Source: Leptolyngbyaceae cyanobacterium | GTDB lineage: Bacteria; Cyanobacteriota; Cyanobacteriia; Phormidesmidales; Phormidesmidaceae | Length of the DNA: 64,000 nucleotides | NCBI GenBank assembly: GCA_965263355.1 | Contig: CBDHHL010000032.1 | Span: forward strand, 544,001-608,000 | Direction of reading: 5' to 3' | Shown here: piece after piece, positions 1 to 64,000 of the stretch | Position numbering within the stretch: position 1 is the first letter of the stretch | Layout: each line of letters begins with the position of its first letter | Program-made: the position numbers and the translations under genes | The notes under the pieces: model-generated | Database searches by the model: none | What the model saw: the letters and a program-made list of their open reading frames with translations, nothing else | Told to the model about the DNA's origin: nothing

Positions 1-1
1 C

Positions 2-556
2 TCATTTTCAGTCTATGCCCTATCAGCAGAAGCCTTTGCCGGTGCTGCCTTTGGAGAGAATATTTTAGGTTTGTTTAGGCTTAATCAACAGACCATTTTG
101 ATTACGGAATACACCATCGAGTACGGTGATACCCTCAACGGCAAACCCTTAGCAGAAATTGCCTATGGCTATGGGGTGGTTCCGATTCTGTTGCGTCAGT
201 CTCAACCCAACCGACAATATAAAAATCATCCAATGCCGTCGGATGATTTACGGGTTCACATGAGAGATATCCTTTATGTGCTCTCTTCCATCAACGGATT
301 ACGCCGAATAGAACGCGGTGAAATGACTTCACCCCGCCAATGGTTCCTGGAAATAGACAAACCGCTAAATCCTAATATGGTGTCAGAAGCGAGCAGCGTG
401 CTGGCCAAGTTATCAAATGTCAAGTTGGAAGATTGTCGTCGGCTGATGGCTACGCTGCCAAATACACTGCAGCTGGCCCTTTACGATTATCAGGCCCATC
501 GCCTTCTGCAGGAGCTAAAACGGTATGTTCCCATTCGTCTCTCTCCGCTCAAGTAG
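2..556 (+). CDS. C-terminal part of TrkA/RCK-domain potassium-channel family protein (5' end outside window)
   Basis: Frame is open from position 2 (SVYALSAEAFAGAAFGENILGLFRL...ITEY...LAEIAYGYGVVPIL), resembling the tail of cyanobacterial TrkA-type proteins. Confidence 0.7.
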   Translation, partial: SFSVYALSAEAFAGAAFGENILGLFRLNQQTILITEYTIEYGDTLNGKPLAEIAYGYGVVPILLRQSQPNRQYKNHPMPSDDLRVHMRDILYVLSSINGLRRIERGEMTSPRQWFLEIDKPLNPNMVSEASSVLAKLSNVKLEDCRRLMATLPNTLQLALYDYQAHRLLQELKRYVPIRLSPLK

Positions 557-1334
557 AGGACTTTGACTGCAAGCCATTACAGTAATTTGTAATTTCTTTA
601 GGAGCCTGGTTATGGGTTTGCAAATACCCCTCTAGCCAATGGCAGCTGTCGGCCAACAGTTTATCCAATAGTTGAGCCTGATCACCACTCACATCCAAAC
701 GCCATAACAGTACTGTTTCCACAGGCGGACGGTCTTATCTTCACTGGCCGATGCTAATTTTTGACCATTCGGTGAAAATGCTAGGGAGGTCACAGGGCCT
801 TCATGGCCGTTTAGGGTAGTTAGCAAGCCCCGTTGTTTCCCTAGCTGCCAGATTTGAATCTGACTATTTTCTAGCCCTACAGCCAAGTGCTGTCCGTTAG
901 GGCTAAAGGCTACGCTCAGCACTTGAGTATCTTTGAAATCAAATCGATCAAGCTGGATTCCATCTGTGTGCCAGACCCTGGCGCTGCCATCGGCACTGGC
1001 CGATGCAATCATTTGGCCATCATTACTGACAGTAGTATCCCAGATAATCCCTTCATGGGCATCCAGGCGATTGCGCTCTCGGATCCAAAACACAGCTTGC
1101 TGTAAAGCCGTCACCACCAGGTCGTCAGAAAATGATTGATTGGGATTAACCGCCGCTTCATTTTTGAGTGCAATCCCTGCTTTCATCGCTTCTAAAAGGG
1201 CCTCAAATGGCTGGTGGGAGCCAAACAGAGCTTCAGAGGTTTCTGTCTGGGCCAAAATTGTTTGAGACTCAGCGTCCTGTCTTGCTTCCTGAGCAATTTC
1301 CTTTTGTTTATCAGCGCGTGTTCTTTTTTGGTTG
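549..1334 (-). pseudogene. WD40-repeat protein remnant, 5' end cut by IS66 and internal out-of-frame deletion
   Basis: About three WD40 repeats (GHEGPVTSLAFSPNGQKLASASEDKTVRLW). At ~718 another frame resumes with TVLLWRLD...LLADSCHWLEGYLQT, typical of cyanobacterial WD40 C-termini, and stops at 549. Confidence 0.8.
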
Positions 1335-2896
1335 GTAACTACTTAGGCTGTGGCAGAGGTGATTGAGGATTTCCAGAGAACAAATCGACAAGCGCGTCCC
1401 ACACATTGTGCCCTTGTTTTCGTAAAGTAGCCAAATAGCCACGAATACGACAGAACTGTTTAGCCCCATCCTCAGATCGGAAGCATCCCGAGATTTTCTG
1501 TTTCAGTTTCATCATGCGGAGGTCACGCTCGGCTTGATTGTTGTCAAAGGGAATCGAGAAATCGTACATAAAGCCGAGTACCGAGACCTTTTGATTACGT
1601 AAGCGCTTCAGTAGGTTAAGCGGGGGTGGACGTTTCGGTCGTCCCCGTTTTTTGGGTTTTGACGGAGGGGGCATTGGGTTTTGGGCAAACCCCTGCTCTA
1701 AAATGGCGTCATATCGGGACTCAAATGCGGCCAAGTCCTCAATCGATACCCTCTGTTTCCCCTGGGCTTTAAGGCTTTCGAGGTGAGTATGAATCGTCAC
1801 CAATAGCAGACTTAGTTGAAAGGCCCACCACTGACCATAACGTTCTAGCATGTACTGCAGTTCTCTCAAATGATGGGCATTACACAGAAAATGCTCACAG
1901 TCATACAGTGGGTAACTCTTCCAACCATCATGCACGGCCTTACCCTCAACCTCTGGTAACACTCCCATCGCCTCCATGGCCACTTGCCCCCGTTTGGGAT
2001 GGACAAAGTAGTAGGTCAACCCATTGGTTGAGGCTACATGCAACCACCACAGACGCTGATTGACCCGCAGACTGGTCTCATCAAAGTGAACAACCTCACT
2101 GGCCTCTATGGCTTGCTTAATCGTTGCCTCTATCGGCCCTAGATGCTCAAAGCACTGGTCACGGGTGGTGTAAAACGTTCCGTCTGAAACGCTCACGTTC
2201 ATTAAGTCCTTCAACACCTCACAGGCTCGATGCGACGGTAACAGTTGTCCCTCCATCAGGTACACCATCATGGCCTTGAGACGAGGACCATACTGCACAA
2301 CCGTGCTGGCCTCAGCAGGAAAGCTCCCTTGAGTGGACTGACCACATTTCGGGCCACGTTTTACCTCGACTTGATGCTCAGTGACCAATGACTCTATCGG
2401 TCGAATGTCAACTACTTGACGAGCTAACACCTCATCGACAGGGACACTCACTAACGACTCTCCACACCCTGAACACACCGTCACCTCATGGGGAGTCACA
2501 AAATCCGGATCGCTGCTCCATTCAAGGGTATGACCGCGATGACCAGGCTGACCACCCGATGACTTGTCGCTTTTACGCCGTAAGCTCTTAGTGCGTTTCC
2601 CAAAGCCATCACCTGACGGTGGTTTATGACTATTTCGACTGGTTTTGCCTAAGCGGCCTTTGAGCTCACTGACTTGGGTTTCTACCTTGGTGAGACGTTC
2701 CATCAACTGAGTCACCAAACTCACCACAGCCTCTTCTCCTTCCGCATACACTGCACGGATCTCTGCTTCGCTCAGCTGAATTGGTGGGTGTTGCTTGCTC
2801 ACTGGTCACCTACCTGGAACCTGACCATCAGTTAGGATATTTCATTTGCATAACAATCTTTGGAAAATCTCTATTTTTTTAAGCCTAAGTAGTTAC
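1335..2896 (-). mobile_element. IS66-family insertion sequence (single-ORF, ISBst12-like)
   Basis: Perfect 15-bp terminal inverted repeats GTAACTACTTAGGCT (1335-1349) and AGCCTAAGTAGTTAC (2882-2896) enclose the transposase ORF. Confidence 0.93.
1339..2802 (-). CDS. IS66-family transposase
   Basis: SRNSHKPPSGD, GGQPGHRG, CxxC, HFDET, WLHV, CNAHHLREL and FDNNQAERDLR motifs. Confidence 0.95.
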   Translation of the reverse strand: MSKQHPPIQLSEAEIRAVYAEGEEAVVSLVTQLMERLTKVETQVSELKGRLGKTSRNSHKPPSGDGFGKRTKSLRRKSDKSSGGQPGHRGHTLEWSSDPDFVTPHEVTVCSGCGESLVSVPVDEVLARQVVDIRPIESLVTEHQVEVKRGPKCGQSTQGSFPAEASTVVQYGPRLKAMMVYLMEGQLLPSHRACEVLKDLMNVSVSDGTFYTTRDQCFEHLGPIEATIKQAIEASEVVHFDETSLRVNQRLWWLHVASTNGLTYYFVHPKRGQVAMEAMGVLPEVEGKAVHDGWKSYPLYDCEHFLCNAHHLRELQYMLERYGQWWAFQLSLLLVTIHTHLESLKAQGKQRVSIEDLAAFESRYDAILEQGFAQNPMPPPSKPKKRGRPKRPPPLNLLKRLRNQKVSVLGFMYDFSIPFDNNQAERDLRMMKLKQKISGCFRSEDGAKQFCRIRGYLATLRKQGHNVWDALVDLFSGNPQSPLPQPK

Positions 2897-3034
2897 CATC
2901 TACCAAAGTATCGATGAGGTATTAGATGCTATTCATCAAAAAATACTTGCTATTCAAAGTTGACAAGCTATTGTCAACGAATGTCTTGCACGGAGGGGGC
3001 TTCGGGCGTTAGCGCTAGGTGTCGAGCCCCCTCC

Positions 3035-3166
3035 CTGACGGTGCCCCTTGCTTTACGCTTTAGTGCATGCCCGGAGGGCTTTAGGGGAATCCTTGGTGGA
3101 GTATCTTGAAACTATTGGTTTTCAAGGGTTTCAGCTATTCTCTCTGACCTTATGTATACACCGTAG
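3035..3166. mobile_element. Possible MITE / IS4-like end remnant
   Basis: Imperfect inverted ends CTGACGGTG...CACCGTAG. The right end read on the minus strand (GGCTACGGTGTATACATAAG) resembles, from recall, a common cyanobacterial IS4/MITE terminus. Confidence 0.4.
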
Positions 3167-3200
3167 CCTGGGAGGAACATTGGGGGGCACACACAGCCCA

Positions 3201-3890
3201 CTAAACCAAATCAGGATCTATCCCCAACGCCCTTAACTTCTCCGCCAGTCGGTCCGCCCGCGCCTTTTCTTGTTCTACTCTTTCCTCGGGTGTTCTCAAC
3301 CGTTGCCCAGTCTCGTTATACCAATACAACCATTCTCGCTCTCGGCCCAAGTAAGTTCCTCGTTCTCGGCCCAGACCCAACCCAATTTTAGGCAACCAAA
3401 CCGGATTTCCAGATAATGCTTCATATTCACCATCCACTAACTGATAAATCTCCAGGGGCTGACGCTTACGACGCGGGTGCCCATCTGGCAGATACACCGC
3501 ATAGTAGTCAACCTCCAACTCTGCATACAGTTTTTTCTTGCGTTCGTACTCACCACCATAGGTTTTCGAAACCACTTCTAAAGCCAGTGTTGGAGAAATA
3601 TTATCCTCTTCCCACATCACATAGCTCAGTCGCCCCCCTTCGCCAATGAATCGTTCTACACCCAAACTCAAAAAACCATCCGGCACCACCGCTGGCGCAC
3701 TGGGGTCAAAATAAATCCCCATATCTACCCCAAAAAACCAATCCTCACGCTCTGGCCAGATCATCGCCAAAATCGCTTCGAGTAAATTGGGAATCAAATT
3801 CTGTAACTCATTATCCACAGGCGTATCATCCGAGTCCGGTAACTCAGCAGAGGAGGGTAAGCATTGCTTTGGGTCAAACTTTAAAACCAT
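3201..3890 (-). CDS. Uma2 (DUF820) family putative endonuclease
   Basis: LPDSDDTPVDNELQ, VPDGFLSLG, LALEVVS and coiled C-terminal LRALGIDPD. Confidence 0.9.
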   Translation of the reverse strand: MVLKFDPKQCLPSSAELPDSDDTPVDNELQNLIPNLLEAILAMIWPEREDWFFGVDMGIYFDPSAPAVVPDGFLSLGVERFIGEGGRLSYVMWEEDNISPTLALEVVSKTYGGEYERKKKLYAELEVDYYAVYLPDGHPRRKRQPLEIYQLVDGEYEALSGNPVWLPKIGLGLGRERGTYLGREREWLYWYNETGQRLRTPEERVEQEKARADRLAEKLRALGIDPDLV

Positions 3891-3990
3891 GGCTACCGCA
3901 AGCTAGACCAGTACAACTATTCTAGCAGTTGGCTGATGTAGATGATAAATCATGGCCAACTTGAAACCTGTAGATTCTCTGTTTAATCGT

Positions 3991-4437
3991 TTAGCCTCGA
4001 ATAACAACCACATCCCGTTTGCCAGACGTCATCGCTAACTCTGTTGTGGTGCGTTCTGCAATTGGCCCAATATTAGAACGCTGATCAAAAATCACTAGCC
4101 AACCCAAGCTTAACCCTAAACCTGCCAGATAACGATCCAACTGCTCTAATCCCTGACTAATCGGATCCGGTCGCCCCTCTCGCCACACCTTCAACTCCAT
4201 CGCCAGTGTCGTTGTTCCGTATCGTAAACATAGGTCCATCCGGTCTGACCCAATGGCATATTCTCTCTCTAGTGTGCCGCCACCTTCGACTCCGCTCAGG
4301 TCGAGACCATTCACCACTCGATGTAAAAACGCCATCAATACTAGATGGGGCGCAATCTCATGGTATGGAGCACTTTTTAACAAAGGTTGTCCATGTTGTC
4401 GCCAAAAGCTAAGAAACGCCTGTAATAGCGTCGCAAT
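3991..4437 (-). pseudogene. C-terminal remnant of AAA-like ATPase with PD-(D/E)xK-like tail
   Basis: AFLSFWRQHGQPLLKSAPYHEIAPHLVLMAFLHRVVNG...EREYAIGSDRMDL...ELKVW...EQLDRYL. Preceded directly by an in-frame stop, with no Walker A region. Confidence 0.75.
4282..4308. repeat. Small palindromic dispersed repeat inserted in frame
   Basis: ACC-TTCGACTCCGCTCAGGTCGAG-ACC. Removing 24 bp restores VNGGGTLEREY. Confidence 0.7.
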
Positions 4438-4470
4438 CTATATACCTTTAAAACCGACTCAGGATCTAAA

Positions 4471-5316
4471 CTAGGACCCCCAAACTGAATATCGGCAAAC
4501 ACCATTGGAGTGTAACCCTGTCTGGTTTAAGGCAAGCTTCTGATCAAATGCATTGTTTTTAGTCTTAAAACGTTGATACAGTTTTGTTTCGTTCAGCGTT
4601 AGAGTCAGGCGGTCGTCTTCCCAAGAAAGCTGACCAGCACCACCCCGCCCCAGATTATTGCAGTAATGGTAAATCTTACGGCAAAAGAGCTTCGTTGGGC
4701 CACATTCATAGAGCGATAGCTTACCGTAGGCATCAAAGCTCATATAGCTCATCTGATAGCTTTTATTCCAGGTATTTACTTGAAGCGCATCTACATGGTC
4801 AATAAAATAGCCATTAAACGGCATGAGTCCGACAGTTAGGGTTATTAGCAGAGAGAATGTAACAATGCTATTAACCTTGACCTGGTGAGGAAACTGAGAA
4901 ATTGCAACTATAATCCACAAAATATCAAGGGCAACAATCAAAAAAAATAGTCGTATAGGACCATGAAATCCACCACCGTGTAGAAAGGATAGGGGCAGTG
5001 ACAAAGCCATGCCAACTACGGCCAAAAGAGCAAAACCCCAGATTTTAAGCCATCGCCATCGGACCTGCTTCAAGGACGTAACCGGAAAGATAAAACTGGC
5101 ACAGCAAATGAATAACAGCAAGATCCAAAATCCAAAAAAGAAAAGGCCATGGAGAAATACAGCAACTGGATAAGGTCCTGGTAAAATGCCATTGATAAAA
5201 AGCCAATGCCATGGCAAGTATGCAAAGAACAATAATAGCCCTGGCTGACCAACTCTTTGAAGCAAGGTTTGTCTGTTCCAGTGGTGATAGAAATATCGTA
5301 ATAGCTGCATTATCAA
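4471..5316 (-). CDS. Hypothetical multi-pass membrane protein
   Basis: 281 aa ORF with about 5 hydrophobic segments followed by a Cys-containing soluble domain. Confidence 0.6.
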   Translation of the reverse strand: MIMQLLRYFYHHWNRQTLLQRVGQPGLLLFFAYLPWHWLFINGILPGPYPVAVFLHGLFFFGFWILLLFICCASFIFPVTSLKQVRWRWLKIWGFALLAVVGMALSLPLSFLHGGGFHGPIRLFFLIVALDILWIIVAISQFPHQVKVNSIVTFSLLITLTVGLMPFNGYFIDHVDALQVNTWNKSYQMSYMSFDAYGKLSLYECGPTKLFCRKIYHYCNNLGRGGAGQLSWEDDRLTLTLNETKLYQRFKTKNNAFDQKLALNQTGLHSNGVCRYSVWGS

Positions 5317-5580
5317 GGGGGACGAGGATGATGGATATATATCCTTGAATTCTTGATGGGGCTATCTAATTTCGAAAAAAATCGACAAGTTTACCCAAAC
5401 CATATAATCCTGGCAGCCTCCTAAATCCTCGAACTCTGCTGACTTTGAGTTCCGAAGCCCCCAGAATTTTGGGTGGGGACCTTTGCACGAGTGTCATATT
5501 TAAAAAGTTCTTGTTTCTTGTGTAAATTACTTTGCCTGCCTACTGATCCTGTAACATAGCCAGCATTCTGAAGGCCCTCT

Positions 5581-6666
5581 TTAGTCCTCTCTTTTCTTTG
5601 CCAAAATCTCTTCAATCCATACTTGATGCTTTTCATTCTCAAAGCGTTTCAAATAGGCTAGGGCAATTTGTCCCACCGCTGGGTTCTCTTCAATCGCGTC
5701 TAACAGTCTGTGAGTTGTACGTTGTAATATCGCTCGCTCAATCTGTTGATGGGTTGCCACCGGTACCAGGATGGCGGCCAAAACGACCCCGATCCCGGCT
5801 GGAATCATTGGCATCAACCAGCCCAGTAAAAATCCTCCATAGACACCACTGGTTAACCCGGTCAGCAACGCCATGATCAATAACGCCACCTCAAGGGTTG
5901 CTCTCGCCAATAGATGCCCGCCACACCGCCCGCCGTGGTCCAGACCAAAATCCAGACAATCTCCTGCCATTCCTGCCAGCTTTTGAATAAAGGCCGACCG
6001 TCAAGGGCTGAGCGCAACAACATACTAACGGTATTGGCATGGACCGTTACCCCAGCCATGGAAACGGTTTCGCGGGTGGTATAGGGGGTAATCAACACAT
6101 TGTTGACGGTGGAGGCGACGGAGCCGATTAAGACGATGCGATCGCGAATCACCTCCTCAGGCACCTCTCCATTCAGCACCTGGGTGAGAGAAAAAGTGGG
6201 AAACTGCGATCGCACCCTCACATAGTTCAGCATCACCTGATAACCATTGGCATCGGCCCGAATATAGCTGCCCTCATAGGGGCTTAATGGCTTCAGCATG
6301 GCCTGCCCCAAACGCACCGCATTGGCTGGACGGTTAACTGCCTCAAAAGCAATCCCTTCCTGTTCTAAATAGGCCAGCACCAGCTTGGATGAAAAGCTAA
6401 ACAATAGGGTGCCCGGTTCCGGCTCGATGGACAACAACGCCCGTCGGATAGACCCATCATTCTATATCTGCTTGCTCTAGCCGTGCCATGGTTTTGACAC
6501 TCAAGCTAGACTTACCCATCTGGCGGGCCGTCAGAATATAGCAAAACTCCCCCCGACAGACCGCATCATAGAGCGCACTATCCGCCTGCCGTTGCACATA
6601 GCTAAGAGCCTGGGTGGGCAAACTCCCCCCCACTTGATACTGAAATCCAGGCTGTTGTTCCGTCAT
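5581..6666 (-). pseudogene. AAA-like(AAA_35)-CHASE2 protein, internally deleted and frameshifted
   Basis: 6666-6457 encodes YQVGGSLP...YVQRQAD...ARQMGKSSL (P-loop). It switches frame into DGSIRRALL...RDRIVLIG...GVTVHANTVS (CHASE2). A second shift near 5885 leads to the last transmembrane (TM) helices. Confidence 0.8.
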
Positions 6667-6681
6667 ATCTATTGTTCTAAA

Positions 6682-9600
6682 TTAGACGCTTCGATAGCGA
6701 TAGGTCATATACCCCACCGCACCACCGGTAAGCCCCCAAGCCATTAGTGCCGGTACCCAAGGTATCCAAATAGCTGACCACACCATAGAACCATAACAAG
6801 CGATGGTTAAAACGCCGATCGAGCCAGCGCTGGCGAGCAACAATGGCCGCAGTCGCACACATCGCCAAAAGATCAAGCCGCCAACACCAGACCACAGTAA
6901 AATCCAGCCCGATTCTTCCACAAATGACCACCAGCGGATGAGAGGGCGTTCCTCTAAGGCCGCATTGATCAGTTGGCTAATCATTTGTCCATGGACATAA
7001 ACTCCAGGAATAGAATCGCCATAAGGGGTATTGAAATCATCGGAGTTGCGATCGCTAAAATCTGTATAGCCAATTAGGACAATGCGATCGCGAATCAGCG
7101 CAGGATCAACCTTGTCCTGAATGACAGCTTCTAAAGAAACCTGCTGAGCAAAATCCTTTAGCCGAGAACCCCGTCCTTGGGACTCTGGATCGTCATAGGT
7201 GCGAAAGTTGATCAGAGTTTGATAGTCTATCCAACTACTCCAGCCTAGATTTTCGGTCATCGCACTATAGGCAGTGCCGTTACTATCAATATTGGGTACT
7301 ACAACAGTATTAAAGGAAATAACACCGACTGTTTCTGCATCGCTAGTATTTTCATAGGTAATCCCTTCGGTCTCAAGATACGTCTTAGCCAACAACAAAC
7401 TAAAGGACTCCTCAGTGAGACAAGAACTATCGCCACTAACCTGCTGAGTTAAATAGTGACGGCGCACAATGTTGCCACCATCCTGGAGGAAATTAGCAAA
7501 ACCAACCCGAGTCTCGGGCATTTCGTTGCCGATATCGCCAACCTGTTCGTTAGCCTGTTTGTCAGCTGTCTGACAAATACCAAACAAATTATCCATCCAA
7601 GCCAAATCGTTGGCCAAAGCCCCCTTAGCCGGAAAATCACGGAAAAAGTCTAACCCAATCAAACGAGCATCATGGCGATTGAGAACTCTAATAGCCTCTG
7701 AAAGTGCATTCTCAGGAATCGTACCAATACCAGGGGTATAACGACCATCAATCATCTGTTGCCGTAGCCACTCGCCACTGGGGAAATCTACCTTAACAAT
7801 TAGCAGCCGCTCATCCTGTTCAGTTTCATTGGGCCGCCACCGCAGGAACTGGTCATAAGCGCGAGTTTCTAGGGGCTGAAAACCACCCAATAGTCTGATG
7901 ACAGAAACTGCTAAGGCACTGACTACCGTCGCTAATGCCACGGATCGAGCTTTGATTTTCTTAAATGGCAAGGCCTGACTGGCCTGAATATAAGCTTTTT
8001 GCAGGGCAGTAACCGATGGTGTTTTGTCCTGGGCCTGCTCTAACCAACGGACTGATTCTGCCAGGTCATTCCCCCGTAGTAAAAAACTCTCATCCCGCTG
8101 GGCAGCGTCCCATTCAGCGGCTTTGACTAACAGGCGTGTGTGCGATCGCACATGATGCGGATCGCTTTCCAAGGTGCGAAACAACTCGCCAAAGTTCACC
8201 AGAAAGTCACCGTCATGTCGTCGAAAATCACTCCAGGGTAATGACTCGATCCCTTCCGGCAGTGTAGATTTCACCACAGCCCGATAGATCACCGGTAAGA
8301 TACGTTTTTGCTGGGACCGGGCATAGGCTAGCTGATCTAGACAGGCCTGACACCGGACAGCACTGGGCGACAAAATAAACAGAACAGTTTCAGCATTATC
8401 AATCAGCAGGTGAGTATCGTCTAGTCGGTCAGTCTCACCTGCCGAACCGTCCGGTGATAACCAGGCACTTTTGCCTTGAACTAACAACGTTTCATTAAGC
8501 CGATGAGAAAAATCATAATCATCAATATGGTGAATAAAAAAGACCCCCAGGGTTTGATCGGGAGACTGCCTTTGACTGGCATCCAAAAACGCTAGCTGTA
8601 GGGGCAATGCGCCGTTTGGCTGACGATTCTTAGCGGTTTGAGCCCAGGCTAAATAGGTATCCTGTATCTGACGCTGTAGGAGCAAACTCGGGTTTTGTTG
8701 TTGTCGTTCCCACTTAAGTGCTCGCACCAAAAGACGTTTGTGTTGATTATGGTATGAAGCCTCTCTCTGGATCGCCTGCAACAGCTCTGCCATATCTTTT
8801 TCTAAATCGATAGAGGCTTGATTGTCAGTGAGATTAATAAATTGAATCTTACGAATGGTTTCTGGTATCAGTGCTAAATTCACATCCTCCACCAGCATAG
8901 GAATCACCCGTTTGTTTAGGTCTAGCGCTTGATCAATTTCCTGTTGACAATAAACTGAGGCAAGGGATGCCTGGGAAATCAGATAGACAACATTGTCAGC
9001 CTCTTCCAGACCCCGCTGGATAGCAACTTCAAAGTCTTCACCCATACGGATATCCACCGTACTGGTCCAAACTGTCACACCAGCTTGTAGTAAGTGATAG
9101 CGAACAATTTCCTTTGTGGTTAAATCTTCTTCGGCACAGGAGATAAAGACCTGGGTCATGCCACCGTCGGCAGCCTTGATACTTTCTGTAATAAACTCTG
9201 CTTGCACCAGGTTCGGTTTACAGGGCAGTTGCTCCTTAGTAAATTCCGTCTGCAGCCAAGTTTGCGCCCGCAGTCGTTCCTCTCCCATCAGTAAGTAAGT
9301 GGCTTGACGTTGGTGACGCTCCCAGGCGAGGGCACTAATCAAGAGTTCAGTGTGCTGATGGACATAGTCTTCATGCCGATGACACAGCTCTATCAGTCCA
9401 TTAATGGCAGTGTCTAAATCATCGATGCCTGGACGGGCGTTGATCCAATTGATCCGACCAATGTCAGGGGGCATATTGGGGAAACTCGAATGTTTCCCCT
9501 TGGCTTTATAGATTTTCCAATGATCCGGACTGTCTGAAGGATTGCGAGCTTTCCAGGTGGAATAGCCAATTTCTTCCACCTGCAAAATGGGGATAATTCG

Positions 9601-11166
9601 CTTGTTGTATTTCAGTGCCAGGGAAATTTCCTTCGCACAGTAGGGCGAGTTAATGGAGTGAGGGCTGATGATAAATATAAAATTGTGGCTTTTTTCGATG
9701 CCGTCATTGATTTGTGCCTGGAAGTCTACGCCTAGGGGAATATCATTTTGATCAAACCAGACCTGAAACCCGTGGCGATTGAGCTGTTGACACAGATCAG
9801 TGGCAAAGGCTTTACTATCGATGCGACCATAGGAAATAAAAGCATCATAGAACTGATTAATACCTTGACTGGCCTGGATATAGGCGGTGTGCAAATCGGT
9901 GGGAGAACTGCCCGATGGACTGGGTTCCGATAGCCAGGCTTGGGCCATGGCAAAGGCATCGGACCTGAGTAAAAACTTGCGATCGCGATCCTGACGTTCC
10001 CAGGCCAATGCCTTTACCAACAGACGTTTATGTTGGTCCACATAGTCTGCCGAGGTCCTGAGAGTGCGAATAAGCTTATCTATAGCCTGATCAAAGTGAC
10101 TATCAGACGCTAGGGACGAAAAATCAATAAACTGCAACGCGCGCAAGTCGGTGGGCAATGTTGCCATATCCATGGACTGCACCAGCAGTGGAATGATCCG
10201 CTTATGGTAGCGACGAGCATAGGCGCATTCCTGTTGACAATAGCTTGACGCTAACGCATTAGGAGACAGCAATAAAACAATATTGTCGGTTTTTTCAATA
10301 CCCCGATTGATAGCGACCTGAAAGTCTTCAGCGGTGGGAATGTCTACGGTATTTACCCAAACCGTTACCCCCTCACGCATCATGCGCTTACGGACCTTCT
10401 CCTGAATGGCCATATCCTCTTTACTGTAGGATATAAAAACTTGAGTCATCTGGTCATTGGCAGCCTTCAGACTTTCCGTAATAAATTCGCACTGTAAGTC
10501 AGTGGGGATACAGGGCGGTTGTTTGTCTTTAAAGCGAATGTTTAACCATTGTGCTGCCTTCGCCAATTTCTCAGTATCTGTTAACAAATAGTTGGCCTGA
10601 CGCTGCTGACGCTGCCAGCTGAGAGATTGTAGCAACAGCTGTGTATGTTGGTGCACATAGGGGTGATATTGGGTCAGCATGGTTTGTAATCCAGCCATGC
10701 CTGTCTCAAAGTTATCTATCCCCTCACGCAAGTACACCCAGTCAATTTTTCGAATCTCAGGGTGCATATTGGGAAAACTGCTGTGCATTCCCTTTTCTTG
10801 GAGGGCATGCCAGTCGCCTGTATCGGCATCCGGAGTAAGCTGTTGCCAGGTTTCGTAGCTGATTTCCTCAATATGCAACAGTGGAATAATGCGCTTACTA
10901 TGGGTCAGCGCTAGCTCGATTTCCCGAGTACAGTAAGGGGAATTAACAGAATAGGGAGAAATAATAAAGAGAAAATTATCTGCATTCTCAATGGCATCCT
11001 CAATCTGATTTTGATACCCCATCCCCTGAGGACTATGCTCAAAATCAACCCAGACCTCTAACCCTGCCTCAACGAGGTGATCATAGATCTGCTTGGTAAA
11101 CAAACGGCTGTCTGTCCTGCCATAAGAAATAAAGACATCCTGCAGAAAAGAAGGAGGGGGTGTCAT
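6682..11166 (-). CDS. Multi-TIR (5x) + CHASE2 membrane protein
   Basis: Four FIS(Y/C)...S-x-YC-x-x-E TIR domains plus a degenerate fifth. These are followed by a TM segment, CHASE2 (AYDQFLRWRP, IGLDFFRD, RIVLIG, PGVYVHGQMISQL) and 3 C-terminal TM helices. Confidence 0.9.
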   Translation of the reverse strand: MTPPPSFLQDVFISYGRTDSRLFTKQIYDHLVEAGLEVWVDFEHSPQGMGYQNQIEDAIENADNFLFIISPYSVNSPYCTREIELALTHSKRIIPLLHIEEISYETWQQLTPDADTGDWHALQEKGMHSSFPNMHPEIRKIDWVYLREGIDNFETGMAGLQTMLTQYHPYVHQHTQLLLQSLSWQRQQRQANYLLTDTEKLAKAAQWLNIRFKDKQPPCIPTDLQCEFITESLKAANDQMTQVFISYSKEDMAIQEKVRKRMMREGVTVWVNTVDIPTAEDFQVAINRGIEKTDNIVLLLSPNALASSYCQQECAYARRYHKRIIPLLVQSMDMATLPTDLRALQFIDFSSLASDSHFDQAIDKLIRTLRTSADYVDQHKRLLVKALAWERQDRDRKFLLRSDAFAMAQAWLSEPSPSGSSPTDLHTAYIQASQGINQFYDAFISYGRIDSKAFATDLCQQLNRHGFQVWFDQNDIPLGVDFQAQINDGIEKSHNFIFIISPHSINSPYCAKEISLALKYNKRIIPILQVEEIGYSTWKARNPSDSPDHWKIYKAKGKHSSFPNMPPDIGRINWINARPGIDDLDTAINGLIELCHRHEDYVHQHTELLISALAWERHQRQATYLLMGEERLRAQTWLQTEFTKEQLPCKPNLVQAEFITESIKAADGGMTQVFISCAEEDLTTKEIVRYHLLQAGVTVWTSTVDIRMGEDFEVAIQRGLEEADNVVYLISQASLASVYCQQEIDQALDLNKRVIPMLVEDVNLALIPETIRKIQFINLTDNQASIDLEKDMAELLQAIQREASYHNQHKRLLVRALKWERQQQNPSLLLQRQIQDTYLAWAQTAKNRQPNGALPLQLAFLDASQRQSPDQTLGVFFIHHIDDYDFSHRLNETLLVQGKSAWLSPDGSAGETDRLDDTHLLIDNAETVLFILSPSAVRCQACLDQLAYARSQQKRILPVIYRAVVKSTLPEGIESLPWSDFRRHDGDFLVNFGELFRTLESDPHHVRSHTRLLVKAAEWDAAQRDESFLLRGNDLAESVRWLEQAQDKTPSVTALQKAYIQASQALPFKKIKARSVALATVVSALAVSVIRLLGGFQPLETRAYDQFLRWRPNETEQDERLLIVKVDFPSGEWLRQQMIDGRYTPGIGTIPENALSEAIRVLNRHDARLIGLDFFRDFPAKGALANDLAWMDNLFGICQTADKQANEQVGDIGNEMPETRVGFANFLQDGGNIVRRHYLTQQVSGDSSCLTEESFSLLLAKTYLETEGITYENTSDAETVGVISFNTVVVPNIDSNGTAYSAMTENLGWSSWIDYQTLINFRTYDDPESQGRGSRLKDFAQQVSLEAVIQDKVDPALIRDRIVLIGYTDFSDRNSDDFNTPYGDSIPGVYVHGQMISQLINAALEERPLIRWWSFVEESGWILLWSGVGGLIFWRCVRLRPLLLASAGSIGVLTIACYGSMVWSAIWIPWVPALMAWGLTGGAVGYMTYRYRSV

Positions 11167-11209
11167 AAATATTAGATGCCTACTAAGGGCCTAGACTGGA
11201 TAATGAGGC

Positions 11210-12403
11210 TCAGAAACCATAGCTCCAACGGGCACGATATCCCCGTGCATCGATATGGGTAAAGACGGATGCGCTTGCCAGTCCGCCGCGATCTCGCCAC
11301 CAAGGTTCTAACTTCCGGTTTACGTCCGGTGGAGAAACACCCTGAACGACAAAATCAACCGCATCTCCAGAAAGATGACGAGAACGACTAGCGCCACCTG
11401 CTCGACGGTTTGAAGCGGGATCACGATACCAGGAGTTAACCGTAATGGGACGTCCTCCCAAATAATCCCGTACTTCTTCCATAACCTCGGCAATTTTGAT
11501 AATACCGTCGACTACAGTGTCATCCACAGGAATACGATTGCCATTTTTTGTTGCTTCGGCCCAGCTAAAGTGACCATCCGTCAGGATCGGATCGCCTAGA
11601 TAAACCGTCCCTAGTTTGGGGACGGTAATGGATCGACCGCGATCCCGTTCAGCGATCTTCGTTTCTGGTTCAACCGGCGGGTCCTGGGGCTTGTTGTCAG
11701 CGTCCGTACCCTCTAACTGAATATGCTGGGCAAAAACATACCAATCAACGCGATCATTTTGCCCCATCAGCATCCCGTCGGGGATCCGGACTTTTACATG
11801 GTTTGACTTGTCCGGTTCATCACTGAGTAACTGCAACCGCGTACCTGCACTGACTAATATTTTGTCAGTGTCCGCCAGTTGAAAGCTCTGTTTTGGACTC
11901 ACCTTAAATAAGGTATCTGCCAATACAAGCATCTCGGTGGACCCTTTGGGATTACCGAGATCAATCAACTGCTGCGACTGCATATAGCGCATAATAGCTG
12001 CCGCACCGATGCGAGGCGTTTTTGGCTTGGCTATGTTAGTGCCCCCCCAAACCCAAGTAGACGCTTGCCCAGCACCGTCTCTAAACCCGTGCCATAGGTC
12101 AACGCCCCACAACAGCGCCCCTAGGGTGCGGGTCTTCGCCTGATGGAATTTTTTGGCAATCAGAGCATCGATTACCTGACGTTCAAACTGAGCGGGCTCA
12201 CGAAAGTTCCACTCGCTATAGTGCAAAATTCCCACAAACCACCAGGGCACACTAGTGGCTTTTTCCACAGCTTCGTAGTGCGATCGCAATTGCACCATGC
12301 GACCCACAATTCCCCTCACGGTAGGCTCCGCATCTGGCAGCAGCTCACAACCCTCAAATGCTGACTTATACTCTGGCTCAAGTTTTTTTAGAGTCAAATC
12401 CAT
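11210..12403 (-). CDS. Peptidoglycan hydrolase: lysozyme-like N-terminus + peptidase M15A (D-Ala-D-Ala metallopeptidase) C-terminus
   Basis: C-terminal SWYR..N..GGASRSRHLSGDAVD...FTHIDARG has intact H/D/H Zn ligands. N-terminal YEAVEKATSVPWWFVGILHYSE is lysozyme-family-like. Confidence 0.85.
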   Translation of the reverse strand: MDLTLKKLEPEYKSAFEGCELLPDAEPTVRGIVGRMVQLRSHYEAVEKATSVPWWFVGILHYSEWNFREPAQFERQVIDALIAKKFHQAKTRTLGALLWGVDLWHGFRDGAGQASTWVWGGTNIAKPKTPRIGAAAIMRYMQSQQLIDLGNPKGSTEMLVLADTLFKVSPKQSFQLADTDKILVSAGTRLQLLSDEPDKSNHVKVRIPDGMLMGQNDRVDWYVFAQHIQLEGTDADNKPQDPPVEPETKIAERDRGRSITVPKLGTVYLGDPILTDGHFSWAEATKNGNRIPVDDTVVDGIIKIAEVMEEVRDYLGGRPITVNSWYRDPASNRRAGGASRSRHLSGDAVDFVVQGVSPPDVNRKLEPWWRDRGGLASASVFTHIDARGYRARWSYGF

Positions 12404-12807
12404 GGAGCTAGTAGATGAAACAACAGAGATAAATAGCAGCCAAGAGAACTTAAATAGAATCCACAGGAGGTGCTACAAGCAATAAGCAATTGAATACCAG
12501 CAATCTCACTGACAACAACCAACGCTAAGACTCATTTAATTACCTACATCAGCCCATACCTTTAGCAATAGTTACAAAGCCTAGCCAATGCAATGAACCG
12601 ATAACATTTATAGAAAATTTATGCTAGCTCAAATAATAATGAAGAATTTATACTTTAGCGATGGTGCCCAGATAAAACCAACAAGATAAATTGTTCGTAA
12701 GTTAATTTTTATAAATCTAAGAGTTAGTTTACAAAGCTAAAGCGTGTACCTTTGAGTTGCGTTTTAGCTAAAAAGCTTGTCCTTGACTCGCATCTAATCA
12801 AAATAAA

Positions 12808-14337
12808 ATGGCCAAGAAAAGTTCTTACAACGATTATCTTAAGCAAACCCTAGGAGGGTTAATTGATAGGCTTGATATTTCAGAGTTACGTAAGGAATTT
12901 CTCAAAAATCGCTGGCTAGATCAGGTGATGTGGCTAGAAGGAAAGGCCACTAAAGAGCGGGATAGACACTACAAGCTGCGTTTGGTAACTATCATTGGCG
13001 GTGTGATTGTTCCAGTCATGGTAGGCCTAAACCTTGAAGGTCCGCTCGAAAAGCAGCTTAAGTATGCCGCCCTTGGGCTAAGTACAATAGTGGCTATTTC
13101 CGCTGCTGTCGAAGAATTCTTTTTGCCGAGTGAGAAGTACCGCAATTATCGTAGTACGGCAGAAAGCATGAAAATTGAGGGTTGGCAGTTTATGCAATTG
13201 GCAGGCCCTTATCGTAAATTCAAGGTTCATTCAGACGCCTATAAGATATTTGCCCAACGGGTTGAAGCCTATATTCAAAAAGATGTAGAAGGGTTCATTG
13301 CCCGTTTAGAAGAGAAACAGGAGGAAAGTAAGGAGGACGCTGATGAGGCGGCCAATAACGTTGAACAGACCCTTATGAGTCTCAATCAACAGTTAGAGGA
13401 AGAACGGGCGCAGCGTTTGGAGTTAGAGCGTGCACGTTTGGCTGAACAACAAGCTAGCAGTCCATCACCGACCCTGGATGATGGAGGTGGTTATTCTGGT
13501 TCCCTGATGGATATTCAGATGCCTCCATCTACTGATGAGGGAGATTTTGAGGAAAGCTTACCCCAGGAAAGCCGCCTGACTGAACCGTTGGCTGGTGTGC
13601 AGTCCCTGATGTCATCACAACCAACGGCTAGCCGAACCCGTGAAGTTTCCAGTAGAACAATTAAGACATCTAGTAGCCTCCCTCCCTTAGGTCAATATGC
13701 CCTGGAATGGGAGGAAACGGTTGACTTTAACGCGCTAAAAACAATTTTGACTGAGCAGAATAGTACTGGCACCCAGACCAATGGAGGGGCTAGTGGCGCT
13801 GAACCTCAGTTAACTACACCTGATGAAGTTTCTCAAATCTTGGAATGTCCGTTAGAAGACTGCAAAGTCTATCTGCCAGGCGTTTTACTGGCGATGCAAA
13901 AGTACGACATCTATGACAAGTCCGTATTGATTGGTCTATTAGCCACCATTCGCATTGAGACTGGCGGTTTCAAACCGGTCCATGAATGGGGAGGAGAAAG
14001 CTACTGGAAACGCTACGAAGATCGAGCAGATTTGGGTAATGTTAACCCTGGTGATGGCGTGAAATACCATGGCCGTGGCTACATTCAGCTTACAGGACGG
14101 GCTAATTACCATGACTATGGTAAGAAGCTGGGTGTGGATCTTGAAAATAATCCAGATTTAGCCATGGATCCTGAAATATCAGCTCAAGTTCTGGCCTGCT
14201 ACTTCAAAGAGCGTGGTGTGGCAACGGCGGCCCGTGAAAACGATTGGCGACGCGTACGCAAGTTAGTTAATGGTGGTTACCACGGCTGGGATGTGTTTTC
14301 AAGATATGTTGAGCGGGCTCAGGCTCGATTGGCATAA
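12808..14337 (+). CDS. DUF4231 (SLATT-like, 2 TM) domain fused to GH19 lysozyme/chitinase-like domain
   Basis: N-terminal RWLDQVMWLE...two TM...YRSTAESMKIEGWQF. Then a coiled/low-complexity linker. C-terminal ATIRIETGGF...YEDRADLGN...GDGVKYHGRGYIQLTGRANY...VNGG. Confidence 0.88.
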   Translation: MAKKSSYNDYLKQTLGGLIDRLDISELRKEFLKNRWLDQVMWLEGKATKERDRHYKLRLVTIIGGVIVPVMVGLNLEGPLEKQLKYAALGLSTIVAISAAVEEFFLPSEKYRNYRSTAESMKIEGWQFMQLAGPYRKFKVHSDAYKIFAQRVEAYIQKDVEGFIARLEEKQEESKEDADEAANNVEQTLMSLNQQLEEERAQRLELERARLAEQQASSPSPTLDDGGGYSGSLMDIQMPPSTDEGDFEESLPQESRLTEPLAGVQSLMSSQPTASRTREVSSRTIKTSSSLPPLGQYALEWEETVDFNALKTILTEQNSTGTQTNGGASGAEPQLTTPDEVSQILECPLEDCKVYLPGVLLAMQKYDIYDKSVLIGLLATIRIETGGFKPVHEWGGESYWKRYEDRADLGNVNPGDGVKYHGRGYIQLTGRANYHDYGKKLGVDLENNPDLAMDPEISAQVLACYFKERGVATAARENDWRRVRKLVNGGYHGWDVFSRYVERAQARLA

Positions 14338-14662
14338 ACTTGACATAAATCCAAGAAGATGTTATTAGCCAAGATGTTACGAGGCCCGAGTTTGATTGCA
14401 TCAATAACTAATGCTCTAAAGGCAACGATAGATTATTAGTCAAATGCGAGCCAGGCATAGCAACTGCATAGTGCTTGTGGTGCTTGTAACGGTATTGGAT
14501 TCTATGATTTTGTGCGTATACTTTGTTCACACCCCTAACTAAAATTAGATCGCTTTATCTATAAATTTGGACGGATTCTACAGGATAAGGGTATTTTGGG
14601 GTGTAAGTAAGTTAAACAATCCACCCAGACCTGTCGGTCACCTTTGTTAAGAGAGATACGAA

Positions 14663-15454
14663 ATGCCCAAAACTTCAGCTGACGAACTTGTTGAACATAG
14701 GTTTTCTAATGGGCAGCTGGCCAAAATACTCAAGGTGGCTGACAGTACTGGTTATAAAAAAGCATTATCAATTGTTGGCTTACAGGGGCCGACACCTACA
14801 TTGTTGGTGATTGGTGGAGCTAGCAATATGACGCCTGAAAGTCAGGCAAAGCTAATTCAATTCTTTAATAATGCATTAGCAATCTTGTCAGAAAGATTAG
14901 GGATTACCGTATTAGACGGTGGCACTGATGCTGGGGTGATCCATATGATGGGGCAAGCGCGTTATCACGTCAGCGGTCAGTTTAATCTTGTTGGAGTTGC
15001 CCCGCTAAATAGGGTTATTTTTCCAGTTGATGAGATGCCTTTACCAGCCTCGGATGATGAAAACTATCCTCCAGTAGAATTGGAACCCCATCACACCCAC
15101 TTTTTTCTAGTTCCTGGTGAAAACTGGGGTAGTGAGTCGCGATGGCTAGCAAGATTTTCGTCAGTTTTGGCCGGACATTTTCCCTCCATGACTTTACTAA
15201 TTAATGGAGGTCAGGTATCTCTCAAGGACTTGAAGCTCAATTTAGAGTTTGGTAGGCAAGTTACGATCATCGCTGGCAGTGGTCGTTTAGCAGATGCGGT
15301 GGCCGATACTATTAGCGGTGTAGCCCCCTCTGAAGATAAAACGATCCAGCATTTAGTAAACACCTATTATCCCAGCCAGTTGTCGGTCTTTAATCTCCTA
15401 TCAAGTTCATTAGATGACTTAAAGGCTCAATTGGACATCTATTTTGATTGCTAA
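14663..15454 (+). CDS. SLOG-superfamily protein (TRPM-like prokaryotic LSDAT)
   Basis: LLVIGGA, LDGGTDAGV, LVGVAP, LEPHHTHFFLVPG..WGSES, LLINGG and AGSGRLAD motifs. Confidence 0.85.
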   Translation: MPKTSADELVEHRFSNGQLAKILKVADSTGYKKALSIVGLQGPTPTLLVIGGASNMTPESQAKLIQFFNNALAILSERLGITVLDGGTDAGVIHMMGQARYHVSGQFNLVGVAPLNRVIFPVDEMPLPASDDENYPPVELEPHHTHFFLVPGENWGSESRWLARFSSVLAGHFPSMTLLINGGQVSLKDLKLNLEFGRQVTIIAGSGRLADAVADTISGVAPSEDKTIQHLVNTYYPSQLSVFNLLSSSLDDLKAQLDIYFDC

Positions 15455-15639
15455 TGGTTAGCAGATGGCTAGAGATTGCAGCCATTGGCAAATCTAGCTG
15501 GTTTAGCAATAGCATTCTCTGCCAGGGGAGCAGCAGTAATTGTTAAGAATTAGAATCAGCAATTGGCAAGGTATGCTAAAGTTCTATGGCAATGAATTGC
15601 TAAGCTTAGTGACAATCAGTTTTCGGTACGATACGCTCA

Positions 15640-15667
15640 CAGTTCAACTCGACCAGTTCAACTCGAC
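15640..15667 (+). repeat. 14-bp tandem duplication in rbp leader
   Basis: CAGTTCAACTCGAC x2. Confidence 0.85.
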
Positions 15668-15735
15668 TTCGATTTGATTACTAGAGGAGGGATCTCCCGT
15701 ATAACTCGTCGCATATTTAATCTAGGAGATTCTCT

Positions 15736-16008
15736 ATGTCCATTTATGTTGGAAATCTGTCCTATGATGCTACTCAGGAAGACATTAATGCTGTCTTTAC
15801 TGAGTATGGAGCAGTCCAGCGTGTCCATCTACCGACGGATCGTGAAACCGGTCGTCCCCGTGGTTTTGCCTTTGTAGAGATGTCTTCGGAAGATGAAGAG
15901 ACCGCTGCCATTGAGGCACTGGATGGTGCAGAGTGGATGGGTAGGGATCTACGGGTTAACAAGGCGCGCCCTCGTGAGCAGCGTGGCGGCGGTGGCGGTC
16001 GTTTTTAA
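15736..16008 (+). CDS. rbp: RRM RNA-binding protein (Rbp) with Gly-rich tail
   Basis: MSIYVGNL (RNP2) and RGFAFVEM (RNP1). Confidence 0.95.
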   Translation: MSIYVGNLSYDATQEDINAVFTEYGAVQRVHLPTDRETGRPRGFAFVEMSSEDEETAAIEALDGAEWMGRDLRVNKARPREQRGGGGGRF

Positions 16009-16108
16009 TTAAGAGTTCTGCCTAATTGGGGTTGTGTGCTTTGCACTTAGCTCTGGTCTATCATGGGGCAGTTGGTCTGCCCCATTTTTGTCGTTAAAGG
16101 AGATTACT

Positions 16109-16327
16109 ATGGCCCAGGTTATCCTTGGGGATGATGAAGGTATTGAGTCAGCGCTGCGAAGATTTAAGCGGAAGGTTGTACAAGCGGGCATTTTTTCAGA
16201 TATGAAAAAGCACCGCTATTTTGAGACACCTGCTGAGAAGCTAAAGCGCAAGGCGATCGCAAAGCATCGTCAAAAGCGTTGGAGCCGTAATCGCAGTAAC
16301 CGCAATAACAACAATAAAGACGGATAA
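16109..16327 (+). CDS. rpsU: 30S ribosomal protein S21
   Basis: [12 protein letters not shown]...RYFETP, with AAGGAG RBS before ATG 16109. Confidence 0.95.
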
Positions 16328-16372
16328 GGCTGACTAAACCTTCACAGGTTAGGGCTGACTAAACCTTCACAG
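16328..16372 (+). repeat. 20-bp direct repeat after rpsU stop
   Basis: GGCTGACTAAACCTTCACAG at 16328 and 16353. Confidence 0.85.
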
Positions 16373-16503
16373 ATATAGACATGTCCATCGTGACTGTTTT
16401 GCTTTGGAAGAAAATCAAGAAAAAATTATTGGTTTCAGTTTTGGTGTGGTTTAACTTTCCGGTTCTACCATCTTAATTGAAGTAATAGTCGCAATAATGA
16501 TAC

Positions 16504-16534
16504 ACGACCTGTTTAACATTAAACAGGTCGTTTT
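16504..16534 (+). terminator. Intrinsic terminator-like hairpin between convergent rpsU and carB
   Basis: ACGACCTGTTTAA-CA-TTAAACAGGTCGT followed by Ts. Confidence 0.7.
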
Positions 16535-16552
16535 CTCTGCTATACGATTTTA

Positions 16553-19500
16553 CTAGGTTAGATAATCTTGCAAGGCTTTAACAGCCAATGTCTGTTTTTG
16601 TAACGAGCGAATGGCTGTGATGGTAGCCTGAGCCCCTGAAAGAGTGGTGATGGTGGGAATCCTATAATCGAGGGCTGTGCGTCGAATCATGCGATCATCT
16701 TGCTGGGCTGTGGCCCCTGTGGGGGTATTAATAATCAGCTGAATCTCCTCATTTTTGATGGCATCAATGACATGGGGGCGACCTTCATGCACTTTGTACA
16801 CTAGTGCTACATCTAATCCGTGGGATTGTAATACCCGTCGAGTCCCCGCCGTGGCAATCAGACGAAAGCCCAGTTCTGCTAATTCCTTGGCAATGGGGAC
16901 GACAGCTTCCTTCTCACGATCATTCATAGATATGAAGGTGTTGCCTGTTAAGGGTAGCTCTTGACTGGCGGCTAATTCGGCTTTGGCAAAGGAGCGGCCA
17001 AAGTCCATATCAATGCCCATCACTTCCCCTGTGGAGCGCATTTCTGGCCCTAGCAGGGTATCGCTGCCAGGAAATTTGCTAAAGGGTAAGACAGCTTCTT
17101 TGACTGAAATGTGGTTAGGAATCACCTCTGTGGTCACCCCCACATCGGCTAAGGTTTGACCGGACATAATCAATACGGCGGTTTTGGCTAAGGGGATGCC
17201 AGTTGCCTTAGATACAAAGGGGACTGTCCGGGATGCCCTGGGGTTGGCTTCTAAGATATAGACGTCGTCATCTTTGACAGCAAACTGAATATTCATCAGC
17301 CCGACTACCTGTAGCGCCTTAGCTAGCTTGACTGTCCAGTCACGAATGGTGCCCAAGGCGCTCTTGCTAAGGGTAATAGTAGGTAGTGAGCAGGCGGAGT
17401 CTCCAGAATGAATTCCAGCTTGTTCAATATGTTCCATAATGCCGCCAATTACCACCTGGCCGGTGCGATCGCAAATGGCATCTACATCCACCTCAATAGC
17501 ATTTGCCAAAAAGCGATCAATCAAGATTGGATGATCTGGTTCTACCTGTACTGCCGTAGTCATATAGTGCTCCAGATCCCGATCGGAGTAGACCACCTCC
17601 ATGGCGCGCCCACCCAACACATAGCTGGGGCGTACCACCACCGGATAGTTGATTTTCTGGGCAATTTCTAGGGCTTCCTGGTAGCTGCGGGCAATGCCGT
17701 TAGCAGGTTGGGTAATCTCTAGATCCCAAAGAATTTTTTCAAACCGCTCTCGGTCTTCAGCCGTATCAATGGAGTCAGGAGATGTCCCCCAAATCTTGGT
17801 TTGGATAGGGTTGCCATTGACTGTGGGGGCTTGAGCTAGATAAGTCTGCAGGGGCACCGCTAGTTTTAGGGGTGTCTGCCCCCCAAACTGGATAATCACC
17901 CCTTCAGGATTCTCTGCTTCGATAATATTGAGCACGTCTTCTTTGGTCAGGGGTTCAAAATAGAGCCGATCACTGGTGTCATAGTCCGTAGATACGGTTT
18001 CCGGGTTAGAGTTGACCATAATTGTCTCAAAATCATTGGCCTGTAAGGCATAGGAGGCATGACAGCAGCAGTAGTCAAACTCAATACCCTGGCCAATGCG
18101 ATTGGGCCCCCCCCCTAAAATCATCACCTTACGCCGATCTGAGGGTTTGACCTCGGTTTCGGTCTCATAGGTGGAGTAGTAGTAAGGCGTATAGGCTTCA
18201 AATTCTGCCGCACAGGTATCGACAGTTTTATAGACGGGAATTACCCCAAGGTTTTTGCGCGTTGCCCGGACTTGGTCTTCTGACGTTTTAGTCGCATAGG
18301 CAATCTGACCATCGCTAAAGCCTTGCTGTTTGATGGCCATCATTTGCTCGGCAGTAATCGTATCTAGAGCCGTGCGCTTTAACCATTTTTCTGTTACTAG
18401 CAGGTCCTGCAACTTATCAATAAACCAGGGATCAATTCCCGTCAGCTCATAGATATCGTGAGGACTCAACCCCAGCTGCAGTGCATGGCGCAATGCAAAA
18501 ATCCGATCTGGATTGGGGGAACGCAAGCTAGATCGCACTTTGGCAATGGTAGGTAGATTTTCGTTGCGATCGCATCCCCAGCCCAATCGACCCGTTTCCA
18601 AGGAGCGCAGTGCCTTTTGAAAGGATTCCTGAAACGTACGACCGATAGCCATGGCCTCTCCCACCGATTTCATCTGGGTGGTCAGCAGGGGAACACTACC
18701 AGGAAACTTCTCAAAGGCAAACCGAGGAATCTTAGTGACGACATAGTCAATAGTGGGCTCAAAACTAGCCGGTGTCTTTTTAGTAATGTCGTTGGAAATT
18801 TCAGTCAGGGTGTAACCTACCGCAAGTTTGGCAGCAATTTTTGCGATCGGAAACCCCGTTGCCTTAGATGCCAGGGCAGAACTGCGAGATACTCGTGGGT
18901 TCATCTCAATGACGATCACATCCCCGGTATCCGGATTCACCGCAAACTGAATATTGGAGCCCCCCGTTTCTACACCAATTTCACGAATGATTTTGATAGA
19001 CGCATCCCTTAACCGCTGATATTCTTTATCGGTTAGGGTTTGAGCCGGGGCCACCGTAATCGAATCTCCAGTGTGGATACCCATGGGATCCAGATTTTCA
19101 ATCGAGCAGATAATCACCACATTATCCGCCAGATCTCGCATGACTTCTAGCTCATACTCCTTCCAGCCCAGTAGGGACTTTTCAATCAAAATCTGAGAGA
19201 CGGGGCTAGCATCCAAACCGGACTTAGCAATCACTTCAAATTCTTCCTGGTTGTAGGCAATTCCTCCACCAGTACCCCCCAGGGTAAATGCCGGTCTAAT
19301 AATTAATGGATAGATGCCAATGTCTTGGGCAATGGTCTGGGCCTCGTCCATGGTTTCCGCTAACCCTGACGGACATATACCTACTCCAATCCGTTCCATG
19401 GCCTGCTTAAAGAGGCGACGGTCTTCTGCCATTTCAATGGCATCGAGCTTGGCCCCAATTAACTCCACATTGTGCTTAGCCAAAATGCCATCTTTGGCTA

Positions 19501-19804
19501 GACTAACTGCAAGGTTAAGCGCAGTTTGTCCACCCATGGTGGGCAATAGGGCATCTGGTTTTTCCTGTTCAATTACCCGGGCCACTAAATCAGGCGTAAG
19601 GGGTTCAATGTAGGTGCGATCCGCCGTTTCAGGATCAGTCATGATTGTGGCCGGATTAGAATTGATTAAGACCACTTCATAGCCTTCTTCCCGCAGTGCC
19701 TTACAAGCCTGGGTCCCTGAATAGTCAAACTCACAAGCCTGACCGATAACAATCGGACCAGACCCAATTAATAAAATCTTGCTGAGGTCATTGCGGCGAG
19801 GCAT
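16553..19804 (-). CDS. carB: Carbamoyl-phosphate synthase large subunit
   Basis: MPRRND...[17 protein letters not shown], duplicated ATP-grasp halves and MGS domain. Confidence 0.98.
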
Positions 19805-20241
19805 AGGCGAGCTTTAGAAAACTGAGGGTAAGTATGGGATTCCTGACAATAAGGACCCAGATCAACAAATCCAGATTATTGTAGGGCTTTCTTTCACTCC
19901 CAAGACGGACATTTTCCTAGGAGTTTTTATCCTTATTAGAATTAACCAACGGTTACGCTTGCTAAATAGAAGCGACCATGGGCTAATTATTGCCAGGTCT
20001 GGGGCATATTTGCCCGATATCGTAACCAGATCCCATAAATGTCTGTACTAAAGTTCAGACATTTATGAACTATTAAGTTGCTCAATAAATTAGAAAATTA
20101 CCCCATAAAAGTTAGAGAGCCCTATCGACGCTTTGTACGGCAGAGGGGCATGCATCGCTATATGATGACCGTAGACGTTATTGCTCTCTGGTCTCAATAG
20201 TGCCCTTCGCTAATACACTTAATTTCTCTGCTCTAGCTCCT

Positions 20242-21348
20242 ATGGCCACGGTTTCGCAACCTTCCAATTTGCCATCAACATCGTTATCTACGATTTTACA
20301 GCTTCACAATATAACCAAGCAATATCAATCGCAAGCGGCACCTGCTATCGATCAAGTGAGTTTACAGCTGGGTCAGGGAGAATTGCTGGTACTATTAGGG
20401 CCGTCGGGGTGTGGTAAAACCACATTGTTGAGAACGATTGCAGGTTTTGAGATCCCCGAAATGGGTTGGATTGAGTTGGCACAGCAACCGGTCTGTGGTC
20501 AGGGGGCTCCGATTCCTCCTGAACGTCGTGATGTGGGCATTGTTTTTCAGGACTATGCTCTATTTCCCCATCTATCTGTGGCTGATAATGTGTCCTTTGG
20601 ACTTAAGCATCTCAGTCGACATCGACGATTGTCTAACCAGCAAATTCAAGATTTAGCGCAAGCGGCCATTAGTCTTGTCGGTCTAGTTGGATTTGAACGG
20701 CGTTATCCCCATGAACTATCGGGAGGTCAGCAACAGCGGGTAGCCTTGGCACGGGCATTGGCCCCTAGACCGTCCCTGATTTTATTGGATGAACCTTTTA
20801 GCAATTTGGATGTGCAGGTGCGGCTCTACCTGCGCCAGGAAGTCCGTAGTATTCTCAAAGGCTTAGGGGCTTCTGGCATCTTTGTGACCCATGACCAGCA
20901 AGAGGCTCTGGCAATTGCTGATCGAGTCGCAGTCATGCGGTCTGGACGGATTGAGCAGTTGGGTAGTCCTGAGGAAATCTATGGGCAGCCTGTATCGCAG
21001 TTTGTTGCTGCCTTTGTGACCCAGGCAAATTTTATTAAGGCGCAGCGAGGCGCAGCGGGTTGGCAAACCGCCTTTGGCTTAGTGGATGAGTCTATGGTTC
21101 AGCCCACTGATGCGATCGCAGGTACCCTGATGCTGCGCCAAGAGGAGCTACAGCTGAGGCCGGTGAAAGCAAACGAAATTGCCTTAACCATTTGCGATCG
21201 CGAATTTTTGGGACGTGAGTATAAATACACCCTCAGCCATCCCACCGCAGGTAATCTGCAAGTTCGTACCTCCAATCAGTTTGCTGTGGGCAATTCAGTC
21301 CAGATCACCATCAAACCTAATCCCATGGGGTTACGTGTATTTAAGTAA
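20242..21348 (+). CDS. ABC transporter ATP-binding protein, FutC/FbpC (Fe3+)-like
   Basis: GPSGCGKT, LSGGQQQR, LLDEPF and C-terminal TOBE-like region. Confidence 0.85.
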   Translation: MATVSQPSNLPSTSLSTILQLHNITKQYQSQAAPAIDQVSLQLGQGELLVLLGPSGCGKTTLLRTIAGFEIPEMGWIELAQQPVCGQGAPIPPERRDVGIVFQDYALFPHLSVADNVSFGLKHLSRHRRLSNQQIQDLAQAAISLVGLVGFERRYPHELSGGQQQRVALARALAPRPSLILLDEPFSNLDVQVRLYLRQEVRSILKGLGASGIFVTHDQQEALAIADRVAVMRSGRIEQLGSPEEIYGQPVSQFVAAFVTQANFIKAQRGAAGWQTAFGLVDESMVQPTDAIAGTLMLRQEELQLRPVKANEIALTICDREFLGREYKYTLSHPTAGNLQVRTSNQFAVGNSVQITIKPNPMGLRVFK

Positions 21349-21378
21349 TTAGTGTAAGTACAGGGCGAGTTGTGAAGC

Positions 21379-22254
21379 TCAGGATACATGGTCTATTAAG
21401 GCCCGTTGCATCACCTCAACAGGAGGTGGCTGCTGTGTCCATATTTCTAGGGCAGCCGCGCCCTGTTGTACCAACATTTCTAGCCCATCGAAGGTGGTCA
21501 GTCCGGCCCTGTCTGCCTGTTGCAAAAACTGCGTCGGACGAGGGGTGTAGATCAGGTCGTAGGCAATGGCTTGGCTGGGGAGTAACCCAATTTGGTCAGC
21601 CCCTAAGGGCGAGGCCTCTACCTGGGGGGCCATGCCGACGGGGGTGGCATTAACCACTAGCATCGCCTTTGGTAGTAGTGCCTCCAACTGGTCCCAGGAG
21701 TGAACTGATAAATTAGGTTTTAACGGTGACGTTTGCCAGCTTTGGTCAAATTTTGTCAGTTTTTCCCCGCTGCGACCCACTACTAAAATCTCTGGACAGC
21801 CCAGCTGGTGACAAGCGGCGACAATAGCCCGAGCCGCCCCACCATTACCCAAGATGAGCGCTGGTGCCTGACGCCAATCGCGCCCTAATGCCTGTAGTGG
21901 AGCTAGAAAGCCAGCGGCATCCGTATTGGTGCCGCACCAGCCTACATCGCTCCACCATACGGTATTGACCGCACCAATGGCCGTTGCCACATCAGAAATC
22001 TGAGTTAGCAATGGCATAATCGTTTGCTTATGGGGAATGGTGATGTTGAAACCCTTGAGGCCCACAGCTGCAAAGCCATCAATGGCGGTTTTGAGCTGAT
22101 TTGGGGCAATTGGGAAGGGCAAATAAACGTAGTCCAGACCCAGGGTTGCGATCGCAGCATTGTGCATAATGGGCGACATGGAATGTTTGACTGGATAGCC
22201 AATCACCCCAAGCAGCTGAGTTGTTCCCTTAATCGTCAACGGTTTGATAGCCAC
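21379..22254 (-). CDS. aroE: Shikimate dehydrogenase
   Basis: HSMSPIMHN, NITIPHK, GAVNT, NTD, GNGGAARA and DGLEML. GTG start at 22254 preferred. Confidence 0.95.
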   Translation of the reverse strand: MAIKPLTIKGTTQLLGVIGYPVKHSMSPIMHNAAIATLGLDYVYLPFPIAPNQLKTAIDGFAAVGLKGFNITIPHKQTIMPLLTQISDVATAIGAVNTVWWSDVGWCGTNTDAAGFLAPLQALGRDWRQAPALILGNGGAARAIVAACHQLGCPEILVVGRSGEKLTKFDQSWQTSPLKPNLSVHSWDQLEALLPKAMLVVNATPVGMAPQVEASPLGADQIGLLPSQAIAYDLIYTPRPTQFLQQADRAGLTTFDGLEMLVQQGAAALEIWTQQPPPVEVMQRALIDHVS

Positions 22255-22354
22255 AGGTTGGTCTGGTGATAACGATGCGTAACGTTCCCAATTACTTATA
22301 ATGAAACCTGCTACCTGGCAAGGTATCTGACTGTATCTAACCCTCGCAACCGCC

Positions 22355-23611
22355 GTGACTGCCACTCCGCTTTCTTCCTCTGTTTCCCCTACCCTGACTG
22401 CCCCTGAGTTACGTCCTGATAAATTAGGCCGCTTTGGCCGCTTTGGGGGCAAGTATGTACCCGAAACGCTTATGCCTGCCTTAGCGGAACTGGAGGACGC
22501 GTTTTACACCTATCGCCATGATGCTGATTTTCAGGCAGAACTCAATGGATTGCTCAAGGACTATGTAGGACGTGCTAATCCGCTTTATTTTGCTGAGCGT
22601 CTCACCGACTATTACGCTCGTCAGGACGGCAGTGGCCCGCAAATCTATCTAAAGCGAGAAGACCTGAACCATACGGGTGCCCACAAAATTAATAATGCTC
22701 TAGGCCAGGTACTCCTGGCCAAGCGCATGGGCAAAAAGCGCATTATTGCAGAAACAGGAGCTGGTCAGCATGGTGTGGCCACAGCAACGGTCTGTGCCCG
22801 GTTTGGGATTGAATGCGTTATCTACATGGGCGTCCATGATATGGAACGGCAGGCCCTAAACGTCTTTCGTATGCGGTTGATGGGGGCAGCGGTACAGCCT
22901 GTGAGCGCTGGCACAGGTACCCTCAAAGATGCCACGTCTGAAGCCATTCGCGACTGGGTGACTAATGTGGAAAGCACCCACTACATTTTGGGTTCGGTGG
23001 CGGGTCCTCACCCTTATCCAATGCTTGTACGAGAATTCCATGCAGTCATTGGTCAAGAAACCCGAGCCCAGTGTCAGGAAAAATGGGGCGGTCTACCAGA
23101 TATTTTGCTTGCCTGTGTTGGCGGGGGCTCGAATGCCATGGGGTTATTCCACGAGTTTGTTAACGAGCCCTCTGTCCGCATGATTGGCATAGAAGCGTCT
23201 GGTGAAGGGGTGAGCACGGGTAAACATGCGGCCACCCTGACGGCTGGACGGATAGGCGTGCTCCATGGTGCCATGAGTTTTTTACTGCAGGACAGTGATG
23301 GTCAAGTGATTGAGCCCCATTCCATTAGTGCGGGTCTGGATTATCCGGGGGTGGGTCCTGAACATAGTTATCTAAAAGAGATTGGTCGGGCCGAATATTA
23401 CGGTGTTACTGACCAGGAGGCCCTGGATGCATTTCAGCTACTATCCCAACGTGAAGGGATTATTCCGGCCCTGGAAACTGCCCACGCCTTTGCCTATCTG
23501 GAGAAACTATGTCCTCAGTTAGATGGCAGTCCTAAGCTGGTGATCAACTGTTCAGGTCGAGGCGATAAGGATGTTCAGACCGTAGCCAGGGTCTTGAAGT
23601 TTGATGCTTAG
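22355..23611 (+). CDS. trpB: Tryptophan synthase beta subunit
   Basis: [32 protein letters not shown] and SGRGDKD. Confidence 0.98.
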
Positions 23612-23704
23612 GACAATAGGGTATCCCCTGTTGTTTATTGCTTGGTGGGCACTGCCCACCCTACGGCCATTGCCCTATCCATTTAATTTAAGGACGCTTG
23701 TAAC

Positions 23705-24328
23705 TTGGAAAACTTTGAAGTTTGCGATCGCGACATTCCCAAGTCTTTGCTAGAACGCTACTTAGCATCCGATGCGATCGCGGTAGATACCGAAACCATG
23801 GGGCTCAATCCCCTGCGTGACCGTCTTTGTTTAGTCCAAATGTGTGACACCGAAGGCTACACATCTGCCATCCGCATTGAACGGGGGCAAAGTAATGCCC
23901 CTAATCTACAGCAGCTGCTAACCACGCCTAGTATCCTTAAAATCTTTCACTTTGCTCGGTTTGATTTGGCAACACTCCAACATCATCTGGATATTAAGGT
24001 AGCTCCCGTATTCTGTACTAAGATTGCCAGTAAGCTGGCTCGCACCTATAGCCCAAAACATGGGCTCAAGGAGTTAGTTAAGGAAATTGTTGGCATCGAA
24101 TTAGATAAAACAGTCCAAAGCTCTGATTGGGGAAATGTCCACGATTTAAGTGATGAACAACTGGCTTACGCCGCCAATGATGTCCGCTATCTCCATAAGC
24201 TCTCAAAACGTCTTACCCTGATGCTTCAGCGAGAGGGACGTTGGCATTTAGCAGAAGACTGCTTTCACTGTTTACCTACATTTATTCAGTTAGATCTGCA
24301 GCAATACCAAAACATTTTTGAGCATTAA
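23705..24328 (+). CDS. rnd: Ribonuclease D-type 3'-5' exonuclease
   Basis: AVDTET, FHFARFD and YAANDV (DEDDy). Confidence 0.9.
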   Translation: MENFEVCDRDIPKSLLERYLASDAIAVDTETMGLNPLRDRLCLVQMCDTEGYTSAIRIERGQSNAPNLQQLLTTPSILKIFHFARFDLATLQHHLDIKVAPVFCTKIASKLARTYSPKHGLKELVKEIVGIELDKTVQSSDWGNVHDLSDEQLAYAANDVRYLHKLSKRLTLMLQREGRWHLAEDCFHCLPTFIQLDLQQYQNIFEH

Positions 24329-24767
24329 CCCCACATCATGGGTCTCCGTTGATGTCATCAACCAGTTAGTCATTCTGGGATTTAAGGGGAACCCTGGAGC
24401 CTAGATAGAAAGCCCACTCAACTACGGGCAACTCACTTACTTAGCGATGGCCTTAAACAATTCTAGTGGTCTGTTAAAACTAAGATTTCGGAATGTTTGT
24501 AAGCTGATAGTCATAAAAGACACAGGCCACTCATTAGAATCAACTAGCTGATCCGGAGGCGTCTGCTTATGAAGGTTGCATAATATTCCGGAAGGTTCGG
24601 ACATCTAAGAGTTAAATGTAACGTGGTGAAAAAGTAGTTTTCTATTGCTCCTTTATGGAGCCTTTGTTCTATGTAGAGTTTCTTTAAAGAAGCTCACGTG
24701 CCAATGGTGTTTGTTGTATTCGTACGCCATTAATGGCATCAAAGGTGTTCGTTAATTTATTACCTAT

Positions 24768-25541
24768 ATGAAAGCTGTCATACTTGCCGGTGGTCTGGGG
24801 ACTCGTTTGAGTGAAGAAACCGCAATTAAGCCAAAGCCTATGGTCGAGATTGGTGGTAAGCCAATTCTCTGGCATATTATGAAAATTTATTCCTACCATG
24901 GCATCAATGATTTTGTTGTGTGCTGTGGTTACAAGGGATATGTCATCAAGGAATATTTTGCCAACTATTTCCTTCACATGTCAGATGTCACGTTTGACAT
25001 GCGCTTTAACCAGATGAATGTGCATGCGGGCAAAGCTGAGCCCTGGCGTGTAACCCTTGTGGACACTGGTGATAACACTATGACGGGTGGTCGCCTAAAG
25101 CGAGTGAAAGAGCATCTTGGTAGCGAAGATTTTTGCTTCACTTACGGCGATGGTGTATCTAATGTCAATGTTACTGAGCTGATTGAATTCCACAAGCAGC
25201 AAGGAACGTTGGCTACCCTTACGGCTGTTCAGCCACCTGGACGTTTTGGTGCCATTTCCCTGGCTCAAGAACAAACAAAAATCACCCATTTCCAGGAAAA
25301 ACCCGAAGGTGACGGTGCCTGGATTAATGGTGGCTTTTTTGTCCTTAATCCTCAGGTGATTGATTACATTGATGGGGATCCAATTTCTTGGGAAAAGGAA
25401 CCGCTGCAAAAGCTAGCTCATATGGAAGAGCTGTCAGCATTTAAGCATGATGGCTTTTGGCAACCCATGGATACGCTACGGGATAAGCGGTATCTAGAGA
25501 AGCTTTGGCAGACAGACGAAGCTCCCTGGAAAGTTTGGTAA
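24768..25541 (+). CDS. rfbF: Glucose-1-phosphate cytidylyltransferase
   Basis: [25 protein letters not shown] and MDTLRDK. Confidence 0.95.
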
Positions 25542-25555
25542 TTCCATATATACAA

Positions 25556-25609
25556 TTCGGAGTTCGGAATTCAGTCCTCTTCTGACTTCCGACTTCTGAC
25601 TTCCGACTT
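25556..25609. repeat. Heptamer short tandem repeats (STRR-like)
   Basis: TTCGGAG/TTCGGAA, then TTC(T/C)GAC x4. Confidence 0.75.
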
Positions 25610-25744
25610 GGCCAAGATTTCCTGGCTAAAGTTGATACCCATTATTTGGGGCTTAAGTGATTTAAAGATATAGGGCTTCTCTATAAATTTGTTGTTGCTA
25701 TATATCGGCAACGCTTGATTTCTTAATGTATTGAAGGAACAGTT

Positions 25745-26821
25745 ATGAACGCTGATTTTTGGCGCGGTAAGCGGGTCTTTGTAACTGGGCACACGGGTTT
25801 TAAGGGCAGTTGGTTATCTCTCTGGTTACAACAGCTGGGGGCTGAAGTTATTGGCTATGCATTGACGCCTCCCACTTCGCCTAGTCTGTTTGAGGTAGCT
25901 CGTGTGGGCAGTGGGATGATGTCCATTGAAGGCGATGTACGGGATTTAGTCAGTCTGCAGGATGCGATCGCAACCCATAAACCTGACATCATTTTTCACA
26001 TGGCAGCTCAGCCATTGGTGCGATATTCCTATAAGCACCCCGTAGAAACCTATGCCACCAATGTCATGGGAACCGTTCACCTACTAGAAGCTGTACGACA
26101 AACCGGTAGTGCCCGAGTCGTGATCAACATTACCAGCGATAAATGTTACGAAAACCGAGAGTGGGTTTGGGGGTATCGCGAAAATGAAGCCATGGGTGGC
26201 CATGACCCCTACTCCAACAGCAAAGGATGTGCGGAGCTGGTTGCCTCTGCCTATCGCAATTCTTACTTCAACCCAGAAACCTATGCTGAGCACGGGGTTG
26301 GTTTAGCCAGCGTGCGTGCGGGTAACGTCATCGGTGGTGGTGACTGGGCAGGTGATCGCCTGATTCCTGACATCATTCGTGCCATCATTGCCGGTGAATC
26401 GGTGCTTATTCGCAGCCCTAACGCCATTCGTCCTTGGCAGCATGTGTTAGAACCCCTCAATGGTTACATGACCCTGGCTGAACAAATGTGGGACACCGGC
26501 ACCGAGTTAGCCGAAGGCTGGAACTTTGGTCCTAACGATAGTGATGCCCGCCCCGTATCCTGGATTACGGAACAGCTGACTCAACTTTGGGGTGACGGGG
26601 CCAGCTGGCAGCTAGACACTAACGTTAATCCCCACGAAGCAACCTATCTAAAACTAGACTGCTCCAAAGCCAAGAGTCGTCTGAAATGGACTCCAAAATT
26701 GGATCTAGCAACCACTCTAGACTGGATCGTTGAATGGTATCGCGGATACATCAGGGAAGAGGATATGCATCAGATGACCATGGGGCAGATTCAGCGCTAT
26801 GAGTCGCTTAAAGCCAGTTAA
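25745..26821 (+). CDS. rfbG: CDP-glucose 4,6-dehydratase
   Basis: TGHTGFKGSWL, HMAAQPLVR, YSNSK and RPWQHVLEPL. Confidence 0.95.
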   Translation: MNADFWRGKRVFVTGHTGFKGSWLSLWLQQLGAEVIGYALTPPTSPSLFEVARVGSGMMSIEGDVRDLVSLQDAIATHKPDIIFHMAAQPLVRYSYKHPVETYATNVMGTVHLLEAVRQTGSARVVINITSDKCYENREWVWGYRENEAMGGHDPYSNSKGCAELVASAYRNSYFNPETYAEHGVGLASVRAGNVIGGGDWAGDRLIPDIIRAIIAGESVLIRSPNAIRPWQHVLEPLNGYMTLAEQMWDTGTELAEGWNFGPNDSDARPVSWITEQLTQLWGDGASWQLDTNVNPHEATYLKLDCSKAKSRLKWTPKLDLATTLDWIVEWYRGYIREEDMHQMTMGQIQRYESLKAS

Positions 26822-26975
26822 ATTTGGAGTATAGGTATTTCTATCCTTCAAAGGTATTTCTCTAACCATTGTTTCTAGTAAACCTTGTCCATGTCCAGAA
26901 CTGGAATTTTTCCGTCGGGAAAACTACAGGTTTAACCTTGGACATGGTTTATCTGTTCACCGATAGTCGAAACCC

Positions 26976-27539
26976 ATGATTTTTAACGAAACCTCTATTC
27001 AAGGGGTCTATATTGTTGACCTTGAGCACCGCAAAGATGATCGAGGATTCTTTGCCCGTATGTACTGTGCGCAAGAGTTTGAAGAACGGGGCCTCAAGGC
27101 AGTGGTGGCCCAGTGTAATCTTTCCTTTAACCACAAAAAAGGGACCTTGAGGGGAATGCATTACCAACTTCCCCCCGCCATGGAAACGAAGCTAGTACGC
27201 TGTACCCAAGGCGCAGTTTACGATGTCATTGTAGATTTACGGAAAGACTCTCCCACCTACCTATCCCATGTAGGCGTGGAGCTAACTGCTGAAAACAGAC
27301 GGGCCATATATGTGCCTGAGATGTTTGCCCACGGGTATCAAACGTTGACTGACAATGCCGAAGTAACCTATCAGGTGACTGAATTTTACACCCCTGGTTA
27401 TGAGCGAGGCCTACGTCACAGCGATCCCAGATTAGCGATTGATTGGCCCTTACCAGTAACAACAATTTCTAACAAAGACGCCAACTGGCCCCTGTTAACT
27501 GACCAGCAAAGTGATCAACCCGTTTCAGTAGGAGCTTAA
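26976..27539 (+). CDS. rfbC: NDP-4-dehydro-6-deoxysugar 3,5-epimerase (RmlC family)
   Basis: DDRGFF, LRGMHYQ, DVIVDLR and FAHGYQTL. Confidence 0.9.
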   Translation: MIFNETSIQGVYIVDLEHRKDDRGFFARMYCAQEFEERGLKAVVAQCNLSFNHKKGTLRGMHYQLPPAMETKLVRCTQGAVYDVIVDLRKDSPTYLSHVGVELTAENRRAIYVPEMFAHGYQTLTDNAEVTYQVTEFYTPGYERGLRHSDPRLAIDWPLPVTTISNKDANWPLLTDQQSDQPVSVGA

Positions 27540-27541
27540 GA

Positions 27542-28840
27542 ATGATTATTGTTGATACAGCCCTTAAGGCCCGTGAAGAAGCGGGCAACCCTGTCCGTGT
27601 AGGTATGATCGGTGCAGGATTTATGGGCCGGGGGATTGCCAACCAAATCATCCACTCCGTCCCTGGGATGGAACTAGTGGCCGTGTTTAACCGCCGGTTG
27701 GACGGCGCTAAGCGGGCTTACGAAGAAGCTGGTATCGATCATATCCAGACAGTTAAAACCGTTACTGAACTTGAAGATGCTATCAATAATAGTCAACCAG
27801 CTGTAACGGAAGATGCATCTTTGCTATGCAAAGCAGAAAATATTGATGTATTAGTAGAAGTCACTGGCACAATTGAGTTTGGTGCTCAAATTGTGTTGGA
27901 GGCCATCAACAATAAAAAGCACGTAGTGCTGATGAATGCTGAGCTTGATGGCACCGTCGGTCCTCTGCTTAAAGTCTATGCCGATAAAGCTGGCGTGATC
28001 CTATCAAACTGTGACGGTGACCAACCTGGCGTAGAGATGAACCTCTATCGCTATGTCAAGAGTATTGGGTTTACTCCTCTGCTTTGTGGCAATATCAAAG
28101 GTCTGCAAGACCGCTATCGTAACCCGACTACCCAAGAGAGTTTTGCCGCTAAGTGGAAGCAGGCTGCCTATATGGTGACCAGCTTTGCAGACGGTACCAA
28201 AATCTCTTTTGAGCAGGCTATTGTTGCCAATGCGACTGGTATGAAAGTCGCCCAGCGGGGTATGTTGGGCTATGATTTCCGAGGTCATGTCAATGACATG
28301 ACTCATCTATATGATGTGGACCAGCTCAAGTCCCTTGGTGGTATTGTCGATTATGTTGTGGGTGCTCAACCTGCAGCCGGGGTATTTATTTACGCCACTA
28401 ACGATGATCCTAAGCATCAGCATTATCTAAAGTACTACAAGCTTGGTGCAGGCCCTCTATATAGCTTTTATACGCCTTATCACATCTGTCATTTTGAGGT
28501 GCCCCTTTCCTTGGCCCGTGCTGCCCTCTTTAATGATGCAGTCATGGCACCCCTAGGGAAGCCCATGGTAGATGTTGTTGCCACTGCCAAAATTGACCTC
28601 AAAGCAGGTGAGACTCTGGATGGTATTGGCTACTACATGACCTACGGTCAGTGTGAAAATGCTGATACAACTCTGACCCAAAAGCTTTTGCCCATGGGTC
28701 TGGCAGAAGGTTGCAAACTCAAACGACCTGTTGCTAAAGATACTGTGCTGACCTACGACGATGTGATTTTGCCGGAGGATCGAATCTGCGATAAGCTGCG
28801 GTCTGAACAAGACATCTACTTTGCGCCAACGGCTGTTTAG
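27542..28840 (+). CDS. NAD(P)-dependent oxidoreductase with C-terminal SAF domain
   Basis: GAGFMG Rossmann motif, GDQPG, DGTK and LPMGLAEG. Confidence 0.85.
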   Translation: MIIVDTALKAREEAGNPVRVGMIGAGFMGRGIANQIIHSVPGMELVAVFNRRLDGAKRAYEEAGIDHIQTVKTVTELEDAINNSQPAVTEDASLLCKAENIDVLVEVTGTIEFGAQIVLEAINNKKHVVLMNAELDGTVGPLLKVYADKAGVILSNCDGDQPGVEMNLYRYVKSIGFTPLLCGNIKGLQDRYRNPTTQESFAAKWKQAAYMVTSFADGTKISFEQAIVANATGMKVAQRGMLGYDFRGHVNDMTHLYDVDQLKSLGGIVDYVVGAQPAAGVFIYATNDDPKHQHYLKYYKLGAGPLYSFYTPYHICHFEVPLSLARAALFNDAVMAPLGKPMVDVVATAKIDLKAGETLDGIGYYMTYGQCENADTTLTQKLLPMGLAEGCKLKRPVAKDTVLTYDDVILPEDRICDKLRSEQDIYFAPTAV

Positions 28841-29080
28841 TCAGGCCTTTGGAGGAGCCAGGCGTCAAACATCAGTTTGATTTTCCTGGTTCCCGCATTT
28901 TCAAAATGTTCCTCCAGCCAGTCATTAAGACATGTTCAGCGAGATAACTCTAGACTTGAATAGGGCCATTCGTAAGGATTTTTTACATAAACATGGAATA
29001 ACGGCTCAAGACTATGCGTTGAAGAAGCTGGGTTTCTCAACAGCATGGTTGAAAGACGATGGGTCGTGCCCACCCTACAC

Positions 29081-30718
29081 CTAATCTGTAAAACTCCGAT
29101 CCATTGCCCCAACAGCAACCGTCTCCCCCAACAAACTCTCCAATGCTAACGACTGCGCCATTGGCATCTGCCCATAGCTAAACACCCAGGGCACATCATC
29201 CGTTAGTAACAACTTTTCTAACAAATAGGGACTGCCGTAAACAACCACTGCCTGCAAGTCCCCTGCCAGCATGTCCAAATACTTTCGTGCCATCTGCACT
29301 ACAGGCTCACCTCGCCGAAATGGATTATCTCGCACAAATAGCTGCACCAGTGTCGGCAACCCTGTCTTTGGTAACTGCGACGACCGACTATCCAACAGTG
29401 TTAACTCATAACCCCACCCCATGGGTTCAGTAATCGCCGGAGCCGTCCTCGGCAAAAAGTGCCCCGAGCTCAAAACATCATCCACCAAAATCACAGTTTG
29501 TCCCTGTTTCTTCGGTTTAAATCCAGCCCCCTCCTGCCGACTAGACGCTCGTAAGATATTTCTTGCCAACTCTAATGTCTCAGGCTGAGCCAACTGCCGT
29601 ACATGGGTTATCGGCTCCGCAGGTTCCCAATTATGGCAGGACGGTCCCGCACTTAATGGCCCCGATACCTTATGCTTCGCCTGCCAGATCCGTTCCACCG
29701 ATGCTCGAATCTGAGCCTCATCCAAACGTCCCACCCGCACCGCTTCACAAATCGCCTGAATGCAACCTTCCACATCCGCAGGCATCATAATCACGTCTGC
29801 CCCTGCTTCTACAGCTAATACCGTTGCCTCATAGGCACCATAGGTGTTTGTAATTGCCCCCATGATCAAAGCATCGGTGACGATCAGCCCATCAAATCCC
29901 AACTCCTGCCGCAGTAGTCCCGTTAAAATCGGCTTCGACAATGTAGCCGGGTACTGCTTATCCAGAGCACTCAGGCAAATATGCGCTGTCATCACCGCAT
30001 CTACGGGTTTACCTGCTCCAGGAGAAATCGCGCCCTTAAACGGTGCTAGTTCTATCCGATCTAATCTCCCTAAATCATGGTCAATTACTGGCAGACTCAA
30101 GTGTGAATCGACAGACGTATCACCATGGCCTGGAAAATGCTTCGCTGCTGTCAGTACCGGGTATTCCTGTGCCCCGCAGATAAATGACTGGGTCAGCGCG
30201 GTAACAATCTCTGGCGTTTCCCCAAACGCCCGCACATTAATCACAGGGTTCGCCGGATTGTTGTTTATATCTACCACCGGAGCCAGCACCCAATTAAGGC
30301 CAATGGCCATTGCTTCACGGGCCGTACATTGGCCAAACTGATAGGCGTAGGTTTTTGCCAGTTTTAAATTAGTCCGGGCAATTTCTCCTAATGCCATCGG
30401 CGGTGGAAACCAGATAGCACCGCTAAAGCGTTGACCGACACCTTCTTCAATATCCGCTGAGATTAAGAGTGGGATTTCTGCCATAGCCTGGAGCGTTTGA
30501 CAGCGTAAGGCAACTTCAGCGCCACTACCGCCTAAAAGAATGACACCACCTACCCCTAGATCGGAGATATAATAAGCCATTTGGGCATTTGTAGCTTCCC
30601 AGGCAGGGTATTCAATTTCGTGATCGAATAAATGCCCGGTGGTCCGGACGACGATCATCTGGGCAACGAGCTGAGCTAGGGAAAGGCTATCGGGGTCGGG
30701 CAGGATGGGTTTTAGCAT
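29081..30718 (-). CDS. Glycoside hydrolase family 3 (beta-N-acetylhexosaminidase-like)
   Basis: ADIEEG, KHFPGHGDTSVDSH and TDALIM. Confidence 0.9.
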   Translation of the reverse strand: MLKPILPDPDSLSLAQLVAQMIVVRTTGHLFDHEIEYPAWEATNAQMAYYISDLGVGGVILLGGSGAEVALRCQTLQAMAEIPLLISADIEEGVGQRFSGAIWFPPPMALGEIARTNLKLAKTYAYQFGQCTAREAMAIGLNWVLAPVVDINNNPANPVINVRAFGETPEIVTALTQSFICGAQEYPVLTAAKHFPGHGDTSVDSHLSLPVIDHDLGRLDRIELAPFKGAISPGAGKPVDAVMTAHICLSALDKQYPATLSKPILTGLLRQELGFDGLIVTDALIMGAITNTYGAYEATVLAVEAGADVIMMPADVEGCIQAICEAVRVGRLDEAQIRASVERIWQAKHKVSGPLSAGPSCHNWEPAEPITHVRQLAQPETLELARNILRASSRQEGAGFKPKKQGQTVILVDDVLSSGHFLPRTAPAITEPMGWGYELTLLDSRSSQLPKTGLPTLVQLFVRDNPFRRGEPVVQMARKYLDMLAGDLQAVVVYGSPYLLEKLLLTDDVPWVFSYGQMPMAQSLALESLLGETVAVGAMDRSFTD

Positions 30719-30761
30719 TTAGGAAGCTGCTTAGGATAAGGCAATGGGGCGAACGTTATCC

Positions 30762-30869
30762 AGGCCCCCAACCCCCAAGTTTTGAGACTTCAGAGATTAC
30801 TTCCTTGCAGAATACATTGAAGAATAAAAAATCAAAGTCCCCCAAACTTAGAGGATTTAAGGGGGCCTG
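30762..30869. repeat. Degenerate palindromic REP/MITE-like element
   Basis: CAGGCCCCC...GGGGGCCTG ends with internal CCCCCAA motifs. A related remnant lies near 5414-5480. Confidence 0.45.
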
Positions 30870-30895
30870 CAAGATATCTGCAAGAAACCTATACC

Positions 30896-31318
30896 CTATA
30901 CTCCATCTTCATCTTCAACAGCGCTAGGCACTACGATAGGAATGCCATCTTCATCTACGTTGTGGCGCTCATGCTGTAACTGGCTGAGCAGATTCAGGAC
31001 CTCAGTTCCTTTTTCAAACGAGACATCCTCTTTGAAAATAATTTCTGGCGTTCGTCTTAAGCGCATACGTCGGCCCAGCTCACCCCGTACATAGGACGTC
31101 GCTGCGGCCAACCCGGCCATGGTTTCTGCCTTGGCATCGTCAGTGCCATAAATACTGACAAACACCTTGGCATGCTGCAGGTCACCGGACACATCTACAG
31201 CGGTAACGCTAACCATGCCTGCTCCGACTCGGTCATCCTTAATATCTGACACGAGCATCTGACTAATTTCGCGCTTAATTGACGCCGATACTTTTGCCAC
31301 TCGACGACTGGTTGCCAT
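30896..31318 (-). CDS. rbfA: Ribosome-binding factor A
   Basis: [20 protein letters not shown] and LRRTPE. Confidence 0.95.
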
Positions 31319-31393
31319 GGCTTGCTCCTATCTATAAATGGTTGGCGGGAAATGATTGGCGGGGAATGGTTGGCAGTGCCCACCCTACGACTC

Positions 31394-31591
31394 CTACGAC
31401 AAGCCCAGCATGGCACGTAGGGTAAATGTTAAACATATAAAACCGGCTATCACAGCCCCTATCAGAGCAATGGCTGTAACGCGATTTTCAAACAGCGGCA
31501 ATAGGGGCTTAATCGCGCTGTAAAAGACACCGAGGGTAAATGTAATCAGGTAGCGCGGATAGCGGGATACGTTGGAAAAAAAGTCTTGCAT
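31394..31591 (-). CDS. DUF751 family protein
   Basis: FFSNVSRYPRYLIT...TLRAMLG, upstream of rbfA. Confidence 0.9.
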   Translation of the reverse strand: MQDFFSNVSRYPRYLITFTLGVFYSAIKPLLPLFENRVTAIALIGAVIAGFICLTFTLRAMLGLS

Positions 31592-31678
31592 CGTCTAAAT
31601 TTGGGCTGAAGCAGCCTCTGGTTTAAGCGGACTTATGACCTAAGTTAGGTAAGGTCCTAAATCACGTTCAGGTTAAAG

Positions 31679-31708
31679 CCTTGAGTTTTAACCCCTTGAG
31701 TTTTAACC
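31679..31708. repeat. 15-bp tandem duplication
   Basis: CCTTGAGTTTTAACC x2, flanked by inverted CACGTTCAG/CTGAACGTG. Confidence 0.8.
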
Positions 31709-31797
31709 GATGAGACCCTAAAGTGCTGAACGTGAACACTGCTATCTATACTACCGTAGGCACTCGATTCTCCTGAGAGGAAGATCCTTAAGAGTTT

Positions 31798-32640
31798 ATG
31801 GTCCAATTGTCTTCACTAGATATAGAACTGCGGCCATTTTTGAAATGGGCTGGAGGCAAACGGCAATTGGTGCCTGAGTTATTGAAATATGTGCCGGATA
31901 CCTATGGTCAATACTATGAACCGTTTATCGGTGGTGGGGCATTGCTGCTGACGCTGCAGCCTGGGATAGCGATGATTAGCGATCGCAACCCAGAACTGAT
32001 CAACTGCTACCAAGTAGTCAAAGACTCCGTCGACGACCTAATCCACAACCTACAAAAGCATCGCAACGAAAAAGACTACTTTTACGAAGTCCGCAGCTGG
32101 GACCGTCAAACTGAATTTGCGACCAAAACCCCTGCTCAGCGGGCGGCACGCATCATTTTTCTGAATAAAACCTGCTATAACGGCCTCTTTCGTGTCAATT
32201 CCAAGGGGCAATTCAATGCCCCCTTTGGTCGCTATAAAAACCCTACTATTGCCGATAAAGCCGTTTTACGTAACGTCAGCGCCTACCTAAATCATGCCGA
32301 TGTTACTATCCGGCAAGCAGACTTTGCCATAGCCGTTGCCGAGGCAAACCAGAACGATTTTGTGTATTTTGATCCGCCCTACGATCCAGTGTCAACCACG
32401 GCATCATTTACCGGATATGATCGCCAAGGGTTTGATCGCACTGAGCAGCAGCGATTAAAAAACGTATTCGATCAGCTAACAACACGTGGCTGCAAAGTGC
32501 TACTGAGCAATGCCTATACAGACTTTATTCGGGCCCTTTATCAAGACTATCGCTGTGTACGCGTTAGCGCTACGCGGGCGATTAACTCAAACGCCACCAA
32601 ACGGGGCAAAGTGGATGAGATTTTAGTGATGAATTATTAA
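31798..32640 (+). CDS. dam: Dam/DpnM-type N6-adenine DNA methyltransferase (solitary)
   Basis: LKWAGGK, EPFIGGG, YNGLFRVN and DPPY. Confidence 0.9.
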   Translation: MVQLSSLDIELRPFLKWAGGKRQLVPELLKYVPDTYGQYYEPFIGGGALLLTLQPGIAMISDRNPELINCYQVVKDSVDDLIHNLQKHRNEKDYFYEVRSWDRQTEFATKTPAQRAARIIFLNKTCYNGLFRVNSKGQFNAPFGRYKNPTIADKAVLRNVSAYLNHADVTIRQADFAIAVAEANQNDFVYFDPPYDPVSTTASFTGYDRQGFDRTEQQRLKNVFDQLTTRGCKVLLSNAYTDFIRALYQDYRCVRVSATRAINSNATKRGKVDEILVMNY

Positions 32641-32671
32641 CAACATAATGATTTGTCAGAAATAACGCGTC

Positions 32672-33397
32672 CTAGCCTTCAGGTAATGGCGGCACTAATG
32701 GCTTGACCTGAAGCAAAATTTGCGGTAGTTCGACTGACACAATCTGCCAAAGACGGGCGTAATCAATATCGTCATACTTGTGGATGATAATATTCCGCAG
32801 CGCTATCGCACCACTCCAGTCGATCTCACGATGGCTCACTTGAAAATCAACACTTAACCGATTGGCCGCTTCACCCATAATTTCCAACTGGCGCTCCACA
32901 GCACTCTGGAATAGCTCATCCCCTAATAAATCATCGTAGGTGCGGCCCACTAAAAACCGGGCAATTGCTTCCATCGCTTTTACCATGTCGAGCAAGGCAG
33001 CATGATTACGAGCGGTCTCGGTCATTACGGGGTCACCCTCTAGCAAACCTGTAAAATTTCTCTGTTCCGGCGGATAAATGACACAGTAGGTGCGCAATAT
33101 CTCCGCCCTGGTAAAGGGATTTAACAGTAACCGCTTTTGAGTTAGATCCACCTCACGTTTAACCAACTGGCTCAGTTCCCTTTGAACCTGCTCACCATTT
33201 AAGCCATCCTGCTGGTGCTCAAATACCACCAACACATCAACATCGCTATCCTCTCGAAAATCTGTCCGAATAGCAGAGCCAAATAGGCCCAGCTCCTTAA
33301 TATGCCAACGGTGACAAAATTCAAGAATGTCAGCTTCAGACATATGCAACCTGTCAACCAGCACAGACGGTAACGCTGAAATTGTGTTGGTTTTCAT
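32672..33397 (-). CDS. Fused minimal nucleotidyltransferase (MNT) - HEPN (DUF86/HepT) protein
   Basis: FGSAIRTDFREDSDVD (GSx10DxD) followed in frame by ERQLEIMGEAA...RNIIIHKY (Rx4HxY). Confidence 0.88.
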   Translation of the reverse strand: MKTNTISALPSVLVDRLHMSEADILEFCHRWHIKELGLFGSAIRTDFREDSDVDVLVVFEHQQDGLNGEQVQRELSQLVKREVDLTQKRLLLNPFTRAEILRTYCVIYPPEQRNFTGLLEGDPVMTETARNHAALLDMVKAMEAIARFLVGRTYDDLLGDELFQSAVERQLEIMGEAANRLSVDFQVSHREIDWSGAIALRNIIIHKYDDIDYARLWQIVSVELPQILLQVKPLVPPLPEG

Positions 33398-33528
33398 AGG
33401 TCACACCTTTTGTTTTGTTGACTTATTATCATCACTTTTATCGCATCTGTCGTCAGATAGAGATCGCACTATCCCTACTCCTGCTGCCAACGCTAAAATG
33501 AGCCCGACTTAATTATGAAACCGGGATC

Positions 33529-34392
33529 ATGGCCGTCTACCACTGGCAGAATTACACCTGCGCCTATGAAGTACACAATGCAGACAGTGCCGCCACACCG
33601 CTGCTCTTAATTCACCCCATCGGTGTGGGCTTAGCTGGAAAGTTTTGGCAGCCCTTGGTCGACCAGTGGCAAGGACAACCTCTATATGTGCCGGATCTGT
33701 TGGGCTGCGGAGACAGCGATTTACCCCGTCGACCCTACAGTCCCCGCGACTGGGCTGAACAACTTGATTACTTTATTACCGACGTTATTCAGCGTCCGGT
33801 CATCCTTGTGGTGCAGGGAGCACTACTGCCGGTTGCCTTAGAACTGATGGCCGATAAAACCATGGCTCACTCTGTTGTGGGGGCAGCCCTGTCCGGTCCA
33901 CCCGCCTGGCGCTTGATTACCGAACCAACTGCACGCTGGCGTCAGCAGCTGAACTGGTCACTCTTTCAATCGCCCTTTGGCTGGGGATTTTATCAATATG
34001 CCCGCACCCAGAAATTTTTAAAGTCATTTTCTGAACGCCAGCTGTTTGACCAGGCCGCGGATGTCACCGATGACTGGTTAACCATGCTCAAGGATGGCTC
34101 ACGGGATATGGGCACACGTTATGCCGTGTTTTCGTTTTTAGCCGGGTTTTGGCGACAGGATTATGGCTCTGCGATCGCAGCTATCCAACAGCCCATCCTC
34201 GTGATTATGGGCAAAACCGCATCTACTATCGACCGCACAGCCCAGGACACCACGGCTCAACAGCGTCTGGACGACTACACCCAACATTTTCCCAATGCCC
34301 ATGGCGTCTTTATGACGGGTCGCAATGTGCTGCCCTATGAATCAACTGCTGAATTTATTCAAGTCCTGATGCCCTTTGTAAACAACCTGTAG
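33529..34392 (+). CDS. Alpha/beta hydrolase fold protein
   Basis: LLIHPIGVG, PDLLGCGDS and GRNVLPYE. Confidence 0.8.
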   Translation: MAVYHWQNYTCAYEVHNADSAATPLLLIHPIGVGLAGKFWQPLVDQWQGQPLYVPDLLGCGDSDLPRRPYSPRDWAEQLDYFITDVIQRPVILVVQGALLPVALELMADKTMAHSVVGAALSGPPAWRLITEPTARWRQQLNWSLFQSPFGWGFYQYARTQKFLKSFSERQLFDQAADVTDDWLTMLKDGSRDMGTRYAVFSFLAGFWRQDYGSAIAAIQQPILVIMGKTASTIDRTAQDTTAQQRLDDYTQHFPNAHGVFMTGRNVLPYESTAEFIQVLMPFVNNL

Positions 34393-34401
34393 GGTAGGAG
34401 C

Positions 34402-36612
34402 TTAAGGGGTACCAAATTCAACCCCTCCTGCCTCCCCTTCGCCCGTCTCCTGTCCAGACTCATTGGAGGTTTCGCCAGAGGTTTCACCTTCAGCAGGCGT
34501 ATTAGTCTCGTTATTATCAGATGCATCATCAGATGCACCATCGGTTGGGGGCTCCTCCGTTGGCGCTTCACCATCAGGCGTTGTGCCATCGTTGGTGGGC
34601 GTCGTGTCAGAGTTATTGTCCTCCGGTGGTTCGGGCGGTGTGGTGCGAATATTATCGACAGCAACATTCAGGGCATAGTTGATGGGATTGGGGGAGATGG
34701 ATGCGATCGCAACTTCGTAATATCCACTCTGCGCTAAGCGTCCCGACCAGGTAGTCTCAGAAGAATCAGAGAGTAAAAACGGCAGCTTTTGCGTCGGTTC
34801 TGGCAAGTAAAGAGACATTAGCGTGCTATTTTCAGGGGCACGCAGATTGATCCGCAAATTTTGACCTTCCTGAAGATCAAGAACAAACACCCGTCCTTCC
34901 CCCACGCCCAACTGACCGGTCAAACGCTGGCTAAAGCTACCTGGTTCAAACTGAACCCGTTCAAGCGTTTTACCAGACTTCAAATCATCTAGGCTGTCCT
35001 GCGCCAGGGCGTACCATACCTGACCAATGGGCTGATCTAAAATCGCCTCCCGAGGCTCTTGCGGAAAAATAGCCGCAAATTTAGCATCAGCCAAGTCATC
35101 AAGGGCACGGCCACTCACATTCAATTGATTCACAGTGCGACGCCAGCTTTCATGATCATCAGCCCCATAGGCCCCCAGTCCTCGTCTGGCTGGCATACTC
35201 AGATGCAGCTCTAACAAGTCCAAGGCATCCATCGCCAAATTATCCCAACGTAAACGCAACGGAGCATCGTCTACAGCCGTGGTTAAAGGACGTCCTCGTA
35301 AATTGGGATATTGCTGATAAAAACGCTGATTAATCCAAAGATTTAACCAAGCATCGTTAACGCCTAACGCCTGACGACGCTGTAATAATTCCTCCTTACG
35401 CGCAAGTTCATCTGGGGTCAGCTGATTGGGCACCCCCTGATCAATGGAATCGGGGTCTGAAGCCCGTTGACCAAACGGCCAACGAGGTCGAAACCCAAAA
35501 CCAGCTAAAAAGACCAGGATTAGACTCGTAATCCCTAACAATGCCAACAAACCAATGACAGCCTGTATAAAGCCTGAACGGCCCCCCACTTGCTTGGTTG
35601 GACTTACAGACGTAGGTGCATCTACAGTGGTTGCAGCAGCGGAAGAAACTACCTGAGTTGCCTCCGTCGGATACACTTCAGCCTCGCTAACACCGTCCAA
35701 CGTGCCATTGTCATCAACTACCGGTAACGACATATTGTCAGCCAACTCATTAGCTCCAGATAAGTCCCCAGCGTCATCTCCCTGCAGAGCTTGCATTACC
35801 TCGACAGCCGATGCATAGCGCTGAGCTGGCAATGGTGCCAACATTTTTTTAAGCACCTGATTTAAAGGCTCACCTAAACTAATAAAGCGCTCCCAATTCC
35901 AGACACCTTCGTAAATATCAAAGATCTCCTGAGGTTCCTTACCCGTAGCCAACACCACCAGCGTTGCGGCTAACCCATATAAATCACTGGTGGCATCCAC
36001 AGACCCTGACTGAAACTGCTCTGGAGGTACATAACCAGCTTTACCAATACGGGTCTGATGCACTTCAGCAGCCAGTTCTTGCTCAACCGTTGCCGCAATT
36101 TGTTTGACACTGCCAAAATCAATCAGTACTGGCAGCCCATCACTAGACCGCAAAATCAGGTTTTCGGGTGAAATGTCACGATGGATAATATCTAAGCTAT
36201 GAATATAGTCCAGGACCGGCAGTAGCTGATATAGCAGCTGAGTGATTTCTGTCTCACTGAAATGGCCGCCATGGGCTTGACGACCTTGTAACAAGCTCCG
36301 GTAAGTCTGGCCCGCCACATAATCTTGGACCAGAAAAAGCTGTCCCCCTTCCCGCATCAACTCACGAAATTTAGGGATTTGGGGATGCTGCAACTGATAA
36401 AGCACTTTAGCTTCCCGCTCAAACAGCTCCTGAGCCTTAGCCAATAAGCCTGGGTCATCAATTTGAGGCACAAATTCTTTGAGCACGCAGGCTTCCTTAA
36501 ACCGATGTAAGTCTTCGGCCAAATAAGTACGACCAAACCCGCCTTCTCCCAGTTCTCGCTGTACGTTATAACGTGCGCCCAACGGGGTGCCCGTCTCCCA
36601 GGGTGTGCTCAT
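34402..36612 (-). CDS. Membrane Ser/Thr protein kinase
   Basis: LGEGGFG, VLK, HRDISPEN and DFG, then a TM helix and extracellular domain. Confidence 0.93.
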   Translation of the reverse strand: MSTPWETGTPLGARYNVQRELGEGGFGRTYLAEDLHRFKEACVLKEFVPQIDDPGLLAKAQELFEREAKVLYQLQHPQIPKFRELMREGGQLFLVQDYVAGQTYRSLLQGRQAHGGHFSETEITQLLYQLLPVLDYIHSLDIIHRDISPENLILRSSDGLPVLIDFGSVKQIAATVEQELAAEVHQTRIGKAGYVPPEQFQSGSVDATSDLYGLAATLVVLATGKEPQEIFDIYEGVWNWERFISLGEPLNQVLKKMLAPLPAQRYASAVEVMQALQGDDAGDLSGANELADNMSLPVVDDNGTLDGVSEAEVYPTEATQVVSSAAATTVDAPTSVSPTKQVGGRSGFIQAVIGLLALLGITSLILVFLAGFGFRPRWPFGQRASDPDSIDQGVPNQLTPDELARKEELLQRRQALGVNDAWLNLWINQRFYQQYPNLRGRPLTTAVDDAPLRLRWDNLAMDALDLLELHLSMPARRGLGAYGADDHESWRRTVNQLNVSGRALDDLADAKFAAIFPQEPREAILDQPIGQVWYALAQDSLDDLKSGKTLERVQFEPGSFSQRLTGQLGVGEGRVFVLDLQEGQNLRINLRAPENSTLMSLYLPEPTQKLPFLLSDSSETTWSGRLAQSGYYEVAIASISPNPINYALNVAVDNIRTTPPEPPEDNNSDTTPTNDGTTPDGEAPTEEPPTDGASDDASDNNETNTPAEGETSGETSNESGQETGEGEAGGVEFGTP

Positions 36613-36720
36613 TGATAGGCTCCTTCACAGGTGAGTGTGCGCCCCACTAAACATCGGGACTAATTGGTCAGTTTAGTGGGTTTTCCCACAGATGCAACCA
36701 CCCTTTTCATTTTTTTTTAT

Positions 36721-36764
36721 GACCCGTTGTAGAGGCGTTCCACGGAACGCCTCTACAACGGGTC
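36721..36764. repeat. REP-like perfect palindrome
   Basis: 21-bp arms GACCCGTTGTAGAGGCGTTCC / GGAACGCCTCTACAACGGGTC with a 2-nt loop. Confidence 0.85.
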
Positions 36765-36769
36765 TAACC

Positions 36770-38062
36770 CTATTCGTTCATATTTTTATAGGTGGCAACG
36801 GCGGACGGCGATATGCGATTGAGATAACGGAAAATCCAATACTTAAACACCGTGTCCAAAATTACAGGAAACGTAGCGATGAAGAGGAAAATAAAATCAC
36901 GGTTGGCCGGAAATCCCAAGTGGCGAGACAGACCTTCCAATAAAATTTCCCAACCATGGGGTGAGTGAAACCCTACAAATATGTCGGTAAACAGAATAAT
37001 GATAAACGCCTTGGCACTATCGCTTAAACCATAGACAATCTCGTCGATAAATGCTTTGAGCGTAGCCACCTGACGCTTACAGGCGCTTAACAAAAGGGAA
37101 AAGGCCAAGACAGCAAACATATCGGCGAATACATTTTTGACTGAGTCCGCACTGCGTTCGCGATACTCCTGTTCAATATCTAAGGCTTTATCCAACACCC
37201 GTTCTTCTAATTGGGTTTCATTCAGGGCAGCCACTTTACCCAAAATCACCTCAAACCGTAAACGTTCTTCAAACTGTTGCAGCTCATGCAGAGCTTCTTC
37301 TTCCATTTCATCGTTGAGAAAGACTTCTGCATCAGTGGTCTCACGCACATAGTCCACCACTGGACCGACGACAAAGTGCTTGGTTAACTGCTGGGTCAAT
37401 AGCGGCACAATCACCAGTAGCAAAATAAAGCGTAGGGCAATTTTTGTCTTACCCTGGGATTTTCGAAAGCTGCGCATTACATCGGCTTCGGCCTTTGGAT
37501 CCAGATCCTGCTTAACTCGATCCACCGTGCGCAAAATCGAACGGGGTAATACACTACTACGGGCCGCTAACCCCGCCCGGCTTTTATCGGTTTTGCTAGC
37601 ACCATTTTTAGAACTGGTCTGGGCAGCGTTAAGCTCACTAGGCGTTTCTAACGCTGTGCTCGACTGGGATAGATTGTCGTAGCGCCCTAAAATTTCGTCA
37701 ATAAACCGTAGTTTTTTAAAGATGATGGCAGATTGATCGATCAGATCAAGGGTGTATTCATCCTGCTGATCGTCGTAGGAGCGCACTTCCATTTGCTGTC
37801 CCTGGGACAGGCTTGAGCGGGCTGCTTCAAACACCTCCATCCGCTGCTTAATCAAGAGAATGTTGCGCTCAACCTCACCCTGAATATAGCGATACGCACT
37901 GCTACCATAGTCGCCATTCTCTGGGGTAATCGGCTTACCATCAAAATAGTCGTCTTCTATTTTTTTGATGCCTAAGGCAGCTTCGTAGGCTTGGTCAAGG
38001 GATTGGTCAGGGGATTTAAAGAGCCACTGCCCTGCGTTGCGGAAAAATGCCCGAAGCTGCAT
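36770..38062 (-). CDS. pxcA: Proton extrusion protein PxcA (CemA family)
   Basis: LSDSAKAFIIILFTDIFVGFHSPHGWE and FPVILDTVFKYWIF. Confidence 0.95.
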   Translation of the reverse strand: MQLRAFFRNAGQWLFKSPDQSLDQAYEAALGIKKIEDDYFDGKPITPENGDYGSSAYRYIQGEVERNILLIKQRMEVFEAARSSLSQGQQMEVRSYDDQQDEYTLDLIDQSAIIFKKLRFIDEILGRYDNLSQSSTALETPSELNAAQTSSKNGASKTDKSRAGLAARSSVLPRSILRTVDRVKQDLDPKAEADVMRSFRKSQGKTKIALRFILLLVIVPLLTQQLTKHFVVGPVVDYVRETTDAEVFLNDEMEEEALHELQQFEERLRFEVILGKVAALNETQLEERVLDKALDIEQEYRERSADSVKNVFADMFAVLAFSLLLSACKRQVATLKAFIDEIVYGLSDSAKAFIIILFTDIFVGFHSPHGWEILLEGLSRHLGFPANRDFIFLFIATFPVILDTVFKYWIFRYLNRISPSAVATYKNMNE

Positions 38063-38133
38063 GGAAATATGTAGGTACTCTGGAATGCCAGAACCATAGT
38101 ATCAATTCCACGAGAGTACCATTAGAAATTCAG

Positions 38134-39582
38134 TCACTTGGCATAGCCTGAGACAGCACCCTCATTCGGTCGCTTAGTAATGTCAGGTGCAGTATCAGGG
38201 GAGAAAATACGCCAGGATTGATCGAGTCGGGTAACCTGCCCCAAGGGAACAAGTGCCTGAATTAACGGACCATTGGTCAATTGACGCATGAATATTGCAA
38301 CCGCTTGCTGACTATTGACAACTACATCGTAGGCGGCAATACTTCGCAAATTCAATAGGGTAATTAGTAGCAGAGCCATCAGGGTTGTCAGACTCAAAAA
38401 ACTAGTGTGGCGAATGTTAAAGGACTGGTATTTGAAGGGTTTAGTAAAATTACCTGCAAACCGACGATTATTGGCAATGGTTTCATAGATGCGGGTACCT
38501 ATGGCCATCAGAGGAGGCCATCGCAATACCTTTGCCAAAGGCCACAACACGGGCGAAAGACTAACAACATAGGCAATGCCATGCCATTTGTAATGGTGGT
38601 TTCCTTGCCAGTCCACAATCACCCACGAATTCTGGGTTTCCATGGCAGTCTGAATGACCGGATCACTCTGGGCGATTTGCAAAGGAACTCGTCTGGGTAA
38701 GACTAAGAATGTCCGCAACAGGTGAACAACTTTTTTGCAAAAGCCGCACTCAGCATCGTAATAGATTTTTAACCCCAGCTGCTTGGATGTGAACACCCGC
38801 TCAGTCCTGCTATCCCACCAGGATGACGGGATAAACGCTAGCCAGGTAAAACAACCGATTAGCGGCAGTAGCCCTAGCTGTGAGGTGAACGCACTGATAA
38901 GGTGAAAACTGATCAGGACCACCACGGCCAACAGTCTGCAAATGTCGGTCTTAATCGGACTCCACAATAAAAGTGGACCGACCCAGGCTAACGCTATGGC
39001 AACCCCTAACCCGTTATTCTCACCGTTGAGCATGGGAAATAATGCAGACGCTATATAGATGTAGCACTGCTGGGCCATCAGCCCCAAGGTAGCACCAGTA
39101 AAAATTCGTTTTGGCTGAGGTGTAGGGGACATATTGAGCGCCTGGTCCACTGAGTAGCTACTGCCCAAGGGCAAAAACATAGCCCAAAACACCATAGCCC
39201 GCAGCACATCGTCAACGGCAGAAAGCACTAAGGGATTGCGGTTATGCAATGAGACCAGCATTATCCAGGCGACTATCGTGGCCCAACGGGTCCGATAGCC
39301 AATCAGCATGAGTAAGGCGCTGAGGGTCGCGATCGCAAAGCACACGACCTGCCACCCGACCGAACCACTCAACGCATGAATTGACCAGTACCCCGGCAAC
39401 CACAGCTCCCTTAGCAAGCTACGGGGCACAGTCCCTTGATCGCTGTAGTACGCCGACAAATTTCCCAGACGCCCCCCCAGATCGCAAAGAATCACTAGGG
39501 CCAGACCAAGACGCAACAGGGCCAATGAGCGCAGATCGAGACTATAACGACGTTCGAACGGTTTTAACCAGGAAACCAACAT
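38134..39582 (-). CDS. HTTM-like membrane protein with DCC (DUF393) domain
   Basis: DLRSLALLR, SLHNRNP and YYDAECGFC. The ATG at 39627 lies inside a palindrome, so 39582 is preferred. Confidence 0.8.
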   Translation of the reverse strand: MLVSWLKPFERRYSLDLRSLALLRLGLALVILCDLGGRLGNLSAYYSDQGTVPRSLLRELWLPGYWSIHALSGSVGWQVVCFAIATLSALLMLIGYRTRWATIVAWIMLVSLHNRNPLVLSAVDDVLRAMVFWAMFLPLGSSYSVDQALNMSPTPQPKRIFTGATLGLMAQQCYIYIASALFPMLNGENNGLGVAIALAWVGPLLLWSPIKTDICRLLAVVVLISFHLISAFTSQLGLLPLIGCFTWLAFIPSSWWDSRTERVFTSKQLGLKIYYDAECGFCKKVVHLLRTFLVLPRRVPLQIAQSDPVIQTAMETQNSWVIVDWQGNHHYKWHGIAYVVSLSPVLWPLAKVLRWPPLMAIGTRIYETIANNRRFAGNFTKPFKYQSFNIRHTSFLSLTTLMALLLITLLNLRSIAAYDVVVNSQQAVAIFMRQLTNGPLIQALVPLGQVTRLDQSWRIFSPDTAPDITKRPNEGAVSGYAK

Positions 39583-39604
39583 AACAAACAGATAAGAAAT
39601 GGAC

Positions 39605-39640
39605 CCTTGTAGGGGCGTTGCATGCAACGCCCCTACAAGG
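39605..39640. repeat. REP-like perfect 36-bp palindrome
   Basis: CCTTGTAGGGGCGTTGCATGCAACGCCCCTACAAGG. A related copy lies at ~44798-44823. Confidence 0.85.
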
Positions 39641-39648
39641 TGGGCAGG

Positions 39649-40854
39649 CTATTGTTTCTTAAACGGCCAAAGCACACGACCGATTTGACCAAGGGCACGA
39701 CGGGCCACCTTTAGCCGGTGATGATTTGTCGGTAACCGATGAATGTATACAGCTCGGCGGATAATCCCCCCCAGCTTGCCCCCAAGACTAATACCAAAAC
39801 TCCAAACACCACCCACGCCTTTACCTAGGGCTAGCATATCGCCCAAATGGAGATAGTGAAAACGCTTGGCCTGCTTCTGGCGAGTCATATTAGCCAGACT
39901 ACCTGCCACAGCAGCAGCAGCTTGATAGGCGGCCTGGGCCGTATTGGGAACTGTTTTTGGTTGGGCAGCCACATCCCCCACAACAAAAACATTAGGATAG
40001 TTTTCCAGTTGAAGTGTTAGACGTACCTGCACTTGTCCCTGGTTATTTGTGCTAACTGGCCCACCTAACCATGCCACCGGTTCAGTGCCCGTCGCCCACA
40101 GTGTGAGATGGCTAGGCAGCTCAACATCCTCCAAATAAACGCTCTGGGGACCCACTCGATTAATTTGAGTTTTCAGATGCAGCTCTACATTACGCCGTCT
40201 CAACGCCACCATAGCCTGACGCTGCAGTCCTTGAGGAAAGGATTTGAGAATTTGGTTACCCCGATCCACCAACCGAACACGCCCCCTATCTCTCAGACGA
40301 TCGGCCACTTTGGTAGCCAATTCAACACCACTAGCCCCCGCACCAATAACGGTCACAGCCACTGAATGAGGAAATCGAGCCAACTGATCTAATCGCGCCT
40401 TGACCGCAACAACATCCTCTAAACTACGGAAAGTCAGGGCGTGCTCATTGATACCAGGAATCGGCAGCTGACGGGTTTTGGCCCCCGTGGCAACAACTAA
40501 ATAATCGTAATTAAACCGATCTCCCCGCCGGAGGGTAACCTGCTGTCTCGCCAAGTCAATATGGTCAGCCCAATCCTGCTGCCACTGAATATTAGTACCG
40601 GCGAGTAAACTTTGATAGGTAGGAGCCACTTCCCATAGCAGTAGCTCTTCAGTAAGCACTTCATATAGAAGTGGTGTAAACAGAAACCGCTCGCGCGGCT
40701 CAATCAGCCTAATAGCAGCATCTTTAAGGTGACGATATTTTTGCAAATATAATGCCGTGTACAAACCACCAAAGCCACCCCCAACAATCACAATATGCGG
40801 GTTATGAGTAGTCGCACGGTCCAAAGAAAATGTTGGCATAGGAGTTAAGGTCAT
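39649..40854 (-). CDS. Type II NAD(P)H dehydrogenase-like FAD oxidoreductase
   Basis: GGGFGG, FTPLLYE, GAGASGVELA and GD motifs. Confidence 0.88.
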   Translation of the reverse strand: MTLTPMPTFSLDRATTHNPHIVIVGGGFGGLYTALYLQKYRHLKDAAIRLIEPRERFLFTPLLYEVLTEELLLWEVAPTYQSLLAGTNIQWQQDWADHIDLARQQVTLRRGDRFNYDYLVVATGAKTRQLPIPGINEHALTFRSLEDVVAVKARLDQLARFPHSVAVTVIGAGASGVELATKVADRLRDRGRVRLVDRGNQILKSFPQGLQRQAMVALRRRNVELHLKTQINRVGPQSVYLEDVELPSHLTLWATGTEPVAWLGGPVSTNNQGQVQVRLTLQLENYPNVFVVGDVAAQPKTVPNTAQAAYQAAAAVAGSLANMTRQKQAKRFHYLHLGDMLALGKGVGGVWSFGISLGGKLGGIIRRAVYIHRLPTNHHRLKVARRALGQIGRVLWPFKKQ

Positions 40855-40905
40855 ATTACCTGTTTAGCAATTGCAATCACCGATGGCAATATCCTTAACC
40901 TGGTT

Positions 40906-41625
40906 ATGATGCAAAATGTAGAAAACTATCTCAGTAGTGGAATTTGGCCACCTGCCACAGCTGATTGTTACCAAACTCTAAAGCCAATCACGCTAGATTT
41001 GTGGCGTATCCCTTTAAACCAGCAGCCCCAGGTCGATATCCTATCAGAGGATGAATTGACCCGTCTAAATCGCTATCGGTTTCCAGCGGATCAACGAAAA
41101 TTTGGGGTAGCCCGTAGTAGTTTGCGTCGGATTCTGGCTAACTATGCTCAAACCAGGCCGACTGACCTTGTTTTTGACTATGGGCCTCGTGGAAAACCGT
41201 CTTTACGCACCCATGACTGGCTCCAATTTAATCTCTCTCACTCCGGTGAATATGCGTTATGTGGAGTTGCCAGACAGGTTGTGGGAGTGGATATTGAACA
41301 GCTAAGGTCCATAGATAGCTTAGAAGGACTGATTAAACGATGTCTAGCTCCCTCCGAACAGCAGACAATCGCTAAAACTCCATTACCAGAACAAAGTACG
41401 GCTTTTCTAAGGTACTGGACATGTAAAGAGGCCTATCTTAAAGCCACAGGCCAGGGCATTAGTGAATCTTTAGCTGCGATCGCAGTTGAATTAACCCCCT
41501 TCCCAAAACTAAACGTACCGGGTCAACCCTGGCAATTACGAGTTTTTGTCCCCTGTGATGGCTACACAGCCGCCATAGTAACGCCAACCACCGTTAGCCA
41601 AATACGTCTCTGGACCCCTAACTAA
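40906..41625 (+). CDS. Sfp/HetI-type 4'-phosphopantetheinyl transferase
   Basis: GKP, FNLSHS, GVDIE and WTCKEAYLKATG. Confidence 0.92.
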   Translation: MMQNVENYLSSGIWPPATADCYQTLKPITLDLWRIPLNQQPQVDILSEDELTRLNRYRFPADQRKFGVARSSLRRILANYAQTRPTDLVFDYGPRGKPSLRTHDWLQFNLSHSGEYALCGVARQVVGVDIEQLRSIDSLEGLIKRCLAPSEQQTIAKTPLPEQSTAFLRYWTCKEAYLKATGQGISESLAAIAVELTPFPKLNVPGQPWQLRVFVPCDGYTAAIVTPTTVSQIRLWTPN

Positions 41626-42176
41626 ACGAGGGCAGGCGGCACAGCCGACTCAGAAATAGCACCCTCAAGCCGCACACCAGACCAGTTAACTCCTCGTAAA
41701 ACCGTCCCCGTCAGATCAGCTCCGCTCAAATTAGCGTGGGACAAATCCGCTCCGCTCAAATCGGCAAAACAGAGCTTTGCACCCTGTAAATCTGCCCCTT
41801 GCAAGTTAGCCTGCCGAAAATCACTCAACCGCAAGTCTGCCTGCTGCAGGGACACTTCGGTTAAATTGGCAAAACTCAGACAGCTACGCAATACCAAAGC
41901 CCGACGCAAATCAGCTTGCCTTAAATTTATCCAACTTAAGTGGGCTCGCCAAACCATAGCCCCCGTTAGATCAGCCTGTTCCAAATCAGCTTGACTCATG
42001 TTGGCCCAGGTCAAATCGGCATAGGGTAAACAAATTCCAGGAAGAATCGCTTCAGGCAACTGGATCTCTCGCAGATCAGCCCGCTCAAACTGCCGTTGGC
42101 CAATGCTATACCGTCCAATTAATTGAGATACTTCCACTAATAATTCCTCAACCACTAGGCCGGATAGGATAAACAT
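41622..42176 (-). CDS. Pentapeptide repeat protein
   Basis: A(D/N)LxX repeats. Confidence 0.92.
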   Translation of the reverse strand: MFILSGLVVEELLVEVSQLIGRYSIGQRQFERADLREIQLPEAILPGICLPYADLTWANMSQADLEQADLTGAMVWRAHLSWINLRQADLRRALVLRSCLSFANLTEVSLQQADLRLSDFRQANLQGADLQGAKLCFADLSGADLSHANLSGADLTGTVLRGVNWSGVRLEGAISESAVPPALV

Positions 42177-42479
42177 ACGAAACAGCTCGCTAGCAGTGAT
42201 GCTAGCCGTTTAAGCTGAGTTTTTGTAAACTTATGTTAACGACAATTAATGTAACAAGCCTTGGAAAGATCCGCAAGCGTAGCGTTTGCCATGGCGGCCC
42301 CAAATGAATCATGAAACATTGACATATCAACTGGGTAGCCTGGGGTTTCAATGTCTGCCAACGTTGGCTTCAAACCATTACAACGTTTTATTAGAACAAT
42401 CTTGGCGTTCAATCGAGATTAGGTTTGGGGCAATCCGTGGTAACAATAGCGAAAACAGTAGAGGTCACCGAAATAATCC

Positions 42480-42974
42480 ATGGTCAAGCAGTGGTTATGG
42501 GGTTCACTTTTAGGATTAACAATGGTTTTACCTGGGACAGTTGCCCTGGCCCAGACCGAAGCAAAACCAGAGCCGGAAGATGCTTATACCAGGGCAATGA
42601 ATTTGGGCTATACCTACGCCAATCAGTTTGATTATCAAACAGCGCTGATTAACTTCCGTCGGGCCTTGGAAGAACGACCTGAGGATGTATATGCGATTAA
42701 TGCGATCGCAAACATGGAAGATTTCATCGAACGCAATCGTTTAGCCGCCATTCAAGCAGAAGTCGATAAACTGCAGTCCCGCCTAAACCTGGCTGCCCAA
42801 ACCAAAGATTGGGTTTGTGTGGTTACCACCGTTGATGCACTCATTCCCTATACCGAAGGGTTAGAGCGTGCACGCCTGACTGGTTATCGCAGTCAGCTCA
42901 CCGGAGTACTGGACTCCCGCACAGATGTAGAATTTTGGTCTACCGTATGTGAACCGGATGAACCTCTGCAGTAA
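42480..42974 (+). CDS. Secreted TPR-like hypothetical protein
   Basis: Signal peptide (VALA) and DYQTALINFRRAL helical repeat. Confidence 0.65.
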   Translation: MVKQWLWGSLLGLTMVLPGTVALAQTEAKPEPEDAYTRAMNLGYTYANQFDYQTALINFRRALEERPEDVYAINAIANMEDFIERNRLAAIQAEVDKLQSRLNLAAQTKDWVCVVTTVDALIPYTEGLERARLTGYRSQLTGVLDSRTDVEFWSTVCEPDEPLQ

Positions 42975-43042
42975 GGGGGCAGGAGCTTTGACGATGCACT
43001 AGTTTCTAAGCTGCTGATTTCTAACTCTTGACTTCTGACGTC

Positions 43043-44014
43043 TTATTCACTTAGCTTGCCGTCCTGAGACAGTGTCTTACCGGTAAGTGCTGCTTCCAGG
43101 AATTGCTGAGGTGGATCAATGTAGCGCCCATCCAGCTTGACTCGAAAGTCATGATGTTCACCCGAGCCCAGGCCACTGTTACCCGTTAAAGCGATCACAT
43201 CACCACTTTTAAAGGTGCCCGAACGGCACTCATTCTCCAGCAGGTGTAGGGACTGAAATACTAGCTGAGGGAAAGACTCCGTGGTTTGATCCGCTACCCA
43301 GCCGCCCCCATCAACATCCCACCAACAGTCCACGCTCACCTGGTCCCCAGCCACCCCAACGGCATACACTGGCGTTCCTGAAGGGGTAGCTACATCCACG
43401 CCATTGTGAGGCACGTTAACCGCTCCCGTTACGGGATGCACTGGACGAATCCGCATGTGGTCAGTCACCTCATAGCCCGCAACCGTATCCCCCGTTTTCA
43501 AAGTCAGGGCATTCTCTAGATCAACCGTGGCTTTTTTAGCCCCCGATAAACGCAAATCCAATACATATAAAATCGGCAATAAAATTAGCGCAGCACAGGT
43601 TGCTGTCAGCACAATCTTCGGGAGTCTGACCAAGGAAAACCTGAATGGTTGAGACCTCTTTTGAGCAGTCGAGTGAGACCTTACCGGAGTATCGACTGAA
43701 TCTAGGGGCCACGTGGTGACAGATCCTGTGGTTGAAGTGGAAGTATCCGCTGTAAACATCCCGTCTGGCTGAGCACCTGGAACTGTCTGAGCTGCGTCAA
43801 CAGGCGGACCGACTTCGTCTGCAGCCACTACAGCTAGTTCACCATTGCCTAATTTTTCTAGCAGTTCCGAAATACTGCCACAACCGACCGCTTGTGCCGC
43901 TGCTTTTGAACCATGCCAGGCCCTTGCCGAAACAGTGACAGTACAGCGGCGTTTGGTCAGAGTAACGGTTGACTGAGAAACATTATTCACCAGAAGACAT
44001 AGCCTCAAGGACAT
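43043..44014 (-). CDS. M23 family peptidase with TM anchor and N-terminal RHH-like region
   Basis: HPVTG..HNGVD, TGNSG..GEHHDF and a hydrophobic segment IVLTATCAALILLPILYVL. Start uncertain. Confidence 0.8.
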   Translation of the reverse strand: MSLRLCLLVNNVSQSTVTLTKRRCTVTVSARAWHGSKAAAQAVGCGSISELLEKLGNGELAVVAADEVGPPVDAAQTVPGAQPDGMFTADTSTSTTGSVTTWPLDSVDTPVRSHSTAQKRSQPFRFSLVRLPKIVLTATCAALILLPILYVLDLRLSGAKKATVDLENALTLKTGDTVAGYEVTDHMRIRPVHPVTGAVNVPHNGVDVATPSGTPVYAVGVAGDQVSVDCWWDVDGGGWVADQTTESFPQLVFQSLHLLENECRSGTFKSGDVIALTGNSGLGSGEHHDFRVKLDGRYIDPPQQFLEAALTGKTLSQDGKLSE

Positions 44015-44132
44015 TATTCTGCCCTTCGGCAGAAAGGACAGTATTCTACCCTTCGGCAGAAAGGACAGTATTCTGCCCTTCGGCAGAAAGGACAGTATTC
44101 TGCCCTTCGGCAGAAAGGACAGTATTCTGCCC
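44007..44132. repeat. 27-bp tandem repeat, ~4.7 copies, each with a hairpin
   Basis: Unit AAGGACAGTATTCTGCCCTTCGGCAGA at 44007, 44034, 44061, 44088 and 44115 (partial). Confidence 0.95.
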
Positions 44133-44257
44133 CTTATCCTACTGGAATCCAGCTGAAAGACAAGACAAACCTGACAGGTTGAGCAGTCCTATAGCGCATA
44201 ACCACAACAACCGCCCGACACAGTATAGAATAAGGCCGTCCTGCATCAGACCTAGCC

Positions 44258-44786
44258 GTGAAGTCCATCGCAGATATCCAGGCACTGATCCGTGAGATAC
44301 CCGACTTTCCCAAACCAGGTATCCTCTTTCGAGACATCACCACACTGCTACAAAATGCCGATGGCCTCAAAGCCACCATTGATTTGATGGCAGCACAGGT
44401 CACCGACTTACAGCCAGACTGTATCGTCGGCATTGAATCTAGAGGCTTTATTTTTGGCATGCCCCTGGCGTATCAACTTGGTCTAAGCTTTATTCCCGTA
44501 CGTAAACCCGGCAAACTCCCCGCCGCTGTCCATCAGGTATCCTATGACCTGGAATACGGTCAAGACAGCCTGGAAGTCCATCAAGATGCCCTAAATGAGG
44601 GCCAACGGCCCTTTGATTGTGGATGACTTGCTGGCTACAGGTGGCACCGCCGCTGCCACAGCAAAAATGATCGAGCAAACCGGGGCAACAATCGCAGGCT
44701 TCAGCTTTCTCATTGAGTTAAGTGACCTGAACGGTCGCCAAAAGCTACCCGATGGCATTCCTGTGACAACTTTAATATCATACTGA
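44258..44786 (+). pseudogene. apt: Adenine phosphoribosyltransferase with a frameshift near 44610 (real or sequencing error)
   Basis: [15 protein letters not shown] and RKPGKLP are in one frame; [12 protein letters not shown] is in the next frame. Confidence 0.85.
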
Positions 44787-44876
44787 AATGCCTTTCATAG
44801 GGGCATTGCATGCAACGCCTCTACGGCTCACATCCCAGAATTTTGCGCCTGATTGCCGCCAACTTTTTTCCTGCCC

Positions 44877-45929
44877 ATGACTGCAGAACCAACGTTCAAC
44901 CAATCTCGGTCCCCGCTGCAAACATTGCAGATGGTGCTCACCAGTGAGACGACACTCTATGTATTCAAACGCATTCTGCAGGCATTACTCACGTTACTGC
45001 TCGCCTCAGTCTTTAGCTTTTTTATCATTCAGCTAGCCCCCGGTGACTTTCTAGATGCCGCTCGGCAAAACCCCCAGATTTCTCCAGAAACCATTGAACA
45101 ATTTGAAGCCCAGTTTGGTCTTAATAAACCCATCTGGCAGCAATACTTTCAGTGGCTTTACCAGGTAGTCTTCAAATTCAACTTTGGTGAGAGTTTTGCC
45201 TACCAACGTCCGGCGGTAGAGGTTTTAGCGGAGCGGATCCCAAACACATTATTACTATCCATTGCATCAATTCTTGTCACCTGGGCCATTGCCATCCCAT
45301 TGGGCATCATTGGTGCGGTCAATCACAATCAGTTTACTGATCGTATTTTGCGAGTACTCAGCTACATCGGCCAGGGGTTTCCTGCGTTGATTACGGGTCT
45401 ATTACTTTTGTTTTTTGCTCAGCTGACCGCCCCTTTATTTCCCGTCGGTGGACGCACCAGCATCAACCATGACGACCTCAACTGGATTGGCAAAATCCTG
45501 GATGTCGGCTGGCACATGATTTTGCCTACATTGGCCCTGAGCATCACCAGCTTTGCTGGCCTACAACGCCTAATGCGGGGACAAATGCTAGACGTACTGC
45601 GGCAAGATTATATTCGTACCGCCCGTGCTAAAGGCTTACCAGAAAATCAGGTGATTTATACCCACGCCCTACGCAATGCTATTAATCCGTTAATTACGTT
45701 GCTTGGGTTTGAGTTTGCCAGCTTACTCAGTGGTGCCTTTATCACAGAATATTTCTTTGGCTGGCCAGGGTTAGGACGTTTAACATTACAAGCTGTTCAG
45801 TCCCAGGATTTGTATCTGATCATGGCCAGTTTAATGATGGGGGCCACCATGCTAATCATTGGTAACCTATTGGCCGACTTGGCGTTATCCTTTGTGGATC
45901 CGCGCATTAAACTTTCAAAGATGAATTAG
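44877..45929 (+). CDS. Peptide/nickel ABC transporter permease (DppB/OppB family)
   Basis: QDYIRTARAKGL and HALRNA. Confidence 0.9.
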   Translation: MTAEPTFNQSRSPLQTLQMVLTSETTLYVFKRILQALLTLLLASVFSFFIIQLAPGDFLDAARQNPQISPETIEQFEAQFGLNKPIWQQYFQWLYQVVFKFNFGESFAYQRPAVEVLAERIPNTLLLSIASILVTWAIAIPLGIIGAVNHNQFTDRILRVLSYIGQGFPALITGLLLLFFAQLTAPLFPVGGRTSINHDDLNWIGKILDVGWHMILPTLALSITSFAGLQRLMRGQMLDVLRQDYIRTARAKGLPENQVIYTHALRNAINPLITLLGFEFASLLSGAFITEYFFGWPGLGRLTLQAVQSQDLYLIMASLMMGATMLIIGNLLADLALSFVDPRIKLSKMN

Positions 45930-45933
45930 ATCC

Positions 45934-46338
45934 ATGCAGCCATTTCGCTCCTATAGCGGTCTTCTCGTCGGATTTATTATATTTGGCATTGTGATTTGGC
46001 TAGCTAACCGAGTCCACGGTGAGCTAAATGATCCAGGATTCGCCCAAACCGTACTGATTGCTGTTTCTGGCTGGGCAGGGGGCTGGCTGGTGGGGTTCTT
46101 AGTCGCCCCCAATACCAGTAATGAACTTAAAAATCTCTCCCAGGCAACATCCACCATCAGCGCCTTTGTCGCCGGGTTTATTATGGCCAAGATCGAGCCC
46201 TCATTTACTCCTATCTTTGCCGATGGTCGATTAATGAATGAACCCATCTACGGCATTCGCGTAATGATTTTCGTCATCTGCTTTGTGGTCGCTGCCATTA
46301 ACATGTATGTATTCCGTGAGTTCAACGGACGATTTTGA
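45934..46338 (+). CDS. Hypothetical membrane protein
   Basis: 134 aa with 4 hydrophobic segments, 4 bp after the permease. Confidence 0.6.
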   Translation: MQPFRSYSGLLVGFIIFGIVIWLANRVHGELNDPGFAQTVLIAVSGWAGGWLVGFLVAPNTSNELKNLSQATSTISAFVAGFIMAKIEPSFTPIFADGRLMNEPIYGIRVMIFVICFVVAAINMYVFREFNGRF

Positions 46339-46346
46339 GAAAGCCT

Positions 46347-46973
46347 ATGTATGCTGTCGTTTCTCCAGAAAAAATTCAACTACGGCCAGGTACGGTTATG
46401 CGGATGCCCGGCAGCTGGGACGATTACCAACGTTTGGCTCAGCAGCGAGGGGATTCGTCCATTCCACGCATCAAGTATCGTGATGGAGAGATTTTACTGA
46501 TGGCTCCATTACCAGTGCATGGTCGCGATGCCCATATACTGGGTCAAATTGCAACAGTGTTGTTGGAGCATAGGGAACAAGATTACGAGGCATTCACACC
46601 TATAACAATTGACCTGCCAGAAGCAGGGGGGATTGAACCAGACTACTGTTTTTACATTGATAATTGGCAAACGGTCGTTGGGAAATGGCGTATTGATTGG
46701 CAGAGTGATCCGCCACCAGATTTAGTTATTGAGGTGGATGTGACTAGCTTTACAGCTGCTGAGGATTATCTGCCCTACCGTATTCCAGAGGTGTGGATCT
46801 GGAAGAATAGGGCATTACAAATTTATCAACTCAGTGAAGATGGTTACACGCCTGTTTCCCAGAGTCGTTTCTTTCCAGAGTTATCTGTGCCAGAACTCGT
46901 TAACAAATGTTGGCAGCAGGCCTATGAACAAGGTACCAGCGTTGCTATCAAACACTTAAAGCAGTCTCTTTAA
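46347..46973 (+). CDS. Uma2 (DUF820) family protein
   Basis: EPDYCFY, PPDLVIEVDVTS and IPEVW. Confidence 0.9.
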   Translation: MYAVVSPEKIQLRPGTVMRMPGSWDDYQRLAQQRGDSSIPRIKYRDGEILLMAPLPVHGRDAHILGQIATVLLEHREQDYEAFTPITIDLPEAGGIEPDYCFYIDNWQTVVGKWRIDWQSDPPPDLVIEVDVTSFTAAEDYLPYRIPEVWIWKNRALQIYQLSEDGYTPVSQSRFFPELSVPELVNKCWQQAYEQGTSVAIKHLKQSL

Positions 46974-47067
46974 GTGTTTCAAATCACTCAAGCTCTGAGT
47001 GCATAAAGATTGACTGGATCCTCGAAAATTCATTACGGTGATAGTGTTATCGCTACGGTGACTCTCG

Positions 47068-48006
47068 ATGACACACCATCAGGAACTAGAACAACAGGCC
47101 CTGAAACTTACAGTCTTTGGCAATGCAGGCATGGTTCTGCTAGGTGTCGTTTTTGCTGTGATCAGCTCGTCTGAGGCAATTCTGTTTGATGGGGTGTTTT
47201 CGGGGATTCATTTGGCGATTTCCTTACTTTCACTGCGGGTGGCGCGTTTGCTGTATCTGCCCGAGGATAAGGAGTTTCCCTTTGGCTATGCCATGTTTGA
47301 GCCGTTGCTAAACCTGGGTAAGGGGTTGGTGATTGCGATTGTGGCGCTGTTTGCGCTGTTTTCGTCGGTGGAGTCGATTTTAAATGGGGGGCGATCGATT
47401 GAGGCTGGGGTGGCCATTTGGTATGCGATCGCAGCCTCCACCGGTTGCCTCATCCTTGCTTGGCAACAATACCGCTATGCCCAAGCCAGCCATTCCCCCA
47501 TCCTGGATGTAGATGCCAAAAACTGGCTAATCGACGGGTTGATCAGTGGAGCTGTGGCTGTCGCATTTGGGCTGATTCTAATGTTGCAACGCAGCTCATT
47601 CGTAGCCTTAGCTCCCTATGCTGACCCGGCTTTAGTAATTTTGCTAGTGCTATTTGTCTTACCGATTCCCATCCAAACAGTGCGAGACAACTGGGCTCAA
47701 CTTATGGGACAAGCACCAGCCGATCCCCTACGACAACAGGTAAGCGATATTGTGGGGACTGTACTAAAACCGTTACCCCATGAGGATTATCACCTACGCC
47801 CTTTGATGACAGGACGGTTAATCTACGTACAGGTATATGTCAAAGTTAGTAAACAACAGGCAAGCGAGTATGGTGTGGCTCAGGTGGATCAAATGCGGAG
47901 ACAGCTTTACCAACGGTTGCAGGATGCTTTTCCCTATCTGGCGATGGATCTGATTGTGACGTGCGATAGAAACTGGATTCACCGCGCCATAATGCCTGCG
48001 GACTAA
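47068..48006 (+). CDS. Cation diffusion facilitator family transporter
   Basis: SEAILFDG, FPFGY and YADP motifs with 6 TM helices. Confidence 0.88.
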   Translation: MTHHQELEQQALKLTVFGNAGMVLLGVVFAVISSSEAILFDGVFSGIHLAISLLSLRVARLLYLPEDKEFPFGYAMFEPLLNLGKGLVIAIVALFALFSSVESILNGGRSIEAGVAIWYAIAASTGCLILAWQQYRYAQASHSPILDVDAKNWLIDGLISGAVAVAFGLILMLQRSSFVALAPYADPALVILLVLFVLPIPIQTVRDNWAQLMGQAPADPLRQQVSDIVGTVLKPLPHEDYHLRPLMTGRLIYVQVYVKVSKQQASEYGVAQVDQMRRQLYQRLQDAFPYLAMDLIVTCDRNWIHRAIMPAD

Positions 48007-48131
48007 CAACTGCAAGCAACACACCAGGTAACAGATTACATCCCTCTGTGAGAATGCCTCCCCCTCGACGACTTAACCCTATCACCCAGCGTACTACAGC
48101 TGTTACTTATCGTGTGCTTCCCCTCAGCGAT

Positions 48132-49133
48132 TCACTGGAGCTTAAACCGCCCATAGCAAAGTCGTCTGTCTGGAACAACGTCTGAAAACACTTCATTAGA
48201 GGGCGTCTTGGCCATCTCTAGCGCGACCTGATGTGCCCGTTGTCGTAACGTCCTCCCCTTACCAAACCAGCTATTTAAAACTCTTTCTTCTTCTGAACTT
48301 CCATACTGGTGATCTAACCATTGCGTGATGGCATTGTAAGCATCCCACAGGGTTTTGCCACGATTGCCAATTCCTTGCTCAAAGTTCTGCAACAATTGGG
48401 ACTGGACTGACGACAATCTTGTCATGCGAACACCTAGCACTCGGCCCATGTAGGTATTGAGTAGTTCCTGAGTAATTTCTTGATTTGCCATCGCCTGGTA
48501 CTCTTCGACACAAATCTCAAATTCTCGCTTAGTTAGATCCACCAGATTCTGGACTTTGGCTAATTGGTCTTCCAAATTAAGAGTATGAGGAATGCAAACA
48601 GCTTTGCGTTGCCATAAATCACCAAAGCGGTGAGCAGCAGCTCCGGCCAGCGTGTTCATACAGACCACACGAATGGGAGTAAACTGCAGCCAGACAGCCG
48701 TTGAACCATCATGGGAGTTATGCAACAGCAGGTAAGGACGTACCCGATCTTCAGGACTGATGTTACCTTCAATATTCTTAACTCTGGCAAGAACCCAAAT
48801 GCGTCGTCCTTGCTGAAGACTGCCCGCTGCGTTTAGTTCAATAGTTCCGTTTTCCAGGAGGGGATCAAACCAACGAAAAGCAGCGTCATTTTGTAGCGGA
48901 GTGTAGTCGTGGTTGACGGTGCCAAGTAGATGCTGGTCGCGATCGCGTATCAGCTTTTTCTTAAGAATTGCTTCATCACTGTTGGCTTGAATGATCGGTT
49001 CCTCAATTACTTGCCAATCCAGTCCTGCCTGAACGATGGCATGTTCGGTCGTGGGAGCATTTTTCAGAACGGTGCCTAACCGGTGCCATGCTGGCTGAGC
49101 AACAAAAAAGCCAGATTCAAATTGATGGGCCAT
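48132..49133 (-). CDS. DUF932 (phage/plasmid-like) protein
   Basis: AWHRLG, AGLDW, NSHDGS, TPIRVVCMNTL and TLWDAYNAIT. Confidence 0.88.
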   Translation of the reverse strand: MAHQFESGFFVAQPAWHRLGTVLKNAPTTEHAIVQAGLDWQVIEEPIIQANSDEAILKKKLIRDRDQHLLGTVNHDYTPLQNDAAFRWFDPLLENGTIELNAAGSLQQGRRIWVLARVKNIEGNISPEDRVRPYLLLHNSHDGSTAVWLQFTPIRVVCMNTLAGAAAHRFGDLWQRKAVCIPHTLNLEDQLAKVQNLVDLTKREFEICVEEYQAMANQEITQELLNTYMGRVLGVRMTRLSSVQSQLLQNFEQGIGNRGKTLWDAYNAITQWLDHQYGSSEEERVLNSWFGKGRTLRQRAHQVALEMAKTPSNEVFSDVVPDRRLCYGRFKLQ

Positions 49134-49643
49134 GGGTTAACTTCCTGAGCCAAGGATTAACCCTAATGTAGCGCTGAATTTATCAAATGGATTTATTGTT
49201 CAGCAATGGATTTAATTAGGATTAGCAGCAAGCTTGTCATAGTAAACCTAATTCTAGAATGGGTAGAGGGCTTTTATGAGACAACAGTTTTTCATAACAA
49301 TGAACCGATTGCCTCACCACTGTTTACTCAATTGGAAATAGACGCATTTAAACTTACGGCTAACCAGATTTTACAAGTGCGATAAACGCTATCCTAAATC
49401 CCCATAGAAAGATCTGTTAAAAACCGTGATGTGAGATCGCAACTGGATTCACTTGCTTAGCAAAAATCTCACTTAACCCCCATGACTAGCGCTGTCATGG
49501 TCTAATCATGGGGATAATCTGTTTTCAGCCTTCAACCCTGTGGTCATTCTGAACCCAAAAATCAGATCAGTTAAGCTTCGCAACAGGACCATAGGCGATT
49601 AGGGACTTTTCTCGTAGCGTAGGGATAAAGCAAGTGACGTCCT

Positions 49644-49928
49644 ATGTTTACCAAGTCCTACTACTTACTGCGCTCCACCCATGATGGGCAATATCTAGCT
49701 GCTAAGCCACGAAACCAGGAATCTAAGGGCTTTCTGATGTTGTTTAATGCTGACTACGACGCCCTTAGCTACGTTAATCACCATGCCGCTGAAGTGGCCA
49801 ATCGCTTTGCGGTGGAACCCATCAGCGGTCAGCAGCTTAAACATATGATGGACCGATGGGGCTATGAAGGTATTGGAGTAGTCAACGATCCCCTGATACC
49901 TCAGGTAGATTTTTTGAAACGCAATTAA
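49644..49928 (+). CDS. Conserved cyanobacterial hypothetical protein
   Basis: YYLLRS..DGQYL...RWGYEGIGVVNDP. Confidence 0.65.
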   Translation: MFTKSYYLLRSTHDGQYLAAKPRNQESKGFLMLFNADYDALSYVNHHAAEVANRFAVEPISGQQLKHMMDRWGYEGIGVVNDPLIPQVDFLKRN

Positions 49929-50056
49929 CGGTTGGTGTAGCGTAGAGCAAATGCCTATTCACACAACAACCGTTTTAACGGTAACAAATCAGGCAAATAA
50001 TCTCACAGATCATTCGCCTGATAGTTAACATTTAGCCTGAAATACTTGTCGTCAAA

Positions 50057-51570
50057 CTAGCCCAGCAGATCAACGACCTCTGCCGCATTGTAAGCAACAT
50101 TGCCTACTTCATAGGCCTCAACGTTGGTAATGGTTTGAGTCCAGTTGCTGCTTTGACCTCTCTTGTTCTCAGTACCGACAATTTCAATACTGTTATCCCC
50201 CAATAGGGATATAGACATGGTGGTATTGTCGAAAAAGTCTAGTTTTACAAAATCCCAGCCCTTACCACCGTCAATTTCAGCCGTACCAATGCCGGTGTCA
50301 AACACATCTACACCATCACCTCCGTTAATGATGGCATCATCTAGATCCAGATTGACGCCGCGCACAAAAAAGGTATCTTTGCCGCTATCACCGTTCAACG
50401 TACCTTGACGGACGCCCACGGAACTGCCACCCAAAAAACGACTGTTCCCAGTGACATCAATTTCAATCAAATCATGGCCGAGACCGCCATTAATGCTGCC
50501 CTGGAAAAGGCCCAGATAGGTGCCACTGCCCACAGGGGAGTTGGGAGTACTATTGCTACTGGAAACGTTGATTTGGATAACATCCTTACCATTACCACCG
50601 TTGACAGTGGCTCTGTTAACGCCAATGACGTTAAAATCACCGCCAGCACCAAGGCTACTCTGATTGGAGACATTAATCTCAATTCTGTCTGCACCGTCGC
50701 CACCGTCAACGACACTGCCCAGGTAAACGCCGTAGCTATCTATATTTAGACTTGCGGCCGCACTGCCAAATGCTTTAGCAGAGATTGTGATGACATCTTT
50801 ATCAGCACCACCCAGAACATTGGAGCCAAACCCCACGGCAACGGCCCGGCTCTCTGGACTGAACCGTCCACTGGTGGAGGCTTCTGCCGAGATGCTAAGC
50901 ACATACCTTTACCACCGTCCACGGTGGAACCACCACTCACACCATTACTGATGCCGGAACGACCATCTTTGCCATTACTGATAGCCTTAGAGGTGATAGT
51001 AATGTGATCAGCTGAATTACCGGCCAAAATTGTTGAGTTCTCTACCGCCGTAGCACCGCCGATACCGCTGACTGTCGCCCCTAAGGAAGAGCCCTCCGCA
51101 TTGATGGAGATAGTGTCTCGTCCAGTCCCCGTATCAACGGTACTGCTAAGCACTCCCGTACTTTTAGACGATGTGCCAGCAAGAGGATTGTCAGCCCGTG
51201 CAATACTGTCAATTGTGACCAGGTCACCGCCGTTGCCGGTATCAAGGGTGGAACCTTGAAATCCAATACTTTTGGCTACTGTGCCGGACAAAACGTTACT
51301 GGCAATCGTAACTGTATCACTATCGTTAGCCATATCAATGGTAGCTGTTTCCATGCCAATCCCACTGGCCTGTACCGTAGACAGCGGAGCGGTACTAATA
51401 TCAACGATCGCATCAATAGTATCCTGTCCAGCAAAGCTATCGATGGTTAGATTGGTAGCGGCAATGCCTGTTAAAACGTTGTTGAGAATGATGGCGTCGG
51501 CATTTAAAATCTCTCCCAAATAGGAATCGGCCTGGGGCGTGCCCTGAAAGTTGCCTGTTAATTGAGCCAT
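50057..51570 (-). pseudogene. RTX-like Ca-binding repeat protein split by a frameshift at ~50905
   Basis: (D/N)(T/G)GxGxD repeats occur in both ORFs. The junction reads DGGKG|VLSISAE across frames. Confidence 0.75.
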
Positions 51571-51810
51571 TCTTGAGTATTTCTAGCTTAAATAGATGAA
51601 ATTCTGAAATTTAAGTGCGGTCCCCATATTATTTTTGCAAAAAACGTCTACTTGCTAAGTAAAGCACTGTAAAGCTTTTTGCCATCAAGCACTACTCTAA
51701 TGTTTAGAGACTATTTTTCTTTCATGAAAGTTCCTAGAACAACATGTCTTAAGGACTGTCGCAACTAAGGGCATTACTTAAGAAAAACAGAATTTTTAGT
51801 TAACGGGTGG

Positions 51811-53742
51811 TTAACTGTCTAATCGTTCCGCCAGTTCCATCCACCGTTCAGTTGCAGTTTCAATTTCGATGTCTAAATCTGCCAACCGTTGAGAAAGGGT
51901 TTGCATTTCACTGTAGTCGCTGGGCGGATTTGTATAGAGTTGTTTTTCTAGGGTTGCTTTCTCATCTTCTAATTTAGGGATTTTCTCTTCTAGTGAGGCG
52001 TATTCACGCTTTTCTTTGTAGGAAAGCTTTTTGGATTTAACGGTGTTTTTTTGAGGGCCTTTAACGGGAGTTTGTATGGACGATTTGGTCTGGTTAGATT
52101 TGGTAGTTGCTTGCTTTTCTTTCTCTACTTGTTCTGTTTTCTCTTTATGCTCTAAGTAGATAGAATAATTGCCAGGATACTGTTTTAGCTTGCCTAACCC
52201 TTCAAAAGAAAATACCGTTTCTACCGTACGGTCAAGAAAATAACGATCATGGGAAACAACAATCACGCAGCCGTTAAACTCTTCTAAATATTCTTCTAAA
52301 ATACCTAAGGTCTGCACATCCAGATCATTGGTGGGCTCATCTAAAATCAGTACATTGGGAGCCTGCATCAGCACCCGTAGTAAAAACAAGCGACGGCGTT
52401 CTCCACCGGACAGTTTATGGATGGGGGCATACTGCTGGTCCGGAGGGAACAGAAATCGCTCTAACATTTTAGAGGCCGTAATCACCGTGCCATCAGCGGT
52501 GGTAACTAGCTCGGCCACATCCTTGAGGTAGTCAATCACTCGCTGGTTTTCGTTGATGTTGACATCGTCGGAATATTGATCAAAATAGCCGATGTGAATG
52601 GTGGAACCAATGTCAACGGTACCGGTATCGGGCTGTTCTCGACCGGTGATGATATTCATCAATGTAGATTTACCCACCCCGTTGGGTCCAATGATGCCGA
52701 TGCGATCCTCTGGTGTAAATAGGTAGGAAAAGTCTTTGATCAGGGTGCGTCCATCGTAACCTTTGGTGACATTTTCTAACTCGATTACCTTTTTCCCAAT
52801 GCGGCGACCAGCAGTGGCAATTTCCACATTACCCTGGGCCTGTTTAAACTCCGCGTTTTGCATATCACGGATGCGGTCAATGCGAGCCCTTTGCTTAGTA
52901 CTTCGGGCCTTGGCTCCACGCTGCAGCCATTTCAGCTCGCGTCGGAGGACACCAGCATGTTTTTTCTGACTGCTGACAGCGGCCTCTTCTTGGGCTGCTT
53001 TTTTCTCCAGGTAATAGCTGTAGTTGCCACTGTAGGGGTACAGATCACCCCGGTCGATTTCTAGAATGCGGTTGGTCACCCGGTCCAAAAAATAGCGGTC
53101 GTGGGTAATTAGAAACAGGGCACCACGATAGCGACTAAGATAATCCTGCAGCCATTCCACTGATAGGGCATCCAGGTGGTTGGTGGGCTCGTCCATTAGG
53201 ATAAGGTCGGGTTCAGCTAGCAGAGCGGTTGCGATCGCAACCCGTTTTCGGTAGCCCCCCGACAGCGTCCCAATCTTGACATGAAAATCCTTAATCCCCA
53301 GCTTACTCAGCACTACCTTAGCCTGAGTTTCTAGCTCCCAGGCATTGGCCTGCTCAATCTGCTGCGACACCCGCGATAACATTGCCATCAGCTGGTCCGT
53401 ATCCCCCGTCGCCTCCGCTAGCTTGGCAGAGATCAACTCATACTCCCGCACCAGTGCCATGCTATCGCCACTATCGGCAAACACCTGCTCCAGTACCGTC
53501 CGCTCTTCATCCAAATCCGGCTGCTGCGGTAAGTAAACTATTTTGCTACTGGCATTCTTCCAAATTTCGCCACTATCAACGGGTTCTATCCCTGCAATCA
53601 TCTTGAGCAGCGTTGACTTACCCGAACCATTAGTGCCAATTAGCCCCACCCGGTCCCCTTCTTCAATGCTAAAGCTGGCATCCCGCAAAATTTCCTTGAT
53701 GCCAAAGTCTTTGTTTATATCCCGTAAAGCCAGCAGAGTCAT
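51811..53742 (-). CDS. ABC-F family ATP-binding protein (Uup-like)
   Basis: Two Walker A/LSGG/DEPTN cassettes and KLSYKEKRE tail. ATG 53742 preferred. Confidence 0.93.
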   Translation of the reverse strand: MTLLALRDINKDFGIKEILRDASFSIEEGDRVGLIGTNGSGKSTLLKMIAGIEPVDSGEIWKNASSKIVYLPQQPDLDEERTVLEQVFADSGDSMALVREYELISAKLAEATGDTDQLMAMLSRVSQQIEQANAWELETQAKVVLSKLGIKDFHVKIGTLSGGYRKRVAIATALLAEPDLILMDEPTNHLDALSVEWLQDYLSRYRGALFLITHDRYFLDRVTNRILEIDRGDLYPYSGNYSYYLEKKAAQEEAAVSSQKKHAGVLRRELKWLQRGAKARSTKQRARIDRIRDMQNAEFKQAQGNVEIATAGRRIGKKVIELENVTKGYDGRTLIKDFSYLFTPEDRIGIIGPNGVGKSTLMNIITGREQPDTGTVDIGSTIHIGYFDQYSDDVNINENQRVIDYLKDVAELVTTADGTVITASKMLERFLFPPDQQYAPIHKLSGGERRRLFLLRVLMQAPNVLILDEPTNDLDVQTLGILEEYLEEFNGCVIVVSHDRYFLDRTVETVFSFEGLGKLKQYPGNYSIYLEHKEKTEQVEKEKQATTKSNQTKSSIQTPVKGPQKNTVKSKKLSYKEKREYASLEEKIPKLEDEKATLEKQLYTNPPSDYSEMQTLSQRLADLDIEIETATERWMELAERLDS

Positions 53743-53861
53743 GGGTGAATGCCAAACAACCGTAGCTAGTGTAACGTGGGAGACCGGTCTGTAGCCTAGC
53801 CCCCCAACAATGGCATCTATGGATAAAGCCAACTTAACATCACTATGGTTACACAGCCTGT

Positions 53862-54443
53862 TTAACCCAGTAGCGCCACCACCTCTGATGCACTATAAAT
53901 GCTACCAGCCAATTCAAACTGCTCCATACTCGAAATAGTTTGTGTCCACTCAACATTATTGCCAAGCTTATCCTGGGTGCTAATAATTCTCACACTATCG
54001 GAACCGCGCAACTCAATAGACATTGTTGTTGCATCAAAAAAAGTCAAGCTTGATCAGAGCCCAATTGCATTAAATTCAAAAGCATCAACAACAACAGAAA
54101 CGACATCATCATCCCCTAACGTATTAGGTGAGCCAGCAATGATACTGTTAACACACACAAGGTCATTATCGGCACCAGAGTCAATATCAACATGCTTCAT
54201 GCCAAACAGGTCAACCTCTGCAGCAGCCGTACCTGTTATAAAGACATCGACATTGGCAGCATCATTTCCCTCTAGACTGCGGATATTTAACTCAAAGGCT
54301 ACAGAACCAGTAATTGTTTCATCAAGTTCCAGTTCTTCACCAACAAATATGAGTCCTCCCCTGTACTCATTATTATCAGCTGTCCCCGTGAATACACCGG
54401 TTAATTGACCGCTACCTCTGAACACATTGGGTGATTGAGTCAT
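53862..54443 (-). pseudogene. Internally deleted paralog of the 50057-51570 RTX-like gene
   Basis: N-terminal QLTGVFTGT resembles QLTGNFQGT. After a stop at 54054 another frame gives KLDFFDATTMSI...WTQTI...EVVALLG, matching KLDFFDNTTMSI...WTQTI...EVVDLLG. Confidence 0.8.
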
Positions 54444-55242
54444 CGTTTTACTATTTGGTTTGGGAAACTTTCTAAAATATTGATAAACTAACTGACTTGA
54501 CAGCGACAAACCAATGCATACGAATTCCGAACATGCTAAATAGATGCTCTTTTAGAACCCCTTCTTCAGGACGGCCTAAGGATGTCAATGAGGCTGCTGA
54601 GGCTGCTCTCTGTGTACCCTGCAATAATAGTCAGAATTTCGTATCACCAGGTTGAACCAACTAGCCATCAATCAGCAGTGGATCACTTCTGTTGGACTCC
54701 CCCTGACGTTAGAAGACGCTTAAAAAATGAGTAAGGTTTCTCAGTATAATTAGGGGTTTTCCACAAATAAACGTTACTCTAAGGGTTCAAATACTGAAGT
54801 AAAAATCAGCGCTACTGACGACACATCATCTACTAAAGTTGCAAACAAACTATTTTTTTTGAATAAAGAAGAATCTTTGCATAATCAGCATTTTTAGAAT
54901 AAGGTTTACATTAGGTTAGCTAAGTTTGCATAGCTGATTGCACAGCTATAAAAGCCCTTACACCTAATGCCTTCTGGCACTGGCATCGTAACTACTAAAT
55001 TAATCTTCAAGTAGACACCTGATTTTAAGTTCAGGCTCCATTTAACTACTGAGAAAACTTTATCAACATTCAATAGAAGATAGCATTACCAATCTCAATT
55101 TAGACGGATCTAAACCCATAGCCTGCGTATATCAGTTAGGAGCTTACTGGAAATTAAATCATCTACACAAGCGAAAACAGGAGCGTATCCACTTTTCTAA
55201 GTAGGATTTTCAAGTCAGGTTAGCATTTTTATTCGAGACCTT

Positions 55243-56097
55243 ATGAGCAAACCTCTAATTTACTACGTGCTTATAGCAGGAAGCCTGCTACTGGCCAATT
55301 GCTCAAATGGTCAAGCATCTTCCCCCTCCATAAATACAACCGATTCAGTCAACACTACAAAAATCGGTGGTTCAGCAGAAACCTATGAAGTTCTTGAGCG
55401 TCTTGTAGAGGCCTATCAAACTGAGGCTGTAGATAGCAACTTTGAGTTTTTGCCACCGAGTCAAACCAGTGGAGGCATTGAAGGAGTCAAAAGGGGCGTG
55501 ATTGATATTGGAGGCGTGAGTCGTGTCCCCAGTCCTGACGAAACCAATAGCCAAATCAACTATCTCCGTTTAGCCAAAACCCCATTAGTTGTTGTTATCC
55601 ATAACAGTGTCACTGGCATCAGTAATATTACGGGTAAGCAAATTAAAGCTATTTACAATGGTCAAATTACCAATTGGAAAAAGCTTGGGGGCCCCGATGC
55701 TGATATCGTTCTATTGGATTTTACAGAGGATGAGAACGAAAAGCAGATGCTACGGCAAACTTATTTAGGCTCAGCCTTAGCTATCACCCCTAAGGCCATT
55801 GTTTTCCCTGAGGATGATGAACTCGCAGCAACAGCAGCAACGACACAATTCAGTATGGCAACCGTTGCCTATGAAGAGGAACTTGAGGATTTAGCGTTAT
55901 CTCTACTGAGTGTCGATGGGGTTTTACCCTCAGCTAAAACAACTCAATCAGGAGAATATCCCATGGCGTTATCTCTGGGTATCGTTTTCAGTCAACAATC
56001 CTCTAGTGAAACTCAAGCATTTCTAGAATTTGCAGTTGGCCCAAAGGGACAAAAAACATTGAGTGGCACTAACTATGTTCAACTCGATGATAATTAA
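55243..56097 (+). CDS. PstS-like periplasmic binding lipoprotein
   Basis: Lipobox-like LLANC, SQTSGGI, IDIGGVSR and IYNGQITNWKKLGGPD. Confidence 0.8.
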   Translation: MSKPLIYYVLIAGSLLLANCSNGQASSPSINTTDSVNTTKIGGSAETYEVLERLVEAYQTEAVDSNFEFLPPSQTSGGIEGVKRGVIDIGGVSRVPSPDETNSQINYLRLAKTPLVVVIHNSVTGISNITGKQIKAIYNGQITNWKKLGGPDADIVLLDFTEDENEKQMLRQTYLGSALAITPKAIVFPEDDELAATAATTQFSMATVAYEEELEDLALSLLSVDGVLPSAKTTQSGEYPMALSLGIVFSQQSSSETQAFLEFAVGPKGQKTLSGTNYVQLDDN

Positions 56098-56114
56098 TTG
56101 CCAATACTGTATCC

Positions 56115-58121
56115 ATGGCCTTACTGTACTTCCAAAGGTTATTACTGAAATACCAAAGGGCATCCTTACCGCTAAAAATTAGCATTCCCTTTATTGTGAT
56201 GTCCCTAGGTTTTTGGGTAGTTAGTGTGGCTACAGTAGGAATGTTTTTCTCAAATAAATTAGAACAGGATCAGCAAGAACAAGCAGAAGAACTGGCTGCA
56301 TTAGTTGAGCGAGATATTTATCGAGAAATGGAGTCGCTACGTCAAGGTGCGCGTTTTCTAGCCATTGAAGCACTATTAGCTCAAGCAGTTATTAGTCAGG
56401 ACATCAATCAGTTTCAACAGACTGTTCTGCCCCTAAAAAGCATTTTAGATACCGATATCATCAGTATTATCAATAACAACAAAAAACAACTATTCAAAGT
56501 TCAAAATACTAAACTAAAAAATTTCAACCTCAATGATCAAACAGCTAATAATCTAGTAATTACTGGCTCAGACATTAACGATGTTATCAGTAGTAATGAC
56601 CTTGTACCTCCTATTTTAATCGGCACTGCACCGATTAAAAATGACCAGGGTGTGATTGGTGGAGTCCTGCTAGGAACTGTGCTTGGCAATGACTTCCTCA
56701 AACAAATTAACCAAACAATTCAAGAACAAATTATTGTTTTGTCAGACGATACACTTGTCGCTTCCACATTTCCACCTGACACCACTTATTTAGAACAGCT
56801 TGATCTTGCCAGTTTAGATGGTTTTGTCACCATTGATCAACAAGATTTCTTAGCTGAATCAATTCCCTTAAAAAGCTTAGAAAATGAGCAATTTAAGTTA
56901 GTTCTGCTAATTTCTCAACAATCATTGACCCAAGCACAATATACACTTTGGTTTTTTATTGTGGTCGTCACATGTGTAGGTTCACTAATAACATCTATTC
57001 TTGGCTATTGGATTGCAAAAAGAATCGCTAGACCGATTCAAGACATTACCCTAATAGCTCAACAAGTTGCTGGGGAAGGTCGTTTTGATTTACGAGCACC
57101 TGTAACTACCCAAGACGACATCAGTATTTTAGCTCTGTCTATCAATCAGTTAATTGAATGGGTTGGGCAATATACCCATGAGCTAGAAATTTCTGCTAGA
57201 ACCTTAGAAACTAGGGTACAGAAACGTACCAAAAAACTCTCAAACACACTGAACGAACTTAAAAATACCCAAGCTCAACTAATTCAAACGGAAAAAATGT
57301 CCAGCCTTGGCCAAATGATCGCTGGTATTGCCCATGAGATTAATAATCCTATCAGTTTTGTCCAAGGCAATATTGAACCTTTAAAAGAGTATTTTCAAGA
57401 CTTATTAGACTTAATCAAAACCTACCAAACTGAATATCCTGAACCGACTACAGCTGTTATTCAGAAACAGGAAGAAATTGATTTTGACTTTTTATTAAAA
57501 GATTTGGATAAACTTCTAGGATCTATGAATCTGGGTGCAGAGCGTGTCCATGCAATTGTCCAATCGCTACGTAATTTCTCGCGTTTAGATGAAGCCACGG
57601 TTAAAGACGTGAATATTCATGAGGGCATAGATAGTACCTTATTGATCTTAAATCACCGGATTAAGCATGATGTGAAAGTTGTTAAAAAATACGGCGATCT
57701 TCCCTTGGTACGGTGTTTTCCAGCTCAGCTGAATCAGGTATTTACCAATATTATTGTCAATGCCCTAGATGCGATGTTTGAGGCTGATTGTGAGCACAAA
57801 AAGCTCAAAATCATTACCCGTATGCTAAGCAAGCGCCAGGTTCAAATCATTATCTGTGATAGCGGTCCTGGCATTCCCCGTCATATCCGAAAAAAGATTT
57901 TTGATCCATTTTTTACAACAAAGCCAGTGGGCAAAGGAACTGGCTTAGGGTTGGGTATCTGCTTTAGAATAATTCAACAGCATCAAGGTATCATTCAAGT
58001 AAGATCTAAAGTTGGCAAAGGCACTGAATTTGTCATTACCTTACCGATCGATGCTTTACCTGCCGAACCCACCATGTCATCGACGACTGAAATAGCGACT
58101 CAGCCGACAGCTAAGGTTTAA
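56115..58121 (+). CDS. Membrane sensor histidine kinase with HAMP domain
   Basis: Two TM helices, HAMP, AHEINNP, NQVFTN and [17 protein letters not shown]. Confidence 0.93.
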
Positions 58122-59584
58122 TAGGGTAGATCTTCAGATTTCCAAGCCACCTCAGCCTCCGCAGCCAGGGGCAGTTGTACAGGTTCAGTACGGTAAATAT
58201 TATCTCGTTCCCGTTGGCGTGGAGACTGTTTGCGACGGCGAGAAATATTTTCCTCCGTTGTCTCTTCAGCAATCACTTCATAAAGCATAGCTAGTTTGTT
58301 ACCATCACCTTTCCGCAACACCCGCCCTAAACGCTGAATATACTCTCGTGTAGAGCCACTCCCCGACAATAAAATAGCCACCTTAGCTTCAGGCACATCC
58401 ACCCCCTCATTGAGCACATGGGAGACCACAATGGTTTTATAATCTCCTGTACGGAAGTTTTGCAAAACATCACGCCGCTCTTTTACGGGAGTTTGATGGG
58501 TAATGGCCGGAATGAGAAAATCCTGGGAGATTTTATAAACGGTGGCATTATCATTGGTAAAAATAATGGTGCGCTCAGGATAATGTCGAGATAGCAACTC
58601 TTCTAATATCCGCAGCTTGCCTGCCGTGCCCAAGGCAATGTTTTTAGCTTCACGGTGGGCCAGCATTGCTCTACGCCCTGCCTGGGATCGGGCACTGGCA
58701 GCTACAAATCGTTTCCAGCCCTCAGGGCTCCCCAACCAAATTCGCGACTGTTGCAAAAAGTCATTACGCTGTTGAATCAGTTCAGCATAGCGACGACGTT
58801 CTATCTCAGAAAGAGAAACTTTTAGCTGCACAATCTGATACGGAGCTAGCGCCTGACCAGACAGTTCAGCTGCTGTTTTATGGTACACCACGGGTCCTAA
58901 TAGCTGATCAAGATCAGCATGGCGGCCATCAGCCCGATCAGGGGTAGCTGTTAATCCCAACCGGTAGGGTGCGATCGCATATTCAGCAATCACCCGATTA
59001 AAGTCGCTAGGTAAATGGTGACACTCATCACATACCAATAGACCATAGCGATTGCCCAAACTTTCTGCATGGATCGCCGCACTATCATAGGTGGCCACTA
59101 AAATATCAGAGCGATCGCGACTGCCCCCTCCTAATAATCCAATGTCGGCATCGGGAAAGGCCGTTTCCAAATGGGCATACCACTGATGCATCAAATCTAA
59201 CGTGGGCACCGTAATCAGCGTGCTACGGGGAATTGCCTGTAGGGCTAACTGAGCGAGGTAAGTTTTACCTGCCGCCGTCGGCAACACCACAACCCCCTGC
59301 CATCGATTTTGTTGCCAAGCCTGCAATGCTTCACTCTGATGAAGATATGGCTCAAATGTTAATTGTGGAGTAAGTTCTAAGGCCGTAAAGTCAGCAGCCT
59401 GATCATTGATCTCCACCTGTTCCCGTCTTAGGGTTTCCAGCAGTGGACGGTAGCAATGGGCTGGGATCCGAAACCGTTCAATGCGGTCATCCCACACGGC
59501 ATGATCAATCCAACGTTTGCCACGGGGGGGCGGATGCAAAATCAAGGTGCCGCGATCAAACCGTAGGGTGGGTATACGCACCAT
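58118..59584 (-). CDS. Superfamily II helicase (XPB/SSL2-like)
   Basis: LPTAAGKT, DECHH, TAT and QRLGRVLR. Confidence 0.9.
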   Translation of the reverse strand: MVRIPTLRFDRGTLILHPPPRGKRWIDHAVWDDRIERFRIPAHCYRPLLETLRREQVEINDQAADFTALELTPQLTFEPYLHQSEALQAWQQNRWQGVVVLPTAAGKTYLAQLALQAIPRSTLITVPTLDLMHQWYAHLETAFPDADIGLLGGGSRDRSDILVATYDSAAIHAESLGNRYGLLVCDECHHLPSDFNRVIAEYAIAPYRLGLTATPDRADGRHADLDQLLGPVVYHKTAAELSGQALAPYQIVQLKVSLSEIERRRYAELIQQRNDFLQQSRIWLGSPEGWKRFVAASARSQAGRRAMLAHREAKNIALGTAGKLRILEELLSRHYPERTIIFTNDNATVYKISQDFLIPAITHQTPVKERRDVLQNFRTGDYKTIVVSHVLNEGVDVPEAKVAILLSGSGSTREYIQRLGRVLRKGDGNKLAMLYEVIAEETTEENISRRRKQSPRQRERDNIYRTEPVQLPLAAEAEVAWKSEDLPY

Positions 59585-59849
59585 ATTTCAATCCAAACTT
59601 TCACCCCGATACCAGGCTAATTCAACCTTGGTTGGTAAATATACCAAATTCAATAACTTGTCATCATCAATCGTTAAGAGAAGATACGTTCTATTCTCCG
59701 TGGCCCAAGGTCCGTATAACTACGGAGGTGGTTTATGGGTATCCGGTGACAATTAGACATAGCCATCCGAAAAAATATCCAACTATATCTGGAATAGGTG
59801 CAGTCAACCCTGTGTTTACTCTTAGCGTTCTACCAAGGAGAATCGTCGT

Positions 59850-60035
59850 ATGGATATGTCAATGATTCTAGGTTTAGCCCTTGCTGGTTCGATTATGTTG
59901 CTCAATGGCAACAAAACTCAGAGCAAAAAGTCTCAAACGCAATCTGATACACCATCCGAATTTGTGGTCAGTGTCGGTGGAGACGGAGCCATCTCCATTA
60001 GCCCAAAAGAAGAAGCTCTAAAGGGGGTTCAATAA
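59850..60035 (+). CDS. Small hypothetical protein with N-terminal hydrophobic helix
   Basis: AGGAG RBS upstream of a 61 aa ORF. Confidence 0.5.
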   Translation: MDMSMILGLALAGSIMLLNGNKTQSKKSQTQSDTPSEFVVSVGGDGAISISPKEEALKGVQ

Positions 60036-60320
60036 CCACGGGATATTTCCCCAAGGATAAAATCCCAGCGTTGGGCTACAACCTCGGCCCAAATTCAAAT
60101 TCATTAACCCTGGTTAAAAATACATCAGCCCATAGTGGCAATCCCTTGTGGTTGCCCTGCAATATTGGGGCAGGTAGCCAGGATTTCGTATCACCCCCAA
60201 TTAAAACTAGATACCTGAGAGTTAATGGGTGAATTCGCCCATAACCCTCAGGTGTAATTTTTTTGAAACAGCTTGGCTACATAGCATTGTGCCCACAGTT
60301 CATACCATTGATGCCCCCAA

Positions 60321-60347
60321 TGCCCATTGCCTATTGCCCAGTGCCCA
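60321..60347. repeat. Heptamer tandem repeat (STRR-like)
   Basis: TGCC(C/T)A-N x4, immediately after the nrdJ stop. Confidence 0.65.
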
Positions 60348-60353
60348 TCAAGA

Positions 60354-62531
60354 CTAACCCGGTTTCTTCTCCGGTAGTAAACACTTATCTGAATCACAAC
60401 CAGCCGGGCCAGCTTCGATCAATTCCCCCGCATCATAGCTTTCCAGGGCCGCATGAAAGTTTTCGTTCGTCCGCCGAGCTAATACCTCACGGCAAAGTTC
60501 CTCATAGCGCGCCTTATCAATGGGCTCAAAGGGCAACCGTGGGAAAGTTTGTAAGTCGTCAAAACGCGCCAACAGTGCGGAGGAAATATAGCCTTCATCG
60601 TTTTCTATGGCCTGATGAATACGCTCAGCCAAAGGCTCGATCTCATGTTCACGAAACTCGATGGTGGCCGAGGTATTATGGGCAGTATAGTGTCGCTGCA
60701 CCTGCATATAGAAATCAAACTGGGCCAATGCCGAGAATTTTTCAATGGCCACTCTATCTGCTCCCGGTAGATTAGCCCAGGGAACTTCTACTGGCATTTC
60801 CACCAGCCACTCAGTACAGCGGGGATCAAACGGATCATTGAGCAGGTTACCCTGCTCGTCCTTGTCAGACTGGGACGGGATCACTGAGTAACCATAATCG
60901 ATACAGGCCAGTGCAACCGGATCGTCTTTGCGAAAAGTTATGCGGCGGATAAAGCGCTGAGACTTAGGAGGATGCCAGCCCGAAGAGGCACCGCTCAATA
61001 AACTCTTAGTCCCCGCAGGCTGAACCGTGGTGCAACGATTGGGACGCTGAATGCCATGGCGATCGCAATAGTCCCACACCGTTTCATGGACAATCGCCTT
61101 CCAACGGCTTAGATACTCTTGCTCTTTAGTCTTAAACTCCAGACCCTGCATCGTATCTGGACGACCGGCCTCCCACCAGTTAAGCCAGTCCACCCCAAAG
61201 GCCCGAACAAAAAAGTCAAACAGACCAGTAAAGGACACCCCAACAATGGGATCGTCCAGCCGCGACTGCTGATACCGGGGCTCAATAAATTGATGATTTA
61301 GTAGGACAGCAACAGCAATACCGCCAGCCCTGAACGCATCTTCCTGCTCTTGTAAATTCTTCGGATCAATCTGATTTAGGTGAATTTCAGCCAAATTGCA
61401 GTGAAAATTTTTCCCAAGGATTTCTCCACACGGGTTGAGTCCATAGCGTCCTTTGCCCTGGGCTCGACGCTCTGCTTCACCCGCCCACTGCAGTGCCCCC
61501 TCTCCCGAGTAAAACTGCTTACGTACCGCATTGACCATTTCCCCTAGTGAGGGCTTAGTATGAAATACTCTGGTATGATTAGCCATCCGCAGCGCATCTC
61601 GTTCGGGGTCAATGCGCCAGTTGCCCTCAACATCCTGCTGCCACAGGTTATCCTTAGCAGCGGCGGCTAATTCATCATGGCTATCAAACTGCCGCATTCC
61701 AGCTGACCTGCGGATGTTACCCGCCACAACACAGGCCGCTGCTTCATCGATCAGCAAACAGCACTCCACAGATGTGAGCTTACGTCCGATGGCCTGGTTC
61801 AAAATCGCAGCACAACGATTGTATAAACCCGGTAATTTCACTGGATTGGCCATACCGCCAAACCCCTTCAGCTTTTCTCCCGCAGGGCGCACATCGCTAA
61901 GATCAACTACAATCTCAACGTCTCCTGTGAAATACTCATTCGTGGAAAGCTCAAGGATTTTCTGATAAGAGGTAACCCAACCATTTCGGCTATCGCCCAC
62001 ACAAATGTTTACCCGATTGCCATCAATCGTTACATCTGTCTCTTCCCGACGCTGACCTTCGGGGGTAGTCCCGACTGTACCAGCCATGGTTACCAACAAT
62101 CGGTTACGAATCACCGGTAGCTGATCTATATACTTAGGCTCTAATACTGCACCGGTACCACAGCCCATCATGGCCAAATCCATCATCAGACCAAAGGCGC
62201 GCCAGTCCACCACGTCGGTACTGGTACAGTTATAGGCCCCAGAGAAATTTTTTGGCTGCTTACTCCATTCAGTGCCACCGACCCAAAGCCATCGACCCGA
62301 CGGTAGCGCCTTTAATTCCCGCTGCATGCGCCGTACCAAGGCCGTTTCCTCAGTGGTCAGCTGGCCTAGTTCGATGAGACCATCTAGGGTGCGATCGCAA
62401 ACGTCATACCAGGATTCCCGCTGCCCGTTATCCAAACGACGGCTGTAGGTACGGTAAAACACTGGGTAGGCCGCAGGCGCAGTTTCAGGAAAAGGCGTTT
62501 TTGTGCGTAGTCGTTCTAACTCTTGAACCAT
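60354..62531 (-). CDS. nrdJ: Adenosylcobalamin-dependent (class II) ribonucleoside-triphosphate reductase
   Basis: LPSGRWLW, YNC, NPCGE, VQPAGT and C-terminal GCDSDKC. No intein seen. Confidence 0.95.
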   Translation of the reverse strand: MVQELERLRTKTPFPETAPAAYPVFYRTYSRRLDNGQRESWYDVCDRTLDGLIELGQLTTEETALVRRMQRELKALPSGRWLWVGGTEWSKQPKNFSGAYNCTSTDVVDWRAFGLMMDLAMMGCGTGAVLEPKYIDQLPVIRNRLLVTMAGTVGTTPEGQRREETDVTIDGNRVNICVGDSRNGWVTSYQKILELSTNEYFTGDVEIVVDLSDVRPAGEKLKGFGGMANPVKLPGLYNRCAAILNQAIGRKLTSVECCLLIDEAAACVVAGNIRRSAGMRQFDSHDELAAAAKDNLWQQDVEGNWRIDPERDALRMANHTRVFHTKPSLGEMVNAVRKQFYSGEGALQWAGEAERRAQGKGRYGLNPCGEILGKNFHCNLAEIHLNQIDPKNLQEQEDAFRAGGIAVAVLLNHQFIEPRYQQSRLDDPIVGVSFTGLFDFFVRAFGVDWLNWWEAGRPDTMQGLEFKTKEQEYLSRWKAIVHETVWDYCDRHGIQRPNRCTTVQPAGTKSLLSGASSGWHPPKSQRFIRRITFRKDDPVALACIDYGYSVIPSQSDKDEQGNLLNDPFDPRCTEWLVEMPVEVPWANLPGADRVAIEKFSALAQFDFYMQVQRHYTAHNTSATIEFREHEIEPLAERIHQAIENDEGYISSALLARFDDLQTFPRLPFEPIDKARYEELCREVLARRTNENFHAALESYDAGELIEAGPAGCDSDKCLLPEKKPG

Positions 62532-62702
62532 TCGTCTGGATTTCCTTACGAATTTAGGGGTGTGAATGGGAGGTGGTCATTAGCGATGGGGCATCCACCA
62601 GCAATAGCCCAAACAGCACATATAGCGCTGAGAATGACCCCAACAATTGTTAATACTCTAAATATGCTCTAACGCATGGTCATAAAGCCTAGCACCCCTA
62701 AC

Positions 62703-62750
62703 CCAAAAAATCTAGCGTCGCACCGTCGGCGAAAACGCTAGATGTAGTGA
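62703..62750. promoter_or_regulatory. Tandem NrdR boxes upstream of nrdJ
   Basis: CCAAAAAATCTAGCGT (62703) and ACGCTAGATGTAGTGA (62735) are 32 bp apart and resemble the acaCtAtATaTaGtgt consensus. Confidence 0.65.
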
Positions 62751-63255
62751 TTTTTCAAGTTAATTAGAACGATTTTTGTGATTATGAGAACTAAACACGA
62801 CAAAAATCAGTCAGTTTCAACCAGCGAACTGATTGCTCCAATGCAATGACCGGCGCATGGGGGAGACATACCGTGGTCATATGATTATTATCAAGATAGG
62901 TGCATACACTTAATCACAAACCTAAGTTCAATCTCTTTACATCTCAATCAAAACCCAGGCCCATAGCATTGAGTTTTGGTTTCATGCTGAAGAAGTTAGA
63001 AACTTAAAACGGTCAAATAGCTTTAATCAACAAAGCTATGGCTAGATTGATCCGTCAGGTACAGATTAAGTTAACTGTAAACAAGCATGTAGTGATCAAC
63101 ACCTAAATCATGATTAGCCTGCTTAATGCTAGGGTTGGCGTGGTTCTGGTGGGTAGCAACGGTTCCCTATCTTACGATTGGTTAATTCCTGTTTAGGAGT
63201 TTGCTTAAATTAGTTCGACTTCTCTGTATCAAAGCTTTAAATCTACCAGTTGCCC

Positions 63256-64000
63256 ATGAGCCATCCACTAGTGTTGTCCTCTCGAACCATAGAGACAGTG
63301 CAACGGCCATGTGATTTTACAATCGCTATTTGTACCTACAACGGTGCTCACCGTATTCCAGCTGTTCTTGACCGACTACAGCGTCAGCTTGATGTTCAGA
63401 AGCTGTGCTGGGAAGTTTTTGTAATTGACAATAATAGCAGCGATGCCACAGCAGCAGTTGTCAAACGATATCAGCAGAACTGGCCATCTGATATTCCCCT
63501 GCGATATCACTTTGAAAAACGTCAAGGAGCTGCCTACGCTCGTCAGTTGGCTATGGAAAAAGCCAAAAGCGAGCTGGTCGGATTTTTAGACGATGATAAT
63601 TTACCCGCCGATAACTGGGTAGCCACAGCCTATCAGTTTGGGTGTACTCATCCTCATGTTGGAGCCTACGGTAGTCAAATCCATGGTCAATTTGAAGGAG
63701 CACTCCCTGAGGATTTTCATCGAATTCAGTCGTTTTTTGCCTTGACCCAGCGTGGTGAAAAGGCCCATGTCTATCAGCCTCGCCAGCGCGTATTGCCCCC
63801 ATCAGCAGGGCTAGTGGTACGACGCCAAGCTTGGTTAAACAATGTGCCAGGACAACTAATCTTAACAGGCCCCCATGATGAAAAAAGGCTTGCAGGCGAA
63901 GATCTAGAAGCCATCGCCTACATTCGTCGAGGCAATTGGGAAATTTGGCACAATCCAGCTATGAAGGTTTGTCATCAGATTCCCGCCCGTCGGTTACATC
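63256..64000 (+). CDS. Family 2 glycosyltransferase, HpsE-like (3' end outside window)
   Basis: DFTIAICTYNGA, IDNNSSD, QGAAYAR, FLDDDN and GEDLE. Absent from the ORF track because it has no stop within the window. Confidence 0.88.
   Translation, partial: MSHPLVLSSRTIETVQRPCDFTIAICTYNGAHRIPAVLDRLQRQLDVQKLCWEVFVIDNNSSDATAAVVKRYQQNWPSDIPLRYHFEKRQGAAYARQLAMEKAKSELVGFLDDDNLPADNWVATAYQFGCTHPHVGAYGSQIHGQFEGALPEDFHRIQSFFALTQRGEKAHVYQPRQRVLPPSAGLVVRRQAWLNNVPGQLILTGPHDEKRLAGEDLEAIAYIRRGNWEIWHNPAMKVCHQIPARRLH

Follow-up and report, generated by a model that had tools for sequence, protein, structure and literature searches.

The TIR signalling systems known to date kill through NAD depletion, cleavage of macromolecules or a breach of the membrane, and our literature search turned up none in which a cell digests its own wall. 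Pairs of LSDAT (SLOG in TRPM, prokaryote) and SLATT proteins were reportedly predicted by Burroughs et al. in 2015 (NAR 43:10633). That prediction is cited in extracts of PMC7159879 and PMC13143021, and no experiment on an LSDAT-SLATT pair was found in the literature. In Thoeris type VII a TIR protein (ThsB) is paired with a SLATT effector (ThsH), the SLATT being activated by TIR-made cADPR, and type VIII has ThsI, a CMP hydrolase with TPR; according to extracts of the same main text, the SLATT effectors known so far kill (10.64898/2025.12.03.692087). Natural fusions of holin and endolysin exist, and non-lytic holin/endolysin secretion (type 10), for example by ChiW/ChiX, is documented (PMC9527704, in extract). 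Pseudomonas aeruginosa holds Lys (PaGH19Lys), a GH19 endolysin of a cryptic prophage that is linked to native lysis and has the catalytic residues E51/E60 (PMC12329726, in extract), and ADPR binds the SLOG domain of TRPM2 (10.1101/2021.01.06.425286, in extract).

Here we describe four genes of a marine filamentous-type cyanobacterium that suggest an immune-style alarm circuit, with a lysis module for the single cell. They lie in a window of 64,000 nucleotides, the whole stretch of DNA that was analysed. An earlier note held the combination to be undescribed. The novelty is limited to the coupling with hydrolases, because TIR plus SLATT is already described as Thoeris type VII; TIR-SLATT and SLOG-SLATT pairs are known or predicted. 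Neither 'lysozyme' nor 'peptidoglycan' nor 'CHASE' occurs in the main text of 10.64898/2025.12.03.692087, and no paper on SLATT-hydrolase fusions or TIR-CHASE2 was found by term searches or in literature listings with the opening lines of abstracts, although Burroughs 2015 or the supplements of the Thoeris paper may list such proteins.

Architecture of the locus

All four genes reported in the earlier note are intact open reading frames at the coordinates of Table 1, and the 43 bp between the TIR-CHASE2 and hydrolase genes were given correctly. Domain searches recovered every expected Pfam family above its curated cut-off, in agreement with the assignments proposed: a 5xTIR-CHASE2 protein (TIR_2 in five stretches, E 7e-109; CHASE2, 3.6e-48), a lysozyme-like/M15 peptidase (Peptidase_M15_3, 3.6e-18), a SLATT-GH19 fusion (DUF4231, 4e-29; Glyco_hydro_19, 1.4e-07) and a TRPM-like SLOG protein (LSDAT_prok, 1.3e-54, 184.9 bits against a cut-off of 25.4). 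Positions 3800-16400 are spanned by a public contig with one differing letter, possibly the source of the window, and a contig from another sample in that study bridges 4756-7397.

Table 1. Coordinates of the locus and neighbouring gene remnants, numbered from the first letter of the window
Feature	Position	Strand	Detail
WD40 fragment	579-1263	-	Pfam; remnant of second gene of same TIR family
Broken gene	5581-6666	-	AAA_35-type ATPase start joined to CHASE2 end, several frames
TIR-CHASE2 membrane receptor	6682-11166	-	1494 aa
CHASE2	6874-7917	-	Pfam
Membrane helix	7900-7956	-	hydropathy
TIR5	8212-8556	-	TIR + helical linker unit
TIR4	8827-9162	-	TIR + helical linker unit
TIR3	9472-9855	-	TIR + helical linker unit
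TIR2	10117-10452	-	TIR + helical linker unit
TIR1	10762-11148	-	TIR + helical linker unit
Lysozyme-like/SH3b-like/M15 hydrolase	11210-12403	-	397 aa
M15 zinc peptidase	11213-11587	-	His343, Asp350, His383
SH3b-like domain	11708-11950	-	structural alignment
Putative lysozyme/lytic-transglycosylase-like fold	11963-12391	-	Glu64 at end of helix
Divergent intergenic region	12404-12807	.	conserved block by DNA alignment
SLATT-GH19 fusion	12808-14337	+	509 aa
SLATT_1/DUF4231 two-helix membrane domain	12898-13305	+	
GH19 endolysin-type muramidase, C-terminal	13813-14334	+	Glu384, Glu393
Stand-alone SLOG (LSDAT) protein	14663-15454	+	263 aa

In the receptor, alignment places the catalytic glutamate in TIR1-4 only (E82, E313, E513 and E743), TIR5 having Gln945 in its place, and hydropathy indicates further membrane helices after CHASE2. 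TIR1 has drifted in this genome, with 60-76% identity to its orthologues against 84% among these. The NCBIfam model ThcB4 reaches 135.9 bits, below its cut-off of 220, and TIR_2 is the best model. CHASE2 does not stand as a fixed input, since many linked TIRs of the same subfamily end in WD40 instead. The WD40 fragment of the window, which is cut off beside an IS66 transposase gene (1339-2802), shares 69-74% DNA identity with the terminal part of the intact gene at locus L134; its intact counterpart in genome G001 is a 3xTIR-WD40 protein of 1410 aa. In the broken gene the initial 69 codons of an AAA_35-type ATPase run into the second half of a CHASE2 membrane domain, and contigs from runs X1 and X3 contain this junction. 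The gene sits right behind TIR-CHASE2, at the place of the relatives' TPR and TPS (filamentous haemagglutinin-type) genes.

The structure model of the 397-aa hydrolase (pLDDT 84.7) was compared with known folds by VIA-align. Its M15 domain aligns with 1lbu (Z 10.4, rmsd 2.7, 118 aligned), its SH3b-like domain with the SH3 of 9ovi (Z 7.0, rmsd 2.3, 66 aligned) and its N-terminal domain with MltE 4hjy (Z 6.8, rmsd 3.1, 102 aligned); the last score, 6.8 to MltE and MltF, is middling, and many lysozyme-fold rows agree. Foldseek returned no PDB match for the M15 model at E <= 0.001. Glu64 is kept in at least 90% of the M15-type homologues and is absent from the Nostocales homologues, and the three M15 residues of Table 1, presumably zinc ligands, are invariant in 38 sequences. 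The protein matches PHROG endolysin 894 and has no signal peptide; the N-terminus is not hydrophobic in 57 of 59 homologues, and the other two are extended upstream of the customary start. Behind a constant lysozyme-SH3 start, homologues swap M15, C39 and a PHROG-endolysin domain. In a search of the 301 sampled genomes with the lysozyme-SH3 part, G001 alone gave a near-full match. The C-terminal domain of the second enzyme in Nostocales is placed with endolysins by PHROGs; by a His/Cys motif it may be YkuD-like.

The SLATT domain scores 99.8 bits with the NCBIfam model SLATT_1 (cut-off 41) and is joined to GH19 by a long acidic low-complexity linker. The glutamates of GH19, nine residues apart, align with endolysin Glu pairs; endolysins and phage-type lytic enzymes take the first six places among its PDB matches (best 9ms7, E 5e-23), ahead of chitinases, and it matches PHROG 181 endolysin (E 3e-45). 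From charge only, GH19 is predicted to face the cytoplasm: Lys+Arg averages 4.9 before helix 1, 4.2 after helix 2 and 1.8 in the 14-residue loop (75 sequences). With about 15-16 hydrophobic residues, these helices are short for a membrane span. Pfam, NCBIfam and PHROGs gave no holin model on SLATT, returning SLATT/DUF4231 and PHROG 7395 (unknown function). A SLATT profile found no true relative among PDB sequences, a repeat protein and an ATP-grasp ligase being treated as chance, and no close relative among viral contigs, although PHROG 7395 matches the domain.

The SLOG gene encodes a stand-alone LSDAT_prok protein, with no SIR2 or ThsA match. In the PDB it matches the N-terminal region of zebrafish-type TRPM2 best (7aov, E 1e-07), its glycine motifs are invariant in 51 sequences, and it is predicted to be a nucleotide sensor of the ADP-ribose type. 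A complex prediction with two SLATT domains and SLOG scored 0.00, which counts neither for nor against contact.

The four genes are divergent and do not form a single operon. The region between them is AT-rich as had been observed (34% GC), but this is unremarkable because the SLATT-SLOG spacer is also low (39%). Within it, a block at about 12592-12761 is conserved across ten aligned sequences (nine relatives) and is probably a shared promoter or regulator-binding DNA. A promoter scan was not above chance (14 found, 16.2 expected) and a terminator scan was at chance level. The SLOG gene starts 325 bp past the end of the SLATT gene, and the two need not share a transcript.

Linkage and fusions among relatives

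Neighbourhood comparison across cyanobacteria, which the earlier note had proposed, showed that the genes co-occur well above chance and in rearranged orders. Of 70 related loci, 20 hold all four components side by side; two gene orders occur among these, 15 loci being of the Leptothoe/Adonisia type and 5 from Nostocales. The 70 were picked by likeness to this SLATT-GH19, and related genomes are not independent. Among 301 sampled cyanobacterial genomes, the SLATT subfamily occurs in 23, LSDAT in 23 and both in 21, less than 2 kb apart in 18 of the latter. The TIR subfamily, present in 10 of the 301, is always accompanied by SLOG or SLATT; it is linked to them within 10 kb in six genomes, against 0.11 expected by a chance figure that ignores kinship, and unlinked in four. 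This linkage favours the claim that TIR belongs to the SLOG-SLATT circuit; against the claim, no TIR of this subfamily was found in 15 of the 25 genomes that have SLOG or SLATT. The constant core is SLOG plus SLATT, and TIR, bearing CHASE2 or WD40, is optional. Carriers of the module include cultured named strains, among them Leptolyngbya sp. PCC 7375 and strains of Nostoc and Anabaena.

The functional tie claimed between SLOG, SLATT and hydrolases is supported by fusion proteins that join SLOG to SLATT and SLATT to an M15 domain. SLATT is present in 14 of 18 long LSDAT proteins, and of 33 long proteins in this SLATT subfamily 6 have the LSDAT-SLATT architecture. GH19 (70) or GH24 (28) is C-terminal in 98 of the 120 listed SLATT relatives of 279-891 aa, and other relatives end in C39, C39 with GH19 or GH24, M15 or an NlpC/P60-like motif. 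Protein P0260 is a SLATT-SH3-M15 fusion, 67% identical to the M15 domain of the window locus, and L062 combines SLATT-SH3-GH24-PG-binding with the domain of the Nostocales second enzyme. In a quick tree the GH24 carriers are nested among GH19 carriers, and the C39/NlpC carriers form a separate starred clade. By sequence, this SLATT is fused to interchangeable hydrolases of phage-endolysin type (GH19, GH24, C39, M15, NlpC/P60-like and an unnamed endolysin domain). In the unbiased sample of 301 genomes a hydrolase-type fusion occurs in just 4 of the 23 SLATT-positive genomes, and the lysis enzymes are therefore an add-on rather than the core. Almost all named carriers of the fusion are filamentous, and unicellular forms that carry a name lack the enzyme; the link to filamentous growth is weak, because most of these unicellular forms belong to a single clade, P0101 bears the name Cyanothece, and L044 and L062 have no classification or an odd label.

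A putative lysis circuit and its alternatives

Our leading reading, to which we give a probability of roughly 45%, is that an NAD-derived signal opens SLATT, which would act like a holin for its own endolysins, so that the cell lyses, with phage or development as possible triggers. The multi-TIR receptor would cluster once its sensor is engaged, a CHASE2 domain beyond the inner membrane in this protein and WD40 in those of relatives, and the clustered TIR1-4 would cleave NAD+ to an ADP-ribose-type signal. As homology and the fusions suggest, the TRPM-like SLOG would bind this signal and switch on the SLATT protein, which may oligomerise and breach the inner membrane in the holin's job. The tethered GH19 and the signal-less lysozyme-SH3b-M15 enzyme, cytoplasmic until the breach, would then gain access to the wall and cleave both its glycan strands and its peptide stems, and in a filament the resulting lysis would remove one cell and break the chain. 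What the sequences show directly are the domains, the intact active sites, the gene linkage, the fusions and the exchange of cargo; the optional TIR, the rarity of hydrolase fusions in the unbiased sample, the divergent layout, the short membrane helices and the drift of TIR1 tell against this reading. A bolder and doubtful extension sees here a host holin-endolysin gated by a second messenger, in which an ADP-ribose-type signal, through a stand-alone relative of the TRPM2 sensor, opens SLATT and releases a tethered muramidase; filamentous cyanobacteria would thereby lyse a chosen cell and break the filament, either cutting off an infected cell or forming necridia and setting hormogonia free. 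Cyanobacterial necridia have been described morphologically (PMC9415839, in extract). Repeated gain by SLATT of endolysin domains on a cytoplasmic tail would mean that a pore family can act as a nucleotide-controlled holin; the locus supplies named genes with which the controlled death of single cells and the breaking of filaments can be tested in cyanobacteria, and its stand-alone LSDAT protein allows a simple test of what a bacterial relative of the TRPM2 sensor binds.

A defence role by abortive infection, as the earlier note had it, finds no support in the genomic context. PADLOC, run on 7 and 23 window ORFs, gave only scattered generic matches at least 16 kb away and a weak match to a Uma2 gene; no defence cluster lies near the locus among the 30 ORFs scanned, and it is surrounded by housekeeping genes, unlike typical anti-phage systems. 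Lysis would benefit the host only if it came before phage assembly.

The same wiring could be non-lytic, with SLATT releasing the hydrolases locally for secretion or for septum or filament remodelling in a type 10-like manner, the cargo possibly being large TPS-type proteins encoded alongside. We consider this unlikely, though worth serious weight. In loci of the Leptothoe type and of Nostocales, the neighbours of the module include TPS, ShlB, CHAT and DUF928/TPR genes, and the locus has a fixed housekeeping position next to rbp-rpsU-carB, its right flank here, in 15 relatives, with 71-93% identity across species; the ChiW/ChiX system is a precedent. However, TPS proteins already have their own Sec and ShlB route. 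The module also occurs without TPS-type genes in Coleofasciculus and Moorena loci, and the window genome has lost the TPR/DUF928-CHAT-TPS genes here, yet keeps all four module genes intact. The lethality of known SLATT effectors stands against a non-lytic role as well, and in genome G031 SLATT is replaced by a patatin flanked by SLOG and 3xTIR genes, which matches CBASS phospholipase effectors (E 1.5e-49); this swap points to killing.

Alternatively, two modules may lie side by side. SLOG, SLATT and the hydrolases would answer another signal (ADP-ribose from NAD turnover, or a TPR-S TIR-like domain), and TIR-CHASE2 would belong to the TPR/DUF928-CHAT-TPS unit, its TIRs serving as scaffolds or NAD sinks. 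TIR-CHASE2 is indeed also a member of that secretion neighbourhood and may serve it, because a TPR gene directly follows it in 16 of 18 relatives (the remaining two end at the locus edge) and a TPS gene often does (11 relatives). This alternative, which we rate as quite improbable, also draws on the genomes without a detected TIR, on TPR-S neighbours in 15 of the 70 loci and on three stand-alone SLOG-SLATT pairs adjoining NAD salvage genes (L105-L107). Against it, the same TIR subfamily, CHASE2- or WD40-ended, adjoins SLATT in several branches that lie apart in the SLATT tree, every genome with this TIR holds SLOG or SLATT, and a second, unrelated TIR-SLOG-SLATT cluster is present in G001 (L136).

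It is very improbable that the hydrolases work inside the cytoplasm, where they would sense or process wall fragments or attack walled invaders that break into the cell, with SLATT a mere membrane anchor. Both enzymes are predicted to be cytoplasmic and carry wall-binding SH3b-like domains, and the Nostocales lysozyme-like domain has lost its Glu, but the GH19, GH24 and M15 active sites are intact and match lysis enzymes of polymeric wall; we know of no walled intracellular invader of these hosts. Barely credible, and largely refuted by the fusions, is a chance neighbourhood or a lysis cassette domesticated from a prophage, the genes sharing no function. The likeness of the hydrolases to phage endolysin families could point to it, as could the plain synteny possible among close relatives, but the linkage outlasts reordering across orders, the flanks are host genes and a profile search of viral contigs found no close relative of this SLATT.

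Comparison with known systems

The putative lysis circuit resembles Thoeris type VII, as given in extracts of its main text, in that a catalytic TIR adjoins a SLATT membrane effector, here a gene 1.6 kb from the TIR gene that is assigned by the SLATT_1 model. It differs in having a five-TIR CHASE2 membrane receptor (1494 aa) instead of a small TIR protein, and divergent genes with a hydrolase gene between them instead of a two-gene operon with a ThsB-type TIR; it adds a separate LSDAT SLOG, a muramidase on SLATT and a second wall hydrolase. The TPR-S proteins beside relatives, with their TIR-like/hydrolase domain, may recall the mixed ThsH and ThsI operons of the same extracts. In Thoeris type I the effector ThsA is a SIR2-SLOG protein, whereas the SLOG of the locus is stand-alone and without SIR2. 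With the predicted LSDAT-SLATT pairs the locus shares its conserved core, an LSDAT sensor adjacent or fused to a two-helix SLATT_1 effector.

As in the holin-endolysin and type 10 secretion systems of the PMC9527704 extract, a small membrane protein lies beside or is fused to signal-less GH19, GH24 and M15 hydrolases; in contrast to the phage systems, SLATT is not a holin family, a nucleotide sensor and TIR partners are present, and no prophage genes are adjacent. PaGH19Lys, in the extract of PMC12329726, is likewise a host-held GH19 with catalytic glutamates nine apart (E51/E60 against E384/E393), but it is soluble and prophage-derived, while the GH19 of the locus is tethered to SLATT. Finally, the locus is like TRPM2 in combining a SLOG predicted to sense an ADPR-type signal with a membrane pore, and unlike it in that sensor and putative pore are separate proteins and the pore is unrelated to TRP channels.

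The four genes and the left flank

The four genes that the earlier note had called intact are indeed uninterrupted open reading frames (Table), and their products pass curated cut-offs for five TIR_2 stretches and CHASE2 (TIR protein), Peptidase_M15_3 (second hydrolase), DUF4231/SLATT_1 and GH19 (SLATT-GH19 protein) and LSDAT_prok (SLOG protein). Their GC content (44-51%, against 47.6% for the window) resembles that of the surroundings, thus giving no sign of recent arrival. One public contig, possibly the source of this DNA, covers the region with a single-letter mismatch. At position 7512, in codon 1219 within the CHASE2 coding region, the window has T and the contigs of two public sequencing runs, X1 and X3, have C, reflecting either strain variation or an error in the window. 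The divergent region between the hydrolase and SLATT-GH19 genes holds a non-coding block (12592-12761) conserved in nine relatives. PADLOC also reports an orphan Dam-like DNA methyltransferase at 31798-32640 (+).

The TIR protein consists of five repeats, each a TIR domain with a helical linker, the catalytic Glu being kept in TIR1-4 and replaced by Gln in TIR5. The 397-residue second hydrolase is predicted to fold into lysozyme-like, SH3b-like and zinc DD-peptidase domains (model pLDDT 84.7), the lysozyme-like domain having a middling structural match (Z 6.8). The GH19 domain resembles endolysins more closely than it does chitinases, and it retains a pair of Glu nine residues apart, as does PaGH19Lys (PMC12329726). 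The closest solved structure to the SLOG protein is the TRPM2 N-terminal region, which binds ADP-ribose (10.1101/2021.01.06.425286). SLATT has two hydrophobic helices that are separated by a 14-residue loop and flanked on either outer side by basic residues; a search for signal peptides found none in the SLATT-GH19 protein or in the second hydrolase. From the flanks, the two helices and the missing signal peptide we infer that both SLATT ends, and hence GH19, lie in the cytoplasm.

In relatives a TPR gene follows TIR-CHASE2 in 16 of 18 cases, the locus edge being reached in the other two, and TPS often does so (11 of 18); further on, the centre genome of our sample (G001) carries a 3xTIR-WD40 gene and a TrkA-domain gene. 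The window instead has a broken AAA_35/CHASE2 gene, small ORFs, IS66 and a WD40 stump. Public contigs contain the broken gene, so it is not an assembly slip of the window alone. For the 281-residue membrane protein, Pfam, NCBIfam and PADLOC give no match, and the 70 related loci contain no counterpart. Since the left flank is eroded and TIR1 has drifted, the CHASE2 arm may have been deprived of partners, with the four genes themselves left unbroken.

Table. Features of the locus and its left flank in the window
Feature	Position	Strand	Remark
Eroded stretch	579-4383		WD40 stump of 3xTIR-WD40 gene and three further ORFs
IS66 transposase gene	1339-2802		intact-looking
Uma2 gene	3201-3890
130-aa ORF	3991-4383		without family
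Membrane protein, 281 aa	4471-5316	-
Broken AAA_35/CHASE2 hybrid gene	5581-6666	-	15 bp behind TIR-CHASE2, in place of relatives' TPR and TPS genes
TIR-CHASE2	6682-11166	-
Second hydrolase	11210-12403	-
SLATT-GH19	12808-14337	+
SLOG	14663-15454	+

Linkage and exchange of domains

Scanning with the SLATT-GH19 protein, one genome per species, gave 70 loci, a set biased towards this query and with many short contigs. All four components occur together in 20 of the 70, also in shuffled orders; counted one by one, TIR appears in 34, SLOG in 39, a second hydrolase in 35 and a TPR-S protein in 15, and GH19 or GH24 stands behind SLATT in 47. Fifteen Leptothoe/Adonisia-type loci keep the window's gene order and rbp-rpsU-carB continues from the locus in 15, which taken alone could be plain synteny. 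Nostocales loci encode, on a single strand, CHAT, 3xTIR-CHASE2, DUF928, SLOG, SLATT-GH24, a small gene and the second hydrolase; Coleofasciculus loci hold TPR-S, SLOG and SLATT-GH19, in one case with the M15 gene; SLATT and 3xTIR-WD40 genes alternate in Moorena; and Pleurocapsa-type and Microcystis loci combine 3xTIR-WD40, TPR-S and SLATT. The components thus remain together despite reordering across lineages. The small Nostocales gene (102-111 aa, L026:11534-11869 and relatives), conserved between both hydrolase genes, has no Pfam, NCBIfam or PHROG match and possibly encodes an inhibitor or adaptor. TPR-S proteins with a TIR-like/hydrolase domain (L024:2546-5728, L056:4720-6942, L061:11201-13144) adjoin SLATT in 15 of the 70 loci, some bearing N-terminal SLATT units.

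Fusions point the same components at one another. Among 18 long LSDAT proteins, 14 include SLATT, two TPR-S and two WD40, and LSDAT-SLATT architecture occurs in 6 of 33 long (>300 aa) members among the best 150 SLATT-subfamily representatives. Each recognisable globular domain found after SLATT in the subfamily acts on or binds peptidoglycan: 98 of the 120 relatives listed carry GH19 (70) or GH24 (28), the remaining 22 having low-complexity tails only or being incomplete, and more distant relatives carry C39, C39+GH19, C39+GH24, M15 or an NlpC/P60-like motif; PHROG endolysin families match the domains of C39 and NlpC type. In a quick tree the proteins with GH24 are nested among those with GH19, and the proteins with C39 or NlpC make up a starred clade of their own, which suggests that exchange or renewed gain of the cargo happened repeatedly. 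P0260 joins SLATT to SH3 and M15 domains that share 39% and 67% identity, respectively, with their counterparts in the second hydrolase of the window. L062 joins SLATT to SH3, GH24 and a wall-binding domain, and also to the catalytic domain that the second hydrolase has in Nostocales. In the second hydrolase itself M15, C39 or an unnamed endolysin domain interchange behind one lysozyme-SH3 start; the unnamed domain (L026:12016-13362, residues 246-438), with a His and a Ser-Ala-Gly-Cys motif and frequent in phage proteins, is a probable uncharacterised wall peptidase. Genome G031 (L135:6985-11597) has SLOG, a patatin phospholipase and 3xTIR in a row without this SLATT; the patatin matches CBASS effectors and occupies SLATT's place between SLOG and TIR, making the locus a candidate effector swap.

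Distribution across the phylum

Among 301 genomes sampled from the whole phylum, G001 included, the SLATT subfamily occurs in 23, LSDAT over cut-off in 23 and both in 21, less than 2 kb apart in 18. The TIR subfamily (E <= 1e-40) occurs in 10, all with SLOG or SLATT, and lies within 10 kb of either in six, where copy number and genome size, with kinship ignored, would predict 0.11. It has no match in 15 of the 25 genomes with SLOG or SLATT, and hydrolase-type fusions occur in only 4 of the 23 SLATT-positive genomes; the core is therefore SLOG-SLATT, with TIR receptor and hydrolases as recurrent additions. Stand-alone SLOG-SLATT pairs, probably of one lineage (L105:5103-9587, L106, L107), adjoin NAD salvage genes on the opposite strand (nicotinate phosphoribosyltransferase, nucleotidyltransferase, Nudix-wHTH regulator, NAD synthase). 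G001 holds a second TIR-SLOG-SLATT cluster (L136:6262-9595) with a different TIR and transposase genes around it.

Proposed working and known systems

In the most likely reading, to which we give a probability of about 0.45 and whose every step we infer, an engaged sensor would cluster the TIRs, SLOG would bind the resulting NAD-derived signal, SLATT would breach the membrane, and GH19 and the second hydrolase would digest the wall. The interpretation in the earlier note, a signal passed from TIR through SLOG to SLATT and the hydrolases, is partly supported by linkage, reordering and fusions; against it, no defence island was seen among the window ORFs scanned, and this TIR has no match in the 15 genomes mentioned. 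Inheritance at a housekeeping site and the lack of such an island agree with a function in development or in the envelope no less than with defence, so a non-lytic output of the same module deserves weight, unlikely as we consider it. That two separate modules adjoin here is more doubtful still; the many genomes lacking TIR and the TPR/TPS genes behind TIR-CHASE2 in relatives speak for it.

Burroughs et al. 2015 reportedly predicted the LSDAT-SLATT pair. That work is cited in PMC7159879, PMC13143021 and PMC7306681. In the accessible text of PMC8195603, CHASE2 comes up solely in connection with a different system. The repeated fusion of endolysin domains to a SLATT effector is notable; the literature searched yielded no paper on SLATT-hydrolase fusions, which subscription papers and supplements beyond its reach could describe. 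Two intact wall-cutting enzymes predicted on the wrong membrane side, one tethered to a pore-type domain, have the arrangement of a holin-endolysin pair, of which natural fusions exist (PMC9527704). The module would work in the manner of Thoeris-type signalling, with LSDAT-SLATT as the receiver; the precedent for the proposed steps is Thoeris type VII, in which cADPR from TIR activates SLATT effectors (10.64898/2025.12.03.692087). Layout and effector nevertheless set the module apart from types I and VII. The SLATT-neighbouring TPR-S proteins recall the ThsI effector of type VIII.

Follow-up and report, generated by a model that had tools for sequence, protein, structure and literature searches.

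A predicted membrane receptor with five tandem TIR domains and a CHASE2 sensor is encoded in the window (the whole stretch of 64,000 nucleotides analysed here, from a Leptolyngbyaceae cyanobacterium), in linkage with genes for an LSDAT protein, a SLATT protein and cell wall hydrolases, neighbours that a preliminary description of the receptor had overlooked (Table 1). Because the receptor adjoins an LSDAT, a predicted pore protein and wall-cutting enzymes, an outside cue is likely to be converted into an NAD-derived signal for leakage or lysis. Judged from sequence, the receptor would turn a periplasmic cue into an NAD+-derived messenger of the ADP-ribose type, read by LSDAT and SLATT, and the probability of this reading is put at about one half. 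By analogy with characterized systems, the locus is best read as an outside-in, Thoeris-like signalling route to SLOG and SLATT proteins.

Table 1. Features of the receptor locus, in window positions.
Feature	Position	Strand	Basis or remark
Five-TIR/CHASE2 membrane receptor, 1494 aa	6682..11166	-	ORF translation and Pfam
Unit A1 (residues 8-234): A-type TIR, conserved insert of ~28 aa, E82, helical connector	10465..11145	-	
Unit B2 (residues 238-434): B-type TIR, E313, connector	9865..10455	-	
Unit A3 (residues 437-664): A-type TIR, E513, connector	9175..9858	-	
Unit B4 (residues 668-865): B-type TIR, E743, connector	8572..9165	-	
Unit C5 (residues 869-1070): C-type TIR, Q945, degraded first-strand motif, last connector, predicted inactive	7957..8562	-	
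Predicted membrane helix 1 (residues 1076-1094)	7885..7941	-	Hydropathy and model
CHASE2 sensor domain (residues 1084-1431), predicted periplasmic	6874..7917	-	Pfam
Three predicted C-terminal membrane helices (residues ~1415-1493)	6688..6924	-	Hydropathy and model
M15 peptidase, endolysin-like	11210..12403	-	Pfam; 43 bp upstream of the receptor, same strand
SLATT (DUF4231/SLATT_1) fused to a GH19 endolysin-like domain	12808..14337	+	Pfam; divergent from the receptor
LSDAT_prok SLOG protein, TRPM2 MHR1/2 homologue	14663..15454	+	Pfam, PDB sequence match

Layout of the receptor and of its family

The receptor reading frame contains no internal stop. The assignment of its repeated segments to the TIR family, proposed in the preliminary description, is borne out by Pfam TIR_2, which covers five stretches (E 7e-109); CHASE2 is matched with an E value of 3.6e-48. 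The TIRs, in the order A-B-A-B-C, are followed by the first helix, the CHASE2 domain and the three C-terminal helices, a topology based on hydropathy and a structure model. In CHASE2 receptors this domain is flanked by one membrane helix on its N-terminal side and by three on its C-terminal side, and the same layout is found here. According to Pfam and to the end of the ORF, no kinase or cyclase output is present at the C-terminus, the last helix being the end of the protein, which leaves the TIRs as the sole predicted cytoplasmic output, as first suggested. CHASE2 had no significant match among PDB sequences, and no CHASE2 fold match was seen among the matches listed, which were filled by TIRs. 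A promoter and terminator scan remained at chance level.

An assembly artefact was ruled out as the source of this ORF, because 18 of 28 genome loci are orthologous (63-79% identity) and one other contig spans positions 2870-16000 of the window; this contig differs by a single letter and may come from the source sample. Fifteen of these orthologues are intact A-B-A-B-C-CHASE2 proteins, two are cut by contig ends and one is split.

The receptor is one of a family of (A-B)n-C arrays whose C-terminal sensors (CHASE2, WD40 and others) are exchangeable; A-B-C is the core unit, a point absent from the preliminary description. The arrays comprise three to eight or more TIRs, and three to nine matches per genome were counted as paralogues in five genomes. 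The sensor usually sits behind a predicted membrane helix, and 88 of 100 WD40-type members have a hydrophobic helix after the array, so that the Toll-like receptor layout originally proposed for this single protein is family-wide. In the literature searched, no description of the family was found; two papers outside that set (Burroughs et al. 2015; Burroughs and Aravind 2020) may already mention the link between TIR, LSDAT and SLATT.

The TIR units and their catalytic residues

The alternation of two TIR types was correctly noticed at the outset, FISY being found at 11133 and 9840 and VFIS at 10440 and 9150. The duplication of an A-B unit agrees with the identities between A1 and A3 (48.5%) and between B2 and B4 (42.9%), compared with 30-36% between A and B types; C5 is 22-33% identical to the other units. 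These values come from unit-by-unit alignments; self-BLAST returned the full-length match only. Classes A, B and C were recovered in a quick tree search with SH-aLRT supports of 99, 99 and 92.

The catalytic glutamate is present in the first four units (CTRE, CQQE, CAKE and CQQE, at E82, E313, E513 and E743) and is replaced by glutamine in the fifth (CLDQ, Q945), exactly as described. The glutamate of A3 aligns with that of BtTir, and across the family the residue is retained in 162/171 A units and 187/207 B units. A structure prediction of the array, a check proposed earlier, produced TIR folds for the A3-B4-C5-CHASE2 model (pLDDT 87.7, pTM 0.60). The TIR folds matched SARM1 at Z 18.7 (127 positions aligned, rmsd 1.8 A) and Hydra TRR-2 at Z 19.0 (126 positions aligned, rmsd 2.4 A), these matches covering the modelled units only; the single-sequence fold of A1-B2-A3 was unusable (pLDDT 41.9).

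The idea that the fifth TIR is a pseudo-enzyme holds in this clade and fails for the family as a whole. At 60% identity or above, 21 of 31 C units carry the glutamine together with a degraded first-strand motif (FFIHHID in C5, against FISYSR in the family), and the dN of C5 (0.109) is among the lowest of the regions. A dead last TIR is nevertheless no family rule, because the glutamate is mostly retained in C units (85/103 of those more distant than this clade). Comparison with ten orthologues gave dN values of 0.11-0.24 in all 12 regions, with synonymous sites near saturation, and the receptor regions are under purifying selection.

A helical connector shared with STAND receptors

The repeated helical linker reported between the TIRs occurs five times in the receptor. 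A profile built on it matches the helices directly after the NTPase in 7/20 nSTAND1 loci (E 4.5e-8 to 1e-3; best reversed decoy, E 0.13). By this profile comparison the linker and the connector downstream of nSTAND1 NTPases are homologous, a relation previously missed, and the family consequently resembles STAND receptors minus their NTPase. Membership among STAND proteins was rejected on the missing P-loop NTPase: no NTPase family was matched in the receptor by Pfam, and the Walker A pattern was found in 0/254 family proteins. In nSTAND1 and Avs-like receptors (effector-NTPase-connector-sensor), as here, a homologous connector precedes the sensor, and the sensors are drawn from a common pool (WD40, FGE-sulfatase/FGS and pentapeptide); unlike them, the TIR receptor places a connector after every TIR.

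Neighbouring genes and their linkage

At the 18 orthologous loci, the M15 peptidase gene is present 17 times, the SLATT-GH19 gene 14 times and the LSDAT gene 13 times. TIR, SLATT and LSDAT genes do not constitute a single operon in the window. The M15 peptidase has intact HxxxxxxD and FxHxD motifs and no hydrophobic segment. Two membrane helices are predicted in the SLATT part, whose fusion partner is GH19 in the window and a phage lysozyme at another locus (L097).

The best PDB match of the LSDAT is zebrafish TRPM2 (E 1e-7). In human TRPM2, Y295 and R358 bind ADP-ribose (PMC6759353). At the corresponding positions, for which human numbers were derived from the alignment with the zebrafish protein by adding an offset of +24, the LSDAT pocket residues W155 and R208 are conserved, tryptophan and arginine being invariant in 45/45 homologues; the R302 position is hydrophobic (L162). 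Two of three ADP-ribose-binding residues are kept.

Among 301 genomes, LSDAT was found in 22, the A-type TIR (searched with one unit as query) in 10 and both in nine. In five of the eight non-centre genomes with both, no more than 10 kb separates the LSDAT from an A-type TIR gene, for an expectation of 0.07; the associated P values overstate the case because the genomes are related. The linked LSDATs are 35-54% identical to that of the window. GH19 occurs in only 2/22 LSDAT loci, so that the lysis enzymes are optional. A TIR gene of the family is missing from the 10 kb around 14/22 LSDAT loci, 13/22 LSDAT genomes have no A-type match, and a scan (E 1e-12) covering 35 of the 94 ORFs around 15 LSDAT loci detected no TIR family.

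These numbers bear on a first alternative, a self-contained NADase receptor whose array would itself deplete NAD+ once the sensor is activated, in the manner of SPARTA or TIR-STING. LSDAT and SLATT would then be neighbours of independent function, within a gene cluster devoted to envelope and conflict. Of 55 additional TIR loci flanked by 5 kb or more, 10 carry LSDAT or SLATT and 45 carry neither; one of ten A-type genomes lacks an LSDAT match, and arrays of six to eight or more TIRs, as some members possess, would raise NAD+ turnover. Linkage far above chance, in varied gene orders and with both sensor types, argues the other way, as do the LSDAT matches in nine of ten A-type genomes; orphan paralogues could feed a single common LSDAT/SLATT pair. 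We consider this alternative improbable.

A second alternative, of similarly low probability, is non-lethal envelope or developmental signalling, in which the messenger would leave the cell alive and adjust a conduit for ions or solutes (a true TRPM-like channel) along with local wall remodelling in filaments; in a variant, the response is to two-partner-secretion products, again without killing. It would fit the chromosomal position, which is kept beside carB across the Leptothoe/Adonisia clade, in contrast to a mobile defence island. Downstream of CHASE2 members lies DUF928 (4/4 tested) or a TPR protein whose start resembles a signal peptide, usually accompanied by a TPS-CHAT gene; the secreted-protein genes located downstream in orthologues are lost in the window. 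PADLOC likewise covered only the TIR stretch of the receptor, with zero matches on four neighbour genes. However, both hydrolases match phage endolysin families and have no signal segment, and characterized TIR-SLATT pairs are toxic defence systems.

Least probable is a pure scaffold, comparable to animal Toll-like receptors, in which the TIRs would serve to attract further TIR proteins and would not be catalytic. In its favor, C5 is conserved like the other units despite its missing catalytic residues, and the best sequence matches include TLR TIRs, which retain the aligned glutamate as well; against it, ~95% of A units keep the glutamate with the flanking pocket motifs, and the linked LSDAT retains a nucleotide-type pocket.

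A possible signalling route and its known relatives

In the preferred reading, an ADP-ribose-type messenger read by LSDAT and SLATT, ligand binding to CHASE2 would cluster or re-pose the receptor, and the change would pass through the nSTAND1-type connectors into the array with no ATP switch involved. The A and B TIRs with their glutamates would then assemble and cleave NAD+, C5 acting perhaps as a catalytically dead spacer or template beside the membrane. ADP-ribose or a cyclic form may bind the TRPM2-like pocket of the LSDAT, SLATT itself, or both. SLATT oligomers would open the membrane and so give the hydrolases, where present, access to the wall, in the manner of holin-endolysin lysis; controlled death or lysis of one filament cell would probably result. 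Glutamate retention, TIR fold matches, purifying selection, connector homology, LSDAT linkage and the pocket residues count in favor of this reading. Against it stand the TIR loci devoid of LSDAT and SLATT (45/55), the several paralogues per genome, the LSDAT loci and genomes without the TIR, the lost R302 position, the stable carB locus and the loss of the secreted-protein genes in the window.

Type VII Thoeris provides a precedent, its TIR-made cADPR activating SLATT effectors (bioRxiv 10.64898/2025.12.03.692087). Thoeris types I, III and VII combine, as the window does, a TIR bearing the catalytic glutamate with SLOG and SLATT genes. Here, in contrast, a predicted membrane receptor whose sensor faces outward carries the TIRs as an array, the SLOG protein is a stand-alone LSDAT instead of a SIR2-SLOG, and SLATT is fused to a wall hydrolase. 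Membership by the curated Ths/Thc models was rejected, the ThcB4 score (135.9) lying below the cut-off of 220. Animal TRPM2, whose MHR1/2 SLOG gates a channel via ADP-ribose, is the closest solved relative of the LSDAT, in which both the aromatic clamp and the phosphate-binding arginine are kept; unlike TRPM2, the LSDAT has no TRP pore, and a pore, if there is one, would be formed by the separate SLATT. Toll-like receptors share the outside sensor, membrane helix and inside TIR, but in reverse order: here the multiple TIRs are N-terminal and predicted to be enzymes, and CHASE2 or WD40 replaces the leucine-rich repeats. Cyanobacterial caspase-CHASE2 and EACC2-caspase proteins also combine an N-terminal effector with a variable C-terminal sensor, in some cases CHASE2 (PMC8195603, PMC2853523), the effector being a protease instead of a TIR array.

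Implications

In the Thoeris TIR systems covered by the literature consulted, the trigger is phage infection, sensed within the cell; the present family would add surface receptors of Toll-like layout with swappable sensors. It provides a testable ligand source for a prokaryotic homologue of the ADP-ribose domain of TRPM2, and a candidate pathway by which filamentous cyanobacteria would control cell death. Whether TIRs form active sites in cis can be tested directly on the naturally occurring arrays, which have three, five or more TIRs and live or dead C units. A bolder and rather doubtful proposal, drawn by analogy, is an outside-in counterpart of the NAD-to-TRPM2 pathway, in which NTPase-less multi-TIR receptors would send an ADP-ribose messenger to a split channel of LSDAT and SLATT, followed by endolysin release and single-cell lysis. 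If true, it would give filamentous cyanobacteria a receptor-controlled lysis of individual cells.

Architecture and conservation of the receptor

The five-TIR/CHASE2 receptor is a genuine, conserved protein of 1494 residues encoded by an unbroken frame, and five stretches of it match TIR_2 in Pfam. The TIR motifs quoted in the preliminary description lie where it had placed them, and its reading of a catalytic glutamate in TIR1-4 (E82, E313, E513, E743) and of a glutamine in TIR5 (Q945) is confirmed. Each unit combines a TIR domain with a helical connector, in the order A1-B2-A3-B4-C5; identity reaches 48.5% between units 1 and 3 and 42.9% between units 2 and 4, versus 30-36% between types, and the A-type units carry a conserved insert of ~28 residues. 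Hydropathy and the structural model place one membrane helix ahead of CHASE2 and three behind it; by this topology, the N- and C-termini as well as every TIR are predicted to lie in the cytoplasm. The model of A3-B4-C5-CHASE2, built from 56 sequences, is locally confident (pLDDT 87.7, pTM 0.60); the TIRs in it have structural matches in SARM1, TRR-2 and MyD88. Orthologues with 63-79% identity occupy 18 of the 28 genome loci compared, under titles including Leptolyngbya, Adonisia and Leptothoe. The orthologue of Leptothoe sp. PORK10 BA2 (L016:8001-13887) is broken inside unit C, with ~1.3 kb separating the pieces.

Downstream, the orthologues have a TPR protein whose start resembles a signal peptide, in most cases together with a TPS-CHAT gene. 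Four distant family members with three TIRs have DUF928 downstream; all three products are candidate partners of CHASE2. An association of CHASE2 with DUF928 and WD40 genes has been described (PMC5587647). In the window, gene remnants replace TPR and TPS-CHAT directly downstream of the receptor. In another sample from the same study, a contig spans 4756-7397 with zero differences, and this rearrangement is therefore real. Farther away, a WD40 remnant that has lost its TIR portion adjoins a transposase gene, which we take to be IS66-like.

Features of the receptor locus in the window
Feature	Position	Strand	Remark
WD40 ORF	689-1255	-	matches residues 669-881 of the A-B-C-WD40 paralogue trailing orthologous loci, 68-72% identity
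Transposase gene	1339-2802	-	abuts WD40 ORF; within remnant region 689-2900
AAA_35 start, 74 codons	within 5581-6681	-	E 2e-4
Second CHASE2 gene, rear half only	within 5581-6681	-	remnant, after AAA_35 start
Receptor	6682-11166	-	five TIR units, CHASE2
CHASE2	receptor residues 1084-1431		Pfam
M15 peptidase	11210-12403	-
SLATT-GH19 fusion	12808-14337	+
LSDAT_prok SLOG protein	14663-15454	+

A family of multi-TIR proteins

The best 120 of 1756 proteins from a TIR-array search were combined with 135 from a second search, and 254 proteins were analysed. Their core cassette is A-B-C, along with A-B-A-B-C, A-B-C-A-B-C and longer arrays, and C is the last unit in all 243 proteins with a tail of at least 60 residues. 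These tails comprise 77 CHASE2, 100 WD40 and 66 others, several of which, when scanned, proved to be further WD40, FGE-sulfatase, dCache, WG or pentapeptide repeats. With a simple hydropathy threshold, C is seen to be followed by a hydrophobic helix in 88/100 WD40, 53/77 CHASE2 and 55/66 other members; judged from sequence, the multi-TIR proteins are therefore a family of receptors, predicted to sit in the membrane, whose outer sensors are interchangeable. Effector-CHASE2 layouts are already known for caspases (PMC8195603, PMC2853523). Outside the close clade, four arrays (P0053, P0073, P0083, P0023) contain ~7-8 or more TIRs, and three of these proteins are attributed to Candidatus Parabeggiatoa, which is also filamentous.

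A quick tree, computed on 117 units drawn from 27 proteins, resolves A, B and C as distinct groups (supports 99, 99 and 92). Two three-TIR proteins combine an A1-like with a B4-like unit in this tree, which suggests that arrays also shorten through recombination.

An HMM built from 500 linkers was searched against 20 loci chosen for nSTAND1. It matched seven nSTAND1 proteins (E 4.5e-8 to 1e-3; best reversed decoy 0.13), always directly after the conserved AHxALI-like motif closing the NTPase module, and sub-threshold matches fell at the same site in three more. The Walker A pattern is absent from 254/254 family proteins. On these two grounds, the units are read as a TIR plus a STAND connector minus the NTPase. 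The receptor thus shares an nSTAND1-type connector but lacks the NTPase, and is not a STAND member by the tests run.

Neighboring genes and their linkage to TIR arrays

Upstream of the receptor lie the M15 peptidase, the divergently oriented SLATT-GH19 fusion and the LSDAT_prok protein. The best solved relatives of this LSDAT are TRPM2 chains (E 1e-7), whose MHR1/2 belongs to the LSDAT family of SLOG domains (PMC13143021). The human TRPM2 residues gripping ADP-ribose, Y295, R358 and R302 (PMC6759353), correspond by offset to W155, R208 and L162, of which W155 and R208 are invariant in 45 homologues. SLATT has two predicted membrane helices, so the fused GH19 would be cytoplasmic; no hydrophobic segment was found in the M15 peptidase. 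Phage lysozyme is fused to SLATT in L097 (12258-13736), and a longer GH19-bearing tail with further endolysin-like domains in L094 (1723-4005) and L154 (5549-7744), which suggests recurrent holin-endolysin-like fusions. The N-terminal ~130 residues of the M15 protein have no Pfam match and resemble a lysozyme-like family; L097 has a homologue of this segment in the neighborhood of its LSDAT, SLATT and TIR genes.

The 18 orthologous loci include M15 in 17 cases, SLATT-GH19 in 14 and LSDAT in 13, and wherever one of them is missing the contig is short; taken alone, this conservation could be plain synteny. LSDAT or SLATT is also present, in varying gene order and with either sensor type, in 13/82 further TIR loci (10/55 when the flank is at least 5 kb). 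In the reverse direction, 301 genomes of the phylum include 22 with LSDAT, 10 with A-type TIR and 9 with both (Fisher P 1e-9 when the centre genome is excluded, 0.015 if the eligible genomes number only 40). Within 10 kb, the 22 LSDAT loci contain SLATT in 16 cases and a TIR-connector gene in 8, leaving out one weak fragment at a contig end. An A-type gene lies at most 10 kb from LSDAT in 5/8 non-centre genomes with both, 0.07 being expected. Among themselves, the TIR-linked LSDATs mostly share 35-60% identity; some close pairs reach up to 93% and cannot count as independent.

Connector-WD40 genes of other subtypes, with one or two TIRs, also adjoin LSDAT (L136:6327-9530, L155:5231-9151). NAD-housekeeping genes do so in 3/15 loci: two NAD(P)H-hydrate dehydratases and one NAD synthase (L135:7816-9390, L141:11719-13311, L147:7278-8984). 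A TPR-S protein immediately upstream of a TIR-less LSDAT-SLATT pair (L145:7171-9528) is a possible alternative input. LSDAT adjoining TPR proteins has been described (bioRxiv 10.1101/2023.05.26.542521).

Proposed mode of action

Beyond the anatomy, we infer with a probability of about 0.5 that an outside cue would cluster the receptor, that the A and B TIRs would split NAD+ into an ADP-ribose-type messenger, and that this messenger would activate LSDAT and SLATT, leading to leakage or lysis. Against a link between TIR arrays and LSDAT-SLATT, the majority of TIR paralogues are orphans and the majority of LSDAT-SLATT pairs have no TIR neighbor. A stand-alone NADase receptor is unlikely. Non-lethal envelope signaling appears equally improbable, and is to be set beside GH19 and M15 domains that match phage endolysin families with their motifs retained. 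A mere scaffold is the least plausible reading. The glutamate is retained in 162/171 A, 187/207 B and 93/134 C units.

The C units at least 60% identical to C5 have Q in 21/31 and E in 8/31, all with a degraded first-strand motif, and the more distant ones keep E in 85/103. C5 has a dN of 0.109 against 10 orthologues, among the lowest of all regions. Common Q and low dN within the clade, with E kept beyond it, are consistent with a conserved non-catalytic role limited to this clade; the proposal that TIR5 is a pseudo-enzyme thus applies there and does not extend to the family, and a regulatory role would be a further assumption. ThsB signaling is lost with E85Q (PMC10022894).

That SLOG pairs with SLATT is established knowledge and is reflected in the name of the Pfam family. 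TIR has been reported together with SLATT (PMC9503650, PMC7159879), and type VII Thoeris pairs SLATT with cADPR-making TIRs (bioRxiv 10.64898/2025.12.03.692087). The part of the literature covered by the search contains no account of multi-TIR membrane receptors or of an LSDAT link to them. Membership in Thoeris, as in STAND, was rejected by the tests run. By analogy, the receptor would act like a Thoeris signal generator in a Toll-like layout.
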